Shown here: in pieces, positions 1 through 64,000 of the stretch
How positions within the stretch are numbered: the first letter of the stretch is position 1
Layout of the letters: every line of letters starts with the position of its first letter
DNA from: Macrostomum lignano
Lineage: Eukaryota
Length of the DNA: 64,000 bases
Direction: 5' to 3'
Assembly (NCBI GenBank): GCA_002269645.1
Contig: NIVC01001375.1
Coordinates: 186,001-250,000 of the forward strand
Made by a program: the position numbers and the translations under genes
Notes under the pieces: model-generated
What the model was told of the DNA's origin: nothing
Database searches by the model: none
Seen by the model: only the letters and a program-made list of their open reading frames with translations

Positions 1-289
1 TAAAGCAGCTCTGCATTATGCATACGAAGTTGATTCCCGATGAGTTGGAGACCAGACCACATCAAACAGAGTGCGGTCATGCCAGGGAGGTCAAATCCCA
101 ATTCAAGCGAGGACCGAACAGTACAACTCGATGCACGCGAACTGACGAAGTCACTCTTTACTTATCTAAATGAAAAAATCAGCGAGTTCGTTGATCGATG
201 ACTGACAGTTGCGGTCTCGTGTCCTGAGCTGAAACATACTGGGCATACTTTGAGCAGGGTCTGTGTGGATGTTCGTATCTGTCTGCCCT

Positions 290-3200
290 CACTGATCTCT
301 CTCTGCCCTCTCTGATCTCTCTCTGCCCTCTCTAATCTCTCTGCCCTCTCTGATCTCTCTGCCCTCTCTGATCTCTCTCTGCCCTCACTGATCTCTCTCT
401 GCCCTCACTGATCTCTGCCCTCTCTGATCTCTCTCTGCTCTCACTGATCTCTCTCTGCTCTCACTGATCTCTCTCTGCCCTCACTGATCTCTCTCTGCCC
501 TCACTGATCTCTGCCCTCTCTGATCTCTCTCTGCTCTCACTGATCTCTCTCTGCTCTCACTGATCTCTCTCTGCCCTCACTGATCTCTCTCTGCCCTCAC
601 TGATCTCTGCCCTCTCTGATCTCTCTCTGCTCTCACTGATCTCTCTCTGCTCTCACTGATCTCTCTCTGCCCTCACTGATCTCTCTCTGCCCTCACTGAT
701 CTCTGCCCTCTCTGATCTCTCTCTGCTCTCACTGATCTCTCTCTGCCCTCCCTGATCTCTCTCTGCCCTCCCTGATCTCTCTCTGCTCTCACTGATCTCT
801 CTCTGCCCTCTCTGATCTCTCTCTGCTCTCACTGATCTCTCTCTGCCCTCCCTGATCTCTCTCTGCTCTCACTGATCTCTCTCTGCCCACTCTGATCTCT
901 CTCTGCTCTCACTGATCTCTCTCTGCCCTCTCTGATCTCTCTCTGCTCTCACTGATCTCTCTTTGCCCTCACTGATCTCTCTCTCTCTGCCCTCACTGAT
1001 CTCTCTCTGCTCTCACTGATCTCTGCCCTCTCTGATCTCTCTCTGCCTTCACTGATCTCTGCCCTCTCTGATCTCTGCCTTCACTGATCTCTGCCCTCTC
1101 TGATCTCTCTCTGCCCTCACTGATCTCTGCCCTCTCTGATCTCTCTCTGCCTTCACTGATCTCTGCCCTCACTGATTTCTCTCTGCCCTCTCTGATCTCT
1201 CTCTGCTCTCACTGATCTCTCTCTGCTCTCACTGATCTCTGCCCTCTCTGATCTCTCTCTGCCTTCACTGATCTCTGCCCTCTCTGATCTCTCTCTGCCC
1301 TCTCTGATCTCTCTCTGCTCTCACTGATCTCTCTCTGCTCTCACTGATCTCTCTCTGCCCTCACTGATCTCTTCCCTCTCTGATCTCTCTCTGCCTTCAC
1401 TGATCTCTCTCTGCTCTCACTGATCTCTCTCTGCTCTCACTGATCTCTCTCTGCCCTCACTGATCTCTCTCTGCCCTCACTGATCTCTCTCTGCCCTCAC
1501 TGATCTCTGCCCTCTCTGATCTCTCTCTGCCCTCCCTGATCTCTCTCTGCTCTCACTGATCTCTCTCTGCTCTCACTGATCTCTCTCTGCCCTCACTGAT
1601 CTCTCTCTGCCCTCTCTGATCTCTCTCTTTGCCCTCACTGATCTCTGCCCTCTCTGATCTCTCTCTGCCCTCACTGATCTCTTCCCTCTCTGATCTCTCT
1701 CTGCCTTCACTGATATCTGCCCTCTCTGATCTCTCTCTGCCTTCTCTGATCTCTCTCTGCCCTCACTGATCTCTCTGATCTCTCTCTGCTCTTACTGATC
1801 TCTCTCTGCCCTCTCTGATCTCTCTCTGCCCTCTCTGATCTCTCTGATCTCTCTCTGCTCTTACTGATCTCTCTCTGCCCTCTCTGATCTCTCTCTGCCC
1901 TCTCTGATCTCTGCCCTCTCTGATCTCTCTCTGCCCTCTCTGATCTCTCTCTGCCCTCTCTGATCTCTGCCCTCTCTGATCTCTCTCTGCCCTCTCTGAT
2001 CTCTCTCTGCCCTCTCTGATCTCTGCCCTCTCTGATCTCTCTCTCTCTGCCCTCACTGATCTCTCTCTGCCCTCTCTGATCTCTCTCTGCCCTCTCTGAT
2101 CTCTGCCTTCTCTGATCTCTCTCTGCCTTCTCTGATCTCTGCTCTCACTGATCTCTCTCTGCCTTCTCTGATCTCTCTGATCTCTCTGATCTCTCTGCCC
2201 TCTCTGATCTCTGCCTTCTCTGATCTCTCTCTGCCTTCTCTGATCTCTCTGATCTTTCTGATCTCTCTGATCTCTCTGATCTCTCTGATCTCTCTGATCT
2301 CTCTCTGCCCTCCCTGATCTCTCTCTGCTCTCACTGATCTCTCTCTGCCCTCTCTGATCTCTCTCTGCTCTCACTGATCTCTCTCTGCCCTCTCTGATCT
2401 CTCTCTGCTCTCACTGATCTCTCTCTGCCCTCACTGATCTCTCTCTGCCCTCACTGATCTCTCTCTGCTCTCACTGATCTCTGCCCTCTCTGATCTCTCT
2501 CTGCCTTCACTGATCTCTGCCCTCTCTGAGCTCTGCCTTCACTGATCTCTGCCCTCTCTGATCTCTCTCTGCCCTCACTGATCTCTGCCCTCTCTGATCT
2601 CTCTCTGCCCTCCCTGATCTCTCTCTGCTCTCACTGATCTCTCTCTGCTCTCACTGATCTCTCTCTGCCCTCACTAATCTCTCTCTGCCCTCTCTGATCT
2701 CTCTCTGCCCTCACTGATCTCTGCCCTCTCTGATCTCTCTCTGCCCTCCCTGATCTCTCTCTGCTCTCACTGATCTCTCTCTGCTCTCACTGATCTCTCT
2801 CTGCCCTCACTGATCTCTCTCTGCCCTCTCTGATCTCTCTCTTTGCCCTCACTGATCTCTGCCCTCTCTGATCTCTCTCTGCCCTCACTGATCTCTTCCC
2901 TCTCTGATCTCTCTCTGCCTTCACTGATCTCTGCCCTCTCTGATCTCTCTCTGCCTTCTCTGATCTCTCTCTGCCCTCACTGATCTCTCTGATCTCTCTC
3001 TGCTCTTACTGATCTCTCTCTGCCCTCACTGATCTCTGCCCTCTCTGATCTCTCTGATCTCTCTCTGCTCTTACTGATCTCTCTCTGCCCTCTCTGATCT
3101 CTCTCTGCCCTCTCTGATCTCTGCCCTCTCTGATCTCTCTCTGCCCTCTCTGATCTCTCTCTGCCCTCTCTGATCTCTCTCTCTCTGCCCTCACTGATCT

Positions 3201-3955
3201 CTCTCTGCCCTCTCTGATCTCTCTCTGCCCTCTCTGATCTCTGCCTTCTCTGATCTCTCTCTGCCCTCTCTGATCTCTGCTCTCACTGATCTCTCTCTGC
3301 CTTCTCTGATCTCTCTGATCTCTCTGATCTCTCTGCCCTCTCTGATCTCTGCCTTCTCTGATCTCTCTCTGCCTTCTCTGATCTCTCTGATCTTTCTGAT
3401 CTCTCTGATCTCTCTGATCTCTCTGATCTCTCTCTGCCCTCCCTGATCTCTCTGATCTCTCTGATCTTTCTGATCTCTCTGATCTCTCTGATCTCTCTGA
3501 TCTCTCTCTGCCCTCCCTGATCTCTCTGATCTCTCTGATCTCTCTCTGCCCTCTCTGATCTCTGCCCTATCTGATCTCTCTCTGCCCTATCTGATCTCTC
3601 TCTGCCCTCTCTTTTATCTCTCTCTGCCTTCTCTGATCTCTCTGATCTCTCTGATCTCTCTCTGCCTTCTCTGATCTCTCTGATCTCTCTGATCTCTCTC
3701 TGCCCTATCTGATCTCTCTCTGCCCTCTCTTTTATCTCTCTCTGCCTTCTCTGATCTCTCTGATCTCTCTGATCTCTCTCTGCCTTCTCTGATCTCTCTG
3801 ATCTCTCTGATCTCTCTCTGCTCTCTCTGATCTCACTCTGCCCTCTCTGATCTCTCTACCCTCTCTGATCTCTCTGCCCTCTCTGATCTCTCTCTGCCCT
3901 CTGATCTCTCTCTGCCCTATCTGATCTCTCTCTGCCCTCTCAGATCTCTCTGATC
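290..3955. repeat. Heterogeneous CT-rich minisatellite (about 14-20-bp units, CTCTGATCTCTCTCTGCC)
   Basis: Visible tandem repeat with internal block duplications. Confidence 0.95.
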
Positions 3956-4505
3956 TCACTCTACCTTCTCTCATCTCACTCTACCTTCTCTCATCTCACT
4001 CTACCTTCTCTCATCTCACTCTACCTTCTCTCATTTCACTCTACCTTCTCTCATCTCACTCTACCTTCTCTCATCTCACTCTACTTTCTCTCATCTCACT
4101 CTACCTTCTCTCATCTCACTCTACCTTCTCTCATCTCACTCTACCTTCTCTCATCTCACTCTACCTTCTCTCATCTCACTCTACCTTCTCTCATCTCACT
4201 CTACCTTCTCTCATCTCACTCTACCTTCTCTCATCTCACTCTACCTTCTCTCATCTCACTCTACCTTCTCTCATCTCACTCTACCTTCTCTCATCTCACT
4301 CTACCTTCTCTCATCTCACTCTACCTTCTCTCATCTCACTCTACCTTCTCTCATCTCACTCTACCTTCTCTCATCTCACTCTACCTTCTCTCATCTCACT
4401 CTACCTTCTCTCATCTCACTCTACCTTCTCTCATCTCACTCTACCTTCTCTCATCTCACTCTACCTTCTCTCATCTCACTCTACCTTCTCTCATCTCACT
4501 CTACC
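3956..4505. repeat. Homogeneous 20-bp tandem array CTACCTTCTCTCATCTCACT
   Basis: Exact 20-bp periodicity. Confidence 0.97.
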
Positions 4506-5039
4506 CTTCCTGATCCCTCCGTAATGCCTTCCTTGTGCTTATCTCTCTTCCATTGTCCGTCTTATATACGCATTTTCATATTTTCTCCGTCTTTCCTTGG
4601 CCAACTTCTTATAGAAAAGTAATTCCCTACCCAAAATAGTTTGGCATTTGTGCGCCTCAAGTAAAAGTGGAGAATATGACTTTTATGCTCAGCGCGCACC
4701 AATAAAAACATAAAAACTGAACTGCTTGCTTAGACTCAGAAGCTCACATTCTAGTCTAGCTAACTACTCACAACTCTCCTATGTGGTAAGCAGTTCTGTT
4801 TTCAGCTGCAGTTTCATCTGGTCGTTTGAGTATGTAGTAAGATCGGATATAATTGTTTTTGAAATAGGCTTTTTTGTTTAGTTCAAGACGGGATCCGACT
4901 CAGTCAGTGGGGACCATGAGGCAGAAGGAGCGGAGCCTTTTTGGCGTTAGTCTTGCATGTTGATAAATGGTGGCTAACGTCTGATATATAATCTATCTAA
5001 TCGACCGGTAGTTTCTGAGGAATAGAAGTAGAGTGACAA

Positions 5040-5520
5040 TAAGTAGAATTATGGAGAATGAGAAGTTAAAGAGATGGTAGAGTAAAATTAGAGAGAGAAG
5101 AGTGAGAAATAGAGAGAGATAGTAGAGTGAGAGAGATAGTAGAGTGAGAGAGATAGTAGAGTGAGAGAAATAGTAGAGTGAGAGAGATAGTAGAGTGAGA
5201 TGTAGAGAGATAGTAGAGTGAGAGAGAGATAATATAGTGAGAAGTAGAGAGATAGTAGAATGAGAGAGAGATAGTAGAGTGAGAAGTAGAGATAGATATT
5301 AGAGTGAGGAGTCGAGTTAGCAGAGTGAGAAGCAAAGATAGATAGTAGAGTGAGAAGTAGAGAAATATAGTAGAGTGTTGTAGAGATAGTAGAGTGAGGG
5401 AGATAGTAGAGTGAGAGTAGAAAGATACAGTAGAGTGAGAAGTAGAGATAGATAGTAGAATGAGAAGTAGAGAGTGATATTAGAGTGAGAAGTAGAGAGA
5501 GATGGTAGAGTGAGATGCAA
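5040..5520. repeat. GA-rich degenerate minisatellite (AGTAGAGTGAGAGAGAT)
   Basis: Visible tandem repeat. Confidence 0.9.
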
Positions 5521-6029
5521 AGGGATATGTTATAAAAAGTAAGAGAATATACAGAGAAAATCTCAAAACAATTTAGCTCCTTTTACTACTCATTAGTAGT
5601 GTACTGTGCAATCAGAAGCATATAAACAGAGCATTATCACTTTTTTGTGACGTTGTGCATTGCAGTAGCTAATAACGACTTGTCATCATATTCAAGTTAT
5701 ATTTTAATCTAAAATCATTTGTTTAACTTACAAAAATATTTGATTCCAAAATCGGAAGTGAAGTAACAAAACACAGAGTTTTAATTTAGATTCATCAAGT
5801 CAATCGAATTCAGAGGAAGACTTACTAATAAGATAAGTTTTCCAAAGAAAGTTCGCCACAATAAATTAAATCTTTGCAATTGTCTATTAGTGCAGAGAAC
5901 TATTAAGTATTAGGAAAATGCTGGGAACTTATTTGTAGGCAATCATTAGTTAGGCAAAAGTCTTCCAGGCGGCCTTCTGCAAAAGCTCAATTGCTAGGCG
6001 TGATAAGCAAATAAAATTGCAAATAATGT

Positions 6030-9000
6030 TCAAACACTTCTACAAAGAAGATTCAGCATTTTGCTTGGTGGTAAATTACTCGAACCATCACAGACTTCAA
6101 AGGATGGACTCTAAAGACCAGGATGTGGGAGGAGGGAGAGATGGCGACTTCAAAGGGACCCGGATGTGGCAAGAGGGTGTCGGCGACTTCAAAGGGACCC
6201 GGATGTGGCGAGAGGGTGTCGGCGACTTCAAAGGGACCCGGATGTGGCGAGAGGGTGTCGGCGACTTCAAAGGGACCCGGATGTGGCGAGAGGGTGTCGG
6301 CGACTTCAAAGGGACCCGGATGTGGCGAGAGGGTGTCGGCGACTTCAAAGGGACCCGGATGTGGCGAGAGGGTGTCGGCGACTTCAAAGGGACCCGGATG
6401 TGGCGAGAGGGTGTCGGCGACTTCAAAGGGACCCGGATGTGGCGAGAGGGTGTCGGCGACTTCAAAGGGACCCGGATGTGGCGAGAGGGTGTCGGCGACT
6501 TCAAAGGGACCCGGATGTGGCGAGAGGGTGTCGGCGACTGCAAAGGGACCCGGATGTGGCGAGAGGGTGTCGGCGACTTCAAAGGGACCCGGATGTGGCG
6601 AGAGGGTGTCGGCGACTTCAAAGGGACCCGGATGTGGCGAGAGGGTGTCGGCGACTTCAAAGGGACCCGGATGTGCCAAGAGGGTGTCGGCGACTTCAAA
6701 GGGACCCGGATGTGGCGAGAGGGTGTCGGCGACTTCAAAGGGACCCGGATGTGCCAAGAGGGTGTCGGCGACTTCAAAGGGACCCGGATGTGGAGGGAGT
6801 GACAATCTGAACGGACCCGAATATGGAGGTACAACTCACTGAAATTTCTTCAAAAGGACACGTCTGGCAGGGAGTGATGACCTTAAAAGGCCTGAAAATG
6901 GACGCAGGTGCTTCAGCACAGTTCTGTCTCTGTACACCAGCTGTACAATGGGTCTCACAATGGCCCTGTTTCTGCCGCAGCACAAAGCTGTTCATCTGTC
7001 TGCGCATGCAACCCTGACGATCTTCGACTTCCTTGGCGCACGACAGCAGCAGTTCGAGCACCACCGGCTTCCACGCGTCGCCGATGGCCGCACGTCGACG
7101 CTCCAATTGAAGGCTTTCAGCCAGACAGTCGGAGACTGTGGCGGCCGCGGTTTGACGTTTGGCCTCGTAGCGTCTGACAGCCTCTTGTGTCGGACCTGCC
7201 GGGATGGGAGGGAAGCGAGGAATGACGAGTAGGCCTGGGCGATTTAGCGAATGTCAGCTCCCAGGTTGAAGAATCGAGAGGGTGTCATCTCCAAGATTTG
7301 AAGAATCAAGATGGTGTCAGCTCTTCATGCGGTGAAGAATCGAGAGGGTGTCAGCCCTCAACAAGATGAAGAATCGAGAGTGTCAGCTTCATGCGGTGAA
7401 GAATCGAGAGGGTGTCAGCTCCATGTGGTGAAGAATCGAGAGGGTGTCAGCCCTCAACAAGATGAAGAATCGAGAGGATGTCAGCCCTCAACAAGATGAA
7501 GAATCGAGAGGATGTCAGCCCTCAACAAGATGAAGAATCGAGAGGATGTCAGCCCTCAACAAGATGAAGAATCGAGAGGATGTCAGCCCTCAACAAGATG
7601 AAGAATCAAGAGGGTGTCAGCTCCATGCGGTGAAGAATCGAGAGGATGTCAGATACCTACACGATGCAAAATCGACATCTCGAGGTCCCCATCGACCCGA
7701 CCGAACTCACCTGTCATCCCAACTCCCGCCAGCTCGGCAGCAACGCTCGCCCCCACAGAAGCGGCGCTGGCCGCAGACTTTCCCGTCGCACCGCCGCCCC
7801 CACCGGCTGACTTCTTGGCTTCGTCCTGCTTCGCCAGCAGCGCCGCATTGCAAGCCTGCTTCTTGGACAGCAGCCCGAGGCGTTGAAACGCCCGTTCAGC
7901 GGATGCGATCTCGTCCGGGCCGAGCTCCTGGCCGTTGAGCCACTTCAACTGCAGCGGCTGGCGCAGTCGGTAGGTGGCGAAGTGGCGCCAGAGGGCAAAT
8001 CGGGTCACGGGGTTGTCCGGCCCGTCCGGCACGTTCAGGCGGTCCAGACGGCGCAGGGACACCAGCGAGGCCAGCTGGTGAAAGTGTCGAATGTCGGCCG
8101 CCTCGAGCGTCAGGGACTGCAGGGCTGCAGTGGGGGGGGGTAAATAGGGAATTAAGATGTTTTATAGGTTCGAGCGGGGTCCTAGGCACCAGCTAGGTTA
8201 AAAATGGGGTTTCAGATGGGGATTTCCTCAGGGAACTGAATGGTGATTCCTCAAGGAACTGAATGGGGATTCCCTCAGGAAACTAAATGAGGATTTCCTC
8301 AGGTATTCACAGCAGCAGTTGCGCACCTGGGCAGCGAGCCCTGAGCCGGTGCAGGTGCTTGGCGGCCAGGTCCAGCTCCACATAGCGCATGTTGGCGGCG
8401 GCCACCGCCGCAGGCGCGGCCAGACCCCAGGACTTCACGGCCGAGTGCTGCGGATCAATGAGCGCGTCCAGACTGCCGTTGCCATAGAGATTGAGAGTGT
8501 CGCCGTCAAGCTCGGCGTAGTTGCTGGCGTCCGTGGGCACCGCGGTTCGCTCGCCGAGGATTGGACGAGCCTTGCCGCTGCTGCTGCCTGAAGCTGCTTG
8601 AGCCTGCTGCTGCTGCTGCTGCTGCTGCTTCTGAGTGGTGACATCATCAGCTTGGTCGACATTGGCGGCCGACGAAGAGGCTCCCGTTTGACGTCCAGTC
8701 GATGCGGCGCTCGAAGGTCTCGACGAAGCGGCCGACGCGCTTAACAACTGAGTGGACTGCGACTGGGACAGCGACTGCTGCTGAGCTCGGGAGGACCGGC
8801 CGCCGGCTGAAGGTATTCGACGAGCGCTGCCGACTCGCGACTGACGACCGGAGTTGCCGCCGGCGCTGGACGCGGAGGCCTCTTTGCGAACGAGGGCGGC
8901 CACCAGACGGCGCTCTTCTTCGGAGACGCGGCGAAGGTCCAGCTGGCGAAGTAGCGGCATTCCGCTTATCACCTGTGGTGGGGGGGGCAGATGTAGTCAG

Positions 9001-10668
9001 GCAAAATTTATGGCCCGCTAGTCCCAAACACCCCACATCCCAGCGATATTCTATGGGCCTCTAGCCCCCAACACACCACATACAAGTGATATTCTATGGC
9101 CCGCTAGCCCCCAACACACCACATCCTAGCGATATTCTATGGCCCGCTGGCCAACACCCCACATTCCAGCGATATTCTATGGCCCTCTAGCACCCAACAC
9201 CCCACATCCCAGCGATATTCTATGGCCCTCTAGCCCCCAACACCCCACATCCCAGCGATATTCTATGGCCCGCTAGCCCCCAACACCCCACATCCCAGCG
9301 ATATTCTATGGCCCGCTAGCCCCCAACACACCACATCCCAGCGATATTCTATGGCCCTCTAGCCCCCAACACCCCACATCCCAGCGATATTCTATGGCCC
9401 TCTAGCCCCCAACACACCACATACAAGTGATATTCTATGGCCCGCTAGCCCCCAACACTTCACATCCCAGCGATATTCTATGGCCCGCTAGCCCCCAACA
9501 CCCCACATCCCAGCGATATTCTATGGCCCGCTAGCCCCCAACACCCGACATCCCAGCGATATTCTATGGCCCTCTAGCCCCCAACACCCCACATTCCAGC
9601 GATATTCTATGGCCCTCTAGCCCCCAACACACCACATACAAGTGATATTCTATGGCCCGCTAGCCCCCAACACACCACATCCCAGCGAGCGATATTCTAT
9701 GGCCCGCTGGCCAACACCCCACATTCCAGCGATATTCTATGGCCCGCTAGCCCCCAACACCCCACATCCAGCGATATTTTATGGCACGCTAGCCAGCACC
9801 ACACATGCATCCCTGCGATATTTTATGGCCCACTAGCCCTTAACACCCCACATCCCCACGATATTTTATGACCTGCTAGACCCCAACCTACCATTACCCA
9901 TGATATCATATAACTAATAGACATCAAGCAAAGACTCGACTCGCTCACTTGATTCCGATAATTGGCCTGCTTCGACAGCGGCGTCCCGTCCATGGTGAGC
10001 TCGGCTAGCGAGGGCGATTCACCCAAGCAGGCCACGTTTGCCCACGACTGGATGCCGTTGAAGCTCAGAAACAGTCGCTGCAAACTCGGCAGAGAGTCGA
10101 CGTCGTGCACCGTGTGAATTTGATTGCGGCGAAGGTTCAACTCGGTCAGAGCTGCCATGCCGAGCAGATTGCGGACCACCTGTCAATCAGCCATCGATGG
10201 AGAATTTATATGATAGAGAATACACCACAATGGCCTCAAAATAGGGGATTTCGATCCTATCAAGTCCTTACCTGGATACAATTACTAGCTAAATTGAGCA
10301 CCCTAAGCTCGCTCAAATGATTGACATTCTCCAATTCCACAATATCGTTTCCGTGCAAGTCCAGCACGTCGAGTTTAGTCAGCGACTCGAGACCTCGGAT
10401 TTGGCTTATCCGATTCTTGCCGAGCATCAGAACCCGGAGCGAGCGCAGGCTGTCGAGGCCGCTGATTTCGTCGATTTGGTTGTCGTACAAGTCGAGAAAG
10501 ATGAGCTTGCGAAATGCGGCCAGGTGCTGAATTCTCTGAATGCTGTTGTGCTGATAGTTCAGCAGGCGAAGGTTCTCCTCGCCTTCGAGCAGCGGGCAGG
10601 AGGTCAGGCCGCGCCTGTGAGGAAATAAGTTGTAAAATATACTGACTAACTGACTGACTGACTGACTG

Positions 10669-10707
<39 letters not shown>

Positions 10708-10708
10708 G

Positions 10709-10747
<39 letters not shown>

Positions 10748-10796
10748 GACTAACTAACTAACTAACTAACTGACTAACTAACTAACTAACTAACTG

Positions 10797-10827
<31 letters not shown>

Positions 10828-10828
10828 G

Positions 10829-10903
<75 letters not shown>

Positions 10904-10917
10904 GACTAACTAACTAG

Positions 10918-10975
<58 letters not shown>

Positions 10976-10976
10976 G

Positions 10977-11019
<43 letters not shown>

Positions 11020-11020
11020 G

Positions 11021-11071
<51 letters not shown>

Positions 11072-11072
11072 G

Positions 11073-11159
<87 letters not shown>

Positions 11160-11201
11160 GACTAACTAACTAGCTAACTAACTAACTGACTAACTAACTA
11201 G

Positions 11202-11262
<61 letters not shown>

Positions 11263-11836
11263 AAAAAAAACAAAAAAAACAATCAAACAAGCAAACAAAC
11301 AAACAAACAAACAAACTATCCAACTCACTATCTGGCCAACAAACTTTAAAACAATAGTAACAATACTAATATTAGTAATAGTAGTACCTGTCTAGTGATA
11401 GCCGGTCTGGGTTTGCCGCCCTTTCCTCTGGGCTGCGGTAGATCACTCGCTCGCCAGCGGAGCCTTCGGCTGAGGCGGCCGCAGCTGCGGCGCCGTTTCG
11501 GGCAGTCTGATTCGACAACGGCCGAGAGGAGACGCCGCGTATTGGCGCCCGGCCTTGCTGGTAGTACGGCTGCTGCTGCTGCTGCTGCAAGTCGCCAGTG
11601 AAGGAGCGGCTGCGATCCTGACGGGCCACGAAATCGGCCGGCGAAATCATGGCGGCAGCCTGCTGCTGTCGAGTCGCTGCTCCGCCGAAACGTTGCGGCG
11701 CCGAGGATGTTGCGCCGACTCCAGCGGCGCCCAGACTGGCGCCAAGACTGGCGCTTGGCAGCAGAGTGAAATGCGGCGGAGGGTGGAATTGGCCTTCGCG
11801 GATGCTCAGCGATTTGCGCCCGCGGTTGTTGTTCAT
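6030..11836 (-). CDS. LRRC49: Leucine-rich repeat-containing protein 49 (centriolar satellite / tubulin polyglutamylase complex LRR protein), 7 exons, about 839 aa
   Basis: Exons (GT-AG, phases consistent): 11836-11388, 10614-10272, 10179-9949, 8972-8327, 8124-7711, 7195-6840, 6110-6030; total 2520 nt. Motifs DRLSLDR-RGLTSCPLLEGEENLRLLNYQHN, LDLYDNQIDEISGL, LRQLDLRRVSEEERR, ELDGDTLNLYGNGSL and NPVTRFALW match LRRC49 as recalled. The last exon is uncertain; without it the ORF stops at 6774. Confidence 0.88.
6140..6795. repeat. 39-bp minisatellite in the putative last intron of LRRC49
   Basis: Unit GGCGACTTCAAAGGGACCCGGATGTGGCGAGAGGGTGTC. Confidence 0.97.
7255..7655. repeat. About 34-bp minisatellite, LRRC49 intron 5
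   Basis: Unit GATGAAGAATCGAGAGGATGTCAGCCCTCAACAA. Confidence 0.9.
9005..9890. repeat. 43-bp minisatellite, LRRC49 intron 3
   Basis: Unit CCCAACACCCCACATCCCAGCGATATTCTATGGCCCGCTAGCC. Confidence 0.95.
10642..11262. repeat. (TAAC)n microsatellite with TGAC interruptions, LRRC49 intron 1
   Basis: Visible tetranucleotide repeat. Confidence 0.97.
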
Positions 11837-13837
11837 CGTCTGCTAGCGGTGACGGGCGCTGGAACTTCTCAATTATTAGAGTAGCTTGCAATGTAACATT
11901 TTTGTTAAATCTCAGAGTAACTTGGAATGTTAAATGATTAGATTTTGCAAAAAATCATATAGTAAATAATTTGGTTTTATACAATAATTTTGTCACTTTT
12001 AGTGGCTTAAAATATATAAAACAATTACCTTCTTCTACTTGTCTGAACACATCTTATACAATAGGATATTTTTTTAGCACACTGGAAGGACATCTAGTCT
12101 CAGATTTGCATGCTAAGGATTTGGCATTTTTAACAGAAAATTATCTATTTATAAGATGGTATCCCTCACTGTTAATGTTAAATTATATTTGATGAAGTAA
12201 AGCTGAAAGATTTGACCTGTAAACTTGACACATCAGATTTTTGTCTAAAGTAGGAATTAATTTAGAGAAGTTTAAATCTCCCCATTGAAACTGATATTAA
12301 AATTGAGTGACTTTAAACCTATGACACTTTCATTATAAATATCATTATATATCATAATTATCATTATCATTAGATATCATTATACCATCATTATATATCA
12401 ATATATAATTATAAAAGACTGTTAAATTGTCAACATTTGATAAAGCCTGCAGGCTAAAGAAAACAGTACTAACTGCTTTATAAATTTGGAAACTGGAGTT
12501 TTTTATTCGCGGATAGCATAGAAAAACAATTAATAGAAAGTCTTCCTTAATGATTAAGAGGCTAAATCAAAAGATTCTAACAAAAAAAAGAATTAATTAA
12601 GTGTTTCATTTTTTCGAATCAAATATTTCAAATCGAATTTCAAATACTCAAATCATAGGTAGCTAATAATTTGATAAATTAGAACTCAATTGATTTAAAG
12701 AGAAATTTTAGTTGAACAAACTTTAAATATGTCTTCGAATGATTGGTTACTTCTTAACTTCTCGACCTGCATTATATAAATCAAATTTATTCAAGTCAGA
12801 AATGTACATACATAACACCGATGAACGATCGCCTCGTGCTTGAAAATGAAGAAAGAGGCCCTTGTTGAAAGTGTTATGTAAAGCTAAATATATAGTATTT
12901 ATTTTAAGTTTTACTATATAAAAAATAAAAAAAAACATTTTTACACGTTTTCAAGTGAAGGAAATATTTCATAGTGCAATAAGCGAAATTCTATGTAAAA
13001 CACTTTGTTTTAACTTTAATAATTTACGGCTTCAAAAGTCCTGGTTTATTTTAGTATATGGATATAATCAGTAGAGTATAGTAGATCGATACAGTAGAGC
13101 AATTTGTATAGAACCTGTCACTAAAAATGAAATGATTATCTCCATATACTAAAATTACAGACTATATATACGGATGATCTTATATGAAGTCAACTGCCCA
13201 GATAGGAAATTTGATTTTAAGTACGTTTATTTTTAAATCCAAGATGCTTGAAATTCATGAAACCAATTTTTGGCCATTGCTTGCGTTCATACGAATTTGA
13301 AGTGGTGTGCAAATTTTATTATATTAAACTCTTTGATATTAGGAATATTGTTACTACTAAGTAACTGGTAATTTTTCATTGCTTGAATGTTTCAGAAAAT
13401 AAGTGTGTGAAATCGACTAAAATTTATTTGATAAATTAACTTGAGCGATGGTATTTTTTTACAGATTGATTAGTCGACAAAACAATACGCGTATTTATTT
13501 ACAATTTGTTTTAATTGCGCAACAAAAACATTATTGTATATACGAATAAACACATCAGAGATGTGCATTTATCTGTGATAAATCTATCTATATAAGATTA
13601 ATATTGAGGATATGGCAAAACAAAAAACAAGAGACACCACAATTTTGCTTTAATGAGCGTACATTTTAGTGTGAGCAGATCAAGAATTTACTCATAATAT
13701 ATTCATAAGCACTAGGCTACTTACCATCATATAGGATATGTATGTTGAGCTCTTAGACATCCATGTCATATTGAATAGGACAGCAATAAATGACACACAC
13801 TTTTATCAAAAGTGAAAAGTTGAAAAGTTACTGTCAA

Positions 13838-14390
13838 TCACTCTGTATTTACAACCCAGTGACCAACCCAGTCAATTTTTGTGGTCCAAGCATTCTGCAA
13901 CGCCTCAGTGAGCTGTTTATTGAAGTAGATCAGTGCGTCCGACTCCCTGCGGTCCAGCGCCAGAGTGGACCTCAGATACTCCAAATCTTGAGGCGACTGC
14001 AGCTCCGGGATGCCTGAGTGCAGCATCAGGGTGAATAGGGTGAGAAACAGGGCCGCGTTCTGGCGCAGCGCCTGGTAGGCTCGGCTGCACAGAGTGGCGA
14101 ACTGTGTGAACTCGCGCCGAGAAGTCAGCTCGCGCCACGTCATGGAGCCGTCCTTGTCCCGGCAGATGATGCGGACGAAGTCCTGCGCGGGATGACGGGG
14201 TGCTGATGGGATCGCCGCCTATGTCTGTCTGTCTGTCTGTCTTCTGTGTTTGTGTCTGTCTGTCTGTCTGCCTGTCTGTCTTCTGTGTTTGTGTCTGTCT
14301 GTCTGCCTGTCTGTCTTCTGTGTTTGTGTCTGTCTGTCTGTCTGTCTGCCTGTCTGTCTGTCTGTCTGCCTGCCTGTCTGTCTGTCTGCC

Positions 14391-14427
<37 letters not shown>

Positions 14428-14501
14428 TCTGTGTTTGTGTCTGTCTGTCTGTCTGTCTGCCTGTCTGTCTGTCTGTCTGCCTGCCTGTCTGTCTGTCTGC
14501 C

Positions 14502-14542
<41 letters not shown>

Positions 14543-14825
14543 TCTGTGTTTGTGTCTGTCTGTCTGTCTGCCTGCCTGTCTGTCTTCTGTGTTTGTGTCT
14601 GTCTGTCTGTCTGTCTGCCTGTCTGTCTGTCTGTCTGCCTGCCTGTCTGTCTGTCTGTCTGCCTGCCTGTCTGTCTTCTGTGTTTGTGTCTGTCTGTCTG
14701 CCTGCCTGTCTGTCTTCTGTGTTTGTGTCTGTCTGTCTGCCTGCCTGTCTGTCTTCTGTGTTTGTGTCTGTCTGTCTGCCTGTCTGTCTTCTGTGTTTGT
14801 GTCTGTCTGTCTGTCTGTCTGTCTC

Positions 14826-14871
<46 letters not shown>

Positions 14872-17800
14872 GTCTGTCTATCTGTCTATCCATCAATTTA
14901 TCTTAGTCTCAATCACACCCGTCTCAATCAAGGCCTCACCTGCGGCAGTACAAACGGCACCCTCTCCCTCGCAATGCCGAATTTCTTCTTCTTATTATTG
15001 AGAAAGTGGCCGAAGTCGATGTGCAGCAGCTGTCCGGTGCGGCACAGCATGATATTGTCCGGATGCCGATCTCTAATCCCAAGCACAAAGGTGGCCACGC
15101 AGTAGCCCGCGCACGACTTGGTAAACGTGTCAACAACTGTCTCGTGCGTGCTGGAGTCTGCATTCTGTTCTAGCAGCCATTTGTACAGCTGCGAGCTGTC
15201 CATCTGCATGGCGGCCACACGGGTTCGCTCCTTCTGTATGCCCATCACCGTGTAGGCGTCTCGGACCACCTGCGGCGGCGGCGGGGGGGGGATGGTGGCG
15301 CCAATTGTACCATTGCACTTATTGATGATTAGAATTTAGGAACAGCGGCCGCAATATCTTTCTATCTAGATAACAGACAATGACACAGATAAAGTAACTC
15401 AGTTAAGAAATACCAAATTATCCCTTTCGAGAAATCATAAAATTATCCCATTTGAGAAATCCCAAAATTATCCCATTCGAGAAATCCTAAAATTATCCCA
15501 TTCAAGAAATCTCAAAATTATCTCATTCGAGAAATCATAAAATTATCCCATTCGAGAAATACCAAAATTATCCCATTCGAGAAATCATAAAATTATCCCA
15601 TTTGAGAAATCCCAAAATTATCCCATTCGAGAAATCCCAAAATTATCCCATTCGAGAAATTCTAAAATCATTCAGTTGAGAAATTCCCCAAGCACGTTAA
15701 TATCCATAAAATTTGTCTCACCTCGATCAGTCCCATATGCCTGCCTGTAGCCAAGCAGTTATATGGCGACATTCTCAGACTGAAGCCCAGCTCCTGCCTC
15801 CAGACGTCCTCCATCAGGGCGATGAGCTGCAGCGTGAGCATGTCCTGCCTAAGATCGTCGCCGTATTTGAAGATCAACTTGTAGTCGGTGAGGTGCTGAG
15901 ACGCCATGGGGTCCGGGTTGACCCACTCCAGCCACAGTGGCCGCTTCTTGGACTTCTTGATCTTGCAGCGTTCAGGCTGGGGGAGTTCGGGTGCAGGTGA
16001 ACTTAGGGTTTGTAGGGAATCTGGGAGGCTGGCCCAGCAACTGAGGATCTGGGAGGCTGGCCTAGCAACTGAGGATTTGAGAGGCTGGCCCAGCAACTGA
16101 GGATCTGAGAGGCTGGCCCAGCAACTGAGGATCTGAGAGGCTGGCCCAGCAACTAAGGATCTGGGAGGCTGGCCTAGCAACTGAGGATCTGAGAAGCTGG
16201 CCCAGCAACTGAGCATCTGGGAGGCTGGCCCAGCAACTGAGGATCTGGGAGGCTGGCCTAGCAACTGAGGATTTGAGAGGCTGGCCCAGCAACTGAGGAT
16301 CTGAGAGGCTGGCCCAGAAACTGAGGATCTGAGAGGCTGGCCCAGCAACTGAGGATCTGAGAGGCTGGCCCAGCAACTGAGGATCTGAGAGGCTGGCCCA
16401 GCAACTGAGGATCTGGGAGGCAGGCCCAGCAACTGAGGATTTGAGAGGCTGGCCCAGCAACTGAGGATCTGAGAGGCTGGCCCAGAAACTGAGGATCTGA
16501 GAGGCTGGCCCAGCAACTGAGGATCTGAGAGGCTGGCCCAGCAACTGAGGATCTGAGAGGCTGGCCCAGCAACTAAGGATCTGGGAGGCTGGCCTAGCAA
16601 CTGAGGATCTGGGAGGCTGGCCTAGCAACTGAGGATTTGAGAGGCTGGCCCAGCAACTGAGGATCTGAGAGGCTGGCCCAGCAACTGAGGATCTGAGAGG
16701 CTGGCCCAGCAACTGAGGATCTGAGAGGCTGGCCCAGCAACTAAGGATCTGGGAGGCTGGCCTAGCAACTGAGGATCTGAGAAGCTGGCCCAGCAACTGA
16801 GGATCTGGGAGGCTGGCCTAGCAACTGAGGATTTGAGAGGCTGGCCCAGCAACTGAGGATCTGAGAGGCTGGCCCAGAAACTGAGGATCTGAGAGGCTGG
16901 CCCAGCAACTGAGGATCTGAGAGGCTGGCCCAGCAACTGAGGATCTGAGAGGCTGGCCCAGCAACTGAGGATCTGGGAGGCAGGCCCAGCAACTGAGGAT
17001 TTGAGAGGCTGGCCCAGCAACTGAGGATCTGAGAGGCTGGCCCAGAAACTGAGGATCTGAGAGGCTGGCCCAGCAACTGAGGATCTGAGAGGCTGGCCCA
17101 GCAACTGAGGATCTGAGAGGCTGGCCCAGCAACTAAGGATCTGGGAGGCTGGCCTAGCAACTGAGGATCTGAGAAGCTGGCCCAGCAACTGAGCATCTGG
17201 GAGGCTGGCCCAGCAACTGAGGATCTGGGAGGCTGGCCTAGCAACTGAGGATTTGAGAGGCTGGCCCAGCAACTGAGGATCTGAGAGGCTGGCCCAGCAA
17301 CTGAGGATCTGAGAGGCTGGCCCAGCAACTAAGGATCTGGGAGGCTGGCCTAGCAACTGAGGATCTGAGAAGCTGGCCCAGCAACTGAGGATCTAAGAGG
17401 CTGGCCCAGCAACTGAGGATCTGAGAGGCTGGCCCAGCAACTGAGGATCTGAGAGGCTGGCCCAGCAACTGAGGATCTGGGAGGCTGGCCCAGCAACTGA
17501 CACTCTGGGGGGCGGGCCCAGCAACTGAGGATCTGAGAGGCTGGCCCAGCAACTGAGGATCTGGGAGGCCGGCCCAGCAACTGAGGATCTGAGAGGCTGG
17601 CCCAGCATCTGAGGATCTGAGAGGCCGGCCCAGCAACTGACCTTGAGCATTCCCAGCTCCTCGGAAGGCTCTAGCGGCGAGGTGAACATGCTGATATCGT
17701 TGACCAGCTCCTGAGTCTGCAGCATAGCCTGGAAGACCTTCTGTTGCTGGTCATCCCGCTCGCTACGCAGCGTGTTGGCCATGGTCACCAGCTTGTCGAT

Positions 17801-20800
17801 GGCGTCCCGCTGGCGAGACAGCAGGTTCAGGCCGGGGCCGAACCCGCGGCAGAAGGCCTCCAGGATCAGAGTGAACCGAAGTCGCAGCTGCTGCTGATGG
17901 ATCTCCGACCAGAGGTACCAGAAAAATCGAACTCCAGATCTACGAGTAAGAGTAGGTCAGGAAATAGTTGACAGGTACCGCAACCAAAAATACCCCAAGA
18001 CAGGTACCTCAGCCAAAATACCCCCAAGACAGGTACCTCAACCAAAAAACCCCAAGACAGGTACCTCAACCAAAAAACCCCAAGACAGGTACCTCAACCA
18101 AAATACCCCAAAACAGGTACCTCAACTAAAAAACTCTAAGACAGGCACCTCAACCAACAATACCCCAAAGAAAGGTACCTCAACCAAATTACCCCAAAAC
18201 AGGTACCCCCACCAAAAATACCCCAAAACAGGTACCCCAACCAAAATACCCTAAGACAGGTACCCCCACCAAAAATAACATAAGACAGGTACCCACACCA
18301 AAAATACCCTAAGACAGGTACCCCCATCAAAAATACCCCAAGACAGGTACCCCCACCAAAAATACCCTAAGACAGGTACCCTCACCAAAAATACCCCAAG
18401 ACAGGTACCAAAGTGGCAAAAAACTCACCGGACGCTCCTCAGCGACCATCTCAACAGAAAGTGAGTCAATCTATTGCTAAGAAACGGTTCAAACTTCAAG
18501 CACTGAACCAACTGCAGCAACAGCCTGCGAAACAATTTATCAGTAAGCGACTGATCCAAAGACTCAACGGCCAACGATCTCAGCCGAGGATCCATAAACT
18601 TCGGGCCCAACAATTGCAGACTAGTGTGCAATGGCAACGGTCGCTTCCACTGCTCCAACAGGTAATAGAACTTCAATACGTCATGCCGATTGGCCCAGTT
18701 AACAGCGCTAGCCAGCACTGGCAGCGAGGCCGGGTGCCTGGCGCAGCAGTCCTGCCGATAATACCAAACTAAATCGCGCTCTGAATCTGTCAGTTCGCTC
18801 AGACAGTCTCGATTGAGAATGGATTTCAGCTGGTCCTGCAGCTGCTCCTCTTTATTAGGCGGGATCACATCCCAGCCGGGTCGATTGCTTGACGGAGTCA
18901 ATGGCGACTGCTGCAGCATAGAGTTCAGGCTGTCCTTGTCGGGGAAGCACAGCCGGGACTCGGGGAACATCACCTGCGTAGGGCATTGGGTGTTGGGAAT
19001 TGGCAAAGTGTTGGATTGCTTACTCTGAGAATGTTGGTTTCTGATCCTCATTCACCACCTTCTCCCCTGTGTAACCGCTCTTGCCTAACTCTCCCCTTGC
19101 CTACCTCTCCCCTTGCCTACCCTCTCCCCTTGCCTACCTCTCCCCTTGCCTACCCTCTCCCCTTGCCTACCTCTCCCCTTGCCTACCTCTCCCCTTGCCT
19201 ACCCTCTCCCCTTGCCTAACCTCTCTCCCTTTGCCTACCCTCTCTCCCTTTATCTACCCTCTCTCCCTTTATCTACCCTCTCTTCCTTTATCTACCCTCT
19301 CTCTCTTTATCTACCCTCTCTCTCCCTTTATCTACTCTCTCTCCCTTTATCTACCCTCTCTCTCCCTTTATCTACCCTCTCTTCCTTTATCTACCCTCTC
19401 TCCCTTTATCTACCCTCTCTCCCTTTATCTACCCTCTCTCCCTTTATCTACCCTCTCTCCCTTTATCTACCCTCTCTCCCTTTATCTACCCTCTCTCCCT
19501 TTATCTACCCTCTCTCCCTTTATGTACCCTCTCTCCCTTTATGTACCCTCTCTCCCTTTATCTACCCTCTGTCCCTTTATCTACCCTCTCTCCCTTTATC
19601 TACCCTCTCTCCCTTTTTCTACCCTCTCTCCCTTTATCTACCCTCTCTCCCTTTATCTACCCTCTCTCCCTTTATCTACCCTCTCTCCATTTATCTACCC
19701 TCTCTCCCTTTATCTACCCTCTCTCCCTTTATCTACCCTCTCTCCCTTTATCTACCCTCTCTCCCTTTATGTACCCTCTCTCCCTTTATCTACCCTCTGT
19801 CCCTTTATCTACCCTCTCTCCCTTTATCTACCCTCTCTCCCTTTATCTACCCTCTCTCCCTTTATCTACCCTCTCTCCCTTTATCTACCCTCTCTCCATT
19901 TATCTACCCTCTCTCCCTTTATCTACCCTCTCTCCCCTTGTCCACGCTCTATCCCCATGTCTACCCTAGGCGCTCCGCAGCCTCCTAAGCCCCAATAACG
20001 CAGCAGCAGCAGCAGCGGAGGCGGGCTCACCTCAGCCACCGGAGCGTCGCTCTGATTACTACCAAACGTGGTGCCCAACGGTTTAAGAAAGTCAACAGCC
20101 CCAGCCGAGGATTGCTGGCCAACTCCGCCAAGAAACTCTTCAGTCCAGAATCGCATTTGAATCGGTCCGCTACGCAATTTGCCATCGTAGGCAAATATGT
20201 TAACGTTGCTCCAGCCTAGACAGTTGTGCTCGTCAGTCGTGTGACGCCGGACAACATAGCACAGGGCTAAGCACAGCCTGGCGTATATTGGCAAATTCGA
20301 TACTAATACGTCGAACATCAGTGGCTCGCTAATGCTCTCAGCATTGCAACTGCGCATAGCTCTAGTGGTTAGATTGCCGCACAGCGGGGCGCTGCCGCAG
20401 TAGATGCCGGCTCTCAGGTACAGCTGACCGTTGGGGGGGTCGGACACTTGGACGCTGGTTACCTGGGGGGAGGAGAAATGAAGGTCAGACAGTGAGCTGA
20501 AATACCTGAAGCATAGATACGGCGATTTAACATGTATATAAGGGAAATAAGGGAATGAGTGGGTGACGGGAGGCAGAAGAAACCGAGAGGGAGAGGTAGA
20601 TGGAGAGAGGGGAGATAGGGAGAGGGAGATGGGGAAAGGAGATGGGGAGAGGAGAGGGAGATGAGGAGAGGGAGATGGGGAGAGGGAGATGGGGAGAGGA
20701 GAGGGAGAAAGGGAGATGGGGAGAGGAGAGGGAGATGAGGAGAGGGAGATGGGGAGAGGGGAGATAGGGAGAGGGAGATGGGGAAAGGGAGATGGGGAGA

Positions 20801-23105
20801 GGGAGATGGGGAAGGGAGATGGGGAGAGGAGAGGGAGATGGGGAGAGGGAGAGATGGGGAGAGGACGATAGGGATATGAGGAGAGGGAGATGAGGAGAGG
20901 GAGATGGGGAGAGGGAGATGGGGAGAGGGAGAGATGGGGAGAGGAGGATAGGAAGATGGGGAGAGGGAGATGGCGAGAGGGAGATGGGGAGAGGAGAGGG
21001 AGATGAGGAGAGGGAGATGGGGAGAGGGAGATGAGGAGAGGGAGATGGGGAGAGGGAGAGGAGGAGAGGGAGATGAGGAGGAGGAGAGGGAGATGAGAAG
21101 AGGGAGACAGGGAGACTGAGAGGGAGAGGGGAGAAAAGAAGAGGGAGAGTGGGAGGGCAAGGGCGAGAGAGGGGACACAGAGCCGTAGCAGACAGAGCGG
21201 CAGCCAACAGAGGGACACACATGAACAGTGAAGTATTCGTTAACGCAATTCCACAGATCCATAGGCCGGGCCAAGGCGGGCTGACTCAGCGAATCCTCGC
21301 GCACCATGGCATACGATGAAGACGTAGAAGTCCTATCGGAGGCGGCCAGGTTGCTGAGGTATTCTGGCATCGAATAGAAATTGCAGCAGCCGGGCTCGCT
21401 GACGCTGTCAAAGCTGGCGTCCTTCTCAACCAGCATGAGACAGGGAGTGACATTGGAGTCCAAGCAGTGCCGGAAATAATCGTACGAACTGAGAGGCGAC
21501 CGCGATGTTAAATACTGATTGCAGCAGCACACCTTGACCAGGTAGCGATTGGGATTAATCTGCTGACGCGACTGAGGCTTGCGGGCGACCTCTTCTACTA
21601 CAGTTGAAGGATAGCTGTGGTCCAGGTCCAGCTGAATAGTGAATCGCATTGTCTGATTGCCACTGCGGTGAAATACCTGCACCTTGTGAATACTGCTTGG
21701 ACTGATGGCGGGGCCGGTGAATGACAATCTGTCAGATGAATTGTTCGAAGCGCTGGCACTGCTGGTGCTGCTCTTGTGCCGAATAATTGGGCTAGTATCC
21801 TCGCAAGTGGCCCCGGTGCGAAAGTGGAACACCTGTTGATATAAATAATCAATTCAGTGTTAGAAATTTACAGGAATTTAAACAAACCATTGCGTATTCT
21901 AAGAAACGGGAATTCCGAAAATGAAAAGACAGTAGCATAATTATTAACTTAGTAGCTTGAAAATAGGGAAATCCTAAACAGGGAAATCCTAAACAAGAAG
22001 ATTCAGAGTACCGGTAAGGAAATCCAAGAGGGAAACCCCAAACAAGGGGATTCACAGTAGGAAAATCCTAAACAAGGGGATTCACAGTAGGGAAATCCCA
22101 AACAGGGAAATCTTAAACAAGGAGATTCAGACTACCGGCAGGGATATAGCGACAAGGGGATTCACAGTAGGGAAATCCCAAACAAAAAGATTCACATTAG
22201 GGAAATACTAAATAAGGAGAGTCACAGTAGGGAAATCCCAAAACAGGGAAACCACAAACAAGGTTACAGTAGGGAAATCTCAAGCAAGGAGAGTCACAGT
22301 AGGGAAATCCCAAGCAAGGAGAGTCACAGTAGGGAAATCCCAAGCAAGGAGTGTCACAGTAGGGAAATCTCAAACAAGGAGTCTCAGTAGGGAAATCCCA
22401 AACAAGGAGTCACAGTAGGGAAATCCCAAGCAAGGAGAGTCACAGTAGGGAAATCTCAAACAAGGAGTCTCAGTAGGGAAATCCCAAACAAGGAGTCACA
22501 GTGGGGAAATCCCAAGCAAGGAGAGTCACAGTAGGGAAATTCCAAACAAGGAGTCACAGTAGAGAAATCCCAAACAAGGGGTCACAGTAGGGAAATCCCA
22601 AGGGAAACCCTACAAAACTGCAAGAATAGCAACCGCCGCTAATCATTCCCACCTGGTCGGCGCCGCCATTCCTAGTCTGCTGGCAGGCGTCTTTCACGGT
22701 GGCAAAAGCGGCCCCACGAAAACTGGTAGCCTCGGCGTCCATGACTCGGCCGAGATCCTTGGCGGACACGCCGATCGAATGAAACACCAACGCTTCCCTA
22801 GTTTTGTCGCTTTTCATATCGTGACTCTGACGTAGGCTGAGCATTGGTATAAACAATCTCAATTGGCTCAACCGTTGCGTCTCTTCTAGGAAATCCTCCG
22901 TGGACCCCTCCAGAATTACGCCGCTAAATACGTAACTATCCTGGTCGAGCGATTCCGAATAATACCCGGCCTTGTGCGCCTCCGACCAGACCAGCTTCTT
23001 TAAATCGCACAGCGGCACATCGGCCGAACAGGTGAGCACCAGCAGGAAGCCAGAGGGCAGCAGGACGTCAACGTCCACGCTGCCGCCTAGTAGTGCGCCG
23101 GACAT
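13838..23105 (-). CDS. PIK3CA: Class IA phosphatidylinositol 3-kinase catalytic subunit p110 (alpha-like), 8 exons, about 1089 aa
   Basis: Exons 23105-22653 (ABD), 21832-21221 (RBD), 20462-20031 (C2: [15 protein letters not shown]), 18973-18429 (helical), 17939-17642, 15976-15722 ([24 protein letters not shown]), 15269-14940 ([30 protein letters not shown]), 14182-13838 (WTTKIDW). Total 3270 nt, in frame. The alpha versus beta/delta assignment is tentative. Confidence 0.93.
14220..14890. repeat. (TGTC)n-based compound microsatellite, PI3K intron 7
   Basis: Visible repeat with TTCTGTGTTTGTG interruptions. Confidence 0.97.
15405..15670. repeat. 25-bp minisatellite, PI3K intron 6
   Basis: Unit AAATTATCCCATTCGAGAAATCCCA. 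Confidence 0.92.
16015..17640. repeat. 28-bp minisatellite with a 560-bp higher-order repeat, PI3K intron 5
   Basis: Unit GGCTGGCCCAGCAACTGAGGATCTGAGA. ORFs 16258-16572 and 16818-17132 have identical translations at a 560-bp offset. Confidence 0.97.
17970..18412. repeat. 28-29-bp minisatellite, PI3K intron 4
   Basis: Unit AAGACAGGTACCTCAACCAAAATACCCC. Confidence 0.93.
19085..19965. repeat. 19-bp CT-rich minisatellite, PI3K intron 3
   Basis: Unit CCCTCTCTCCCTTTATCTA. Confidence 0.95.
20585..21175. repeat. GA-rich minisatellite (GGGGAGAGGGAGAT), PI3K intron 2
   Basis: Visible purine tract. Confidence 0.93.
21960..22605. repeat. About 28-30-bp minisatellite, PI3K intron 1
   Basis: Unit CACAGTAGGGAAATCCCAAACAAGGAGT. 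Confidence 0.93.
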
Positions 23106-23234
23106 CCCTGTGGCTGATTGTCTCTGTCGATCTGTAGCAGCGATCGGCTACCGGCGGATGGTGGCGCCGAGCTGAAGGGTTTGAGACATTAAAATCAATG
23201 CAAACTGTACATCTATGTATGTCTATTACATACG

Positions 23235-23515
23235 GAATCCTACTTTGGAGAATCAGCTAGCGAATCCTTTTTGGGAGTCTGCTGGGGAATCCCATTTGGG
23301 AGAATCCACTAGGGAATCCCGTTTTAGGGGAATCCACTAAGGAATCCATTTTTTTGAATCCACTAGGGAATCCCTTTTTGGGGAATCCACCAGGGAATCA
23401 AATTTTTAAAATCCACTTTTGGGGAATACACCAGTGAATCCCATTTTTGGAATTCCACTAGGGAATCCTATTTTAGAGAATCCCGTTTTGGGGATATCCA
23501 CAGGGGAATCAATTC
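23235..23515. repeat. Degenerate GGGGAATCCACTAGGGAATCC repeat upstream of PI3K
   Basis: Visible tandem motif. Confidence 0.8.
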
Positions 23516-23864
23516 TTTTAAAGAATCAACAGGAGATTTCTGTTTGGAAGAATCCAACAAGAGAAATCACAAGCGAGAACGTCTGCTAAAACTATGGGCA
23601 ATTTTGTTGTTAGATTTATTGCTGGGAATTTGCTGCTGCAATTGAAATCCAAAAACTCCTCATTGATGCGTTGATTTATTTGATGGATCGAAAAAGAATA
23701 AAACAATAAATGACATCATATTTGAGAAGCGGCTTGCCAAATAGCTTTTAGATTACAGCGCCAACATTTAAATATAACAAAAAGATCTTTCGACAACTTT
23801 TATTTTTATTTGAATAAGAGATGTTCTTGGTAACAACTGGGAATTACTATGATGCCTCGTTCCC

Positions 23865-24360
23865 TAAGCAACTGGATTTATCTTAGCAACTAGTTTTGCC
23901 TTAGCAACGGATTTACCTTAGCAACTGGATTAACCTTAGCAACTGGATTCATCCTAGCAACCGTATTTTCCTTAACAACCGGATTTACCTTAGCAACCGT
24001 ATTTTCTTTAACAACTGGATTTACCTAAGCAACTGGATTCACCTTAGCAACAGGGTTTACCTTAGCAACTGGGGTTCACTTTTGCAACTGGATTTACATT
24101 GGCAACATAATTTACCTTAGCAAAAGGATTAACCTTGGCAACTTGGTTTATCTTAGCAGCTGGATTCACCTTAGCACCCGTATTTTGCTTAACAACCGGA
24201 TTTACTTTAGCAACCGGATTCATCTTAGCAACCGTATTTTCCTTAACAACCGGATTCACCTTAGCAACAGGGGTTCACCTTAGCGACAGGGTTTACCTTA
24301 GCAACGGGGTTCATCTTGGCAACTAGATTCACCTTAGCAACAGGATTTCCGTTAGCAACA
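23865..24360. repeat. 18-bp minisatellite downstream of the TYW1 stop
   Basis: Unit TTACCTTAGCAACTGGAT. Confidence 0.9.
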
Positions 24361-24401
24361 TAATTTGATCATAAATCAAGCTTCATTCTCTGTTAGCAGC
24401 A

Positions 24402-27400
24402 TCAGTAATCTCCAGAAGCGGCAGCGGCAGCGGCAGCAGCCCGCCGACGGAATCGCGTCTCATTGGGATCAAATCCCTGTTCAGCGGAGCCGTACACAGC
24501 CCACTCTGGCGTCTCGGCCATATAATCGGCCGCATTGAACCGTTGGCCAGTTTCCACAAATCGTCCATAGAGCTGCTCAAATCTATCGTAATCAATCCAG
24601 GTGTGCCAACGATTGTTAACTAGAAATTTGCGTTTATTAGCCAATAGGACGCAGTTGGAGTGCTCGTGCTCACAGGCGATGTCGTACTGATTGGCCAGAG
24701 AGTCGGCCAAAGCCTGGCTGAACTGCACCACCTCCTTGTGCCAGGGCACGTTGCCCATTGTCAGCTGGCTGGCCTTGCTATCGCCGCAGAATGTCACTCC
24801 TTTCACTTCGATGAAATCTGGGCAGCCGAGATCCACTAGCTTAGCGTATTGTTGCACCTTGATTAGCGGATGGGGGAGGGAGCTTATTGTGGCTGGGGGA
24901 TTATTATCCCAATTTTGATCTACAAAAAGTGTCCCTAAAAACCTTTAAAAAAATATCCCAATTCCCAAATAGTTAAATTTCTATACTGAAACATGAGGGA
25001 TAATTATCCCTTACTCAAATATCTCAGGCGACAATTATCCCCCCTACTAAAATATATTGGGATAATTATCCCCCTACTGAAATTTTGCAGGGGATAATTA
25101 TCCTTCCTACTGAAATATCTCAGGGGATAATTATCCTTCCTACTGAAATATCTCAGGGGATAATTATCTCAGTGGATAATTATCCTTCCTACTGAAATAT
25201 CTCAGGGGATAATTATCCTTCCTACTGAAATATCTCAGGGGATAATTATCCTTCCTACTGAAATATCTCAGGGGATAATTATCCTTCCTACTGAAATATC
25301 TCAGGGGATAATTATCCTTCCTACTGAAATATCTCAGGGGATAATTATCCTTCCTACTGAAATATCTCAGGGGATAATTATCCTTCCTACTGAAATATCT
25401 CAGTGGATAATTATCCTTCCTACTGAAATATCTCAGGGGATAATTATCCTTCCTACTGAAATATCTCAGGGGATAATTATCCTTCCTACTGAAATATCTC
25501 AGTGGATAATTATCCTTCCTACTGAAATATCTCAGGGGATAATTATCCTTCCTACTGAAATATCTCAGGGGATAATTATCCTTCCTATTGAAATATCTCA
25601 GTGGATAATTATCCTTCCTACTGAAATATCTCAGGGGATAATTATCCTTCCTACTGAAATATCTCAGAGGATAATTATCCTTCCTACTGAAATATCTCAG
25701 GGGATAATTATCCTTCCTACTGAAATATCTCAGGGGATAATTATCCTTCCTACTGAAATATCTCAGTGGATAATTATCCTTCCTACTGAAATATCTCAGG
25801 GGATAATTATCCTTCCTACTGAAATATCTCAGGGGATAATTATCCTTCCTACTGAAATATCTCAGTGGATAATTATCCTTCCTACTGATATATCTCAGTG
25901 GATAATTATCCTTCCTACTGAAATATCTCAGGGGATAATTATCCTTCCTACTGAAATATCTCAGGGGATAATTATCCTTCCTACTGAAATATCTTAGTGG
26001 ATAATTATCCTACCTACTGAAATATCTCAGGGGATAATTATCCTTCCTACTGAAATATCTCAGTGGATAATTATCCTTCCTACTGAAATATCTCAGGGGA
26101 TAATTATCATACATGCGCAACTTTGGGATTCACTCGGCCGTTTCTATTGGCAACAAACGCATGTAAGTCGCTATTGGACAGAACAGTAGTCACGTGACTG
26201 CTCTCAGCCAATAGCGACTTACATGCGTGTGTTGCCAATAGAAACGGCCGGGTGAATCCCAAGGTTGCGCCCAAGCATGATAATTATCCTTCCTACTGAA
26301 ATATCTCAGGGGATAATTATCCTTCCTACTGAAATATCTCAGGGGATAATTATCCTTCCTACTGAAATATCTCAGTGGATAATTATCCTTCCTACTGAAA
26401 TATCTCAGGGGATAATTATCCTTCCTACTGAAATATCTCAGGGGATAATTATCCTTCCTACTGAAATATCTCAGTGGATAATTATCCTTCCTACTGAAAT
26501 ATCTCAGGGATAATTATCCTTCCTACTGAAATATCTCAGGGGATAATTATCCTTCCTACTGAAATATCTCAGTGGATAATTATCCTTCCTACTGAAATAT
26601 CTCAGTGGATAATTATCCTTCCTACTGAAATATCTCAGGGGATAATTATCCTTCCTACTGAAATATCTCAGGGGATAATTATCCTTCCTACTGAAATATC
26701 TCAGGGGATAATTATCCTTCCTACTGAAATATCTCAGGGGATAATTATCCTTCCTACTGAAATATCTCAGGGGATAATTATCCTGCCTACTGAAATATCT
26801 CAGGGGATAATTTTCCTTCCTACTGAAATATCTCAGGGGATAATTATCCTTCCTACTGAAATATCTCAGTGGATAATTATCCTTCCTACTGAAATATCTC
26901 AGGGGATAATTATCCTTCCTACTGAAATATCTCAGTGGATAATTATCCTTCCTACTGAAATATCTCAGGAGATAATTATCCTTCCTACTGAAATATCTCA
27001 GGGGATAATTATCCTTCCTACTGAAATATCTCAGGGGATAATTATCCTTCCTACTGAAATATCTCAGGGGATAATTATCCTTCCTACTGAAATATCTCAG
27101 GGATAATTATCCTTCCTACTGAAATATCTCAGGGGATAATTATCCTTCCTACTGAAATATCTTAGTGGATAATTATCCTACCTACTGAAATATCTCAGGG
27201 GATAATTATCCTTCCTACTGAAATATCTCAGTGGATAATTATCCTTCCTACTGAAATATCTCAGGGGATAATTATCCTGCCTACTGAAATATCTCAGGGG
27301 ATAATTATCCTTCCTACTGAAATATCTCAGGGGATAATTATCCTTCCTATTGAAATATCTCAGTGGATAATTATCCTTCCTACTGAAATATCTCAGGGGA

Positions 27401-30400
27401 TAATTATCCTTCCTACTGAAATATCTCAGGGGATAATTATCCTTCCTATTGAAATATCTCAGGGGATAATTATCCTTCCTACTGAAATATCTTAGGGGAT
27501 AATTATCCTCCACTAAAATATCTGGGGGGGGGGGTAATTAGCTCCACTTCAAATATCTAGAGGACATTAATTACTAACTAAAATAGAAATCATTCCTAAT
27601 TCTTGGGACAATGATACTCTACCAAAAAAGTATCTCAAGCTCCCCCACAGAGCAACAAACCTTTTCGGTGTTCCAAGCCTTGACCAGAGTCAGCCGGTAC
27701 ACGGTCCGCTGGCCGCAGTCGCGCATAGCCCGCAGGCAATCGATAAAACGCTGCCAGAAATCCTTGAACAGAGGCCTGTCGATGCGTTTCAAGCTATCCG
27801 GCGTGGCTGCGTCAACCGATACGTAAAGTTGCGTAACAGGCGGCAGTTGACGCATCGCTTCGGGGAACTGAGCGTTAGTAACTAGGAACGAAGAGATGCC
27901 GGATGTGTGCAACAGGTGCAACAGCTGGTTGATGCGCGGATACATGATGGGCTCGCCCACTAGGCTGAGTGCGCAATGGCGCGGCTGCATGCCTTCGGAG
28001 ATGCGCTCGGGCATGACGCCGGGCACTCCGCGGAATTCCCGTATCATCCGCCTGCGGCGGGTGGGGTTAGTTTGTAAGGCAATTGTGATTAAGAGCATCT
28101 AAGCCTTCGAGTGAGGATCTCGGAGATACTCTAAGTGGAGCTGATTCTCATTCCTAGATTCTTACTAAGCATATCACAATTCGTTATTGGGATTCCCCTA
28201 GATTCCTCATTGGGATTCCCCTAGATACCCCATTTGGATTCTCTTACAGTCCTTATTGGGATTTCCCTAGATTCCTCATTGGGATTCCCCTAGATCCTTT
28301 ATTCGGATTCTCCTAGATTCCTCATGGGATTCTCCTAGATTCCTTATTGGGATTTCCCTTGATTCCTCATTGGGATTCCGCTAGATTCTTTATTCGGATT
28401 CTCCTAGCTTCCTTATTGGGATTCCCCTAGATTCCTAACTGGATTTCCCTTGATTCCTCATTGGGATTCCCCTAGATTCTTTTCGGATTCTCCTAGATTC
28501 CTTATTGGGATTCCTTTAGATTCTTAATTGGGATTTCCCCAGATTCCCTATTCGGATTCTCCTAGATTCCTTATTGGGATTCCCCTAGATTCCTAATTGG
28601 GATTTCCTTGATTCCTCATTGGCATTCCCCTAGATTCTTTATTCGGATTGTCCTAGATTCCTCATTCGGATGCTCCTAGCTTCCTTTTTAGGATTCCCCT
28701 AGATTCCTCATTGGGATTTCTCCGATATACTAAAAAGGGATACCCCTAGATTTGTAATTGGGATTCCCTTGGATACTAAAAAAGATACCCCCTATAAACC
28801 CCAATAGACCTCCGCCATCGCTCACCTGTGAGCATCCAAAGCGCCAGATAGAATCTCATCGGGCGGATCTTCCAACCAGCGCCACTCGGTGCCCACCGGA
28901 TTAGTGTGATGCCGCCAACAGAACACGCATTTATTGGCACAGGCCAGAGAAGGCGTGGCCTCCATGCACCGGTGCGAGGCGATGCCATAGAATGCGTGCT
29001 TGTAGCAGCCGCCGCGGCCTCGCAGCATGGATTTGGTCCATCGGCACAGCTTGACGCCGGAATGACTGCCAATCAATCGGTAGCCTTGCTTCTCTAACGA
29101 TTTACGAACTAACGGCGTAACCATAGCTCGTCTGGTTGTGGCTTCTTGGCGAAGTTTTTGCTTCTGATTGCTTCTAGTAGCAGACGACAATACACCGCCA
29201 ATATCTTCAACGTCTACTAGGCCGTCTTGATCTTCCTCATCTAGATGATCACTATCAACGTCTGAATGGTCTTCGGCAACATCTGACGCCGCTTCCGCGC
29301 CTTGGCAACAAGCTGAATTGCCGGTAGCCTCTGAACAGCAAGCTGATTTTTTCTTCTTACTAACCAAAGGATCCAACAGTTGAGATTGAAGCGCGGCCTG
29401 AAAGTCGGCCTCTTGACCGCCGTGGCCGGTTGCTGAGGCGACATTTTCGTCTAGCAGAACTGGCGGCCGCAGACGGGTACCGGACAGCTGAGTCAGCTGC
29501 TCGTCAACACGCTTGGCTATCTGACAGTTTTTCGAAGGAAACAAAGGAGGCTCGCTGTGGTGGAGGCCAAGCATTCGGAGATGGAAAAATTGATCAGAGA
29601 GACAGGAAAGGGAAAAGGTGGAGAGGGGAGGCAGAAAAAACGGAGAGAAGGGAGCAAGGGGGAGAGAGCGAGAAAGGGGAAGAGAGAGAAGGCGAGAGAG
29701 AGGGAGAGAAAGAAAGAAAGGGGGTGAGAGAGAGGGAGGCGGATGGGCGGGAGAGAGGAGAGGGCGAGAGAGGGAAAGGAGAGGGGGGGAGGGGGGAGGG
29801 GAAGAGGGTGAGAGAGAGGGGAAGGAAACGGAAAAAGGGTGGGAGAGGGGCTGAAAGAGAGAGAGAGAGAGAGAGGGGAAGGGAGAAGGAAGAGGGGTAA
29901 GAGGGACAGAGAGAGAGAGAGAGACGCAAGGGGGCTAGAGGGGAGGGAGGGAGAGCGAGAGAGGGGAATGGAGAGGGGAGGGAGGGAGAGCGAGAGAGGG
30001 GAATGGAGAGGGGAGGGAGGGAGAGCGAGAGAGGGGAATGGAGAAGGGAGGGAGGGAGAGCGAGAGAGGGGAATGGAGAAGGAAGGGAGAGCGAGAGAGG
30101 GGAATGGAGAGGGGAGGCCGGGAGGGAGGGAGAGCGACAGAAAGAAAGTGAAGGGGAAGAAGAAAAATAAAAAAGCCTCACCAAATTGTAATTCTCAGCG
30201 TAGAGCGAGTTGCCCAGGCCGATGACAATGAACCTCAATCCGCTTAGGTGGCCCCTTTCAACGCGCCAATCTTCGGCCGCTTCGGCCAGCCATTTGCAGA
30301 ACCAGGCGCCGGTATTGGGAGACGAGCCGCCTTCGTAGGTTGGCAACAGAAAGTAGCAGAGGGTGTCGGGAGACTGGGAACGGTCAGGGGGTTAAATTGA

Positions 30401-33400
30401 ATGAGAAGTGCATTTCGATAATGGATTACCAATTTCGATATCGAAATCCGATAATCCAATATCAAAATCTGATAATCCAATATCAAAATCCGATAATCCA
30501 ATATCAAAATCTGATAATCCAATATCAAAATCCGGTAATCCAATATCAAAATCCGATAATCCAATATCAAAATCCGGTAATCCAATATCAAAATCCGATA
30601 ATCCAATATCAAAATCCGATAATCCAATATCAAAATCCGGTAATCCAATATCAAAATCCGATAATCCAATATCAAAATCCGATAATCCAATATCAAAATC
30701 CGATAATCAACTATAAAAAATTGGTAATCCATTATCGAAATGCACTTCTCATTCAATTTAACCCCCTGACCGTTCCCAGTCTCCCGACACCCTCTGCTAC
30801 TTTCTGTTGCCAACCTACGAAGGCGGCTCGTCTCCCAATACCGGCGCCTGGTTCTGCAAATGGCTGGCCGAAGCGGCCGAAGATTGGCGCGTTGAAAGGG
30901 GCCACCTAAGCGGATTGAGGTTCATTGTCATCGGCCTGGGCAACTCGCTCTACGCTGAGAATTACAATTTGGTGAGGCTTTTTTATTTTTCTTCTTCCCC
31001 TTCACTTTCTTTCTGTCGCTCTCCCTCCCTCCCGGCCTCCCCTCTCCATTCCCCTCTCTCGCTCTCCCTTCCTTCTCCATTCCCCTCTCTCGCTCTCCCT
31101 CCCTCCCTTCTCCATTCCCCTCTCTCGCTCTCCCTCCCTCCCCTCTCCATTCCCCTCTCTCGCTCTCCCTCCCTCCCCTCTCCATTCCCCTCTCTCGCTC
31201 TCCCTCCCTCCCCTCTAGCCCCCTTGCGTCTCTCTCTCTCTCTCTGTCCCTCTTGCCCCTCTTCCTTCTCCCTTCCCCTCTCTCTCTCTCTCTCTCTTTC
31301 GGCCCCTCTCCCACCCTTTTTCCGTTTCCTTCCCCTCTCTCTCACCCTCTTCCCCTCCCCCCTCCCCCCTCTCCTTTCCCTCTCTCGCCCTCTCCTCTCT
31401 CCCGCCCATCCGCCTCCCTCTCTCTCACCCCCTTTCTTTCTTTCTCTCCCTCTCTCTCGCCTTCTCTCTCTTCCCCTTTCTCGCTCTCTCCCCCTTGCTC
31501 CCTTCTCTCCGTTTTTTCTGCCTCCCCTCTCCACCTTTTCCCTTTCCTGTCTCTCTGATCAATTTTTCCATCTCCGAATGCTTGGCCTCCACCACAGCGA
31601 GCCTCCTTTGTTTCCTTCGAAAAACTGTCAGATAGCCAAGCGTGTTGACGAGCAGCTGACTCAGCTGTCCGGTACCCGTCTGCGGCCGCCAGTTCTGCTA
31701 GACGAAAATGTCGCCTCAGCAACCGGCCACGGCGGTCAAGAGGCCGACTTTCAGGCCGCGCTTCAATCTCAACTGTTGGATCCTTTGGTTAGTAAGAAGA
31801 AAAAATCAGCTTGCTGTTCAGAGGCTACCGGCAATTCAGCTTGTTGCCAAGGCGCGGAAGCGGCGTCAGATGTTGCCGAAGACCATTCAGACGTTGATAG
31901 TGATCATCTAGATGAGGAAGATCAAGACGGCCTAGTAGACGTTGAAGATATTGGCGGTGTATTGTCGTCTGCTACTAGAAGCAATCAGAAGCAAAAACTT
32001 CGCCAAGAAGCCACAACCAGACGAGCTATGGTTACGCCGTTAGTTCGTAAATCGTTAGAGAAGCAAGGCTACCGATTGATTGGCAGTCATTCCGGCGTCA
32101 AGCTGTGCCGATGGACCAAATCCATGCTGCGAGGCCGCGGCGGCTGCTACAAGCACGCATTCTATGGCATCGCCTCGCACCGGTGCATGGAGGCCACGCC
32201 TTCTCTGGCCTGTGCCAATAAATGCGTGTTCTGTTGGCGGCATCACACTAATCCGGTGGGCACCGAGTGGCGCTGGTTGGAAGATCCGCCCGATGAGATT
32301 CTATCTGGCGCTTTGGATGCTCACAGGTGAGCGATGGCGGAGGTCTATTGGGGTTTATAGGGGGTATCTTTTTTAGTATCCAAGGGAATCCCAATTACAA
32401 ATCTAGGGGTATCCCTTTTTAGTATATCGGAGAAATCCCAATGAGGAATCTAGGGGAATCCTAAAAAGGAAGCTAGGAGCATCCGAATGAGGAATCTAGG
32501 ACAATCCGAATAAAGAATCTAGGGGAATGCCAATGAGGAATCAAGGAAATCCCAATTAGGAATCTAGGGGAATCCCAATAAGGAATCTAGGAGAATCCGA
32601 ATAGGGAATCTGGGGAAATCCCAATTAAGAATCTAAAGGAATCCCAATAAGGAATCTAGGAGAATCCGAAAAGAATCTAGGGGAATCCCAATGAGGAATC
32701 AAGGGAAATCCAGTTAGGAATCTAGGGGAATCCCAATAAGGAAGCTAGGAGAATCCGAATAAAGAATCTAGCGGAATCCCAATGAGGAATCAAGGGAAAT
32801 CCCAATAAGGAATCTAGGAGAATCCCATGAGGAATCTAGGAGAATCCGAATAAAGGATCTAGGGGAATCCCAATGAGGAATCTAGGGAAATCCCAATAAG
32901 GACTGTAAGAGAATCCAAATGGGGTATCTAGGGGAATCCCAATGAGGAATCTTTCCTTGAGGATTTGAGGATTTCCTTGATTCCTCATTGGCATTCCCCT
33001 AGATTCTTTATTCGGATTGTCCTAGATTCCTCATTCGGATGCTCCTAGCTTCCTTTTTAGGATTCCCCTAGATTCCTCATTGGGATTTCTCCGATATACT
33101 AAAAAGGGATACCCCTAGATTTGTAATTGGGATTCCCTTGGATACTAAAAAAGATACCCCCTATAAACCCCAATAGACCTCCGCCATCGCTCACCTGTGA
33201 GCATCCAAAGCGCCAGATAGAATCTCATCGGGCGGATCTTCCAACCAGCGCCACTCGGTGCCCACCGGATTAGTGTGATGCCGCCAACAGAACACGCATT
33301 TATTGGCACAGGCCAGAGAAGGCGTGGCCTCCATGCACCGGTGCGAGGCGATGCCATAGAATGCGTGCTTGTAGCAGCCGCCGCGGCCTCGCAGCATGGA

Positions 33401-36400
33401 TTTGGTCCATCGGCACAGCTTGACGCCGGAATGACTGCCAATCAATCGGTAGCCTTGCTTCTCTAACGATTTACGAACTAACGGCGTAACCATAGCTCGT
33501 CTGGTTGTGGCTTCTTGGCGAAGTTTTTGCTTCTGATTGCTTCTAGTAGCAGACGACAATACACCGCCAATATCTTCAACGTCTACTAGGCCGTCTTGAT
33601 CTTCCTCATCTAGATGATCACTATCAACGTCTGAATGGTCTTCGGCAACATCTGACGCCGCTTCCGCGCCTTGGCAACAAGCTGAATTGCCGGTAGCCTC
33701 TGAACAGCAAGCTGATTTTTTCTTCTTACTAACCAAAGGATCCAACAGTTGAGATTGAAGCGCGGCCTGAAAGTCGGCCTCTTGACCGCCGTGGCCGGTT
33801 GCTGAGGCGACATTTTCGTCTAGCAGAACTGGCGGCCGCAGACGGGTACCGGACAGCTGAGTCAGCTGCTCGTCAACACGCTTGGCTATCTGACAGTTTT
33901 TCGAAGGAAACAAAGGAGGCTCGCTGTGGTGGAGGCCAAGCATTCGGAGATGGAAAAATTGATCAGAGAGACAGGAAAGGGAAAAGGTGGAGAGGGGAGG
34001 CAGAAAAAACGGAGAGAAGGGAGCAAGGGGGAGAGAGCGAGAAAGGGGAAGAGAGAGAAGGCGAGAGAGAGGGAGAGAAAGAAAGAAAGGGGGTGAGAGA
34101 GAGGGAGGCGGATGGGCGGGAGAGAGGAGAGGGCGAGAGAGGGAAAGGAGAGGGGGGGAGGGGGAGGGGAAGAGGGTGAGAGAGAGGGGAAGGAAACGGA
34201 AAAAGGGTGGGAGAGGGGCCGAAAGAGAGAGAGAGAGAGAGAGGGGAAGGGAGAAGGAAGAGGGGTAAGAGGGACAGAGAGAGAGAGAGAGACGCAAGGG
34301 GGCTAGAGGGGAGGGAGGGAGAGCGAGAGAGGGGAATGGAGAGGGGAGGGAGGGAGAGCGAGAGAGGGGAATGGAGAGGGGAGGGAGGGAGAGCGAGAGA
34401 GGGGAATGGAGAAGGGAGGGAGGGAGAGCGAGAGAGGGGAATGGAGAAGGAAGGGAGAGCGAGAGAGGGGAATGGAGAGGGGAGGCCGGGAGGGAGGGAG
34501 AGCGACAGAAAGAAAGTGAAGGGGAAGAAGAAAAATAAAAAAGCCTCACCAAATTGTAATTCTCAGCGTAGAGCGAGTTGCCCAGGCCGATGACAATGAA
34601 CCTCAATCCGCTTAGGTGGCCCCTTTCAACGCGCCAATCTTCGGCCGCTTCGGCCAGCCATTTGCAGAACCAGGCGCCGGTATTGGGAGACGAGCCGCCT
34701 TCGTAGGTTGGCAACAGAAAGTAGCAGAGGGTGTCGGGAGACTGGGAACGGTCAGGGGGTTAAATTGAATGAGAAGTGCATTTCGATAATGGATTACCAA
34801 TTTTTTATAGTTGATTATCGGATTTTGATATTGGATTATCGGATTTTGATATTGGATTATCGGATTTTGATATTGGATTACCGGATTTTGATATTGGATT
34901 ATCGGATTTTGATATTGGATTATCGGATTTTGATATTGGATTACCGGATTTTGATATTGGATTATCGGATTTTGATATTGGATTACCGGATTTTGATATT
35001 GGATTATCAGATTTTGATATTGGATTATCGGATTTTGATATTGGATTATCAGATTTTGATATTGGATTATCGGATTTCGATATCGGATTATCGGATTTTG
35101 ATACTGGATTAACGGATTTTGATATTGGATTACCGGAATCTGATATTGGATTACCGGATTTTGATAATGGATTACCGGATTTCAATATTGGATCATCGGA
35201 TTTTGATATTGGATTACCGGATTTTGATACTGGATTATCGGATTTTGATATTGGATTACCGGATTTTGATATTGGATTATCGGATTTTGATATTGGATTA
35301 TCGGATTTTGATATTGGATTACCGGATTTTGATATTGGATTATCGGATTTTGATATTGGATTACCGGATTTTGATAATGGATTACCGGATTTCAATATTG
35401 GATCATCGGATTTTGATATTGGATTACCGGATTTTGATAATGGATTATCGGTTTTCGATATCGGATTAACGGATTTTGATATTGGATTTTGATATTGGAT
35501 TACCGGATTTTGATATTGGATTATCGGATTTTGATATTGGATTACCGGATTTTGATATTGGATTACCGGATTTTGATATTGGATTACCGGATTTTGATAT
35601 TGGATTACCGGATTTTGATATTGGATTATCGGAGTTTGATATTGGATTATCGGATTTCGATATCGGATTATCGGATTTTGATACTGGATTAACGGATTTT
35701 GATATTGGATTAACCGATTTTGATATTGGATTACCGGATTTTGATATTGGATTACCGGATTTCGATATTGGATCATCGGATTTTGATATTGGATTATCGG
35801 ATTTTGATAATGGATTATCGGAGTTTGATATTGGATTATCGGATTTCGATATCGGATTATCGGATTTTGATACTGGATTAACGGATTTTGATATTGGATT
35901 AACCGATTTTTATATTGGATTAACATGTTAATATTCGATTTGATAAATACTTCAATCTGACTTATTCAACACTGAAGATATTTCTTATAAAGAAATAAAT
36001 AAAAACCCACCTCTTTATGCGGACTCTCCTCTGGATCATAATTAGCCAAATCAATCAATTCAATGCCAGCAGAATCGCTACTACTAACAGTAGTAGATTT
36101 GCACGCCTCACCGTCGCCACCGTTGCAACACTGAGACTGCTGCTGCTGCTGCTTCTGTTGTTTCAACACACCAGCCAGTTCGTCTCGAAGCAGAGTGGCA
36201 AAATGTTTAGCTCTGCCCAGTTGGCTAGCGTAGAACACGCGCACTTTATTAAAGGTCTCGTCAACGCTTCCATTAGCTGTACTTGTGCAACTTGTAGTAG
36301 GCAGCATTGCCTTGCGAGTTGTTGGACTCCTCAACGACATTTGACTACTACTTGAAAGTACCGCTTTCTGTTTGGATGAAAAAACGACAACAAAATTTAT

Positions 36401-36620
36401 GTTATGCTACTAAAAGTAGAAAAGTGAGAATACTTTTTTTGTCTTCTTTAATTAAGATTACCTTGACAGACGACGCGCTAATCACGTGACCTTGACGGCC
36501 GCGACGTTGAAACAAAATCCATGCGCCAACAACAGAAGCAGCCAATAGAAGAGAATAAGAGAGAGCGCTGCTGTTTTGCAGAGCTCGACTAATGTGAACA
36601 GTCAGGTCCCAGTGCGACAT
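24402..36620 (-). CDS. TYW1: tRNA wybutosine-synthesizing protein 1 (N-terminal TM, flavodoxin domain, radical SAM domain), 6 exons, about 749 aa
   Basis: Exons 36620-36462, 36367-36011, 34741-34550 (LPTYEGG..WFCKWL..VIGLGNSLY), 33889-33195 (GYRLIGSHSGVKLCRWTKSMLRGRGGCYKH; CANKCVFC radical-SAM motif), 28051-27661 (HCALSLVGEP, FLVTNAQFP), 24857-24402 (PDFIEVKGVTFCG, HEHSNC). Total 2250 nt, in frame. Exons 3-4 are also available as the copy at 30373-28826. Confidence 0.93.
24995..27515. repeat. 33-bp minisatellite, TYW1 last intron
   Basis: Unit GATAATTATCCTTCCTACTGAAATATCTCAGGG with a palindromic GGATAATTATCC core. Confidence 0.97.
26108..26279. mobile_element. 172-bp palindromic MITE inserted into the 33-bp minisatellite, 8-bp TSD ATAATTAT (hAT-like)
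   Basis: About 66-bp near-perfect inverted arms, CAT...ATG ends, and ATAATTAT at both 26100-26107 and 26280-26287. Confidence 0.85.
28185..28780. repeat. About 23-bp degenerate minisatellite (GGGATTCCCCTAGATTCCTCATT), TYW1 intron 4; copies at 32380-32950 (inverted) and 32970-33150
   Basis: Visible repeat. Confidence 0.9.
28826..30373 (-). CDS. TYW1: Second sense-oriented copy (copy C) of TYW1 exon 3 (30373-30182) and exon 4 (29520-28826)
   Basis: Exon translations are identical to those at 34741-33195 and the splice sites are intact. Confidence 0.85.
30780..32326 (+). pseudogene. TYW1: Inverted copy (copy B) of TYW1 exon 3 (30780-30971) and exon 4 (31632-32326), antisense to the gene
   Basis: Reverse complement of the same block. 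ORF 30807-32330 mirrors 33191-34714 and lacks exons 1-2 and 5-6. Confidence 0.85.
34810..35930. repeat. 21-bp minisatellite, TYW1 intron 2; inverted partial copy at 30445-30710
   Basis: Unit GGATTATCGGATTTTGATATT. Confidence 0.96.
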
Positions 36621-37167
36621 TTTGCTTGCTGATTGCTGGAATTCAATATAGGCAATGCTTAACACTTTATAATAAGCTATTAAACTTGCTTTATATAGTA
36701 CTTACTAAGTAGGTCAAGCCTATAAAAAGTAAATGCGCATTTAAATTCTATAACAAAATAGCAATGAACTTAGCACACATCACCTAGAAAAATCATAGCC
36801 GAATCTAAAGATTAGACTAATGATGAAATGAAAAAAATCAAAACTGATTGTAGCATGGCTAGAATTAAATCAATTAGCAATTGACTAAGTTATAAGTCTA
36901 ATCTTGGAATTATCAGAGTTTATATGCAATTCAACTTGTCCTTTGTTGTTTTTGACAATTTTTTACCTTTTCACTATTTATCAACCATCAAATTAACATT
37001 AATTTTTGTTTATTACTGTCTTGAAAAAGTAGTATCATTTCTTTTTATATTAAAAAAGTGCAAAAAGCCCATATTTCTCTTTGCTACAAGGTGTGAAACT
37101 ATTTTCAACTGTCAGCAAGAGTAACAGCAATTGATTTATATCATAGCAACTTTACTTACTAATGATA

Positions 37168-37725
37168 CAGTGAAAGAATTTTGAAAATATCACAAACTTA
37201 TCAAAAGTTATGTCTCCTTAACTGCAGTGGGGTACTGCATCTCAACAGGAACTGGAACTAGACTACAATTTTGAAATCTCACAGAAATTAACCAAATTCG
37301 AAATTGTTTGAAAAATCTCTAGCATGATATTGTGTCATCAAAGTGTCATCACTTTCTATATCTATGGTACAAGTTTCATTTGCTTCTGCTTGTGTGGCAC
37401 TCTGAAACTGAGGGGCAGAGTTCATGCCAATTGTGACTGCCTTGAGCAGGAAGTGCAGCAGGTTCTTGTCTACACAGACGTCATTGACAACATGCTTACA
37501 TGGTGGAAGAAATGCATCCAACTAAAGGGTGACTATATTGAGAAGGTCTCAGTTGCCACTGAGGAAGACATTTAAACTTTTTTGAAATAGAACTGACTTA
37601 CTGTTTTCTGGTGCTTCATATGCAGCATCCTAGTTCCTGTTTATGTATTGAGATGCAGTACCCCACTGCAGTTAGGATGCATAACTTTTGATAAGTTTGT
37701 GATATTTTCAAAATTCATTCAACTT
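37168..37725 (+). mobile_element. Non-autonomous Tc1/mariner-derived element with about 90-bp inverted repeats
   Basis: Inverted repeats at 37168-37261 and 37629-37725, TA on both flanks, left end TA|CAGTG. The internal ORF ends in WKKCIQLKGDYIEK, the mariner transposase C-terminal motif. Confidence 0.65.
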
Positions 37726-38279
37726 TACATTTACAAGTAAAATTTGCTTTCACCCCATCATTCCTATATCAGTTTAACTGTGGGGTTGTTGGTGTGGCTT
37801 GATTCATGGGGTTTGGTTAAGAGGGAGAGAAATGGCTTGTCCAATAAAAGTGGATATAAAGAAAGTTGGACACATACAAAGTGCCAATGTACATTGGTAG
37901 ATCACCCTTCTCTTCTTCACTCTAGCTCTAGCTAGCTTTATTTCTAAACTCTAGTCTTGCCAAAAAGCTTCTAGTCCAGCCAAAGATTTTAAATAAAACA
38001 AAACAACCCTTCATATTTCTTTATTTCTTCATTTCACCTCCTTTCTACAATACATCATATAATATATCTGCCAGCACTGCATTTTTGTAATAAGTCTTAT
38101 TCATAGAATGTTTGGAAGACTGGAAAAAATTTGAAAATCACCAGACTTAAATATGTAATACTAATAGCAATGAATAGCAATACACTGACTTTCATTTGCT
38201 TATTATAGTAAATCTATATTATTCCTCTTATTTGTAGACTATGGTTTCCATAGCAAAAGCACATAGTAGATATAGAGCA

Positions 38280-38693
38280 TTGAGTGTTCAACCCTGCATG
38301 GACTCAACAATACTTTTTTGTCAACTTCAATAGGAAGGCATAGTGCTTTATCTGAATGGCAACTGTTGCAGTCTTCAAAGAAGCCAAGGTACACTGCCAC
38401 TGGGAGTCTGTACACAAGATATCCAAGTATGTAAAGATAGACAATGCTTCTTAACAGTGTTATTATTAGGCTGACTATATAGCATATCTAGCAGACCAAC
38501 AGCTTTGTCTATCAAAAGCTTGGTACAACTTTCATAGAAAAAGCCACCCATGCATTTTTTGAGGTGTCACTTTTCATTGCTAAAAAGATAAAGCCATTTA
38601 CCAATGGAGACTTTATCAAAGAGTGTTTATTAGCAACTACCAATCTTATGTGCCCTGATTAGCAATCCACTTTTTCCTTTATTAGCCTCTAAT
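38280..38693 (+). mobile_element. hAT (Charlie/SPIN, GTF2IRD2-like) transposase N-terminal relic with stops
   Basis: Reads RVFNPAWTQQYFFV..CFI*MATVAVFKEAKVHCHWESVH and, further on, SLFIAKKIKPFTNGDFIKECLLATTNLMCPD*QSTFSFISL, matching the zinc-finger and KPFTxGEFIKEC motifs of this family. Confidence 0.75.
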
Positions 38694-39117
38694 GAATTTC
38701 AAATAGTGTCTGCAGGTCCTTAACCTTATTGTAATAAATTTTGAAAATGCAGGGACATGCATCAAGGGTCTAGCAAAAATGTGCCAAGGGGTCACTCTCC
38801 AAGATACATGGGCCATATCAAGGGACTATAGTTGCAACAATAAAAGACCCTTTTGTAGTTGCAACAATAAAGAACCTTTTTGCAGTCACAACTTTTTTGC
38901 AGTTTGAATATTAAAAATGTAAGCTTTGATTAAAACTAAACTAATGATACCTATTTATAGCTACTGAAAAAGTTTAGATTTTCAATAACTTGTAGATATA
39001 TTCAACTACATATGTCTAGAAAAACCACTTCTATATTTAATCCTCTTATCATAAATATATATTTCATAAAACTACTTTATGTCAATCTGTTATTGTCATA
39101 CAAGTTTGTTTTACATT

Positions 39118-39903
39118 GGCTCATTCCATATAAGCATGGTCGTAACATGACAGGTTATTTTTACTTATAAAATGAAATCTAATAATAGAATATACTAAAC
39201 CAATATTTTAAATGAAAGATTATTTTGTCTAGAATATATTTATAGAGTTTCATATAGATATCATCATTAGTATAGATGCTATTAAACCTTAAATGACACT
39301 TATGGTCGTAACGACAGGATTTTTGACATATAGAAACTAAAAGGTAAAAGTCTTATAACATTTTTCATTTTTGATATTTTGCAATACATTTTTAAAATTT
39401 GACTAAGAACATCTTTAGAAATCATACTCTTTTATTAGAATATATAAACTCAAAAGGCAACAAAGATACAAAAGAAAAGGCAGCCTTATGGTCGTAACAT
39501 TATGGTCGTAACATATTTTTTTCTGTCAATTCAGTAACTTTGAGGTACTAATACATTAAAAATATAATAGATTATTTGGTCACCAATGCTTTTATCTGAT
39601 GATGCAAGTACTATACTTTTATCTATAGTTTGTTTCAACCTTCAAAAGATTTCTATTTGTTTTTAAAAGGTACAAAATCTTAATGATGTCTTTTGCTTCG
39701 AAAAATGTCCAAATTTTTACAAAAATGACTTTTTGCCAATTGATAACATACTAATCCAACATTTTACCATTCCTTTATTCTTAGATTGTATATATTGCAC
39801 AATATAAACATTTGGTAAAAAAATAGGCTAATTAGGCAATGGCAAGCAAAACTATTGACTTTTTTCTATTTTCCAAATATGTCCATCTTATATGGAATGA
39901 GCC
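39118..39903. mobile_element. 786-bp non-autonomous DNA transposon, 17-bp TIR GGCTCATTCCATATAAG, CATT on both flanks
   Basis: Perfect TIRs at 39118-39134 and 39887-39903. CATT at 39114-39117 and 39904-39907. Internal TATGGTCGTAAC-like repeats. Confidence 0.7.
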
Positions 39904-40258
39904 CATTATATTTTACTGTTTGGTAATTTTATCATATGTCTATTTTTATGTGTGGCTATTTTTATTGGATTCTAAGCATCATGCCAAGTGAGGCTATGCA
40001 TTGCACCACATCAAGCACCATCTCATAGAAAATGTGCCACACCACAGGGTCATTTTGAAAGCATGCCATATTGCAAGGTCATTTTAAAAATGTGTTGGAT
40101 GGCTATTTATCATATAATAGCTTTTTCTAATAGGGCTCCTTAAGATTGAACTTTATATTCCACATAGGTTGTTTTACACTTGTTCACACAAAATTTAAAG
40201 AAACATTTTGACTATGGCCAGGTTGGCTATAAATAGATTTTTAGCCTTTTGCAGTATC

Positions 40259-41054
40259 TTTCATATTAATATTTAGAAGTGCTTATCCCTATGGTCCCAT
40301 GCCAATAATTCCAATTTTATCCACACGGATCCGTGTCAATAATTTCATAGCTTATCCCCATAGCAGCTTATTAAAATAGCTATCACCATTAAAGTCTATA
40401 GGCTGTGTCAATAATTCTAATTTTATCCATATGGATCCATGTCAATAATTTCCTGCTTATCCTTATGGCAGCTTATTGGAATAAAGAACCTTAAAATGAA
40501 TCTGTTTAAAAACCTTTTTGTTTTCACTGTTTTATACATCTTCCAAATAAACTACATGTACTGAATACTGAATAATATCAAGTACTTTGTTAAAACTTTT
40601 CGTCATTAAAAGGGTTAATTTTAAATATTTGCTTAGCTGCTGGCTTTGCTTAGAACAACCAAACAACCCAAAGATCGAGGCAAATGAGACTTGCAAAATT
40701 CAAAATTCAAAATATATTTAATAATAATGATAATATTACTAATAATAATAACAATATCAATTTAATGTCAGTACACAAAACTAAACACAAGCAACTGCAC
40801 AATCTTAGCCATGGGGATAAGCTGAAAATTATTGACATGGATCTATGTGGATAAAATTGGAATTTTTGACATGGATCCATGTGGATAAAATTGGAATTAT
40901 TGACATGGCCTATAGACTTGAATGGTGACAACTATTTCAATAAGCTGCCGTGGGAATAAGCTGGAAATTATTGACATGGATCTGTGTAGATAAAATTGGA
41001 ATTATCAGCAGGGACTATGAGGCAAGGATAAGCATTTCGTTAATATTTATGAAA
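40259..41054. mobile_element. Foldback-type element with about 200-bp internally repetitive inverted arms
   Basis: The arm at about 40259-40480 (tgtcaataattcc aattttatcc modules) is the reverse complement of about 40810-41054. Confidence 0.6.
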
Positions 41055-41780
41055 TATTAAATTTAAATGATTATTAAAAAATAGAAATTAATAAGTATTT
41101 TAAAAGCTTTTTATATTTTTGTTCTTCTAAAATTAAATTGTTGTAAAAGCTAAAAACTAAACTAATATAAGTGAGAAGTCTAAACTCTTAACTTAAGTCT
41201 AAGACGTCAGCAAGCTAGGCCTATGCAATTAAAAATAGCCTAGCAAGTTTTAAAGATGCTCATATTTTTTTAGCAGGATAGAAAAAATTCTAGGGCCTAT
41301 TAAAAAAGCACAATAAATAAAGTAAATAAAACACTCGTTCATTTTTACAGAGTCATAGTCATAGAGCTAGGGTAGGGGCCTACTACATCTCATATTCTCA
41401 TAGTCATACTCTTGCTACAGCGTAAAACCATATAAAGATTAAAACTGAAGTAAAAAGCAAATAGTGGGGCCTAGTCGTATTTGTACTTAGTGGTGTAACC
41501 AGAAATTTGTTGAGGATGGCCTGAGTGGCCTGTATTTTATTAGCAAAAATGTGCTTGGCCCCCTCTGATTTAGCCTTTCCCTTTAGGTTTCTGACAAAGC
41601 GGCGGCTAACCCTCGCCTCCTGTTTGCGCCCTTGTTTGTACTTACTTAGCATGCTTCAACTACGAGCTACCCATAGGCCCTATCAAATCCTTGCAGGCTG
41701 TCCTCAGATTCAGAATAATATTAAAATCCAGCGGCCGACTTCAAGCTGTTCAAGGAATCAATTTCTTCATTAAGTAAGTT

Positions 41781-42150
41781 AAAACACGCCCCGCACCGCC
41801 CTGCAGCGCTACACATTAAAACAAATTGGACTATAACTGAAGACAGTTCAAAATGCGTTTTTTGTTAAGCTTCAAAGTTTTTATTAAATTTAGTTTTTTT
41901 ACTTTAAAATATAAAATTCGGTAAGTAATAAGTGATATTAATAATTATATTAATAAAATAATAATAATATAATTTAATAATGAAAACGAGAATACAAAAA
42001 ATAAAATAATATTTGAAATAATAATTAAAGATATTTATTCCATTACTCTTACAACGAATAGTTTTCTTTGCAATCAAATACTGCATTGACAAAAAATGTT
42101 ATAATGTGTAGCGGTTCGGGGCGGTGCGGTGCGTGTTTGCGTGCGTTTTA
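41781..42150. mobile_element. MITE-like element with about 36-bp inverted ends containing CGCACCGC
   Basis: aaacacgccccgcaccgccctgcagcgctacacatt versus the reverse complement of 42103-42138; AT-rich interior. Confidence 0.5.
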
Positions 42151-43722
42151 GGGAGACCCAGTTAAAACCACATGTTTATTAGCTATAATAAACTAAAACA
42201 AGGTATTAAAATGTATTACAAACACAAGACGGTATCAAACCATAAACAGCGTTAATATAATCTTATGTAGTTTTGCTAATAATTAATCCTATATACTAAA
42301 AATGAAAAGCTTGCTTGCTTGCTTTAATTAATTAAAATTCTAAAATTTGTACCAACGGGTACTTCTCTTCACTAGGCCGAAATTTCACATTGCCAAAAAA
42401 TCATTTTAGCAGCTTCTTTCACTAGGCCGATACTTCACATTGCCGAAATGGCTAGCAAGCTATTTAATAAGTTTCGCCTGTTTCGGCCTAGTGAAAAAGA
42501 CTGCTTTTTCGGCGTTGTGAAATTTCGGCCCCATTAGAGTGTGCTAGCTACTTTGGCAATGTGAAGTTTCAGCCTAGTGAAGTTTTGGCCAAGAGAAAGA
42601 GAGTACTTTCCGGCGAAGTGAAATTTCGGCCGCCCGCATCCTCGGATAACGGGGCGCTTTCACTACTCAAGACTCAGCAATTGTACAAGGACGAAGAAGC
42701 TACGTCGCTGGGAAAATTTTAGGAGGCATATGCTTTTTCGAAAAAAAATTACAGAGATGGATCGAGGTTTAGATTAAATCATTTTGAATTAATTACAAGA
42801 AGCAATTATATGATGACTGATCTGTACTATGTTGTTCGAAAATCGACTTTACAAGTCTATCTGGACACAATCTAGCGGCTTAACTGTGAATCTGGTTTAG
42901 GTCGTTTCGTTAAAAAATTGTTATGTAGTGATCAATAAGATTACAACGCGTTATATTATATTTTTTGTACATGTATTTGACATATTTTTGCGTATTTTTC
43001 TTATATCTATAAGTTAGAGTCTAGAAAACCAACTAGATTTTCCGTTCTCCGTTCATCGAGTACTAGTAGGTTTCGTTATTGCTACTTGTAGTAGCCAAAG
43101 CATTGCTGCTTATCAATTACATGTATATATGTAGGCTCCAACCTGGCGTATCCCTTTAAACCTAACGCCTAGATCGTTCCATAAGAATTCTTTAGTTACC
43201 TTAAGCTGCTTAGAATATAAGCTGCAACCCGGCCTTGCCTGGTCAAGATCTAGAGCGCTTTTTCTTAGTCTGACAAAAGTTAAGTCGTTGGCGGCACTTC
43301 ATACGAGCGTATTCATGACAAATTTATCGATTTTTTAGATTTTATATACGTTATTTTGTTTCAGTCCAGCCAAGTACATATACACGCAATATAAATATAC
43401 TGGAGCGGTATATATTACATGTGAGATTACTAACTTTTCTACTAGCTGCAACTGCAAGTACAACTGCAATACTCAACAAAATATAAGATTTGGTGAGTGG
43501 TCATTTCGATCTTTATACATGCACAATATTGTATAGTGCAGGCGGGTTTCAATTAATAATACATTGCAACGTACACTTCAGTTATCGATTAGCCTTTTCG
43601 GACACTGAAAAAACCAAGGCCAATCTCAAAGCAAAAAAGTAACGAAATGGAAATCGAAACGCGAAAAAACTGAAAGCATGAAACGAGAACCTAAGGTGAG
43701 AAAGCGACGGTAAGAGTTTACG

Positions 43723-44811
43723 ATGGCAAAAGAAGAATCCGACAGCCTTCACGTCAAACTGCTGCTCGAGTATTCCCAGTTTAGGGAAATAGACCGACTC
43801 GCGAGTTGGCTCAAGAAGAGCACTCAACGGTTTCAGCCAGCTGAGCATAGAAATCAGCAGAAAAGGACGAAAATTCAATTCGGTCGTTGGCTCATCACCA
43901 TGCAGACCACCGATGGTCAGCAAATGTCAGAGACATTCCGTCTGCTGCCACAGAATTTGAACGACAACAGAAGCAAAGTTGAGTTCGTGAAATCGCTCTG
44001 CCTGAGCTTCAGCGACATGTCGAGCGACGAAGCGACGCATCTGGTAGAGTCGCTGCTGTCCATGATCGATCAGTTTCTACGAAGAAAGATTAATATCGCT
44101 AAGGTGAAGAAAACTGCGAAGCTGCGATACGAGGAGGCCGGCAACCGAGGCCGCATCACATTTGGGGAGTTCCGGACGCCTAGGAGCAAGCGAGTCAAGC
44201 AGCTGGTCGAGCTGTGCGGTGAGCAGCGGGCCGCGCTGGTTTGCCTTCGCTACCACAGCCTGAACATGTTCAGAGGCGGCGAGTCCAGCCTCTGCCCCAA
44301 AGCTTTCGATGCCCTGTTCGAGCTGGGCAAAGCCGCTCACGAGGGCTTCGCTTCGCCCCTCAATTGTCAGCTGCTGGGTCGGCAAGGAGCAAAATTCTGC
44401 AGCCTGTTCCCTGACACTGACAGCGCATTCGGCAGTCTGGGCGACTTTTTTCACATAGACCTGATGCAGCATCCAGGCGGCTGGGTGCTCAACCCCCCAT
44501 TTGAAGAGATCCTGCTCAAAGCCACAGCGAGGCGAGTTGTGGACATCCTTGACGAGTCGGAGCGGGGAGCTTTCTGGTTCTTCCTCATCTTTCCGTACTG
44601 GACAGACTGCGACGGCTGGCAGATCCTGGACGAGTCCGAGTGGAAAGTTGATAGAATTGATGTGAAGCCAAATCAGCTGGAGGTTCAGGACTGCTTCGGC
44701 TCCACGCTGACTGTGCAGGTCACGGTGAGCCTGTTTACCATGGGGAAGCCGCCAGACTCCGTCAACCTCGCCAAGCTTTGGAACGCGATGAGGACAGACG
44801 CTGGAGAGTAA
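43723..44811 (+). CDS. PCIF1/CAPAM-like N6-adenine methyltransferase, copy 1 (362 aa, uninterrupted ORF, no WW domain)
   Basis: Motifs FGRWLI..LLP (helical domain start), LVCLRY, HEGFASPLNC, FCSLFPDTDSAFGSLGDFF, catalytic NPPF (44491-44502) and FFLIFPYW occur in the same order as in PCIF1 (FNRWML..LLP, ECFASPLNC, YCSAFPDTDGYFGSRG, ANPPF, FIVFIPEW). Confidence 0.85.
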   Translation: MAKEESDSLHVKLLLEYSQFREIDRLASWLKKSTQRFQPAEHRNQQKRTKIQFGRWLITMQTTDGQQMSETFRLLPQNLNDNRSKVEFVKSLCLSFSDMSSDEATHLVESLLSMIDQFLRRKINIAKVKKTAKLRYEEAGNRGRITFGEFRTPRSKRVKQLVELCGEQRAALVCLRYHSLNMFRGGESSLCPKAFDALFELGKAAHEGFASPLNCQLLGRQGAKFCSLFPDTDSAFGSLGDFFHIDLMQHPGGWVLNPPFEEILLKATARRVVDILDESERGAFWFFLIFPYWTDCDGWQILDESEWKVDRIDVKPNQLEVQDCFGSTLTVQVTVSLFTMGKPPDSVNLAKLWNAMRTDAGE

Positions 44812-45457
44812 CGGAAATGGGATCCTATCCAAGAAAGACTAAAGTTTACTGAGTGAAATTTTACATGTATATGAAATTTCTCCGAGCACTGTATCAAAAC
44901 CTTGTCGTTTGTGGTTTGAATGAGGTGTTCAACCTCCGCTCCTCCGTGGCATCCTCCGCGATGTTGATGCAGGCTGTTGCCACAAGCTTTTGTTGATTCT
45001 GGCCATCTGTATTTTGCTGAATTTCAAAACAGCTATACATGTACGTCGTCTATTTTTTGTTTAATCAGTTTTCTTTCTTTTTCTTTTTATAATGTTTTAA
45101 AGGCTTTCTTTTGCTGGTAATTATGGTTTTACGTTACGCATGTATACTCGTCTTATATGTACAAACACCCCATACCATCGGGATTTTCATTTCAAGCCAT
45201 TTAAATTCATTAAACGGTTTCAAAATTGCTCGGTTCGAAAATTCAAGTTGCAGATTCTGATCGGATAGACGTGTTGGAAAAGCAAGACTTTTCATATGTA
45301 CTATCCAGTGTGTCTCGTTATCAGTCCGGATTGCAGATGTTGCAGTGCCCGGTCCCTAAATTCCCGATTACTAAATTCTGAACTCTCTAGAATTTTGGAG
45401 GATTTAAGTTAGACATTTAATTGTTGCATGTGTGTAGGTACCCACATGTGGGTCTAT

Positions 45458-47960
45458 GAAATCTGCTAGCTGAAGTCTGCAAGCCGAAGTCTGCTAGCTG
45501 AAGTCTGCTAGCTGAAGTCTGCAAGCCGAAGTCTGCTAGCTGAAGTCTGCTAGCTGAAGTCTGCTAGCTGAAGTCTGCTAGCTGAAGTCTGCAAGCCGAA
45601 GTCTGCTAGCTGAAGTCTGCAAGCCGAAGTCTGCTAGCTGAAGTCTGCTAGCTGAAGTCTGCTAGCTGTAGTCTGCTAGCTGAAGTCTGCAAGCCGAAGT
45701 TTGCTAGCTGAAGTCTGCTAGCTGAAGTCTGCTAGCTGAAGTCTGCTAGCTGAAGTCTGCTAGCTGAAGTCTGCAAGCCGAAGTTTGCTAGCTGAAGTCT
45801 GCTAGCTGAAGTCTGCTAGCTGAAGTCTGCTAGCTGAAGTCTGCTAGCTGAAGTCTGCAAGCCGAAGTCTGCTAGCTGAAGTCTGCTAGCTGAAGTCTGC
45901 TAGCTGAAGTCTGCTAGCTGAAGTCTGCAAGCCGAAGTCTGCTAGCTGAAGTCTGCAAGCCGAAGTCTGCTAGCTGAAGTCTGCTAGCTGAAGTCTGCTA
46001 GCTGAAGTCTGCTAGCTGAAGTCTGCAAGCCGAAGTCTGCTAGCTGAAGTCTGCTAGCTGAAGTCTGCTAGCTGAAGTCTGCTAGCTGAAGTCTGCTAGC
46101 TGAAGTCTGCAAGCCGAAGTCTGCTAGCTGAAGTCTGCTAGCTGAAGTCTGCTAGCTGAAGTCTGCTAGCTGAAGTCTGCAAGCCGAAGTCTGCTAGCTG
46201 AAGTCTGCAAGCTGAAGTCTGCTAGCTGAAGTCTGCTAGCTGAAGTCTGCTAGCTGAAGTCTTCTAGCTGAAGTCTGCAAGCCGAAGTCTGCTAGCTGAA
46301 GTCTGCAAGCCGAAGTCTGCTAGCTGAAGTCTGCTAGCTGAAGTCTGCTAGCTGAAGTCTGCTAGCTGAAGTCTGCTAGCTGAAGTCTGCAAGCCGAAGT
46401 CTGCTAGCTGAAGTCTGCAAGCCGAAGTCTGCTAGCTGAAGTCTGCTAGCTGAAGTCTGCAAGCCGAAGTCTGCTAGCTGAAGTCTGCTAGCTGAAGTCT
46501 GCTAGCTGAAGTCTGCTAGCTGAAGTCTGCAAGCCGAAGTCTGCTAGCTGAAGTCTGCTAGCTGAAGTCTGCTAGCTGAAGTCTGCTAGCTGAAGTCTGC
46601 TAGCTGAAGTCTGCAAGCCGAAGTCTGCTAGCTGAAGTCTGCTAGCTGAAGTCTGCTAGCTGAAGTCTGCTAGCTGAAGTCTGCAAGCCGAAGTCTGCTA
46701 GCTGAAGTCTGCTAGCTGAAGTCTGCTAGCTGAAGTCTGCTAGCTGAAGTCTGCTAGCTGAAGTCTGCTAGCTGAAGTCTGCTAGCTGAAGTCTGCTAGC
46801 TGAAGTCTGCAAGCCGAAGTCTGCAAGCCGAAGTCTGCAAGCTGAAGTCTGCTAGCTGAAGTCTGCTAGCTGAAGTCTGCAAGCTGAAGTCTGCTAGCTG
46901 AAGTCTGCAAGCCGAAGTCTGCTAGCTGAAGTCTGCAAGCCGAAGTCTGCTAGCTGAAGTCTGCTAGCTGAAGTCTGCAAGCCGAAGTCTGCTAGCTGAA
47001 GTCTGCTAGCTGAAGTCTGCTAGCTGAAGTCTGCTAGCTGAAGTCTGCTAGCTGAAGTCTGCTAGCTGAAGTCTGCTAGCTGAAGTCTGCTAGCTGAAGT
47101 CTGCTAGCTGAAGTCTGCTAGCTGAAGTCTGCTAGCTGAAGTCTGCAAGCCGAAGTCTGCTAGCTGAAGTCTGCAAGCTGAAGTCTGCTAGCTGAAGTCT
47201 GCTAGCTGAAGTCTGCGAGCTGAAGTCTGCTAGCCGCGAAGCTTGCCAGCAGGAATTTTGCTAACAAGGATTCAGCCGAACTCACGAAGTTTTAAGTCGT
47301 CAGAGACAAATTTGCTTGTCCGATTTCGCGAGAAACTGAACAGGACGATTCGATTTGCGCTTAATCGCTCTTTATTGACTCTCCTTTTGTCGTGTTGATT
47401 AGCAGTGACGCAAATCTCTAACTATAAAAATGAAAACTCTGTGTGTCTGTGTACAAATTTGTTCGCTATGGCCTACTATGGTATAGACTCCCAAATCACT
47501 CAACCAAACTACACCAAATTTTGCACTCAGAATAAACTCACTACAGAGAATGTCTTAGGCTACCCTAAATTATTCCTATATCTAAGTCTTCCTATCTAAA
47601 AGTGCAAAAACGGCTAAAAGCGTGATTTTTTTACTAAATTCTTTATAGCGTCGCTCCACTTTTTCGAATCCTCTTCAAATTTAACAAAAACAATTTTCAA
47701 CTATTTTGACACGCTCGTGTAAAATTTCGAGTTTTAAAGTTAATCCTGAACGGCGCTGTGCACTTTTAAAGTTATTCTGCTTTTTTTTCAGCGAGACCCA
47801 CCCCAACCTCCGCCTCTCTCCCTCCCTTATCTGGCCAGATGTTTGAAAGGGGTTTCAAAATTACCTTTGCCTGAAAACAAGCAATCTTCGCGGCTAGCAA
47901 ACTTCAGCTAGCAGATTTCGGCTGGCAGATTTCGGCTAGCAGATTTCCTGCTAGCAAATC
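45458..47960. mobile_element. Inverted-repeat element whose left arm is a 1.8-kb 14-bp satellite (GCTAGCTGAAGTCT / GCAAGCCGAAGTCT)
   Basis: Array at 45458-47236; inverted copies of the same unit at 47881-47960. gctagccgcgaag occurs inverted at both inner boundaries. The core at 47415 onward resembles a non-autonomous Helitron 5' end (low confidence). Confidence 0.6.
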
Positions 47961-48905
47961 TCGTACTTCCGGTACATGTACTTAGCGCTACATGTACATT
48001 CATTACATAGAAAACGATAGTGTAAAATTTGCGTAAAGTGTGTGTCTAAAGTTTGTATAATAAAATTGCGGCAAAAGCCCGGGGATTTAGTTCGGGAGGA
48101 AGGGCTATGCCACGGGGGAGGCAGTAAATATATAGCTCGTAGTCGTAGGCAGTAAAAAAAGGGAGCGTTGTAGAAAACTAACGATTGAATTACTGCTGAT
48201 TTTGAACTGCATAGAAAAAAGGAAAAGACCAGGCTTGAGAGCCAGCCCTTCATGCAGCGTATATTATTTATAAAACTAACGCAGGGGGGTTGAGTCGAGA
48301 ATAATAAAGGGAGGGGTGGAATAGATAAGAAACCAAATTGGGGGGGGCTAGCCGATCGATAAATAGTGGAAGAGAGAAAACGCTAACAATGTACAAACAG
48401 AAGAGAGAGAGGAAAATTAAACAAGGCTAGGCAAACCTGAGGGCGATCGAGTGAATTATTCTAAGGGCAAAATAACAGAATTTCGCGACAGGCAGAGCAG
48501 AGGCAGTACGAGCGTAAATATACTGGCGTATGTTTTCTCTGAGTACACTGGCAAGAGTGAGCTTGGCTGTACAGCAAGTACAGCCTGAGTTTGAGGCTTG
48601 GAAGTGAAGGCATTAAGGATAGGGAGAAATACTGCAGGGATGTTGGGCAACAGCCGCACGTTTTTGAAAAGCAAATTCTACCAGCAGCAGTACTCGTATG
48701 AAAAAACAACTTAGTGAGGCATCTGAGATTTTGTGAGGTGGATTAAGAACTTTGCGTAGCAACCAGGTCAGCTTCATCTTCCGTGTAAAGCTGGGTCGTG
48801 TAAAAGATCTCAAAGCAAAAATAAACAAAATGGAAAGCGAAAAGCGAAAAAACTGAAAGCATGAAACGAGAACCTAAGGTGAGAAAGCGACGGTAAGAGT
48901 TTACG

Positions 48906-49994
48906 ATGGCAAAAGGAGAATACGACAGCCTTCACGTCAAACTGCTGCTCGAGTATTCCCAGTTTAGGGAAATAGACCGACTCGCGAGTTGGCTCGAGAA
49001 ACGCACTCAACGGTTTCAGCCAGCTGAGCATAGAAATCAGCAGAAAAGGACGAAAATTCAATTCGGTCGTTGGCTCATCACCATGCAGACCACCGATGGT
49101 CAGCAAATGTCCGAGACATTCCGTCTGCTACCACAGAAGTTGAGCGATAACAGAAGCAAAGTTGAGTTCGTGAAATCGCTCTGCCTGAGCTTCAGCGACA
49201 TGTCGAGCGACGAAGCGACGCGTCTGGTAGAGTCGCTGCTGTCCATGATCGATCAGTTTCTACGAAGAAAGATTAATATCGCTAAGGTGAAGAAAACCGC
49301 GAAGCTGCGATACGAGGAGGCCGGCAGCCGAGGCCGCATCACATTTGGGGAATTCTGGACGCCTTTGAGCAAGCGAGTCAAGCAGCTGGTCGAGCAGTGC
49401 GGTGAGCAGCGGGCCGCGCTGGTGTGCCTTCGCTACTACAGCCTGAGTATGTTCAGAGGCGGCGAGTCCAGCCTCTGCCCCAAAGCTTTCGATGCCCTGT
49501 TCGAGCTGGGCAAAGCCGCTCACGAGGGCTTCGCTTCGCCGCTCAACTGTCAGCTGCTGGGTCGGCAAGGAGCAAAGTTCTGCAGCCTGTTCCCTGACAC
49601 TGAAAGCGTATTCGGCAGTCTGGGCGACTTTTTTCGCATAGACCTGATGCAGAATCCAGGCGGCTGGGTGCTTAACCCCCCATTTGAAGAGATCCTGCTC
49701 AAAGCCACAGCGAGGCGAGTTGTGGACATCCTTGACGAGTCGGAGCGGGGAGCTTTCTGGTTCTTCCTCATCTTTCCGTACTGGAGAGACTGCGACGGCT
49801 GGCAGATCCTGGACGAGTCCGAGTGGAAAGTTGATAGAATTGATGTGAAGCCAAATCAGCTGGAGGTTCAGGATTGCTACGGCTTCACGCTGACTGTGCA
49901 GGTCACGGTGAGCCTGTTCACCATGGGGAAGCCGCCAGACTCCATCAACCTCGCCAAGCTTTGGGACGCGATGAGAACAGACGCTGAAGAGTGA
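48906..49994 (+). CDS. PCIF1/CAPAM-like N6-adenine methyltransferase, copy 2 (362 aa, intact)
   Basis: Collinear paralog of copy 1 with scattered substitutions. FASPLN and NPPF (49674-49685) are intact. Confidence 0.85.
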   Translation: MAKGEYDSLHVKLLLEYSQFREIDRLASWLEKRTQRFQPAEHRNQQKRTKIQFGRWLITMQTTDGQQMSETFRLLPQKLSDNRSKVEFVKSLCLSFSDMSSDEATRLVESLLSMIDQFLRRKINIAKVKKTAKLRYEEAGSRGRITFGEFWTPLSKRVKQLVEQCGEQRAALVCLRYYSLSMFRGGESSLCPKAFDALFELGKAAHEGFASPLNCQLLGRQGAKFCSLFPDTESVFGSLGDFFRIDLMQNPGGWVLNPPFEEILLKATARRVVDILDESERGAFWFFLIFPYWRDCDGWQILDESEWKVDRIDVKPNQLEVQDCYGFTLTVQVTVSLFTMGKPPDSINLAKLWDAMRTDAEE

Positions 49995-50679
49995 CGGAAA
50001 CGAAATCCCCTCCAATAAAAAATAAATTTTACTGAGTGACATTGTACATGCATATGAAATTCTTTGAGCACGGCATCTAAACCTAGTCGTTTGTGGTTTG
50101 AATGAGGTGTTCAACCTCCGCTCCCCCGGCTCCTCCGCGATGTTGATGCAGACTATTAACAAACTGACGTTTTTTTGCAATCCGTTACGGTTGTTTTCAG
50201 GGCAACCGTGACCGCCCTTTTTACGTATTTTTGTTGATTCCGACCAACTTTTTTTGCCGAATTTCAAAACAGCTATACGTCGTCGTCGTCTATTTTTGGT
50301 TTTCATCCGTTTTCCAGTTTTTCTTTCTATAATATATTTCAAATGCTTTATTCTTCTAGTACGCTCGTATTTATGGTTTTATGCGCTCGTTATGCATGTA
50401 AATTCGTCTTATTTGTACAAAAACATCGTACACATTTACTCCAGCCATAAAGCATTTAGCTACCCCAAGCACTTACTAGGACTGGCCTGGGATTTCCATG
50501 GCTCAAATGGATTTCCCTAGCCTATAGACCATAGATTACATGACTTTGATCACGCATCTAAGTCGTGATGGATTCTACCTATGCACATAGACAAACCAAT
50601 GATAGCCTTTGGGTAAATGCCTGGAGTAATCAGCCGGAGAAATCAATTGAAGAAAACGAATCATGTCGTTTTAATAGTA

Positions 50680-51020
50680 GCGTTTTAATACTATATACTG
50701 TCATTTTAATATTGGCGTTTTAATAGTACCGTTTTAATAGTAGCGTTTTATTAGTAGTTTTTTAATACTACTGTCATCTTAATATTAGCGTTTTATTAGT
50801 AGTGTTTTAATAGCAGCGTTTTATTAGTAGCGTTTTAATACTATCATTTTAATAGTATTGATAGTATTTTAATAGTAGCGTTTTAATAGTAGCTATTTAA
50901 TAGTAGCGTTTAATTAATAGCAGCGCTTTAATAGTAGCGTTTTAATACTATACTGTCATTTTAATATTAACGTTTTAATAGTAGCGTTTTAATACTACTG
51001 TCATTTCTATAGCACCGTTT
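50680..51020. repeat. AT-rich about 14-bp repeat TTTTAATAGTAGCG
   Basis: Visible repeat. Confidence 0.8.
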
Positions 51021-52634
51021 TAGCGAGCAATTTAATCCTTAGGGGGAAATAAAGCTATTTAAGACTTGCTTTTGATTGTCTATGGCCCAAAAATGGTCTA
51101 TAGAGCAACCAATTAGAGAATTTGGTCGCGCTATTAATCTTTCCATAGTTTGCAAGCCTTAGACCATAGAAATAACAGTTTTCATTAAACAAACTTAGAT
51201 ATGGCAGACGAAGAATTTATAGCGAGCAGAGCAGTGACGAAAGTTTTGCTACAGCTACAGCTACAGCCCAAAAAGATGCAGTGGATGAGCAGAATCCTGC
51301 ATTGATCGGGTTTGATTTCAATCTGTCCAACACTGTTTTGAGAAGACGTGTACGATTGTTCTCGGCTTATACTGTATGCTATAGTTTTGCCTTTGCCTGT
51401 TTAATTGATTTCTATGAAATCAAAGTGTTAATGTCAATCGTTTTTGATATGCCATCTATTTTCAGGCGTTATTTCAGTGAAGTTATTCGTGAAGGATATA
51501 CGAGAACTGTGAAAAGGATTAATTGCAGATTAATTTGTCACTCGGTGTTTGGCGTGCAGGTACCGTCGGCGTTAAGGCTTGTCAACTACAGTGTATCTTT
51601 TCCGCAGTCAAGACGCTATTAGAAAACGAGTCTGACTTTGGTGCAGTTACTGCAATTAAAGCCTTACGATCGTCGGAACCTCCTGATGGAGTATTCGCTG
51701 ACGCGCCTGATGACGTAGCCCGCATACATCCGTCGTATTGTACTGCACTGTAGCCGGCGGCAAACGATGAAGCGTCTGTGCTGTTTTCAGCACTTTGTTA
51801 CTGCATGCCACTATCCAGCCATTTCGTTGTCAGTCCGGATTGCATAAGGCGCAGTGCAGATTCTGAGCCATAATACATAATAGTACAATTAATATAAAAA
51901 AACACATGTCCATAGTACAATTTCCATAATACAATTTTCTTTTTTTCTCGCTTTTCCGATGGTCCCCCAATGCTGCATTGCTCTGTAATTTTTATTTATG
52001 ATTTGAATGTACTCGATTTTTCCAATTAAAACACCGCGGATACCGGCATTACTATTTTAGAAACCGGTTTTGCATTCAAATTCACCAAGCGGAATGTCAT
52101 TGCTATTTCTGTTGCGACATTGTGACTTTTAAGTCTTTTGGCAAAACAACTAAATTCCATATTCCTAAATTCTGAGCTCTAGAAAATTTTGGAGGATTTA
52201 AATCAGATATTTGTTTGTTGGATTCTATAAAGCTCGTACAGGACGCCACTTTAAAATAGGTACATGTACCTGGCGCTACCTGTACATTTAATACATGGAA
52301 AACAATAAGTAAAACTTGCGTAAAGCGAGGTGTTTAACGTGTGTATAATAATTGCGTCAAACGCGTGTACCTGTACATGTATTTTGCTTACATGTGCGTG
52401 TGTTAATCATTTAAAAAGTGACAAAATTATGTAATTTACGTACGCGTGTTTTACGCGCAGCGATCTACGTGTACAACGTACGTTTTTCGCGCCGAAGAAG
52501 AGAAATGCAGCGTATTCAATTCTATCCTCCTTCCCAATTTTAAAATTCAAGAATTGAGTTTTCGATTCGACAAAAATTTAATTTTGCATCTATAATTTCT
52601 AGTTCAGACTAGATAAGAAAACGGTTTTCGCACT

Positions 52635-52980
52635 TGATGAGTGAAGGATTAATTATTGAACTTCCTGAGACATTAATTATTGCACTAGCTGAGGCATAGA
52701 TTATTGCACTTGATGAGTAAAAGATTATTGCAATTGATGAGTAAATGATTATTGCACTAGATGATCAAAGTATTATTGCACTAGCTTAGAAAGTGATTAT
52801 TAAAATACATTAGGAAAGGTGTATTGCACTTGATGAGAAAAAGATTATTGCACTAGATGAGAAAAGAAATATTCCACTGGCTGAAAAAAATAACGATTGC
52901 ACTAGCTGAGACATGGATTATTGCACTACCTGAGAAAGTGATTATTGCATCAGCCAAGGAAATAGTTGCACTAGTGTAGC
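52635..52980. repeat. About 21-bp degenerate repeat ATTATTGCACTAGATGAG
   Basis: Visible repeat. Confidence 0.75.
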
Positions 52981-54508
52981 TTAAAGTATATTCAAATTTA
53001 GAAAGCATATATACGCTTTCTATCTTGCTTGCTTTTGCTTGCTATCTGGGGGTGCTTGTTATTGTATTTGGGGGGAGGGGGGCGCTTGCTATTGTATTTG
53101 GGGGTGCTTACTATCTGGGGGATGCTTGCTATCTGGGGGGATGCTTGCTGTCTTGGGGATGTTTTCTATTTAGTGGCAATGCTTGTTATCTTTGTGAAGG
53201 CTTTATTTTTTGTCTTTTTGTTACTTTCAGACTTAAAATATTCATAGCAAACATCTTTGTCCGTGACAATTTTACTAGAATAAGGTGATTTATAAAACTG
53301 AAGAAGGAATTTGTTCTTTAAAAAATGTGCTTTTTTAATGGATCTGCATGAATAATTTTTTCTCCGTGCTTATTGGGCTTTTTGCTTATTTGCTTATTTG
53401 CGAATTTTGCTTATATATTTCTACTGTAAATAGAGTCTTAAGAATCTACTAAATTTTCGGGTAATGTAGCTCCTTGATGAAAAGTAAGTAGCTAGATGAA
53501 AGAGAAGTAACCAATATGAACTGTATTAGGTTTTTCAATGTCGATGCATTTCGTCCACAATGGACATCGCTATGTACATAAAAGGCCCCACAACCTACTC
53601 TGAGCAGTCAGCTTGCCATAAGGGATGCTAGCCGTCAACTTCGTAAATTTTTTTAGCTCGCTCAAAAACCGGACTGGACACTGATTTGATATGTAGCACG
53701 CCTTTCCATCCAAACTTGTACTGTACCCAGTTTTTTTCTTAATTTTTACTGCTCTGTCAAATGTTACAACTTCTCAAGACAATATATAAGAACAATTTCT
53801 TACTTCGTTTGATAAATTTAGTGAGCCCTGACGATGTCCATTATGGACTAAAAGCATCGGCATTGAAAAACCTAATACAGTTCATATTGGTTATTTCTTT
53901 CATAAATTTTCCGTTCAACGCTCATCGCGTACTCTGGTGGTTTGGTCCATGTATTGCTAGTCAAAAGTATTGCTGCTTATCGTCTACATATATGCCTCAA
54001 CCTAGCTGGCGTATATAAGCGTAACTCTAACGCCTATCGTTATATATACAAGCTGGAGCCCGGCCTTGCCTGGTCAAGGCTAGAGCGCTTTTTCTTATGC
54101 TGACAAAAGTTAAGTCAGTCGACTGCACTTCATATTTATGACAAATTTTAATCTATTTTTCAAATTTTCTTACGAGCCAGCCAAGTACATACAGTATAAA
54201 AATAAATATACCGGAGCGGTATTAGCATGTAAGCTCACTAACTTTTCTAAATGTACTGCAACTGCAAGTACAACTGCAATACTCAGCAAAATTGAAGAAT
54301 TGCTGAGTGGTCATTTGTATAGTGCAAGGTGAGTTTCAATTAACATACATGCAACGTACACTTCAGTTTATCGATAGGCTTTTTTAGACACTGACCAAGC
54401 AAGGCCAATCTCAAAGCCAAATAATAAACAAAATGGAAAGCGAAAAGCGAAAAAACTGAAAGCATAAAGCGAGAACCTAAGGTGAGAAAGCGACGGTAAG
54501 AGTTTACG

Positions 54509-55598
54509 ATGGCAAAAGGAGAATACAACAGCCTTCACGTCAAACTGCTGCTCGAGTATTCCCAGTTTAGGGAAATAGACCGACTCGCGAGTTGGCTCGA
54601 GAAACGCACTCAACGGTTTCAGCCAGCTGAGCATAGAAATCAGCAGAAAAGGACGAAAATTCAATTCGGTCGTTGGCTCATCACCATGCAGACCACCGAT
54701 GGTCAGCAAATGTCCGAGACATTCCGTCTGCTGCCACAGAAGTTGAGCGATAACAGAAGCAAAGTTGAGTTCGTGAAATCGCTCTGCCGGAGCTTCAGCG
54801 ACATGTCGAGCGACGAAGCGACGCATCTGGTAGAGTCGCTGCTGTCCATGATCGATCAGTTTCTACAAGGAGAGAGTGACATCGCAAAGGAGGAGCAAAC
54901 TGTGCAGCTGCGATACGAGGAGGCCGGCAGCCGAGGCCGCATCACATTTGGGGAGTTCCTGACGCCTAGGAGCAAGCGAGTCAAGCAGCTGGTCAAGCTG
55001 TGTGGTGAGCAGCGGGCCGCGCTGGTGTGCCTTCGCTACCACAGCCTGAACATGTTCAAGAGCGGAGAGTCCAGCCTCTGCCCCAAAGCTTTCGATGCCC
55101 TGTTCGAGCTGGGCAAAGCCGCTCACGAGGGCTTCGCTTCGCCCCTCAATTGTCAGCTGCTGGGTCGGCAAGGAGCAAAATTCTGCAGCCTGTTCCCTGA
55201 CACTGACAGCGCATTCGGCAGTCTGGGCGACTTTTTTCACATAGACCTGATGCAGCATCCAGGCGGCTGGGTGCTCAGTCCCCCCATTTTAAGAGATCCT
55301 GCTCAGAGCCACAGCGAGGCGAGTTGTGGACATCCTTGACGAGTCGGAGCGGGGAGCTTTCTGGTTCTTCCTCATCTTTCCTGACTGGACAGACTGCGAC
55401 GGCTGGCAGATCCTGGACGAGTCTGAGTGGAAAGTTGACAGAATTGATGTGGAGCCAAATCAGCTGGAGGTTCAGGATTGCTACGGCTTCACGCTGACTG
55501 TGCAGGTCACGGTGAGCCTGTTCACCATGGGGGAGCCGCCAGACTCCGTCAACCTCGTCAAGCTTTGGGACGCGATGAGAACAGACGCTGGCAAGTGA
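54509..55598 (+). pseudogene. PCIF1/CAPAM-like methyltransferase, copy 3, disrupted
   Basis: A +1 insertion in the catalytic Asn codon region (AAC CCC CCA to AGT CCC CCC A, about 55277) plus GAA-to-TAA at 55290-55292. The C-terminal remainder is ORF 55326-55598. Confidence 0.85.
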
Positions 55599-56539
55599 CA
55601 GAAATGAGATCGTATCCAATAAAGTAAAAATTTTACTGAGTGACATTGTACATGCATATGACATTTCTCCGAGTACTCGTACTTGTATTAAAACCTTGTC
55701 GTTTGTCGCAATTTTTAATGCATCTCTTTAGTTCATCTGCACTCCCCTCTGTTTACTCTATTTTCTCTCCAACTTTCCAGTTCAGACTTGTTGTCTCTCT
55801 CTCCCTCCCCTCTTTGTCTAGTAAAGTCTTGTTATTCTTATCTCTCTCCCTCGTGGCCTTCTGATTGGTTCTTCAATCTGGCCTCTTTCCTCAGTCGCGC
55901 ATTCTAACCCCCTTACCTCTGTTTACTCTGTTTTCTCTCCCGTTTGTCCAGTTCAGTCTTGTTATTCTTGTCTCTCCAATCGCTGCTTTCTGATCGGCTC
56001 TTCAATCTGCATTGCCTCTTTCCTCAGTCACGCACTCCTGCCTTTTCTAATCTGGACTCAATCCCCATCCCATAATTTAATACCTTATATATAGTTTTGC
56101 GCCTCGTTAATCGATTCGTATTAATGCATTAGTTTTTACCGAGTATAAATTACTTGAGATACGAGCGTATAAAAAAAATATTCAATCGTTTATCTTATTT
56201 TTCTCTACATCGTTACTACCGAAATTTTACCTAAACATTGGTAGTAAATCCATTCGATTGATTTACGAGCTACCGGAGACGACAAGTACATTCATTTATA
56301 CATAATAGCCTCGTACAATTGTATATTGATGAGGACGAACTTTTTCCAATTCTACATTTGCAAATCGGATGCTTACAATATGCACTACTGGCAGTAGGCT
56401 ACAAGTGTTTTTTAACTTCTCACTATTACTAAATTTGTGTGTTTGGCATTTATTGCTTTGCTTTCCTAGGTCAGTTTGTACTACGAATTCAATATTTAGT
56501 TCTGCTTGTTAGGCCAGATTCATATTTCTTTGTCTGTGA

Positions 56540-57290
56540 GACTAGGGCGGCAGTTGTGACATCGGACGACGTCGTTCTTGGGTACTGCGCACAGGCCTCC
56601 CTGACGACTCCAACGGATTCTTGCTCTGTCGCAGAACAAGCAGGCGACACCCCAGGAGAAGCGACTATCCGTCCTAGCGGACGTCCTAGACTCTATCCTA
56701 GCGCTGCTGTCTAGCTCAGCTGAAGGAGCTCAACGCCTGCTAGACCAGCTGACGGCGGCGGCCGCTGTGCAGTGATCAGCGGTCTAGTGCCAAGCATCAT
56801 GGACGACATGGCACGGCGCAGGGCGCTTTCCTGGGGTGCATTCCGCACGGTGCGGACTGTCCTGCAGTGCCTAGCGCTGCCGGATCGGCTGAGAAGGCGG
56901 CTGTTCCAGGCAGTCATAGAAACGGTCCTCCTTTACAATACCAAAAGGTGGACACGGACCGGCCCACAAGAGCGGCAACTCGACACCGTTCATGCTGGAT
57001 TTACGCGAGCCGCCTTCTGTGTCTACTACTCGCCGACCGCCACCACCAACACCAGCTGCTGCGCATGCGACGTTTACAGCTGGCCGGTCATGTCATCCGA
57101 GAAGAGCATTACTGCCCTGAGCCACTGCAGGACGCGCTGCTGCTCTCCCGTCAAGGACCGCGGCGGCTTGGTCAGACAAAAAGTCTGCGTTTCATTGACC
57201 TGCTTAATTCTAAGAGACGCTGAGATTTCTAACCCTCGTGGACTCGCTGTTCTGCGCAACTCTGCGCTTGCGCGCGCATTTTGACTCCAG
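56540..57290 (+). mobile_element. 5'-truncated, degenerate non-LTR retrotransposon (RTE-like reverse transcriptase C-terminal half)
   Basis: Frameshifted segments read ILALLSSSAEGAQRLLDQL (decayed post-YADD region), RRALSWGAF..LFQAVIETVLLYN..W and LRMRRLQLAGHVIR, typical of RTE-clade RT C-termini. Confidence 0.8.
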
Positions 57291-57615
57291 CCCAGCTAGG
57301 CTTGTCTAGGGCTGCTGTAGTTTGCTTTTGTTGTTGTTGTTTCACAGAAATTGCGTGTTGTCCATGGCACAACCTTATCTTTATTCTATGCTTAGTTAAA
57401 AGTATTTTTTATAGTTACAGTACCTGTACTGTTCATGTACTGTTCATCTACTGTATTCTATCTTCATTACCAATTTTACACAAAAAATGGAGTTTTTCAT
57501 GCGAAAAAATAAAGAAATTATTGCACATATACTTGCAGTAGAAATACGTGCAAATACATAGTTCACATATTTTAATCAGTTTGCAATTTTGTTTGTAGTC
57601 AGCGCAATTTTAATA

Positions 57616-59437
57616 TCAATCTTCACCCTCGTCCTCATTGATCGGAGTCAATTTTTCGTCCTTGACTTCTCCAGCCTCCGCGCCGCCTTCCCCTTCGCCG
57701 CTTGCGTCTGGGGTGCCATCGACGCTAGTGCCATTCTCGGCGCCGTTTCCGTCGTCCGTCGATCCGGGAAGCGGCTCGGGACTGCCGTAGTTTGGCGGCT
57801 CCGGCAGCAGCTCGTATCGCTTGGCGTAGACGCTCGGAGCGAAGCCGAACGCATCGAGAGCGGTGTCGCTCTGTTCGACAGACTTGGCGGCGGCCGCCTC
57901 GCGAAGAATTTCAACAAAGTTCTGGCCGGCTCCGTAGGCATAGTGCAGCGGTAGGCGGCCAAAGCTGTCAGCGAGTCGAAGCAGGTCTGGGTGCTCGTTG
58001 GCTAGGTAACGAGCAGTGTCTTGGTTTTTGCAAAGCAGGGCAATGTGCAGCGCCGAGAGGCTCTCTCTAGTGCGAGAGAACACATCTTCAATTTGCTGCT
58101 GATCTTGCAGTTGCTTGCAGTGCTGCTCCAGATGCTCTCGAGTGCCTTTGGCGCTGAGCTTCCACAGCTCCCTGTAGCGAGCCTCCCACTTGGACACGGA
58201 GTCCACAATTAGCTTGCTGGCCTCCGGCAGACCTTTGAGCTTGGGACCGAACGACTTTTTCAGGCTTGGCAAACTGCTCCCATAGTCGTTGGCCAGCAGC
58301 CAGCGGAGGTGTTCGACTTTCTCTTCGCGCATCCAACGGATCACCAAACTGTCAAGCTCCTTGACAACGGCGTCGTTTTTAGTGGCTTGAGCTGCGTCGC
58401 GAACGTTCATTCCCTGGAATATGTTAGAGATTTTCCATTAGACACTTTTCGATCTGTTTAATTTTCAGAACTGTCAGCCCCTGTAGGCTATGCATTCGTT
58501 AGGAAAAGGGCATTTTACGTTTCTCAAACTCCACAACCCCCCAATCACAACCGACTTCCCTCTCCCAAAACTTCATTCTGATGCCGTGCAACACCCTGAA
58601 ACCGACGAATATCGGCCAAACGTCGGTGTTACAAGCACCTAAAAGTGTTCATACACCAACGACTTTGGGTAGATGTGAGAAACATCGCGGAAATAGCGGA
58701 ACTATGCTTCAAAATTCTTGTTGACCGAATTTCACCTTGTTCAATGTTAATTCTGCTACTTCAGAAGTCCCAATTTGTAGAATACCTTGGGTGAAAATAG
58801 AGTTGTGAAAGCATCCACAAAAAGCGCACCAGCTCAATCCAGCATTCATCGACGCCCTCACCTGTGCGTCGCGAGCGCAGAAGTTGTGCCCATCGTGCAG
58901 CATTCGCAGCAGAGTCTCGACATCGCAGCTGGATCGCACCGCCGCGTGCAACGGCGTCGCGCCGGTTTTGTTTCGCGTCTCGCCTCGCTTCGACGGCAGA
59001 GCGAGCGTCTCAACCGGTACAGACTGGCGCAGCTGCTCCAGCTCCTCGCGACGACGCTGCTCTTCGCGCTCACGTTGCAGCCGTTGCTCCTCGGCTATGG
59101 CCCGTTGTCGCGCCTCCTCCTGCAGCTGGCCAATGCGCGCCTGGCGAATCTCTTCAATCTCTTCGTCGCGTTCTCGACAATAATCGACGGTTCGACGATA
59201 GTTCATCAGACGCTGGGCCACGAACTCGATCGGATCGTCCGGACGGCAGGCGGCCGCTTCGGATAATGCGAGGGCGAGCGCGCTGCCAACAGTTTCACGA
59301 GCGTAGACTGAGTCCGGATGCTGCTGCTCGTCAATGACGAAGGATTTGGGCTTAGGAGCTCGGAGGAACATGTTGTGCACGTCGGAGTTGGCCGGCGTCA
59401 CCTGGTTAGGATCGATTTCGATTTCTGAGCTGGCCAT
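57616..59437 (-). CDS. Dpy-30 (DYDC-like dimerization/docking) motif + coiled coil + ankyrin-repeat protein, 2 exons, about 457 aa
   Basis: Exons 59437-58862 and 58413-57616, phase 0, GT-AG. Dpy-30 motif YARETVGSALALALSEAAACRPDDPIEFVAQRL, an E/R/Q coiled coil, and ankyrin signatures GATPLHAAV, SALHIAL and GRLPLHYA. Confidence 0.8.
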
Positions 59438-59609
59438 TTGTGTTGTCGGATGGAGCCAAATGAAGCAGAGAGAATTGTTCTGTATGCCTTTAGCTATAGA
59501 GTCTAGATTGAAATGTAAAGAGCTAAATAACTGCTTGGGGGCTAGAGCTGATTGCTGCCTTAGCTACCACTCCCTAGCAACAGCGTAGGGTAGAGAGTTA
59601 GGGGATGAG

Positions 59610-59881
59610 GGGCTATGCCATGGGGAAGGCAATAAATGTACACCGGCAAGAGTGAGCCGGGTGTACAGCAAGTACAGCCCGAGTTTGGGGCTTGGAAGTG
59701 AAGGCATTGAGGATAGGGAGAAATAATGCAGGTGTTGGGGACAGCCGCACGCTTTTGGAAAGAAAATTCTACCAGCAGCAGTATGAAAAAACACCTGGTA
59801 AGGGATTTGAGTACGAGATTAAGAATTTTGCGTAGCAACCAGGTCAGCTTCATCTCCTCTGTGTAATGCTGGGCCGTTTAC
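59610..59881. repeat. Dispersed about 270-bp repeat; a second, interrupted copy lies at 48106-48135 plus 48543-48802
   Basis: Direct alignment by eye of gcaagagtgagc..gaagtgaaggcatt..gcgtagcaaccaggtcagcttcatct. Confidence 0.75.
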
Positions 59882-59969
59882 ATGCTATGCAATAAACTGG
59901 ATAGAGGCTTTGGATTCAATGATTTCACTTCAATCAGGATCCCTTTGTCCGCTTAAATCCCTATGCGCC

Positions 59970-60890
59970 CCGACACCCATAGTGGCATCTCGACACCCTT
60001 AGTGGCATCTCGACACCCATAGTGGCATCTCGACACCCATAGTGACACCTCGACACCCATAGTGACATCTCGACACCCATAGTGGCATCTCGACACCCAT
60101 AGTGACACCTCGACACCCATAGTGACATCTCGACACCCATAGTGGCATCTCGACACCCATAGTGGCACCTCGACACCCATAGTGACATCTCGACACCCAT
60201 AGTCACACCCCGACACCCATAGTGGCATCTCGACACCCATAGTGACAACTCGACACCCATAGTGACATCTCGACACCCATAGTGGCATCTCGACACCCAT
60301 AGTGGCATCTCGACACCCATAGTGACATCTCGACATCCATAGTGGCATCTCGACACCCATAGTGGCATCTCGACACCCATAGTGGCATCTCGACACCCAT
60401 AGTCACACCCCGACACCCATAGTGACATCTCGACACCCATAGTGACATCTCGACACCCATAGTGACATCTCGACACCCATAGTCACACCCCGACATCCAT
60501 AGTGGCATCTCGACACCCATAGTGGCATCTCGACACCCATAGTGGCATCTCGACACCCATAGTCACACCCCGACATCCATAGTGGCATCTCGACACCCAT
60601 AGTGACACCCCGACATCCATAGTGGCATCTCGACACCCATAGTGACACCCCGACATCCATAGTGGCATCTCGACACCCATAGTGGCATCTCGACACCCAT
60701 AGTGACACCCCGACACCCATAGTGACATCTCGACACCCATAGTGGCATCTCAACACCCATAGTGACACCCCGGCATCCATAGTGGCGCTCTGAAAACCAT
60801 AGTGACACCTTGACAACCTTAGTGGCACCCCAACACCCATTAGTGGCGCCCAGACACCCCTAGTGGTGCCCCGACATCCATAGTGACGCT
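59970..60890. repeat. 20-bp minisatellite CGACACCCATAGTGGCATCT
   Basis: Exact 20-bp periodicity with variant units. Confidence 0.97.
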
Positions 60891-61798
60891 CAGACAACCG
60901 TGTGGCGCTGACTTATCCAAAGATCCAAGAAGTGGAACTTTATTTTGCCAGAAAGCACATATGTAGAGTCATACATGTAGAGTCACGCATGAAGTTCTAA
61001 TACAGCAGTTCATGCGGTAAAAACAACACTGTTATCAGCCGCAGAATGACGTAGTCAACATACCCGGTAGTTGCACAAGTTTGGCGCAATCACACGGCAC
61101 AAATGCGTGTGTTCTAAAAATATCTTGAAATGCAAATCCTTGAATGTACAAGCTGAGTGCTAGTTGATGAGCAGAGGTGCAAATCTCAAGGCAAAATACG
61201 CACCAAACTTGCTTTTGAACGCGTGCCGGCCGGCCGTCCCAATGCTGTAAATTTTTAACGGTCAAACGAGTTCAAACAGGCCGAAGATAAGATTTACTTA
61301 TTATTCAAGTAGCCGGATAGGCTTCTGGAATTGGACAGCAATAATCTATAATTGATAACAAATATAGGCTTAATAATTTAAATCAGTCATGACTCAAGTT
61401 GATTCACTCAGAGCAGCACTAACAGAAGGTACTAAAGATAAAGAAGTTTACATGTAGCTATAGTAGATTGCGATATTGACTGCGCCACATGCGCCTCTCT
61501 TTCAATATCAAACTGCGTGACCTTCAACCCCCGTATAGTCTGTATTTCTCTAAATTTAGCTCCAATCATTCCATTGGCTCTACCAGCATCCGCCATTGAT
61601 CCCCCACTGCAGTATAAGCCTACTCGGCCAACGAAAACATGTGTAGGAAGCATGAAACAATCGCTAAAAATATACCAAAAGTTGTTTAGTCGAAATCGAA
61701 TCACGATATAAAATCTCAATTGTATAAATATACGCTGCCATGTATCGACAGAACTTGAAGGAGAATTGCTATGAGATCATTCAACCGCTCCACTTGAG

Positions 61799-62494
61799 AT
61801 GATTACGAAGAACTCAGACAACAAAGGCAGGTTCGGCTTGCTTCGACAAATATTCGACTCTTATCAGAGACAGCAGCAGCGTCGGTGCCAGCATCCGCCG
61901 CCGCTGCCCAGCTACGAGCAGGCTGCTCTAGAAGACCGACTCAATTTGCCACAGGGCATTTTGGCTGATCGGAAATATCGAGTGTGCTACCTGTGCTCAA
62001 CCGACGCCTCTAATTCCAACTCGCCGCCGTCTACTAGCAAGATCATGGACAGTAGTCGGTTGAGGGTAAATCAGCAGACACTGCTGCACAGTCTGGACGA
62101 CATAGCTGCCTACCTGCTGGAGGAGCTCACGGATTTGCGCTACGGCCCTGTCGCTGCGGCACTGCCTATAGTGAAGAAGTTTCTGGTAAACCGAGGCAAA
62201 GTCTTGCTGGTGATGAACACGTCAGCAGCGACACCGGAGCTTCCGCACCGGTTGACCAGCCTGCTGCCAAAAGCATCGGGCTGCCCTTTGCTGGCCCGGC
62301 AGATCGGCACAGTGCAACAGGAGCTTCTGGCACTTCATCGTGGCATCGACGGTGATTTTCACTTGCAGCAGCATCAGCAGCATCAACGACTACTTCGACG
62401 ACACGCGCTGGTTCGAGTCGACTTGGACAAGTTGAGCAGTCTGCTATTGAAAAAGCGAGTCGCAAAAATTGAGTTGAGATCTGAGCGAGTTTGA
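61799..62494 (+). CDS. Hypothetical 231-aa protein (single ORF, no family recognised; PPPLPSY PY-like motif)
   Basis: GC-rich, coding-like island in AT-rich flanks, with Q-runs like the genuine exons in this window. Confidence 0.5.
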   Translation: MITKNSDNKGRFGLLRQIFDSYQRQQQRRCQHPPPLPSYEQAALEDRLNLPQGILADRKYRVCYLCSTDASNSNSPPSTSKIMDSSRLRVNQQTLLHSLDDIAAYLLEELTDLRYGPVAAALPIVKKFLVNRGKVLLVMNTSAATPELPHRLTSLLPKASGCPLLARQIGTVQQELLALHRGIDGDFHLQQHQQHQRLLRRHALVRVDLDKLSSLLLKKRVAKIELRSERV

Positions 62495-63671
62495 AACTAA
62501 TTCGATCATGTTTGAAAACTTCAATCCATTGTCAACCATTTTACGAGCTTTTTTGCAGTGTACACGAAAATGTACATGCATACACTGTACATGTATTAGC
62601 GAAACGTGCATGGTTTCTTGGAAACCTTATCTATGTGAAGTTTTTCATCTCATAAAAATACGCACAGCAATATCTAATATTTTTCCTGCTGCCACCTGTA
62701 CATAACAGCATGTAGCCACCCCAGTTTGTTTAAATTTCTCATCTTTCATTCTGTGTTCTGTTGCCTTTAATTTGTAAATATTTCGACGGTTCTTAATAAA
62801 ATAAATCTGGAGTGCACGAGCTATGTTTTTATTTTCTAAGTCGAAAAAAAGATTTATTTCTTTCATACCTCCAGGTCTCTCTCAGAGTGCAGAAATCAAT
62901 CAACAGCTTTATTCCGAGCTGATCAAGCCTCAAGGTTCATTATCTTCATGTAGCTAGGCCGGTTCGTGCGACCAGCTAACTTGGATCAGTCACTATATAC
63001 ATGTACTACTACTTTTTCGCCATTCGATCCATACTATAAACCCTTGCTTTTAGAGCTCGCATTATTGCGATCGATCAAAGAAAATGAATGCATGTAAAAC
63101 CTGCATTATTTGCATCGTCAGTTGCCTTTTAAATTAAACTCGCAAGAACTATTTAATTACAGCAGGTAATTTCACTCAATCCCAATCAAGCAAAAGAAAA
63201 ACATGCATAGCTATGTTACGTGATTGATTTCCCAGATTATCTAACATAATTGCCCTTACTACGGACCTGTACAGACATAGAAAATTAGAAGAGAGATATA
63301 TACAGAATGAAAACTAAAAAAGGTAGCAAAAAAACTTATTAAGCAGCTAGAAAATAAAATTTAGTTCTAGCTCGTAGTACTGACAGTAGTATATATGCGC
63401 GATGATGATGTACGATGAGAGAGAAGTGATTACATGGACATCATGTAGTCCATCCACATTTATTAGTGTCATATCACATGACATGTACAGTGGTATACAT
63501 GTACATACACATGTGTGTGCATGCAGAGAGATGAATAAATTTCTAAAGCTGAAAAATGAAAATGTAACCCAAAATCACTATAGAAATTCTGCGGCGAAGT
63601 AAAACCCACAGTTGATAAAAGGATCTGCACACAAGGACTATGCACTGTATAACGTATATACAATGGTCCTT

Positions 63672-63927
63672 GGGCCTTTTCATTTTGCTTGTTCTGGTTC
63701 CAGAACCAGAACCAATTTGTGAAGTATAACTTTTTGTCTCCATAACTAGAGGGAGATACGTGCTATAAAGTTTTTATTATTGAATGACAATCGCCAAGAA
63801 GAAAGTGAAAAATCGTGCAAAGTGAGGCTGTTAAGGCAGTCAAATATTAACAGAGTTTAATACTGCTGTTTTTCTTGGAATTCCGAACCGATTCTGGTTC
63901 TGGAATTGGTAATATGAAAAGGCCCCT
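63672..63927. mobile_element. Small MITE-like inverted repeat
   Basis: gggccttttcat versus atgaaaaggccc, with inner ccagaacc/ggttctgg inverted motifs. Confidence 0.35.
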
Positions 63928-64000
63928 TGTCCGCACATTTACGAGCTACATGCAATATATAGTACGGATTTTATACATGTATGGATTTTAAGGTGGGGGG

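Follow-up and report, generated by a model that had tools for sequence, protein, structure and literature searches.

An inverted triplication of TYW1 exons 3 and 4 in the assembled genome of Macrostomum lignano

Introduction

Contig NIVC01001375.1 of the Macrostomum lignano assembly Mlig_3_7 presents two exons of a TYW1 gene three times over, with the middle copy inverted, which raises the question of whether the genome carries a real rearrangement or the assembly shows one locus three times. We analysed a stretch of 64,000 nucleotides from this contig (the window), in which contig coordinates equal window coordinates plus 186000. The assembly was built from PacBio CLR data with Canu 1.4 and was polished with Pilon only, without Quiver or Arrow. 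From the assembled sequence we consider the triplication probably real, and an artefact a substantial possibility.

Results

The gene and its repeated exons

The six-exon model of BOX15_Mlig019280g1 (table 1) gives the annotated protein PAA68710.1 exactly. Three Pfam domains match it above their gathering cut-offs: PF00258 Flavodoxin_1 (3.7e-14), PF04055 Radical_SAM (4.7e-14) and PF08608 Wyosine_form (1.4e-24). Annotated metazoan TYW1 proteins share 55–60% identity with it over 97–99% of the query. By domain content and similarity the gene is TYW1 (tRNA 4-demethylwyosine synthase), and its introns consist mostly of minisatellites with periods of 21, 35, 23 and 33 bp.

The repeated block contains exon 3 (192 nt) and exon 4 (695 nt), both base-identical across the three copies, which we call C, B and A from left to right. 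Repeats were mapped by repeat search and by self-BLAST of the window, and both methods returned two inverted pairs and one direct pair: 28200–30435 against 32952–30718 (99.87% over 2236 bp), 30436–32555 against 35085–32965 (99.81% over 2121 bp) and, in direct orientation, 28597–30435 against 32965–34803 (99.84% over 1840 bp). The three copies are 99.8–100% identical. Assembled copy number runs 1-2-3-2-1: the 1836-bp core is triplicated, and the segments on its two sides, of 400 bp (28200–28599) and 282 bp (34804–35085), are duplicated. Copy B has the sense of the gene on the plus strand and so lies antisense within the transcript.

Table 1. Features of the TYW1 locus, in window coordinates.
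Feature	Position	Strand	Details
TYW1 gene BOX15_Mlig019280g1, PAA68710.1	24402..36632	-	Six-exon model
Exon 1	36632-36462	-	Six-exon model
Exon 2	36367-36011	-	Six-exon model
Exons 3 and 4 of the model	Copies A and C	-	
Exon 5	28051-27661	-	Six-exon model
Exon 6	24857-24402	-	Six-exon model
Copy C	28200..30435	-	Gene orientation; exon 4 29520-28826, exon 3 30373-30182; twice-present 400 bp of 23-bp minisatellite (28200-28599) plus 1836-bp core; leads leftward into exon 5
Copy B	30436..32952	+	Inverted middle copy, the longest (2517 bp); 21-bp array piece, exon 3, 35-bp array intron, exon 4, 23-bp array, which is the full ancestral order
Copy A	32969..35085	-	Gene orientation; exon 4 33889-33195, exon 3 34741-34550; core plus twice-present 282 bp of 21-bp array (34804-35085); leads rightward via the array to exon 2
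Junction 1 (J1)	30432..30447	.	30435/30436; blunt, 0 bp microhomology, no insertion
Junction 2 (J2)	32953..32968	.	16-nt insertion TTCCTTGAGGATTTGA between B end (28200 equivalent) and A start (28600 equivalent)

No other inverted repeats in the whole 64-kb window reach 250 bp at 95% identity or more, and the two paralogous loci described below have none by the same thresholds. Chance can therefore be excluded as the source of the inverted repeats at this locus.

Only four differences separate the copies, and all fall within 29783–29898 (coordinates of copy C), a CT/GA-rich piece of intron beside the 35-bp minisatellite. Two are A/G substitutions and two are length differences in homopolymers (C5/C6/C7 runs), and each of the three copies has at least one private variant. 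This low-complexity stretch is where polishing is weakest, and length differences in homopolymers are typical of consensus error.

A first-pass annotation, made from the window's sequence, had described a DUP-TRP/INV-DUP inverted triplication of TYW1 exons 3–4, in which a core of about 1.8 kb is present three times and the flanking segments twice, the exons are identical and only a few intronic bases differ. The mapping bears this description out to the base: the order is sense, inverted, sense; the gene and the repeated exons were correctly named; and the two intronic differences quoted there are the A/G substitutions.

Sister loci

The draft genome contains three near-identical TYW1 copies, one on this contig (L001) and two elsewhere (L002 and L003), with exons 97.5–100% identical to each other. 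L002 is collinear with this contig at 99.0–99.8% identity across most of the shared locus and at approximately 98% further downstream. A single 2517-bp unit is present there, arranged as in copy B, and the two align collinearly over positions 1–2517 of the unit with 99.76% identity; L003 likewise lacks the rearrangement. Since L002 is near-identical yet has a single unit in B order, the rearrangement is, on this comparison, derived, young and private to this contig, which agrees with the very recent event that had been proposed.

Two positions of the unit distinguish the contigs. All three copies bear the alleles of this contig, unlike L002, at position 401 (C), which falls in exon 3, an exon that differs from L002 by one base, and at position 867 (G). 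A chimera mixing the L001 and L002 haplotypes is rejected on these grounds. L003 provides no outgroup for the two inter-copy substitutions, as the stretch that contains them is deleted there. The only ML2-derived protein in our set is UniRef A0A1I8HU76 (P0123), which is of the L003 type, and a search with exon 3–4 peptides for split or odd gene models of ML2, an older assembly, returned no M. lignano entry.

Breakpoints and junctions

All four breakpoints lie within minisatellites: the equivalents of 28200 and 28600 in the 23-bp array (28179–28768) and those of 34803 and 35085 in the 21-bp array (34780–35922). Both of the segments that are present only twice consist of pure array units, lost in register from the outer arms. 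Relative to copy B, the C arm at J1 is short of approximately 13 units (274–282 bp) and the A arm at J2 of approximately 18 units (approx. 409 bp). The asymmetry of the fold-backs amounts to 282 bp in one and 400 bp in the other, and spacers of 282 and 416 nt separate the long arms.

The derived sequence at J1 is a perfect 16-nt palindrome, ATTTCGATATCGAAAT. At its centre stands CGATATCG, an 8-nt palindrome native to a variant array unit (35078–35085 in copy A). Copy B begins exactly at this native palindrome, and the 1143-bp array has only six palindromes of 8 nt, this one included. The palindrome at J1 is nevertheless not significant by itself, as 19% of random inverted junctions in the array give arms of at least 8 nt (p approx. 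0.19). The junction string, covered by the k-mer GGATTACCAATTTCGATATCGAAATCCGATA, is found in this contig only.

The insertion at J2 is a structured stutter and not random sequence. It can be read as the adjacent native 12-mer GGATTTCCTTGA repeated twice in tandem, each time in part, and it occurs nowhere else in the window. A 21-bp stem with a 27-nt loop spans the junction (z = -4.7), for which GAGGAATCTTTCCTTGAGGATTTGAGGATTTCC is the spanning k-mer. At the 28200 equivalent there is no short inverted repeat beyond the tetranucleotide CTAG.

The first-pass annotation had placed the breakpoints in quasi-palindromic minisatellites and had attributed the structure to template switching between short inverted repeats. 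The minisatellites are there at all four breakpoints, but their quasi-palindromic character is not confirmed: array units match their own reverse complement at only 12 of 21 and 12 of 23 positions, and as single-stranded DNA the arrays fold no better than shuffled sequences (z = +0.67 and +0.86). Neither the blunt J1 nor the insertion-bearing J2 shows a switch between short inverted repeats, the sole hint of one being the start of copy B at the native palindrome, and the unrearranged copy has no pre-existing inverted repeat that reaches 250 bp.

Consequences for the transcript

To call the gene otherwise intact, as was done at first, is too strong. Exons 3 and 4 together measure 887 nt (2 mod 3), so tandem inclusion of both pairs shifts the frame, and a predicted splice from exon 4 of copy A to exon 3 of copy C meets a stop 43 codons on. 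Because of this frameshift, normal mRNA could come from this copy only if one exon pair were skipped. The peptides of the open frames across J1 and J2 and the exon 4-to-exon 3 frameshift peptide were compared with a collection of 5.8 billion proteins, and none, their non-junction parts included, gave a match at E ≤ 10.

Discussion

On balance we lean towards an inverted triplication of the DUP-TRP/INV-DUP type that is real and arose very recently. M. lignano (DV1 line) is a neopolyploid with three homeologous copies of TYW1, of which one would carry the rearrangement. An assembly or read artefact is a serious contender, to which we give appreciable weight. It would leave the locus single-copy, as in L002, with a chimeric long read (from a double strand switch by the polymerase in vitro, or two fold-back reads) entering the Canu contig and the same short reads then being used by Pilon to polish all three representations to near identity. 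The near-total identity of the three copies fits one locus shown three times equally well. The record of the assembly also points this way, as REAPR counted 872 FCD errors inside contigs and scored only 64% of bases as error-free (PMC5730564), and misrepresentation of copy number in Mlig_3_7 has been noted independently (PMC10733133). Palindromic chimeras are a documented class of artefact in long reads (bioRxiv 10.1101/173872). Furthermore, just one of two near-identical contigs has the structure, the inter-copy differences are confined to low-complexity sequence with half of them in homopolymer length, and the outer arms are short of nothing but tandem-array units, which assemblers often collapse.

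Several features of the locus fit such an artefact poorly. A read with a missed SMRTbell adapter is excluded by the absence of an adapter remnant together with the asymmetric turns: with the 45-nt adapter sequence as query, the best local alignments at J1 and J2 scored 6.5 and 7.5, below the random mean of 8.7–8.9 for the window, and the structure has unique flanks on both sides, a misfit with a multi-pass read. A false inverted overlap through the supposedly quasi-palindromic arrays is likewise rejected, as these are only about 55% self-complementary, far under what such an overlap would need at a 4% error rate, their folding scores are positive and copy C has no array in sense orientation before J1. 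A single read with two strand switches would be rare, and at a coverage of some 130x many normal spanning reads would be expected to contradict it. This is also the sole structure of its kind in approximately 120 kb of the assembly examined. Further points in favour of a real event are the alleles of this contig in all three copies, the private variants of each copy, two of them substitutions, the ordered stutter at J2 and the start of copy B at a native palindrome, although the last is not statistically distinctive.

A real event of the strict ODIRA type, in which leading-to-lagging-strand switches occur at two pre-existing short inverted repeats around an origin, seeded by quasi-palindromic minisatellite units, is unlikely. 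The interstitial inverted triplication, the turn of J1 at a native 8-nt palindrome and the documented secondary widening of ODIRA junctions (PMC10766186) all speak for it. Against these stand the 0 bp overlap at J1 and the 16-nt insertion at J2, spacers of 282 and 416 nt compared with the 40–80 bp of primary ODIRA junctions (PMC10766186), the lack of a short inverted repeat larger than CTAG at the 28200 equivalent, and arrays that are not prone to form hairpins; an origin within a 2.5-kb amplicon is also improbable. Were both turns at short inverted repeats, arms and a 40–80-bp spacer should be kept at each, whereas the assembled sequence retains inverted-repeat arms at neither junction, and J1 offers no more than a 4+4-nt palindrome that lacks a spacer.

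Under the favoured reading of a real rearrangement, a 2.5-kb segment with exons 3–4 would have been copied inverted and then again in direct orientation, because replication or the repair of a break switched strands twice. At one switch the turn may have been made at the 8-nt palindrome within the 21-bp intronic minisatellite, and the other may have been sealed by a brief templated insertion, a stutter of the kind seen in microhomology-mediated break-induced replication (MMBIR) or polymerase-theta end joining. Compared with the middle copy, both outer arms could have lost whole array units in the same event or through later contraction of the arrays, and such contraction would widen the spacers and stabilise the palindromes. 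The pre-mRNA would bear near-perfect inverted repeats of 2.1–2.2 kb. Damage to this copy would be tolerable since the two other TYW1 copies are intact, and a genome with three subgenomes can bear damage to one copy (PMC10733133).

It is conceivable, though very improbable in our estimation, that transcription of the inverted exonic repeats makes this homeolog a hairpin-RNA locus, whose small RNAs could silence all three copies; this would offer a one-step path from a replication error to dominant-negative silencing or loss of a homeolog during rediploidisation of a neopolyploid.

If real, the locus offers a small natural case, sequenced in full, of a kilobase-scale inverted triplication that lies inside one gene and is carried in the germ line of an animal. 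Both of its junctions are resolved, and a nearly identical sister copy without the rearrangement serves as the 'before' state. It would be useful for studying how such rearrangements begin at simple repeats and how palindromic junctions are stabilised by array contraction, and it would show one way in which a homeolog is disabled soon after genome duplication. Should it prove an artefact, the reference on which the Macrostomum community relies would contain, within an annotated gene, a concrete misassembly that can be checked.

Comparison with known systems

With palindromic chimeric long reads (missed SMRTbell adapters, and whole-genome-amplification palindromes; Pacasus paper, bioRxiv 10.1101/173872) the locus shares the sense-antisense(-sense) layout, near-complete identity and an origin in a CLR assembly. 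A missed adapter leaves a symmetric fold-back with the 45-nt adapter between its arms, whereas the TYW1 arms have no adapter between them, turn asymmetrically, continue into unique flanks on both sides and include two junctions in one path.

The small inverted triplications (SITs) of FEN1/rad27-deficient cells (Lei et al. 2026, PMC13334657) resemble the locus in their DUP/IN/DUP arrangement with spacers, their closeness to simple repeats, SITs being clustered near microsatellites, and their hairpin-prone product. The scale is different: SIT segments have medians of 148/160/148 bp, their spacers are 30 bp long and their junctions are reverse-complementary over 6 bp, compared with TYW1 segments of approximately 2.2/2.5/2.1 kb, spacers of 282 and 416 nt and 0 bp homology, which places the TYW1 structure outside that class.

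Yeast ODIRA at SUL1 and GAP1 (Brewer et al., PMC4689423, PMC10766183) has in common with TYW1 the interstitial inverted triplication and one turn at a short palindrome, and the enlarged TYW1 spacers resemble the 5–10% of yeast junctions that are secondarily rearranged (PMC10766186). Primary ODIRA junctions keep two arms 40–80 bp apart, in contrast with the 4+4 nt of J1 and the insertion of J2, and selection for amplification is not evident for TYW1.

The human DUP-TRP/INV-DUP rearrangements at MECP2 and PLP1 (Carvalho et al. 2011; Grochowski et al. 2024, PMC11293582) show the same 1-2-3-2-1 pattern with an inverted middle. Their two opposite-strand junctions are mostly blunt or have 0–4 bp of homology, with palindromic junctions secondarily widened (PMC10766186), and the TYW1 junctions are alike in having 0 bp homology or a small insertion. 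The TYW1 case is approximately 100–1000 times smaller (TRP 1.84 kb, DUPs 0.28 and 0.40 kb), lies wholly within one gene, and has 'DUP' parts made purely of minisatellite units in register with the array period. It also differs from the classical form in having no pre-existing inverted low-copy repeat pair: no inverted repeat in L002 or L003 reaches 250 bp at 95% identity, and the turn of J1 has only its 8-nt palindrome. Whether real or an artefact, the TYW1 finding extends known kinds and opens no new one; if real, the known kind to which it belongs is DUP-TRP/INV-DUP.

The TYW1 gene and its repeated exons

The minus-strand ORFs of the window, which is identical (100% over 32,231 bp) to contig NIVC01001375.1 of the Macrostomum lignano assembly GCA_002269645.1 (Mlig_3_7), are pieces of TYW1. 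Joined, they match BOX15_Mlig019280g1 (Macrostomum lignano) at 99% and the annotated TYW1 of many animals at 55-60%. The gene model was rebuilt with canonical GT-AG introns, and its translation is exactly the annotated 753-aa protein with Flavodoxin_1, Radical_SAM and Wyosine_form domains; these domains and the animal matches confirm the gene identity proposed in the first-pass annotation. Exons 3 and 4 lie inside a repeated block and are identical in its three copies, termed C, B and A from left to right. The introns of the gene are mostly minisatellites.

Coordinates of the TYW1 exons, repeat copies, intronic arrays and neighbouring features in the window
Feature	Position	Strand or orientation	Details
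TYW1 e1	36632-36462	-	rebuilt model
TYW1 e2	36367-36011	-	rebuilt model
TYW1 e3 (A)	34741-34550	-	192 nt; rebuilt model
TYW1 e4 (A)	33889-33195	-	695 nt; rebuilt model
TYW1 e5	28051-27661	-	rebuilt model
TYW1 e6	24857-24402	-	rebuilt model
Copy C	28200-30435	as flanks	repeat scan (26-38 kb), self-BLAST
Copy B	30436-32952	inverted	repeat scan (26-38 kb), self-BLAST
Copy A	32969-35085	as flanks	repeat scan (26-38 kb), self-BLAST
21-bp array			e2-e3 intron
35-bp array			e3-e4 intron
23-bp array			e4-e5 intron
33-bp array	25165-27523		e5-e6 intron (intron 5)
Private-change sites	36011-36030; 27661-27670		exon 2; end of exon 5
Tandem segment copies	43215-44972; 48807-50151; 54046-55706	+	
Class I PI3K catalytic-subunit gene	about 14402-23100	-	annotated Pfam PI3K_p85B, PI3K_rbd, PI3K_C2, PI3Ka, PI3_PI4_kinase

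Geometry and identity of the three copies

By self-BLAST, C matches the reverse complement of B at 99.87% identity over 2236 bp, B matches A at 99.81% over 2121 bp and C matches A at 99.84% over 1840 bp. In a three-way alignment, the copy-number profile of the assembled sequence is 1-2-3-2-1, with two copies of 28200-28599 (400 bp), three of an 1836-bp core and two of 34804-35085 (282 bp). With B inverted, this is the DUP-TRP/INV-DUP geometry proposed earlier, and the repeat scan, self-BLAST and alignment showed the copy coordinates then assigned to be exact to the base. Both ‘DUP’ segments are array units only; the structure is equally describable as an inverted triplication of a 2517-bp unit with the outer-arm arrays contracted beside the turns. 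These repeats are the only long inverted repeats across the 64-kb window, and none was found in approximately 58 kb of paralogous sequence.

Just four differences separate the copies, all inside 116 bp of intron sequence rich in CT/GA: one A/G substitution found in B alone, a second that distinguishes C from A and B, and C-run length (C5/C6/C7) at two sites. The C-run differences look like consensus noise, and the two substitutions could be real mutations, polymorphism or mis-polishing; the more distant of two paralogous loci (L003), tried as an outgroup for them, lacks that stretch and was unusable.

An unrearranged sister locus

Two further members of the protein's 90% cluster come from Mlig_3_7 and define the loci L002 (NIVC01000381.1) and L003 (NIVC01000013.1). 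L002 contains the 2517-bp unit once, collinear with the full length of B at 99.76% identity (6 mismatches, 0 gaps). Outside the unit, L002 and the window also align collinearly, with 99.0-99.8% identity for most of the locus they share and approximately 98% further downstream, except that the 33-bp intron array of L002 (about 15800-21500) is approximately 5 kb longer. The single-copy paralog L003 has diverged further, with introns approximately 91% identical. Three subgenomes have been reported for the neopolyploid M. lignano (PMC10733133), which the window, L002 and L003 fit.

Since L002 carries a single collinear unit, B preserves the ancestral contiguous order. The rearrangement is accordingly derived, private to NIVC01001375.1 and more recent than the divergence from L002, and the recency suggested by the first-pass annotation holds. 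Divergence between the window and L002 is uneven, at 0.16% over exons 1-4 and the 21-bp array (32969-39117) and 0.9-2% upstream and downstream, a hint that the two copies recently underwent gene conversion or recombination with each other around the rearranged region. The window TYW1 has two private amino-acid changes versus both paralogs (ESPHKE versus ESLHKE and NTEKV versus NTEEV), which could reflect relaxed constraint or residual consensus error; against L002 there are only 4 aligned coding mismatches, plus a K/E change in the final 4 nt of exon 5, which the alignment leaves out.

Junctions and breakpoint arrays

The C/B junction (J1, 30435|30436) is blunt, with no insertion and no microhomology with either parent. 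B starts exactly at CGATATCG, an 8-nt palindrome native to a variant unit (35078-35085 in A); the whole 1143-bp array of 21-bp units has only six palindromes of this length. With ATTT, the final four bases of C, the palindrome lengthens to a perfect 16 nt, ATTTCGATATCGAAAT. The C arm stops in the array's first unit, which is degenerate, and, compared with B, is shorter by 274-282 bp, or 13 units, in register. As 19% of simulated random inverted junctions within the 21-bp array have palindrome arms of at least 8 nt, the J1 palindrome is suggestive of a palindrome-driven turn, not proof of one.

At the B/A junction (J2), B ends at the equivalent of 28200, one unit into the 23-bp array, and A starts at the equivalent of 28600. 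Between them lies a 16-nt bridge, TTCCTTGAGGATTTGA, which occurs nowhere else in the window and can be read as the neighbouring native 12-mer GGATTTCCTTGA partially copied twice. Templated stutters of this sort are known from junctions made by MMBIR or polymerase theta. Beyond J2, the A arm picks up the array with its unit phase unchanged, approximately 409 bp (approximately 18 units) further in.

Replication template switching between short inverted repeats, seeded by quasi-palindromic minisatellites, had been put forward as the mechanism. With J1 blunt and J2 holding an insertion, such a switch is not visible at the junctions, and quasi-palindromic seeds are unsupported beyond the single CGATATCG unit: the breakpoint arrays show no propensity for hairpins (z = +0.67 and +0.86 versus shuffles). 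The 33-bp array, which has no breakpoint, is strongly hairpin-prone as a single strand (z = -6.2, 0/200 shuffles as good), and no other array in TYW1 is clearly so.

Real event or assembly artefact

Mlig_3_7 was assembled with Canu 1.4 (errorRate 0.04) from approximately 130x PacBio CLR (SRX1063031), with Pilon-only polishing and SSPACE scaffolding (PMC5730564). REAPR flagged 872 FCD errors inside contigs and rated only 64% of bases as error-free (PMC5730564), and later work noted copy-number representation errors (PMC10733133), so caution over the structure is needed. Minisatellites are very dense in the window (48 TRF rows in 64 kb, e.g. 278-4519, 16019-17640 and 45457-47234), and its left end holds a 4.2-kb CT-rich array of 20-bp period; such density invites distrust of assemblies and polishing here and matches the known repeat-rich genome of the species.

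The one artefact route left is a rare read that switched strand twice and was built into the contig, and the quality of the assembly speaks against a real event. However, no simple artefact route was found, the J2 insertion is structured and the turn falls at a palindrome, so we lean modestly towards a real event, the structure being known here from one assembly. A false inverted overlap via the arrays would need them to be much more self-complementary than the observed 12/21 and 12/23, and would leave sense-orientation array in C before J1, where there is none. A missed SMRTbell adapter predicts symmetric turns and 45 nt of adapter, neither of which is present. Haplotype mixing is excluded by unit positions 401 and 867, where the contig differs from L002 and has its own allele in A, B and C; position 401 is in exon 3, which differs from L002 by one base. 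Junction-spanning peptides gave no matches in a protein collection search, non-junction parts included, and a protein search with an exon 3-4 peptide had no M. lignano entries among its matches.

Predicted consequences for TYW1 expression

If real, the rearrangement would give the transcript order e1, e2, e3A, e4A, antisense B, e3C, e4C, e5, e6. Exons 3 and 4 total 887 nt (2 mod 3), so default e4A-to-e3C splicing would break the frame and end 43 codons on, and the earlier description of an otherwise intact gene was overstated. A normal mRNA would require skipping one exon pair, from e2 to e3C or from e4A to e5. B could pair with A, through 2117-nt arms around a 416-nt loop, or with C, through 2236-nt arms around a 282-nt loop; either pairing would probably loop out one copy, favouring the normal splice, and would also yield long double-stranded RNA. 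Loss of the window copy should be tolerable, since the two other TYW1 copies are intact.

Neighbouring genes

A class I PI3K gene lies directly downstream of TYW1, a synteny common to all three paralogous loci. Elsewhere in the window, three tandem segment copies, 89-95% identical and approximately 5.5 kb apart, carry a 362-aa single-exon ORF (43723-44811) with a PCIF1_WW domain (PF12237, E = 1e-28), and seem to form a local family of genes for PCIF1/CAPAM-like proteins.

Comparison with known rearrangements

The structure is of the DUP-TRP/INV-DUP kind at intermediate scale. The classical form uses a pre-existing pair of inverted low-copy repeats, whereas this locus has none; many human junctions are 0-4 bp or blunt (PMC10766186), likewise here. 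Primary ODIRA junctions retain inverted-repeat arms 40-80 bp apart, unlike those described here, and secondary widening of ODIRA junctions is documented (PMC10766186). Small inverted triplications are approximately 10x smaller than the window structure, with 6-bp junctions (PMC13334657). What is unusual in the present case is the make-up of the two duplicated flanks, each of which consists of minisatellite units in register.

Follow-up and report, generated by a model that had tools for sequence, protein, structure and literature searches.

PCIF1/CAPAM, the cap-specific m6Am writer of vertebrates (human and zebrafish; PDB 6IRV-6IS0), is a protein of ~700 aa with a large helical domain. CAPAM catalysis works without the WW domain, and the helical and methyltransferase domains hold the cap between them (PMC8287941). 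Compact PCIF1-domain proteins occur in giant viruses, including Cafeteria roenbergensis virus (E3T4I2, 362 aa), Tetraselmis virus 1 and Bodo saltans virus, and further viral examples come from Pithovirus and Hokovirus MAGs, Salmon gill poxvirus and IMG/VR GVMAG contigs. These viral proteins of ~315-440 aa lack a WW domain, combine a short helical region with the methyltransferase core and retain NPPF; in literature searches, none of them was found to be characterised. Drosophila Pcif1, a single canonical orthologue, retains the WW domain and CTD binding. It is described as a catalytically dead PCIF1 orthologue (PMC10158991).

The stretch analysed here (the window) comprises 64,000 nucleotides of the Macrostomum lignano contig NIVC01001375.1, a source supported by its identity to Mlig028381g1. 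It contains three PCIF1-like gene units on the + strand, starting at 43723, 48906 and 54509. The intervals of 5183 and 5603 bp given for these collinear units in a first-pass annotation were reproduced. The features of the array are as follows.

43215..43722, + strand, upstream block of copy 1; its distal ~400 nt recur only at copy 3 (54046-54508) and in L049, a contig with a single copy
43723..44811, + strand, copy 1, intact intronless CDS of 362 aa (ORF; PF12237 E=1.1e-28; phmmer match to CAPAM 6irx/6irv, E=1e-10)
44812..45165, + strand, downstream block of copy 1, common with copy 2 (49995-50421)
45457..47234, no strand, minisatellite with 127 copies of the 14-bp unit TGAAGTCTGCTAGC, taking up much of the interval that separates copies 1 and 2
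48543-48799, dispersed repeat adjoining the copy 2 leader, 83% identical to 59638-59877
48807..48905, + strand, conserved upstream leader of copy 2, homologous to those of the other copies back to about -100
48906..49994, + strand, copy 2, intact intronless CDS of 362 aa (ORF; PF12237 E=7.1e-28; NPPF kept)
54046..54508, + strand, upstream block of copy 3, homologous to that of copy 1
54509..55598, + strand, copy 3, pseudogene (ORF of 276 codons, ending at 55339; PF12237 E=2.2e-16)
55599..55706, + strand, downstream block of copy 3, common with copy 1
57616..59437, - strand, flanking host gene Mlig028381 (ankyrin and Dpy-30 motifs by Pfam; 99% identity to Mlig028381g1)

The DNA common to the copies amounts to only ~1.25-1.7 kb each, consisting of the gene with ~100-500 bp upstream and ~110-450 bp downstream, so that the shared non-coding blocks reported earlier are indeed present; the ~5 kb spacers have no mutual repeat relationship. 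The last ~110 nt of the copy 1 upstream block are conserved across all copies and the paralogue at locus L001; they may serve as a 5' leader or core promoter and include two short uORFs. Downstream, the first ~115 nt are common to all three copies, and AATAAA motifs are present after copies 2 and 3 and mutated after copy 1. Beyond 55706, the sequence runs into a flank that also follows the single copy of L049. The flanking host gene Mlig028381 places the array on an animal chromosome and ties it by synteny to the Mlig_3_7 assembly. As the annotation had stated, the genes are intronless in a region of intron-rich animal genes, with the ORFs of copies 1 and 2 uninterrupted and the neighbours rich in introns.

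Contig NIVC01000381.1 is collinear with the window at 95-99% identity and holds copies 2 and 3 in unchanged order, and the copies do not collapse to haplotype or assembly duplicates. The array is real. Copy number varies among M. lignano contigs (one versus three): in NIVC01000013.1, a single intact copy lies between the upstream flank of copy 1 and the downstream flank of copy 3. Because this single copy joins the two outer flanks of the array, the evidence points to DNA-level tandem duplication rather than the retroposition that had been proposed. Homology among the copies runs 400-500 bp upstream, beyond any transcript, and neither a poly(A) tract nor a target-site duplication was found at the copies.

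All three copies scored above the family cut-off of Pfam PF12237. Foldseek with an AF2 model of copy 1 (pLDDT 72.8; residues 36-85 in the N-terminal region modelled at low confidence) returned human and zebrafish CAPAM 6irv/6irw/6is0 as top matches (E~1e-12, TM 0.52), and the next folds had E>5e-3. A profile of 12 compact-subfamily sequences, copy 1 included, matched CAPAM over the methyltransferase core (A3 profile, E=2.6e-24). Both the Pfam and the structural searches thus bore out the earlier identification, and confirmed for copies 1 and 2 a predicted PCIF1/CAPAM-type fold with a Rossmann-fold core, the SAM-site motif EGFASPLN and the catalytic loop NPPF. In copy 1, a short helical N-terminal region (~residues 1-165) precedes the core bearing EGFASPLN and NPPF (N257), and FASPLN and NPPF were seen in the translations of both intact copies. 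The likeness to vertebrate CAPAM therefore extends to PF12237, FASPLN, the NPPF loop, a structural match far better than any other and a helical region before the Rossmann core. The flatworm proteins differ in having neither WW domain nor linker, a 5-residue insertion (LLGxxG) before FCSLFPD and GGW before NPPF, and in being predicted enzymes of 362 aa whose genes are intronless, multi-copy and variable in copy number.

The expectation of three ORFs of ~362 codons held for copies 1 and 2 and failed for copy 3, which is open for 276 codons. Its lesions are clustered near 55275-55293 and comprise a substitution in NPPF (AAC->AGT, N257S), a premature stop once the frame is restored (GAA->TAA, E261stop) and a frameshift by one extra base, a C6 run in the window versus C5 in the second assembly. 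The Asn->Ser change and the stop recur in the Mlig_3_7 contig L050, so copy 3 is a real pseudogene; the extra C occurs in the window only. The lost catalytic capacity of Drosophila Pcif1 is paralleled by copy 3 and by the sister subfamily Mlig015920, in which NPPF is replaced by GPPF, whereas copies 1 and 2 keep the catalytic Asn. In the reading we favour, and consider probable, one member of a family expanded in M. lignano was recently triplicated in tandem at the DNA level, leaving two intact copies and one pseudogene; the family encodes compact PCIF1/CAPAM-type SAM-dependent adenine-N6 methyltransferases.

The locus copies may instead be dispensable, decaying duplicates of a working gene elsewhere (Mlig030305g1, NIVC01004180.1), the intact ORFs simply not yet having mutated; this is possible, though on the unlikely side. 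Such decay is consistent with the death of copy 3 in two assemblies, the difference between one- and three-copy contigs and the AATAAA motifs lost in copy 1. The closest paralogue, Mlig030305g1 (361 aa, 87% amino-acid identity), is modelled in the annotation built from RNA-seq transcripts, whereas the copies at the locus, unlike the L001 paralogue, lack a model in the transcript-based Mlig_3_7 annotation, where multi-mapping reads could hide them. Although dN/dS is 0.45-0.8 in many pairs, between intact copies it is 0.32-0.47 (Fisher p 0.0007 to 0.10) and significantly below 1 in the lowest pair (0.32, p=0.0007) and for copy 2 versus copy 1 (0.45, p=0.018). These codon comparisons show purifying selection on the intact copies, weak but detectable. 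Also against dispensability, the two 362-codon ORFs are intact at a dS of about 0.065, the SAM-site and catalytic motifs are unaltered and the 5' leader is conserved even in the diverged L001 copy. Copies 1 and 2 share 93.6% amino-acid identity, and copy 2 differs from its counterpart in the independent contig L050 by 3 nt. The dN/dS of the copies is high for an essential enzyme; we count this, the loss of copy 3, the variation in copy number, the lack of gene models and the AATAAA motifs lost after copy 1 against the favoured reading.

The view that the family is expanded was upheld by at least six M. lignano gene groups (Mlig030305, 015920, 021227, 000263, 008908 and A0A1I8J898) and by further tandem arrays at L047 and L002. 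The copies align end to end with proteins of 300-450 aa and share with them 5-aa and 2-aa insertions that mark the subfamily, occur also on some IMG/VR giant-virus contigs and are missing in the canonical-type sequences used for comparison (human and zebrafish CAPAM, chytrid and dinoflagellates). Because of these shared insertions and the end-to-end alignment, the copies are, by sequence comparison, members of a separate compact subfamily (~300-450 aa) and not a shortened animal PCIF1. Those relatives whose provenance is known are all giant-virus genes, some with the fusions described below, in line with the earlier statement that some large DNA viruses encode compact WW-less PCIF1-domain proteins; the named viral homologues are 315-440 aa long, the alignment of some viral ORFs spans residues 2-358 of copy 1, and part of the viral proteins carry the subfamily insertions.

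Horizontal transfer from a giant virus to the flatworm lineage, followed by expansion, would concern origin only and would fit either functional reading; we consider it unlikely. It would account for the intronless genes, the insertions common to IMG/VR giant-virus contigs, the named viral homologues and the nearest non-Macrostomum matches (P0045, P0048 and P0054), which lie on dense, intronless, ORFan-rich contigs, and database searches recovered no named animal besides M. lignano. However, the paralogue P0003 has introns, the flatworm genes have ordinary animal genes on either side, in a chromosomal setting whose synteny holds across assemblies, and identity to the viral proteins is only 27-36%. 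In a tree of 322 columns, all M. lignano paralogues and four unlabelled sequences formed one clade of their own (88% NJ bootstrap), nested in no viral subclade and sister to the whole remaining group, a sister relation that is unstable. These four members of the clade have a different base composition, so the family predates M. lignano. The majority of relatives are metagenome proteins without a label, which might come from protist genes, and viruses may be the recipients.

Returning to the favoured reading, that of adenine-N6 methyltransferases, a link to RNA is suggested by the CAPAM homology and by the fusion of this module, in some relatives, to RNA polymerase subunits (Rpb2 in P0139, Rpb1 in P0089), XRN exonuclease (P0199, P0104) or a viral-type poly(A) polymerase (P0087); another relative is fused to a helicase (P0137). 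NPPF-type enzymes include DNA and rRNA/snRNA adenine methyltransferases, which counts against this reading. A target other than the cap-adjacent adenosine, namely internal RNA adenines, snRNA, rRNA or DNA (6mA), seems quite unlikely. Consistent with such a target, the helical region (~165 aa), whose equivalent forms half of the CAPAM cap pocket, is half-sized and showed no sequence similarity to the CAPAM helical domain by profile comparison, there are weak Foldseek matches to phage Dam-like enzymes, and (D/N)PP(F/Y/W) chemistry is common to DNA and RNA adenine-N6 methyltransferases (PMC8287941). In contrast, CAPAM alone gives strong matches in structure and sequence, the scores of Dam-like and other methyltransferase folds are at least seven orders of magnitude worse, and the fusion partners are enzymes of mRNA biogenesis rather than of DNA metabolism.

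The absence of an N-terminal WW domain and the shortened helical region, both noted earlier, were substantiated, no WW domain being found by Pfam search and motif scan. That the copies are a retroposed or exon-truncated canonical animal PCIF1, or exons spliced to an upstream WW exon, might be read from their lack of introns and roughly half the length of animal PCIF1, but is extremely improbable given an in-frame TAA 12 nt upstream of the copy 1 ATG with neither pyrimidine tract nor acceptor found upstream, no W-x(19-24)-W-xx-P/G motif and no such exon found in + strand open stretches from 36000 to 54508, the 361-aa orthologous model, and the insertions, relatives and duplication flanks described above.

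Since the WW domain is absent, these compact proteins would not dock on the Ser5-phosphorylated Pol II CTD in the manner of animal PCIF1. They may be free-standing enzymes, recruited by something other than the CTD or not at all. Nothing in the analysis supports the earlier suggestion of a defence or RNA-marking system. The copies would methylate the N6 of an RNA adenine, most plausibly the cap-adjacent adenosine, which the helical region and the catalytic domain would enclose in a putative cap pocket like that of CAPAM; the dissimilar sequence of the N-terminal region and its low-confidence stretch weaken the case for such a pocket. Candidate substrates in the worm are m7G-capped mRNA, spliced-leader RNA or another RNA. 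Together, these results describe an unstudied, expanded family whose compact architecture is that of giant-virus genes rather than of animal PCIF1, and whose predicted function is likely the CTD-independent N6-methylation of RNA adenine.

The PCIF1-like array reported by the first-pass annotation proved to be real and correctly recognised. It comprises three units at spacings of 5183 and 5603 bp:

Start 43723, + strand: copy 1, an uninterrupted 362-codon ORF
Start 48906, + strand: copy 2, an uninterrupted 362-codon ORF
Start 54509, + strand: copy 3, an ORF that stops after 276 codons

The claim of three 362-codon ORFs therefore stands for copies 1 and 2, and falls for copy 3, which is a pseudogene. 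All three units matched the Pfam PCIF1 family (PF12237) at 100.4, 97.8 and 60.4 bits (E=1.1e-28, 7.1e-28 and 2.2e-16 for copies 1, 2 and 3), above the curated gathering score of 31.1 bits. CAPAM, the PCIF1 of human and zebrafish, was the sole match of phmmer against PDB sequences (E=1e-10), and a profile built from 12 sequences of the compact subfamily, copy 1 among them, matched CAPAM at E=2.6e-24, confined to the methyltransferase core. An AlphaFold2 model (pLDDT 72.8, pTM 0.71) was compared with solved structures using Foldseek. The best matches were six CAPAM entries (E 1.7e-12 to 2.2e-10, TMq 0.50-0.53), and the next fold followed at E=5e-3, 7-9 orders of magnitude worse. The predicted fold is thus that of a Rossmann-fold methyltransferase with CAPAM as its nearest solved structure. 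Helices were predicted at residues 2-34, 41-54, 82-96 and 101-125, with pLDDT <50 for residues 36-85; sequence similarity to CAPAM was restricted to the methyltransferase core, with none outside it in the helical region.

Copies 1 and 2 retain both EGFASPLN, containing the SAM-site FASPLN, and GGWVLNPPF, containing the catalytic NPPF. In copy 3, NPPF is replaced by SPPF and a stop comes next, leaving this copy without the catalytic motif; the site reads CTCAGTCCCCCCATTTTAA in copy 3 versus CT(C/T)AACCCCCCATTTGAA in copies 1 and 2. Its lesions, at 55275-55293, are a substitution (Asn257->Ser), a single additional base and, with the reading frame restored, a stop codon at Glu261. In a second M. 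lignano contig carrying copies 2 and 3 (L050, NIVC01000381.1 of the Mlig_3_7 assembly), copy 3 has the identical Asn->Ser change and stop, but a C5 homopolymer versus C6 in the window. Because the substitution and the stop are also present in this independent assembly, copy 3 is a real pseudogene with either homopolymer length.

Antisense ORFs of 251 aa (44077-44832, - strand) and 360 aa (49260-50342, - strand) overlap copies 1 and 2. They were rejected as genes, being codon-aligned with the sense frame and without a Pfam match; their length arises because TTA, CTA and TCA sense codons are rare. Each unit is preceded by an A-rich conserved leader (43640-43722, 48825-48905 and 54425-54508) with two short uORFs of ~8 and 11 codons. 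The first leader uATG is missing in the nearest M. lignano paralogue, the unlinked Mlig030305g1 on NIVC01004180.1. At 44835-44850, copy 1 has lost both AATAAA motifs, which copies 2 and 3 retain downstream of their stop codons (AAGAAAGACTAAAG versus AATAAAAAATAAA).

The absence of a WW domain, as claimed in the first-pass annotation, was upheld. No WW Pfam match was found in the copies at E<=1. The motif W-x(19-24)-W-xx-P/G was absent from every open + strand stretch across 36000-54508 in a regular-expression search of stop-free stretches, which is weaker than an HMM. Upstream of the ATG, at a distance of 12 nt, there is an in-frame TAA in purine-rich surroundings with no acceptor-like tract. 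An upstream WW exon spliced to these ORFs, making them exons of an ordinary PCIF1, was looked for and is rejected because of this TAA, the lack of a WW-like motif or acceptor, and the 361-aa model of the closest paralogue.

Neither are these proteins shortened versions of animal PCIF1. They align end to end with relatives of ~300-450 aa, and the compact-subfamily alignment and HMM span positions 1-355 in many sequences. The layout of this subfamily, a methyltransferase core preceded by a short helical region that bears an (E/G)RW(L/F) motif, fits the window proteins. Two indels are also common to the M. lignano proteins and the compact relatives: a 5-residue LLGxxG before FCSLFPD, and GGW (GxW) before NPPF. 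The insertion before FCSLFPD is 5 aa in 138 and 4 aa in 14 of 217 aligned sequences, including 10 viral ORFs and all M. lignano paralogues. In contrast, the canonical type (human and zebrafish CAPAM, chytrid, dinoflagellate) has no LLGxxG insertion and has SGSF before NPPF. The window proteins, with LLGxxG and GGW and no WW, thus differ from canonical animal PCIF1 (WW-linker-HD-MTD) and do not classify as its orthologues. Since the indels and the full-length alignment are shared with compact relatives, the 'truncated PCIF1' reading was abandoned.

An HMMER search run exhaustively over 1.84 billion representatives gave 2148 clusters with E<=1e-3, of which 623 had E<=1e-10; length was 280-450 aa in 95 of the 148 best representatives. 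The proposed expansion of the family was confirmed within M. lignano, which has at least six groups and repeated tandem arrays. The groups are Mlig030305 (the subfamily of the window copies), Mlig015920 (372 aa, 39% identity), Mlig021227, Mlig000263, Mlig008908 and A0A1I8J898. Tandem arrays recur at two other loci:

L047, 3280-4395 and 10001-11116: intronless Mlig015920 tandem pair, 6.7 kb apart, one copy annotated
L002 (NIVC01002568.1), 8600-14837: three Mlig000263 units ~2.5 kb apart, annotated as a single 1283-aa protein, Mlig000263g6

In every annotated Mlig015920 member (P0040, P0189, P0190, P0041) NPPF is replaced by GPPF, and this branch has therefore probably lost catalysis. At L002, a 1.2-kb interruption breaks units 1 and 2 but not unit 3; Mlig000263g6 may be a fused gene model or a polycistronic precursor. 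An exact-sequence look-up of copy 1 returned no record, and our search of the literature on PCIF1 in Macrostomum, flatworms or giant viruses found no study of these proteins.

The surroundings of the array are those of an animal chromosome. Pfam searches identified PI3K exons, a TYW1-like flavodoxin/radical-SAM gene and an ankyrin/Dpy-30 gene around it, and the introns and spacers of these genes are packed with minisatellites. The ankyrin ORF (57616-58410, - strand) is 99% identical to M. lignano Mlig028381g1, and window positions 48278-64000 are collinear with L050 at 95-99% nucleotide identity. The host-gene neighbours with minisatellite-filled introns and the collinear contig establish that the region is chromosomal animal DNA and not contamination. 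Residence in a viral genome or a recent viral insertion is likewise contradicted by the host-gene flanks and by the synteny, which two Mlig_3_7 contigs share, both of them carrying one copy or more. An Rfam search of the window found no RNA family. Three nested inverted repeats at 28200-35085 (arms of 2117, 1601 and 652 nt, 100% complementary) lie over the TYW1-like gene region; because the arms are perfectly identical, they suggest either a fold-back artefact of assembly or a palindrome of very recent origin. A 170-aa ORF at 56772-57284 (+ strand) resembles by eye the C-terminal part of a non-LTR retrotransposon reverse transcriptase, with no match in Pfam.

How the array arose is revealed by a third contig, NIVC01000013.1 (L049), which has the same ankyrin-to-TYW1 interval as the window with a single intact copy. 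Its upstream flank is the sequence upstream of copy 1 (43080 back to ~35865) and its downstream flank is the sequence downstream of copy 3 (55943-60544), the flanks expected of unequal crossing-over. Because the single-copy contig joins these two flanks, the array is a DNA-level tandem duplication of one ancestral gene. The shared non-coding blocks noted in the first-pass annotation are present, but as short flanks. BLASTN self-comparison showed ~110 nt upstream common to all copies and ~500 nt common to copies 1 and 3, and downstream ~115 nt common to all copies and ~450 nt common to copies 1 and 2. The spacers between copies are unrelated to each other, one being mostly a 14-bp minisatellite of 127 copies. 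A dispersed repeat (48543-48799 and 59638-59877, 83% identity) adjoins the point where homology breaks off, immediately upstream of copy 2, and is found again within the ankyrin gene region. Retroposition, previously suggested as an origin, is excluded because no 3' poly(A) tract was found at the copies and the homology runs past the transcript, both upstream (copies 1/3) and downstream (copies 1/2); the L049 flanks also speak against a processed retrogene. Assembly collapse or duplication, examined as a further explanation of the copies, is excluded because in L050, an independent contig, copy 2 is likewise followed by copy 3.

At codons 119-132 of copy 3 (~54865-54910) the window has QGESDIAKEEQTVQ, matching the paralogue Mlig030305g1, while L050 has RRKINIAKVKKTAK, the version of copies 1 and 2. 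Judged from the sequences, this segment suggests a gene-conversion tract or allelic exchange. Synonymous divergence was 0.045-0.078 among copies and 0.084-0.095 to Mlig030305g1. Collectively, the array is a young tandem expansion in a lineage-specific family that is annotated in databases but unstudied.

Between intact copies, dN/dS was 0.32-0.47, and significantly below 1 for copy 1 against the L049 copy (p=0.0007) and against copy 2 (p=0.018). Higher values were obtained in comparisons with window copy 3 (0.53-0.63) and with Mlig030305g1 (0.64-0.80). These ratios indicate weak purifying selection on the intact copies. The M. lignano annotation was built from RNA-seq transcripts (PMC5730564). 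It includes Mlig030305g1 (87% amino-acid identity, 361-aa model), and therefore transcription is supported for the subfamily, though not for these particular copies. In this annotation no gene models were found on the L049 and L050 copies, an absence for which multi-mapping could account.

The first-pass annotation also mentioned compact WW-less PCIF1-like proteins in some large DNA viruses, and these were found. A scan of IMG/VR gave 40 giant-virus loci with relatives, mostly ORFs of 330-430 aa keeping NPPF, some of which match copy 1 over residues 2-358 or 13-356. Structural matches in BFVD were to Bodo saltans virus, Cafeteria roenbergensis virus (362 aa) and Tetraselmis virus 1, and further to Pithovirus and Hokovirus MAGs and Salmon gill poxvirus. 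The contigs that carry the closest unlabelled relatives are dense, intronless and rich in ORFans. On giant-virus-like contigs a GT8 glycosyltransferase is repeatedly beside or fused to the compact gene (L003 8892-10999; L004 5986-7968; proteins P0044, P0048 and P0087). Bootstrap trees were computed on sequence subsets. In an NJ tree of 322 columns, all M. lignano paralogues and four unlabelled sequences formed one clade (88% bootstrap), whose placement with respect to viral and environmental sequences was unstable between NJ trees. In a 131-column core tree, the Macrostomum clade had 54% support and deeper branches were not separated. Viral capture is a possible origin of the M. lignano family.

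In environmental sequences, the PCIF1-like domain is joined in a single ORF to enzymes of mRNA biogenesis:

P0199 and P0104: XRN 5'-3' exonuclease
P0087: viral-type poly(A) polymerase and GT8
P0139: RNA polymerase Rpb2
P0089: RNA polymerase Rpb1 domain 5
P0137: ResIII/Helicase_C helicase

These fusions link the WW-less module with the synthesis of mRNA and with 5'-end metabolism, and suggest that direct fusion stands in for CTD tethering in those genomes, which lack the CTD. CAPAM does not need its WW domain for catalysis and binds the cap in the space between its helical and methyltransferase domains (PMC8287941). As free-standing enzymes, the flatworm proteins would methylate adenine N6 in RNA, most plausibly beside the cap, and would do so without recruitment by the CTD. 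A defence function, raised in the first-pass annotation, found no support; a special RNA-marking role and a viral origin are speculative. We consider it improbable that, taken as a whole, the animal has kept and repeatedly tandem-amplified a giant-virus-type, CTD-independent PCIF1 methyltransferase (with active NPPF branches and a dead GPPF branch) that marks RNA 5' ends beyond canonical co-transcriptional m6Am, on spliced-leader/trans-spliced mRNAs or cytoplasmic RNAs, or tells self from viral or transposon RNA, its rapid turnover (copy-number variation, gene conversion, fresh pseudogenes) reflecting conflict-driven evolution.

To our knowledge, PCIF1 biology comes almost entirely from a single, WW-tethered vertebrate enzyme. 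M. lignano carries a separate multi-copy WW-less PCIF1 branch, with relatives of known provenance only in giant viruses, some of these being direct fusions with RNA polymerase subunits, XRN or poly(A) polymerase, and is a tractable regenerating animal in which transgenesis and RNAi are possible. Should the worm enzymes prove inactive or silent, the locus would be only an example of heavy tandem gene turnover in a recently duplicated genome. If they are active, they would provide a way to study adenine-N6 methylation, cap-adjacent or otherwise, in a setting where it is not coupled to the Pol II CTD, and the family would give biochemists a compact enzyme as well.
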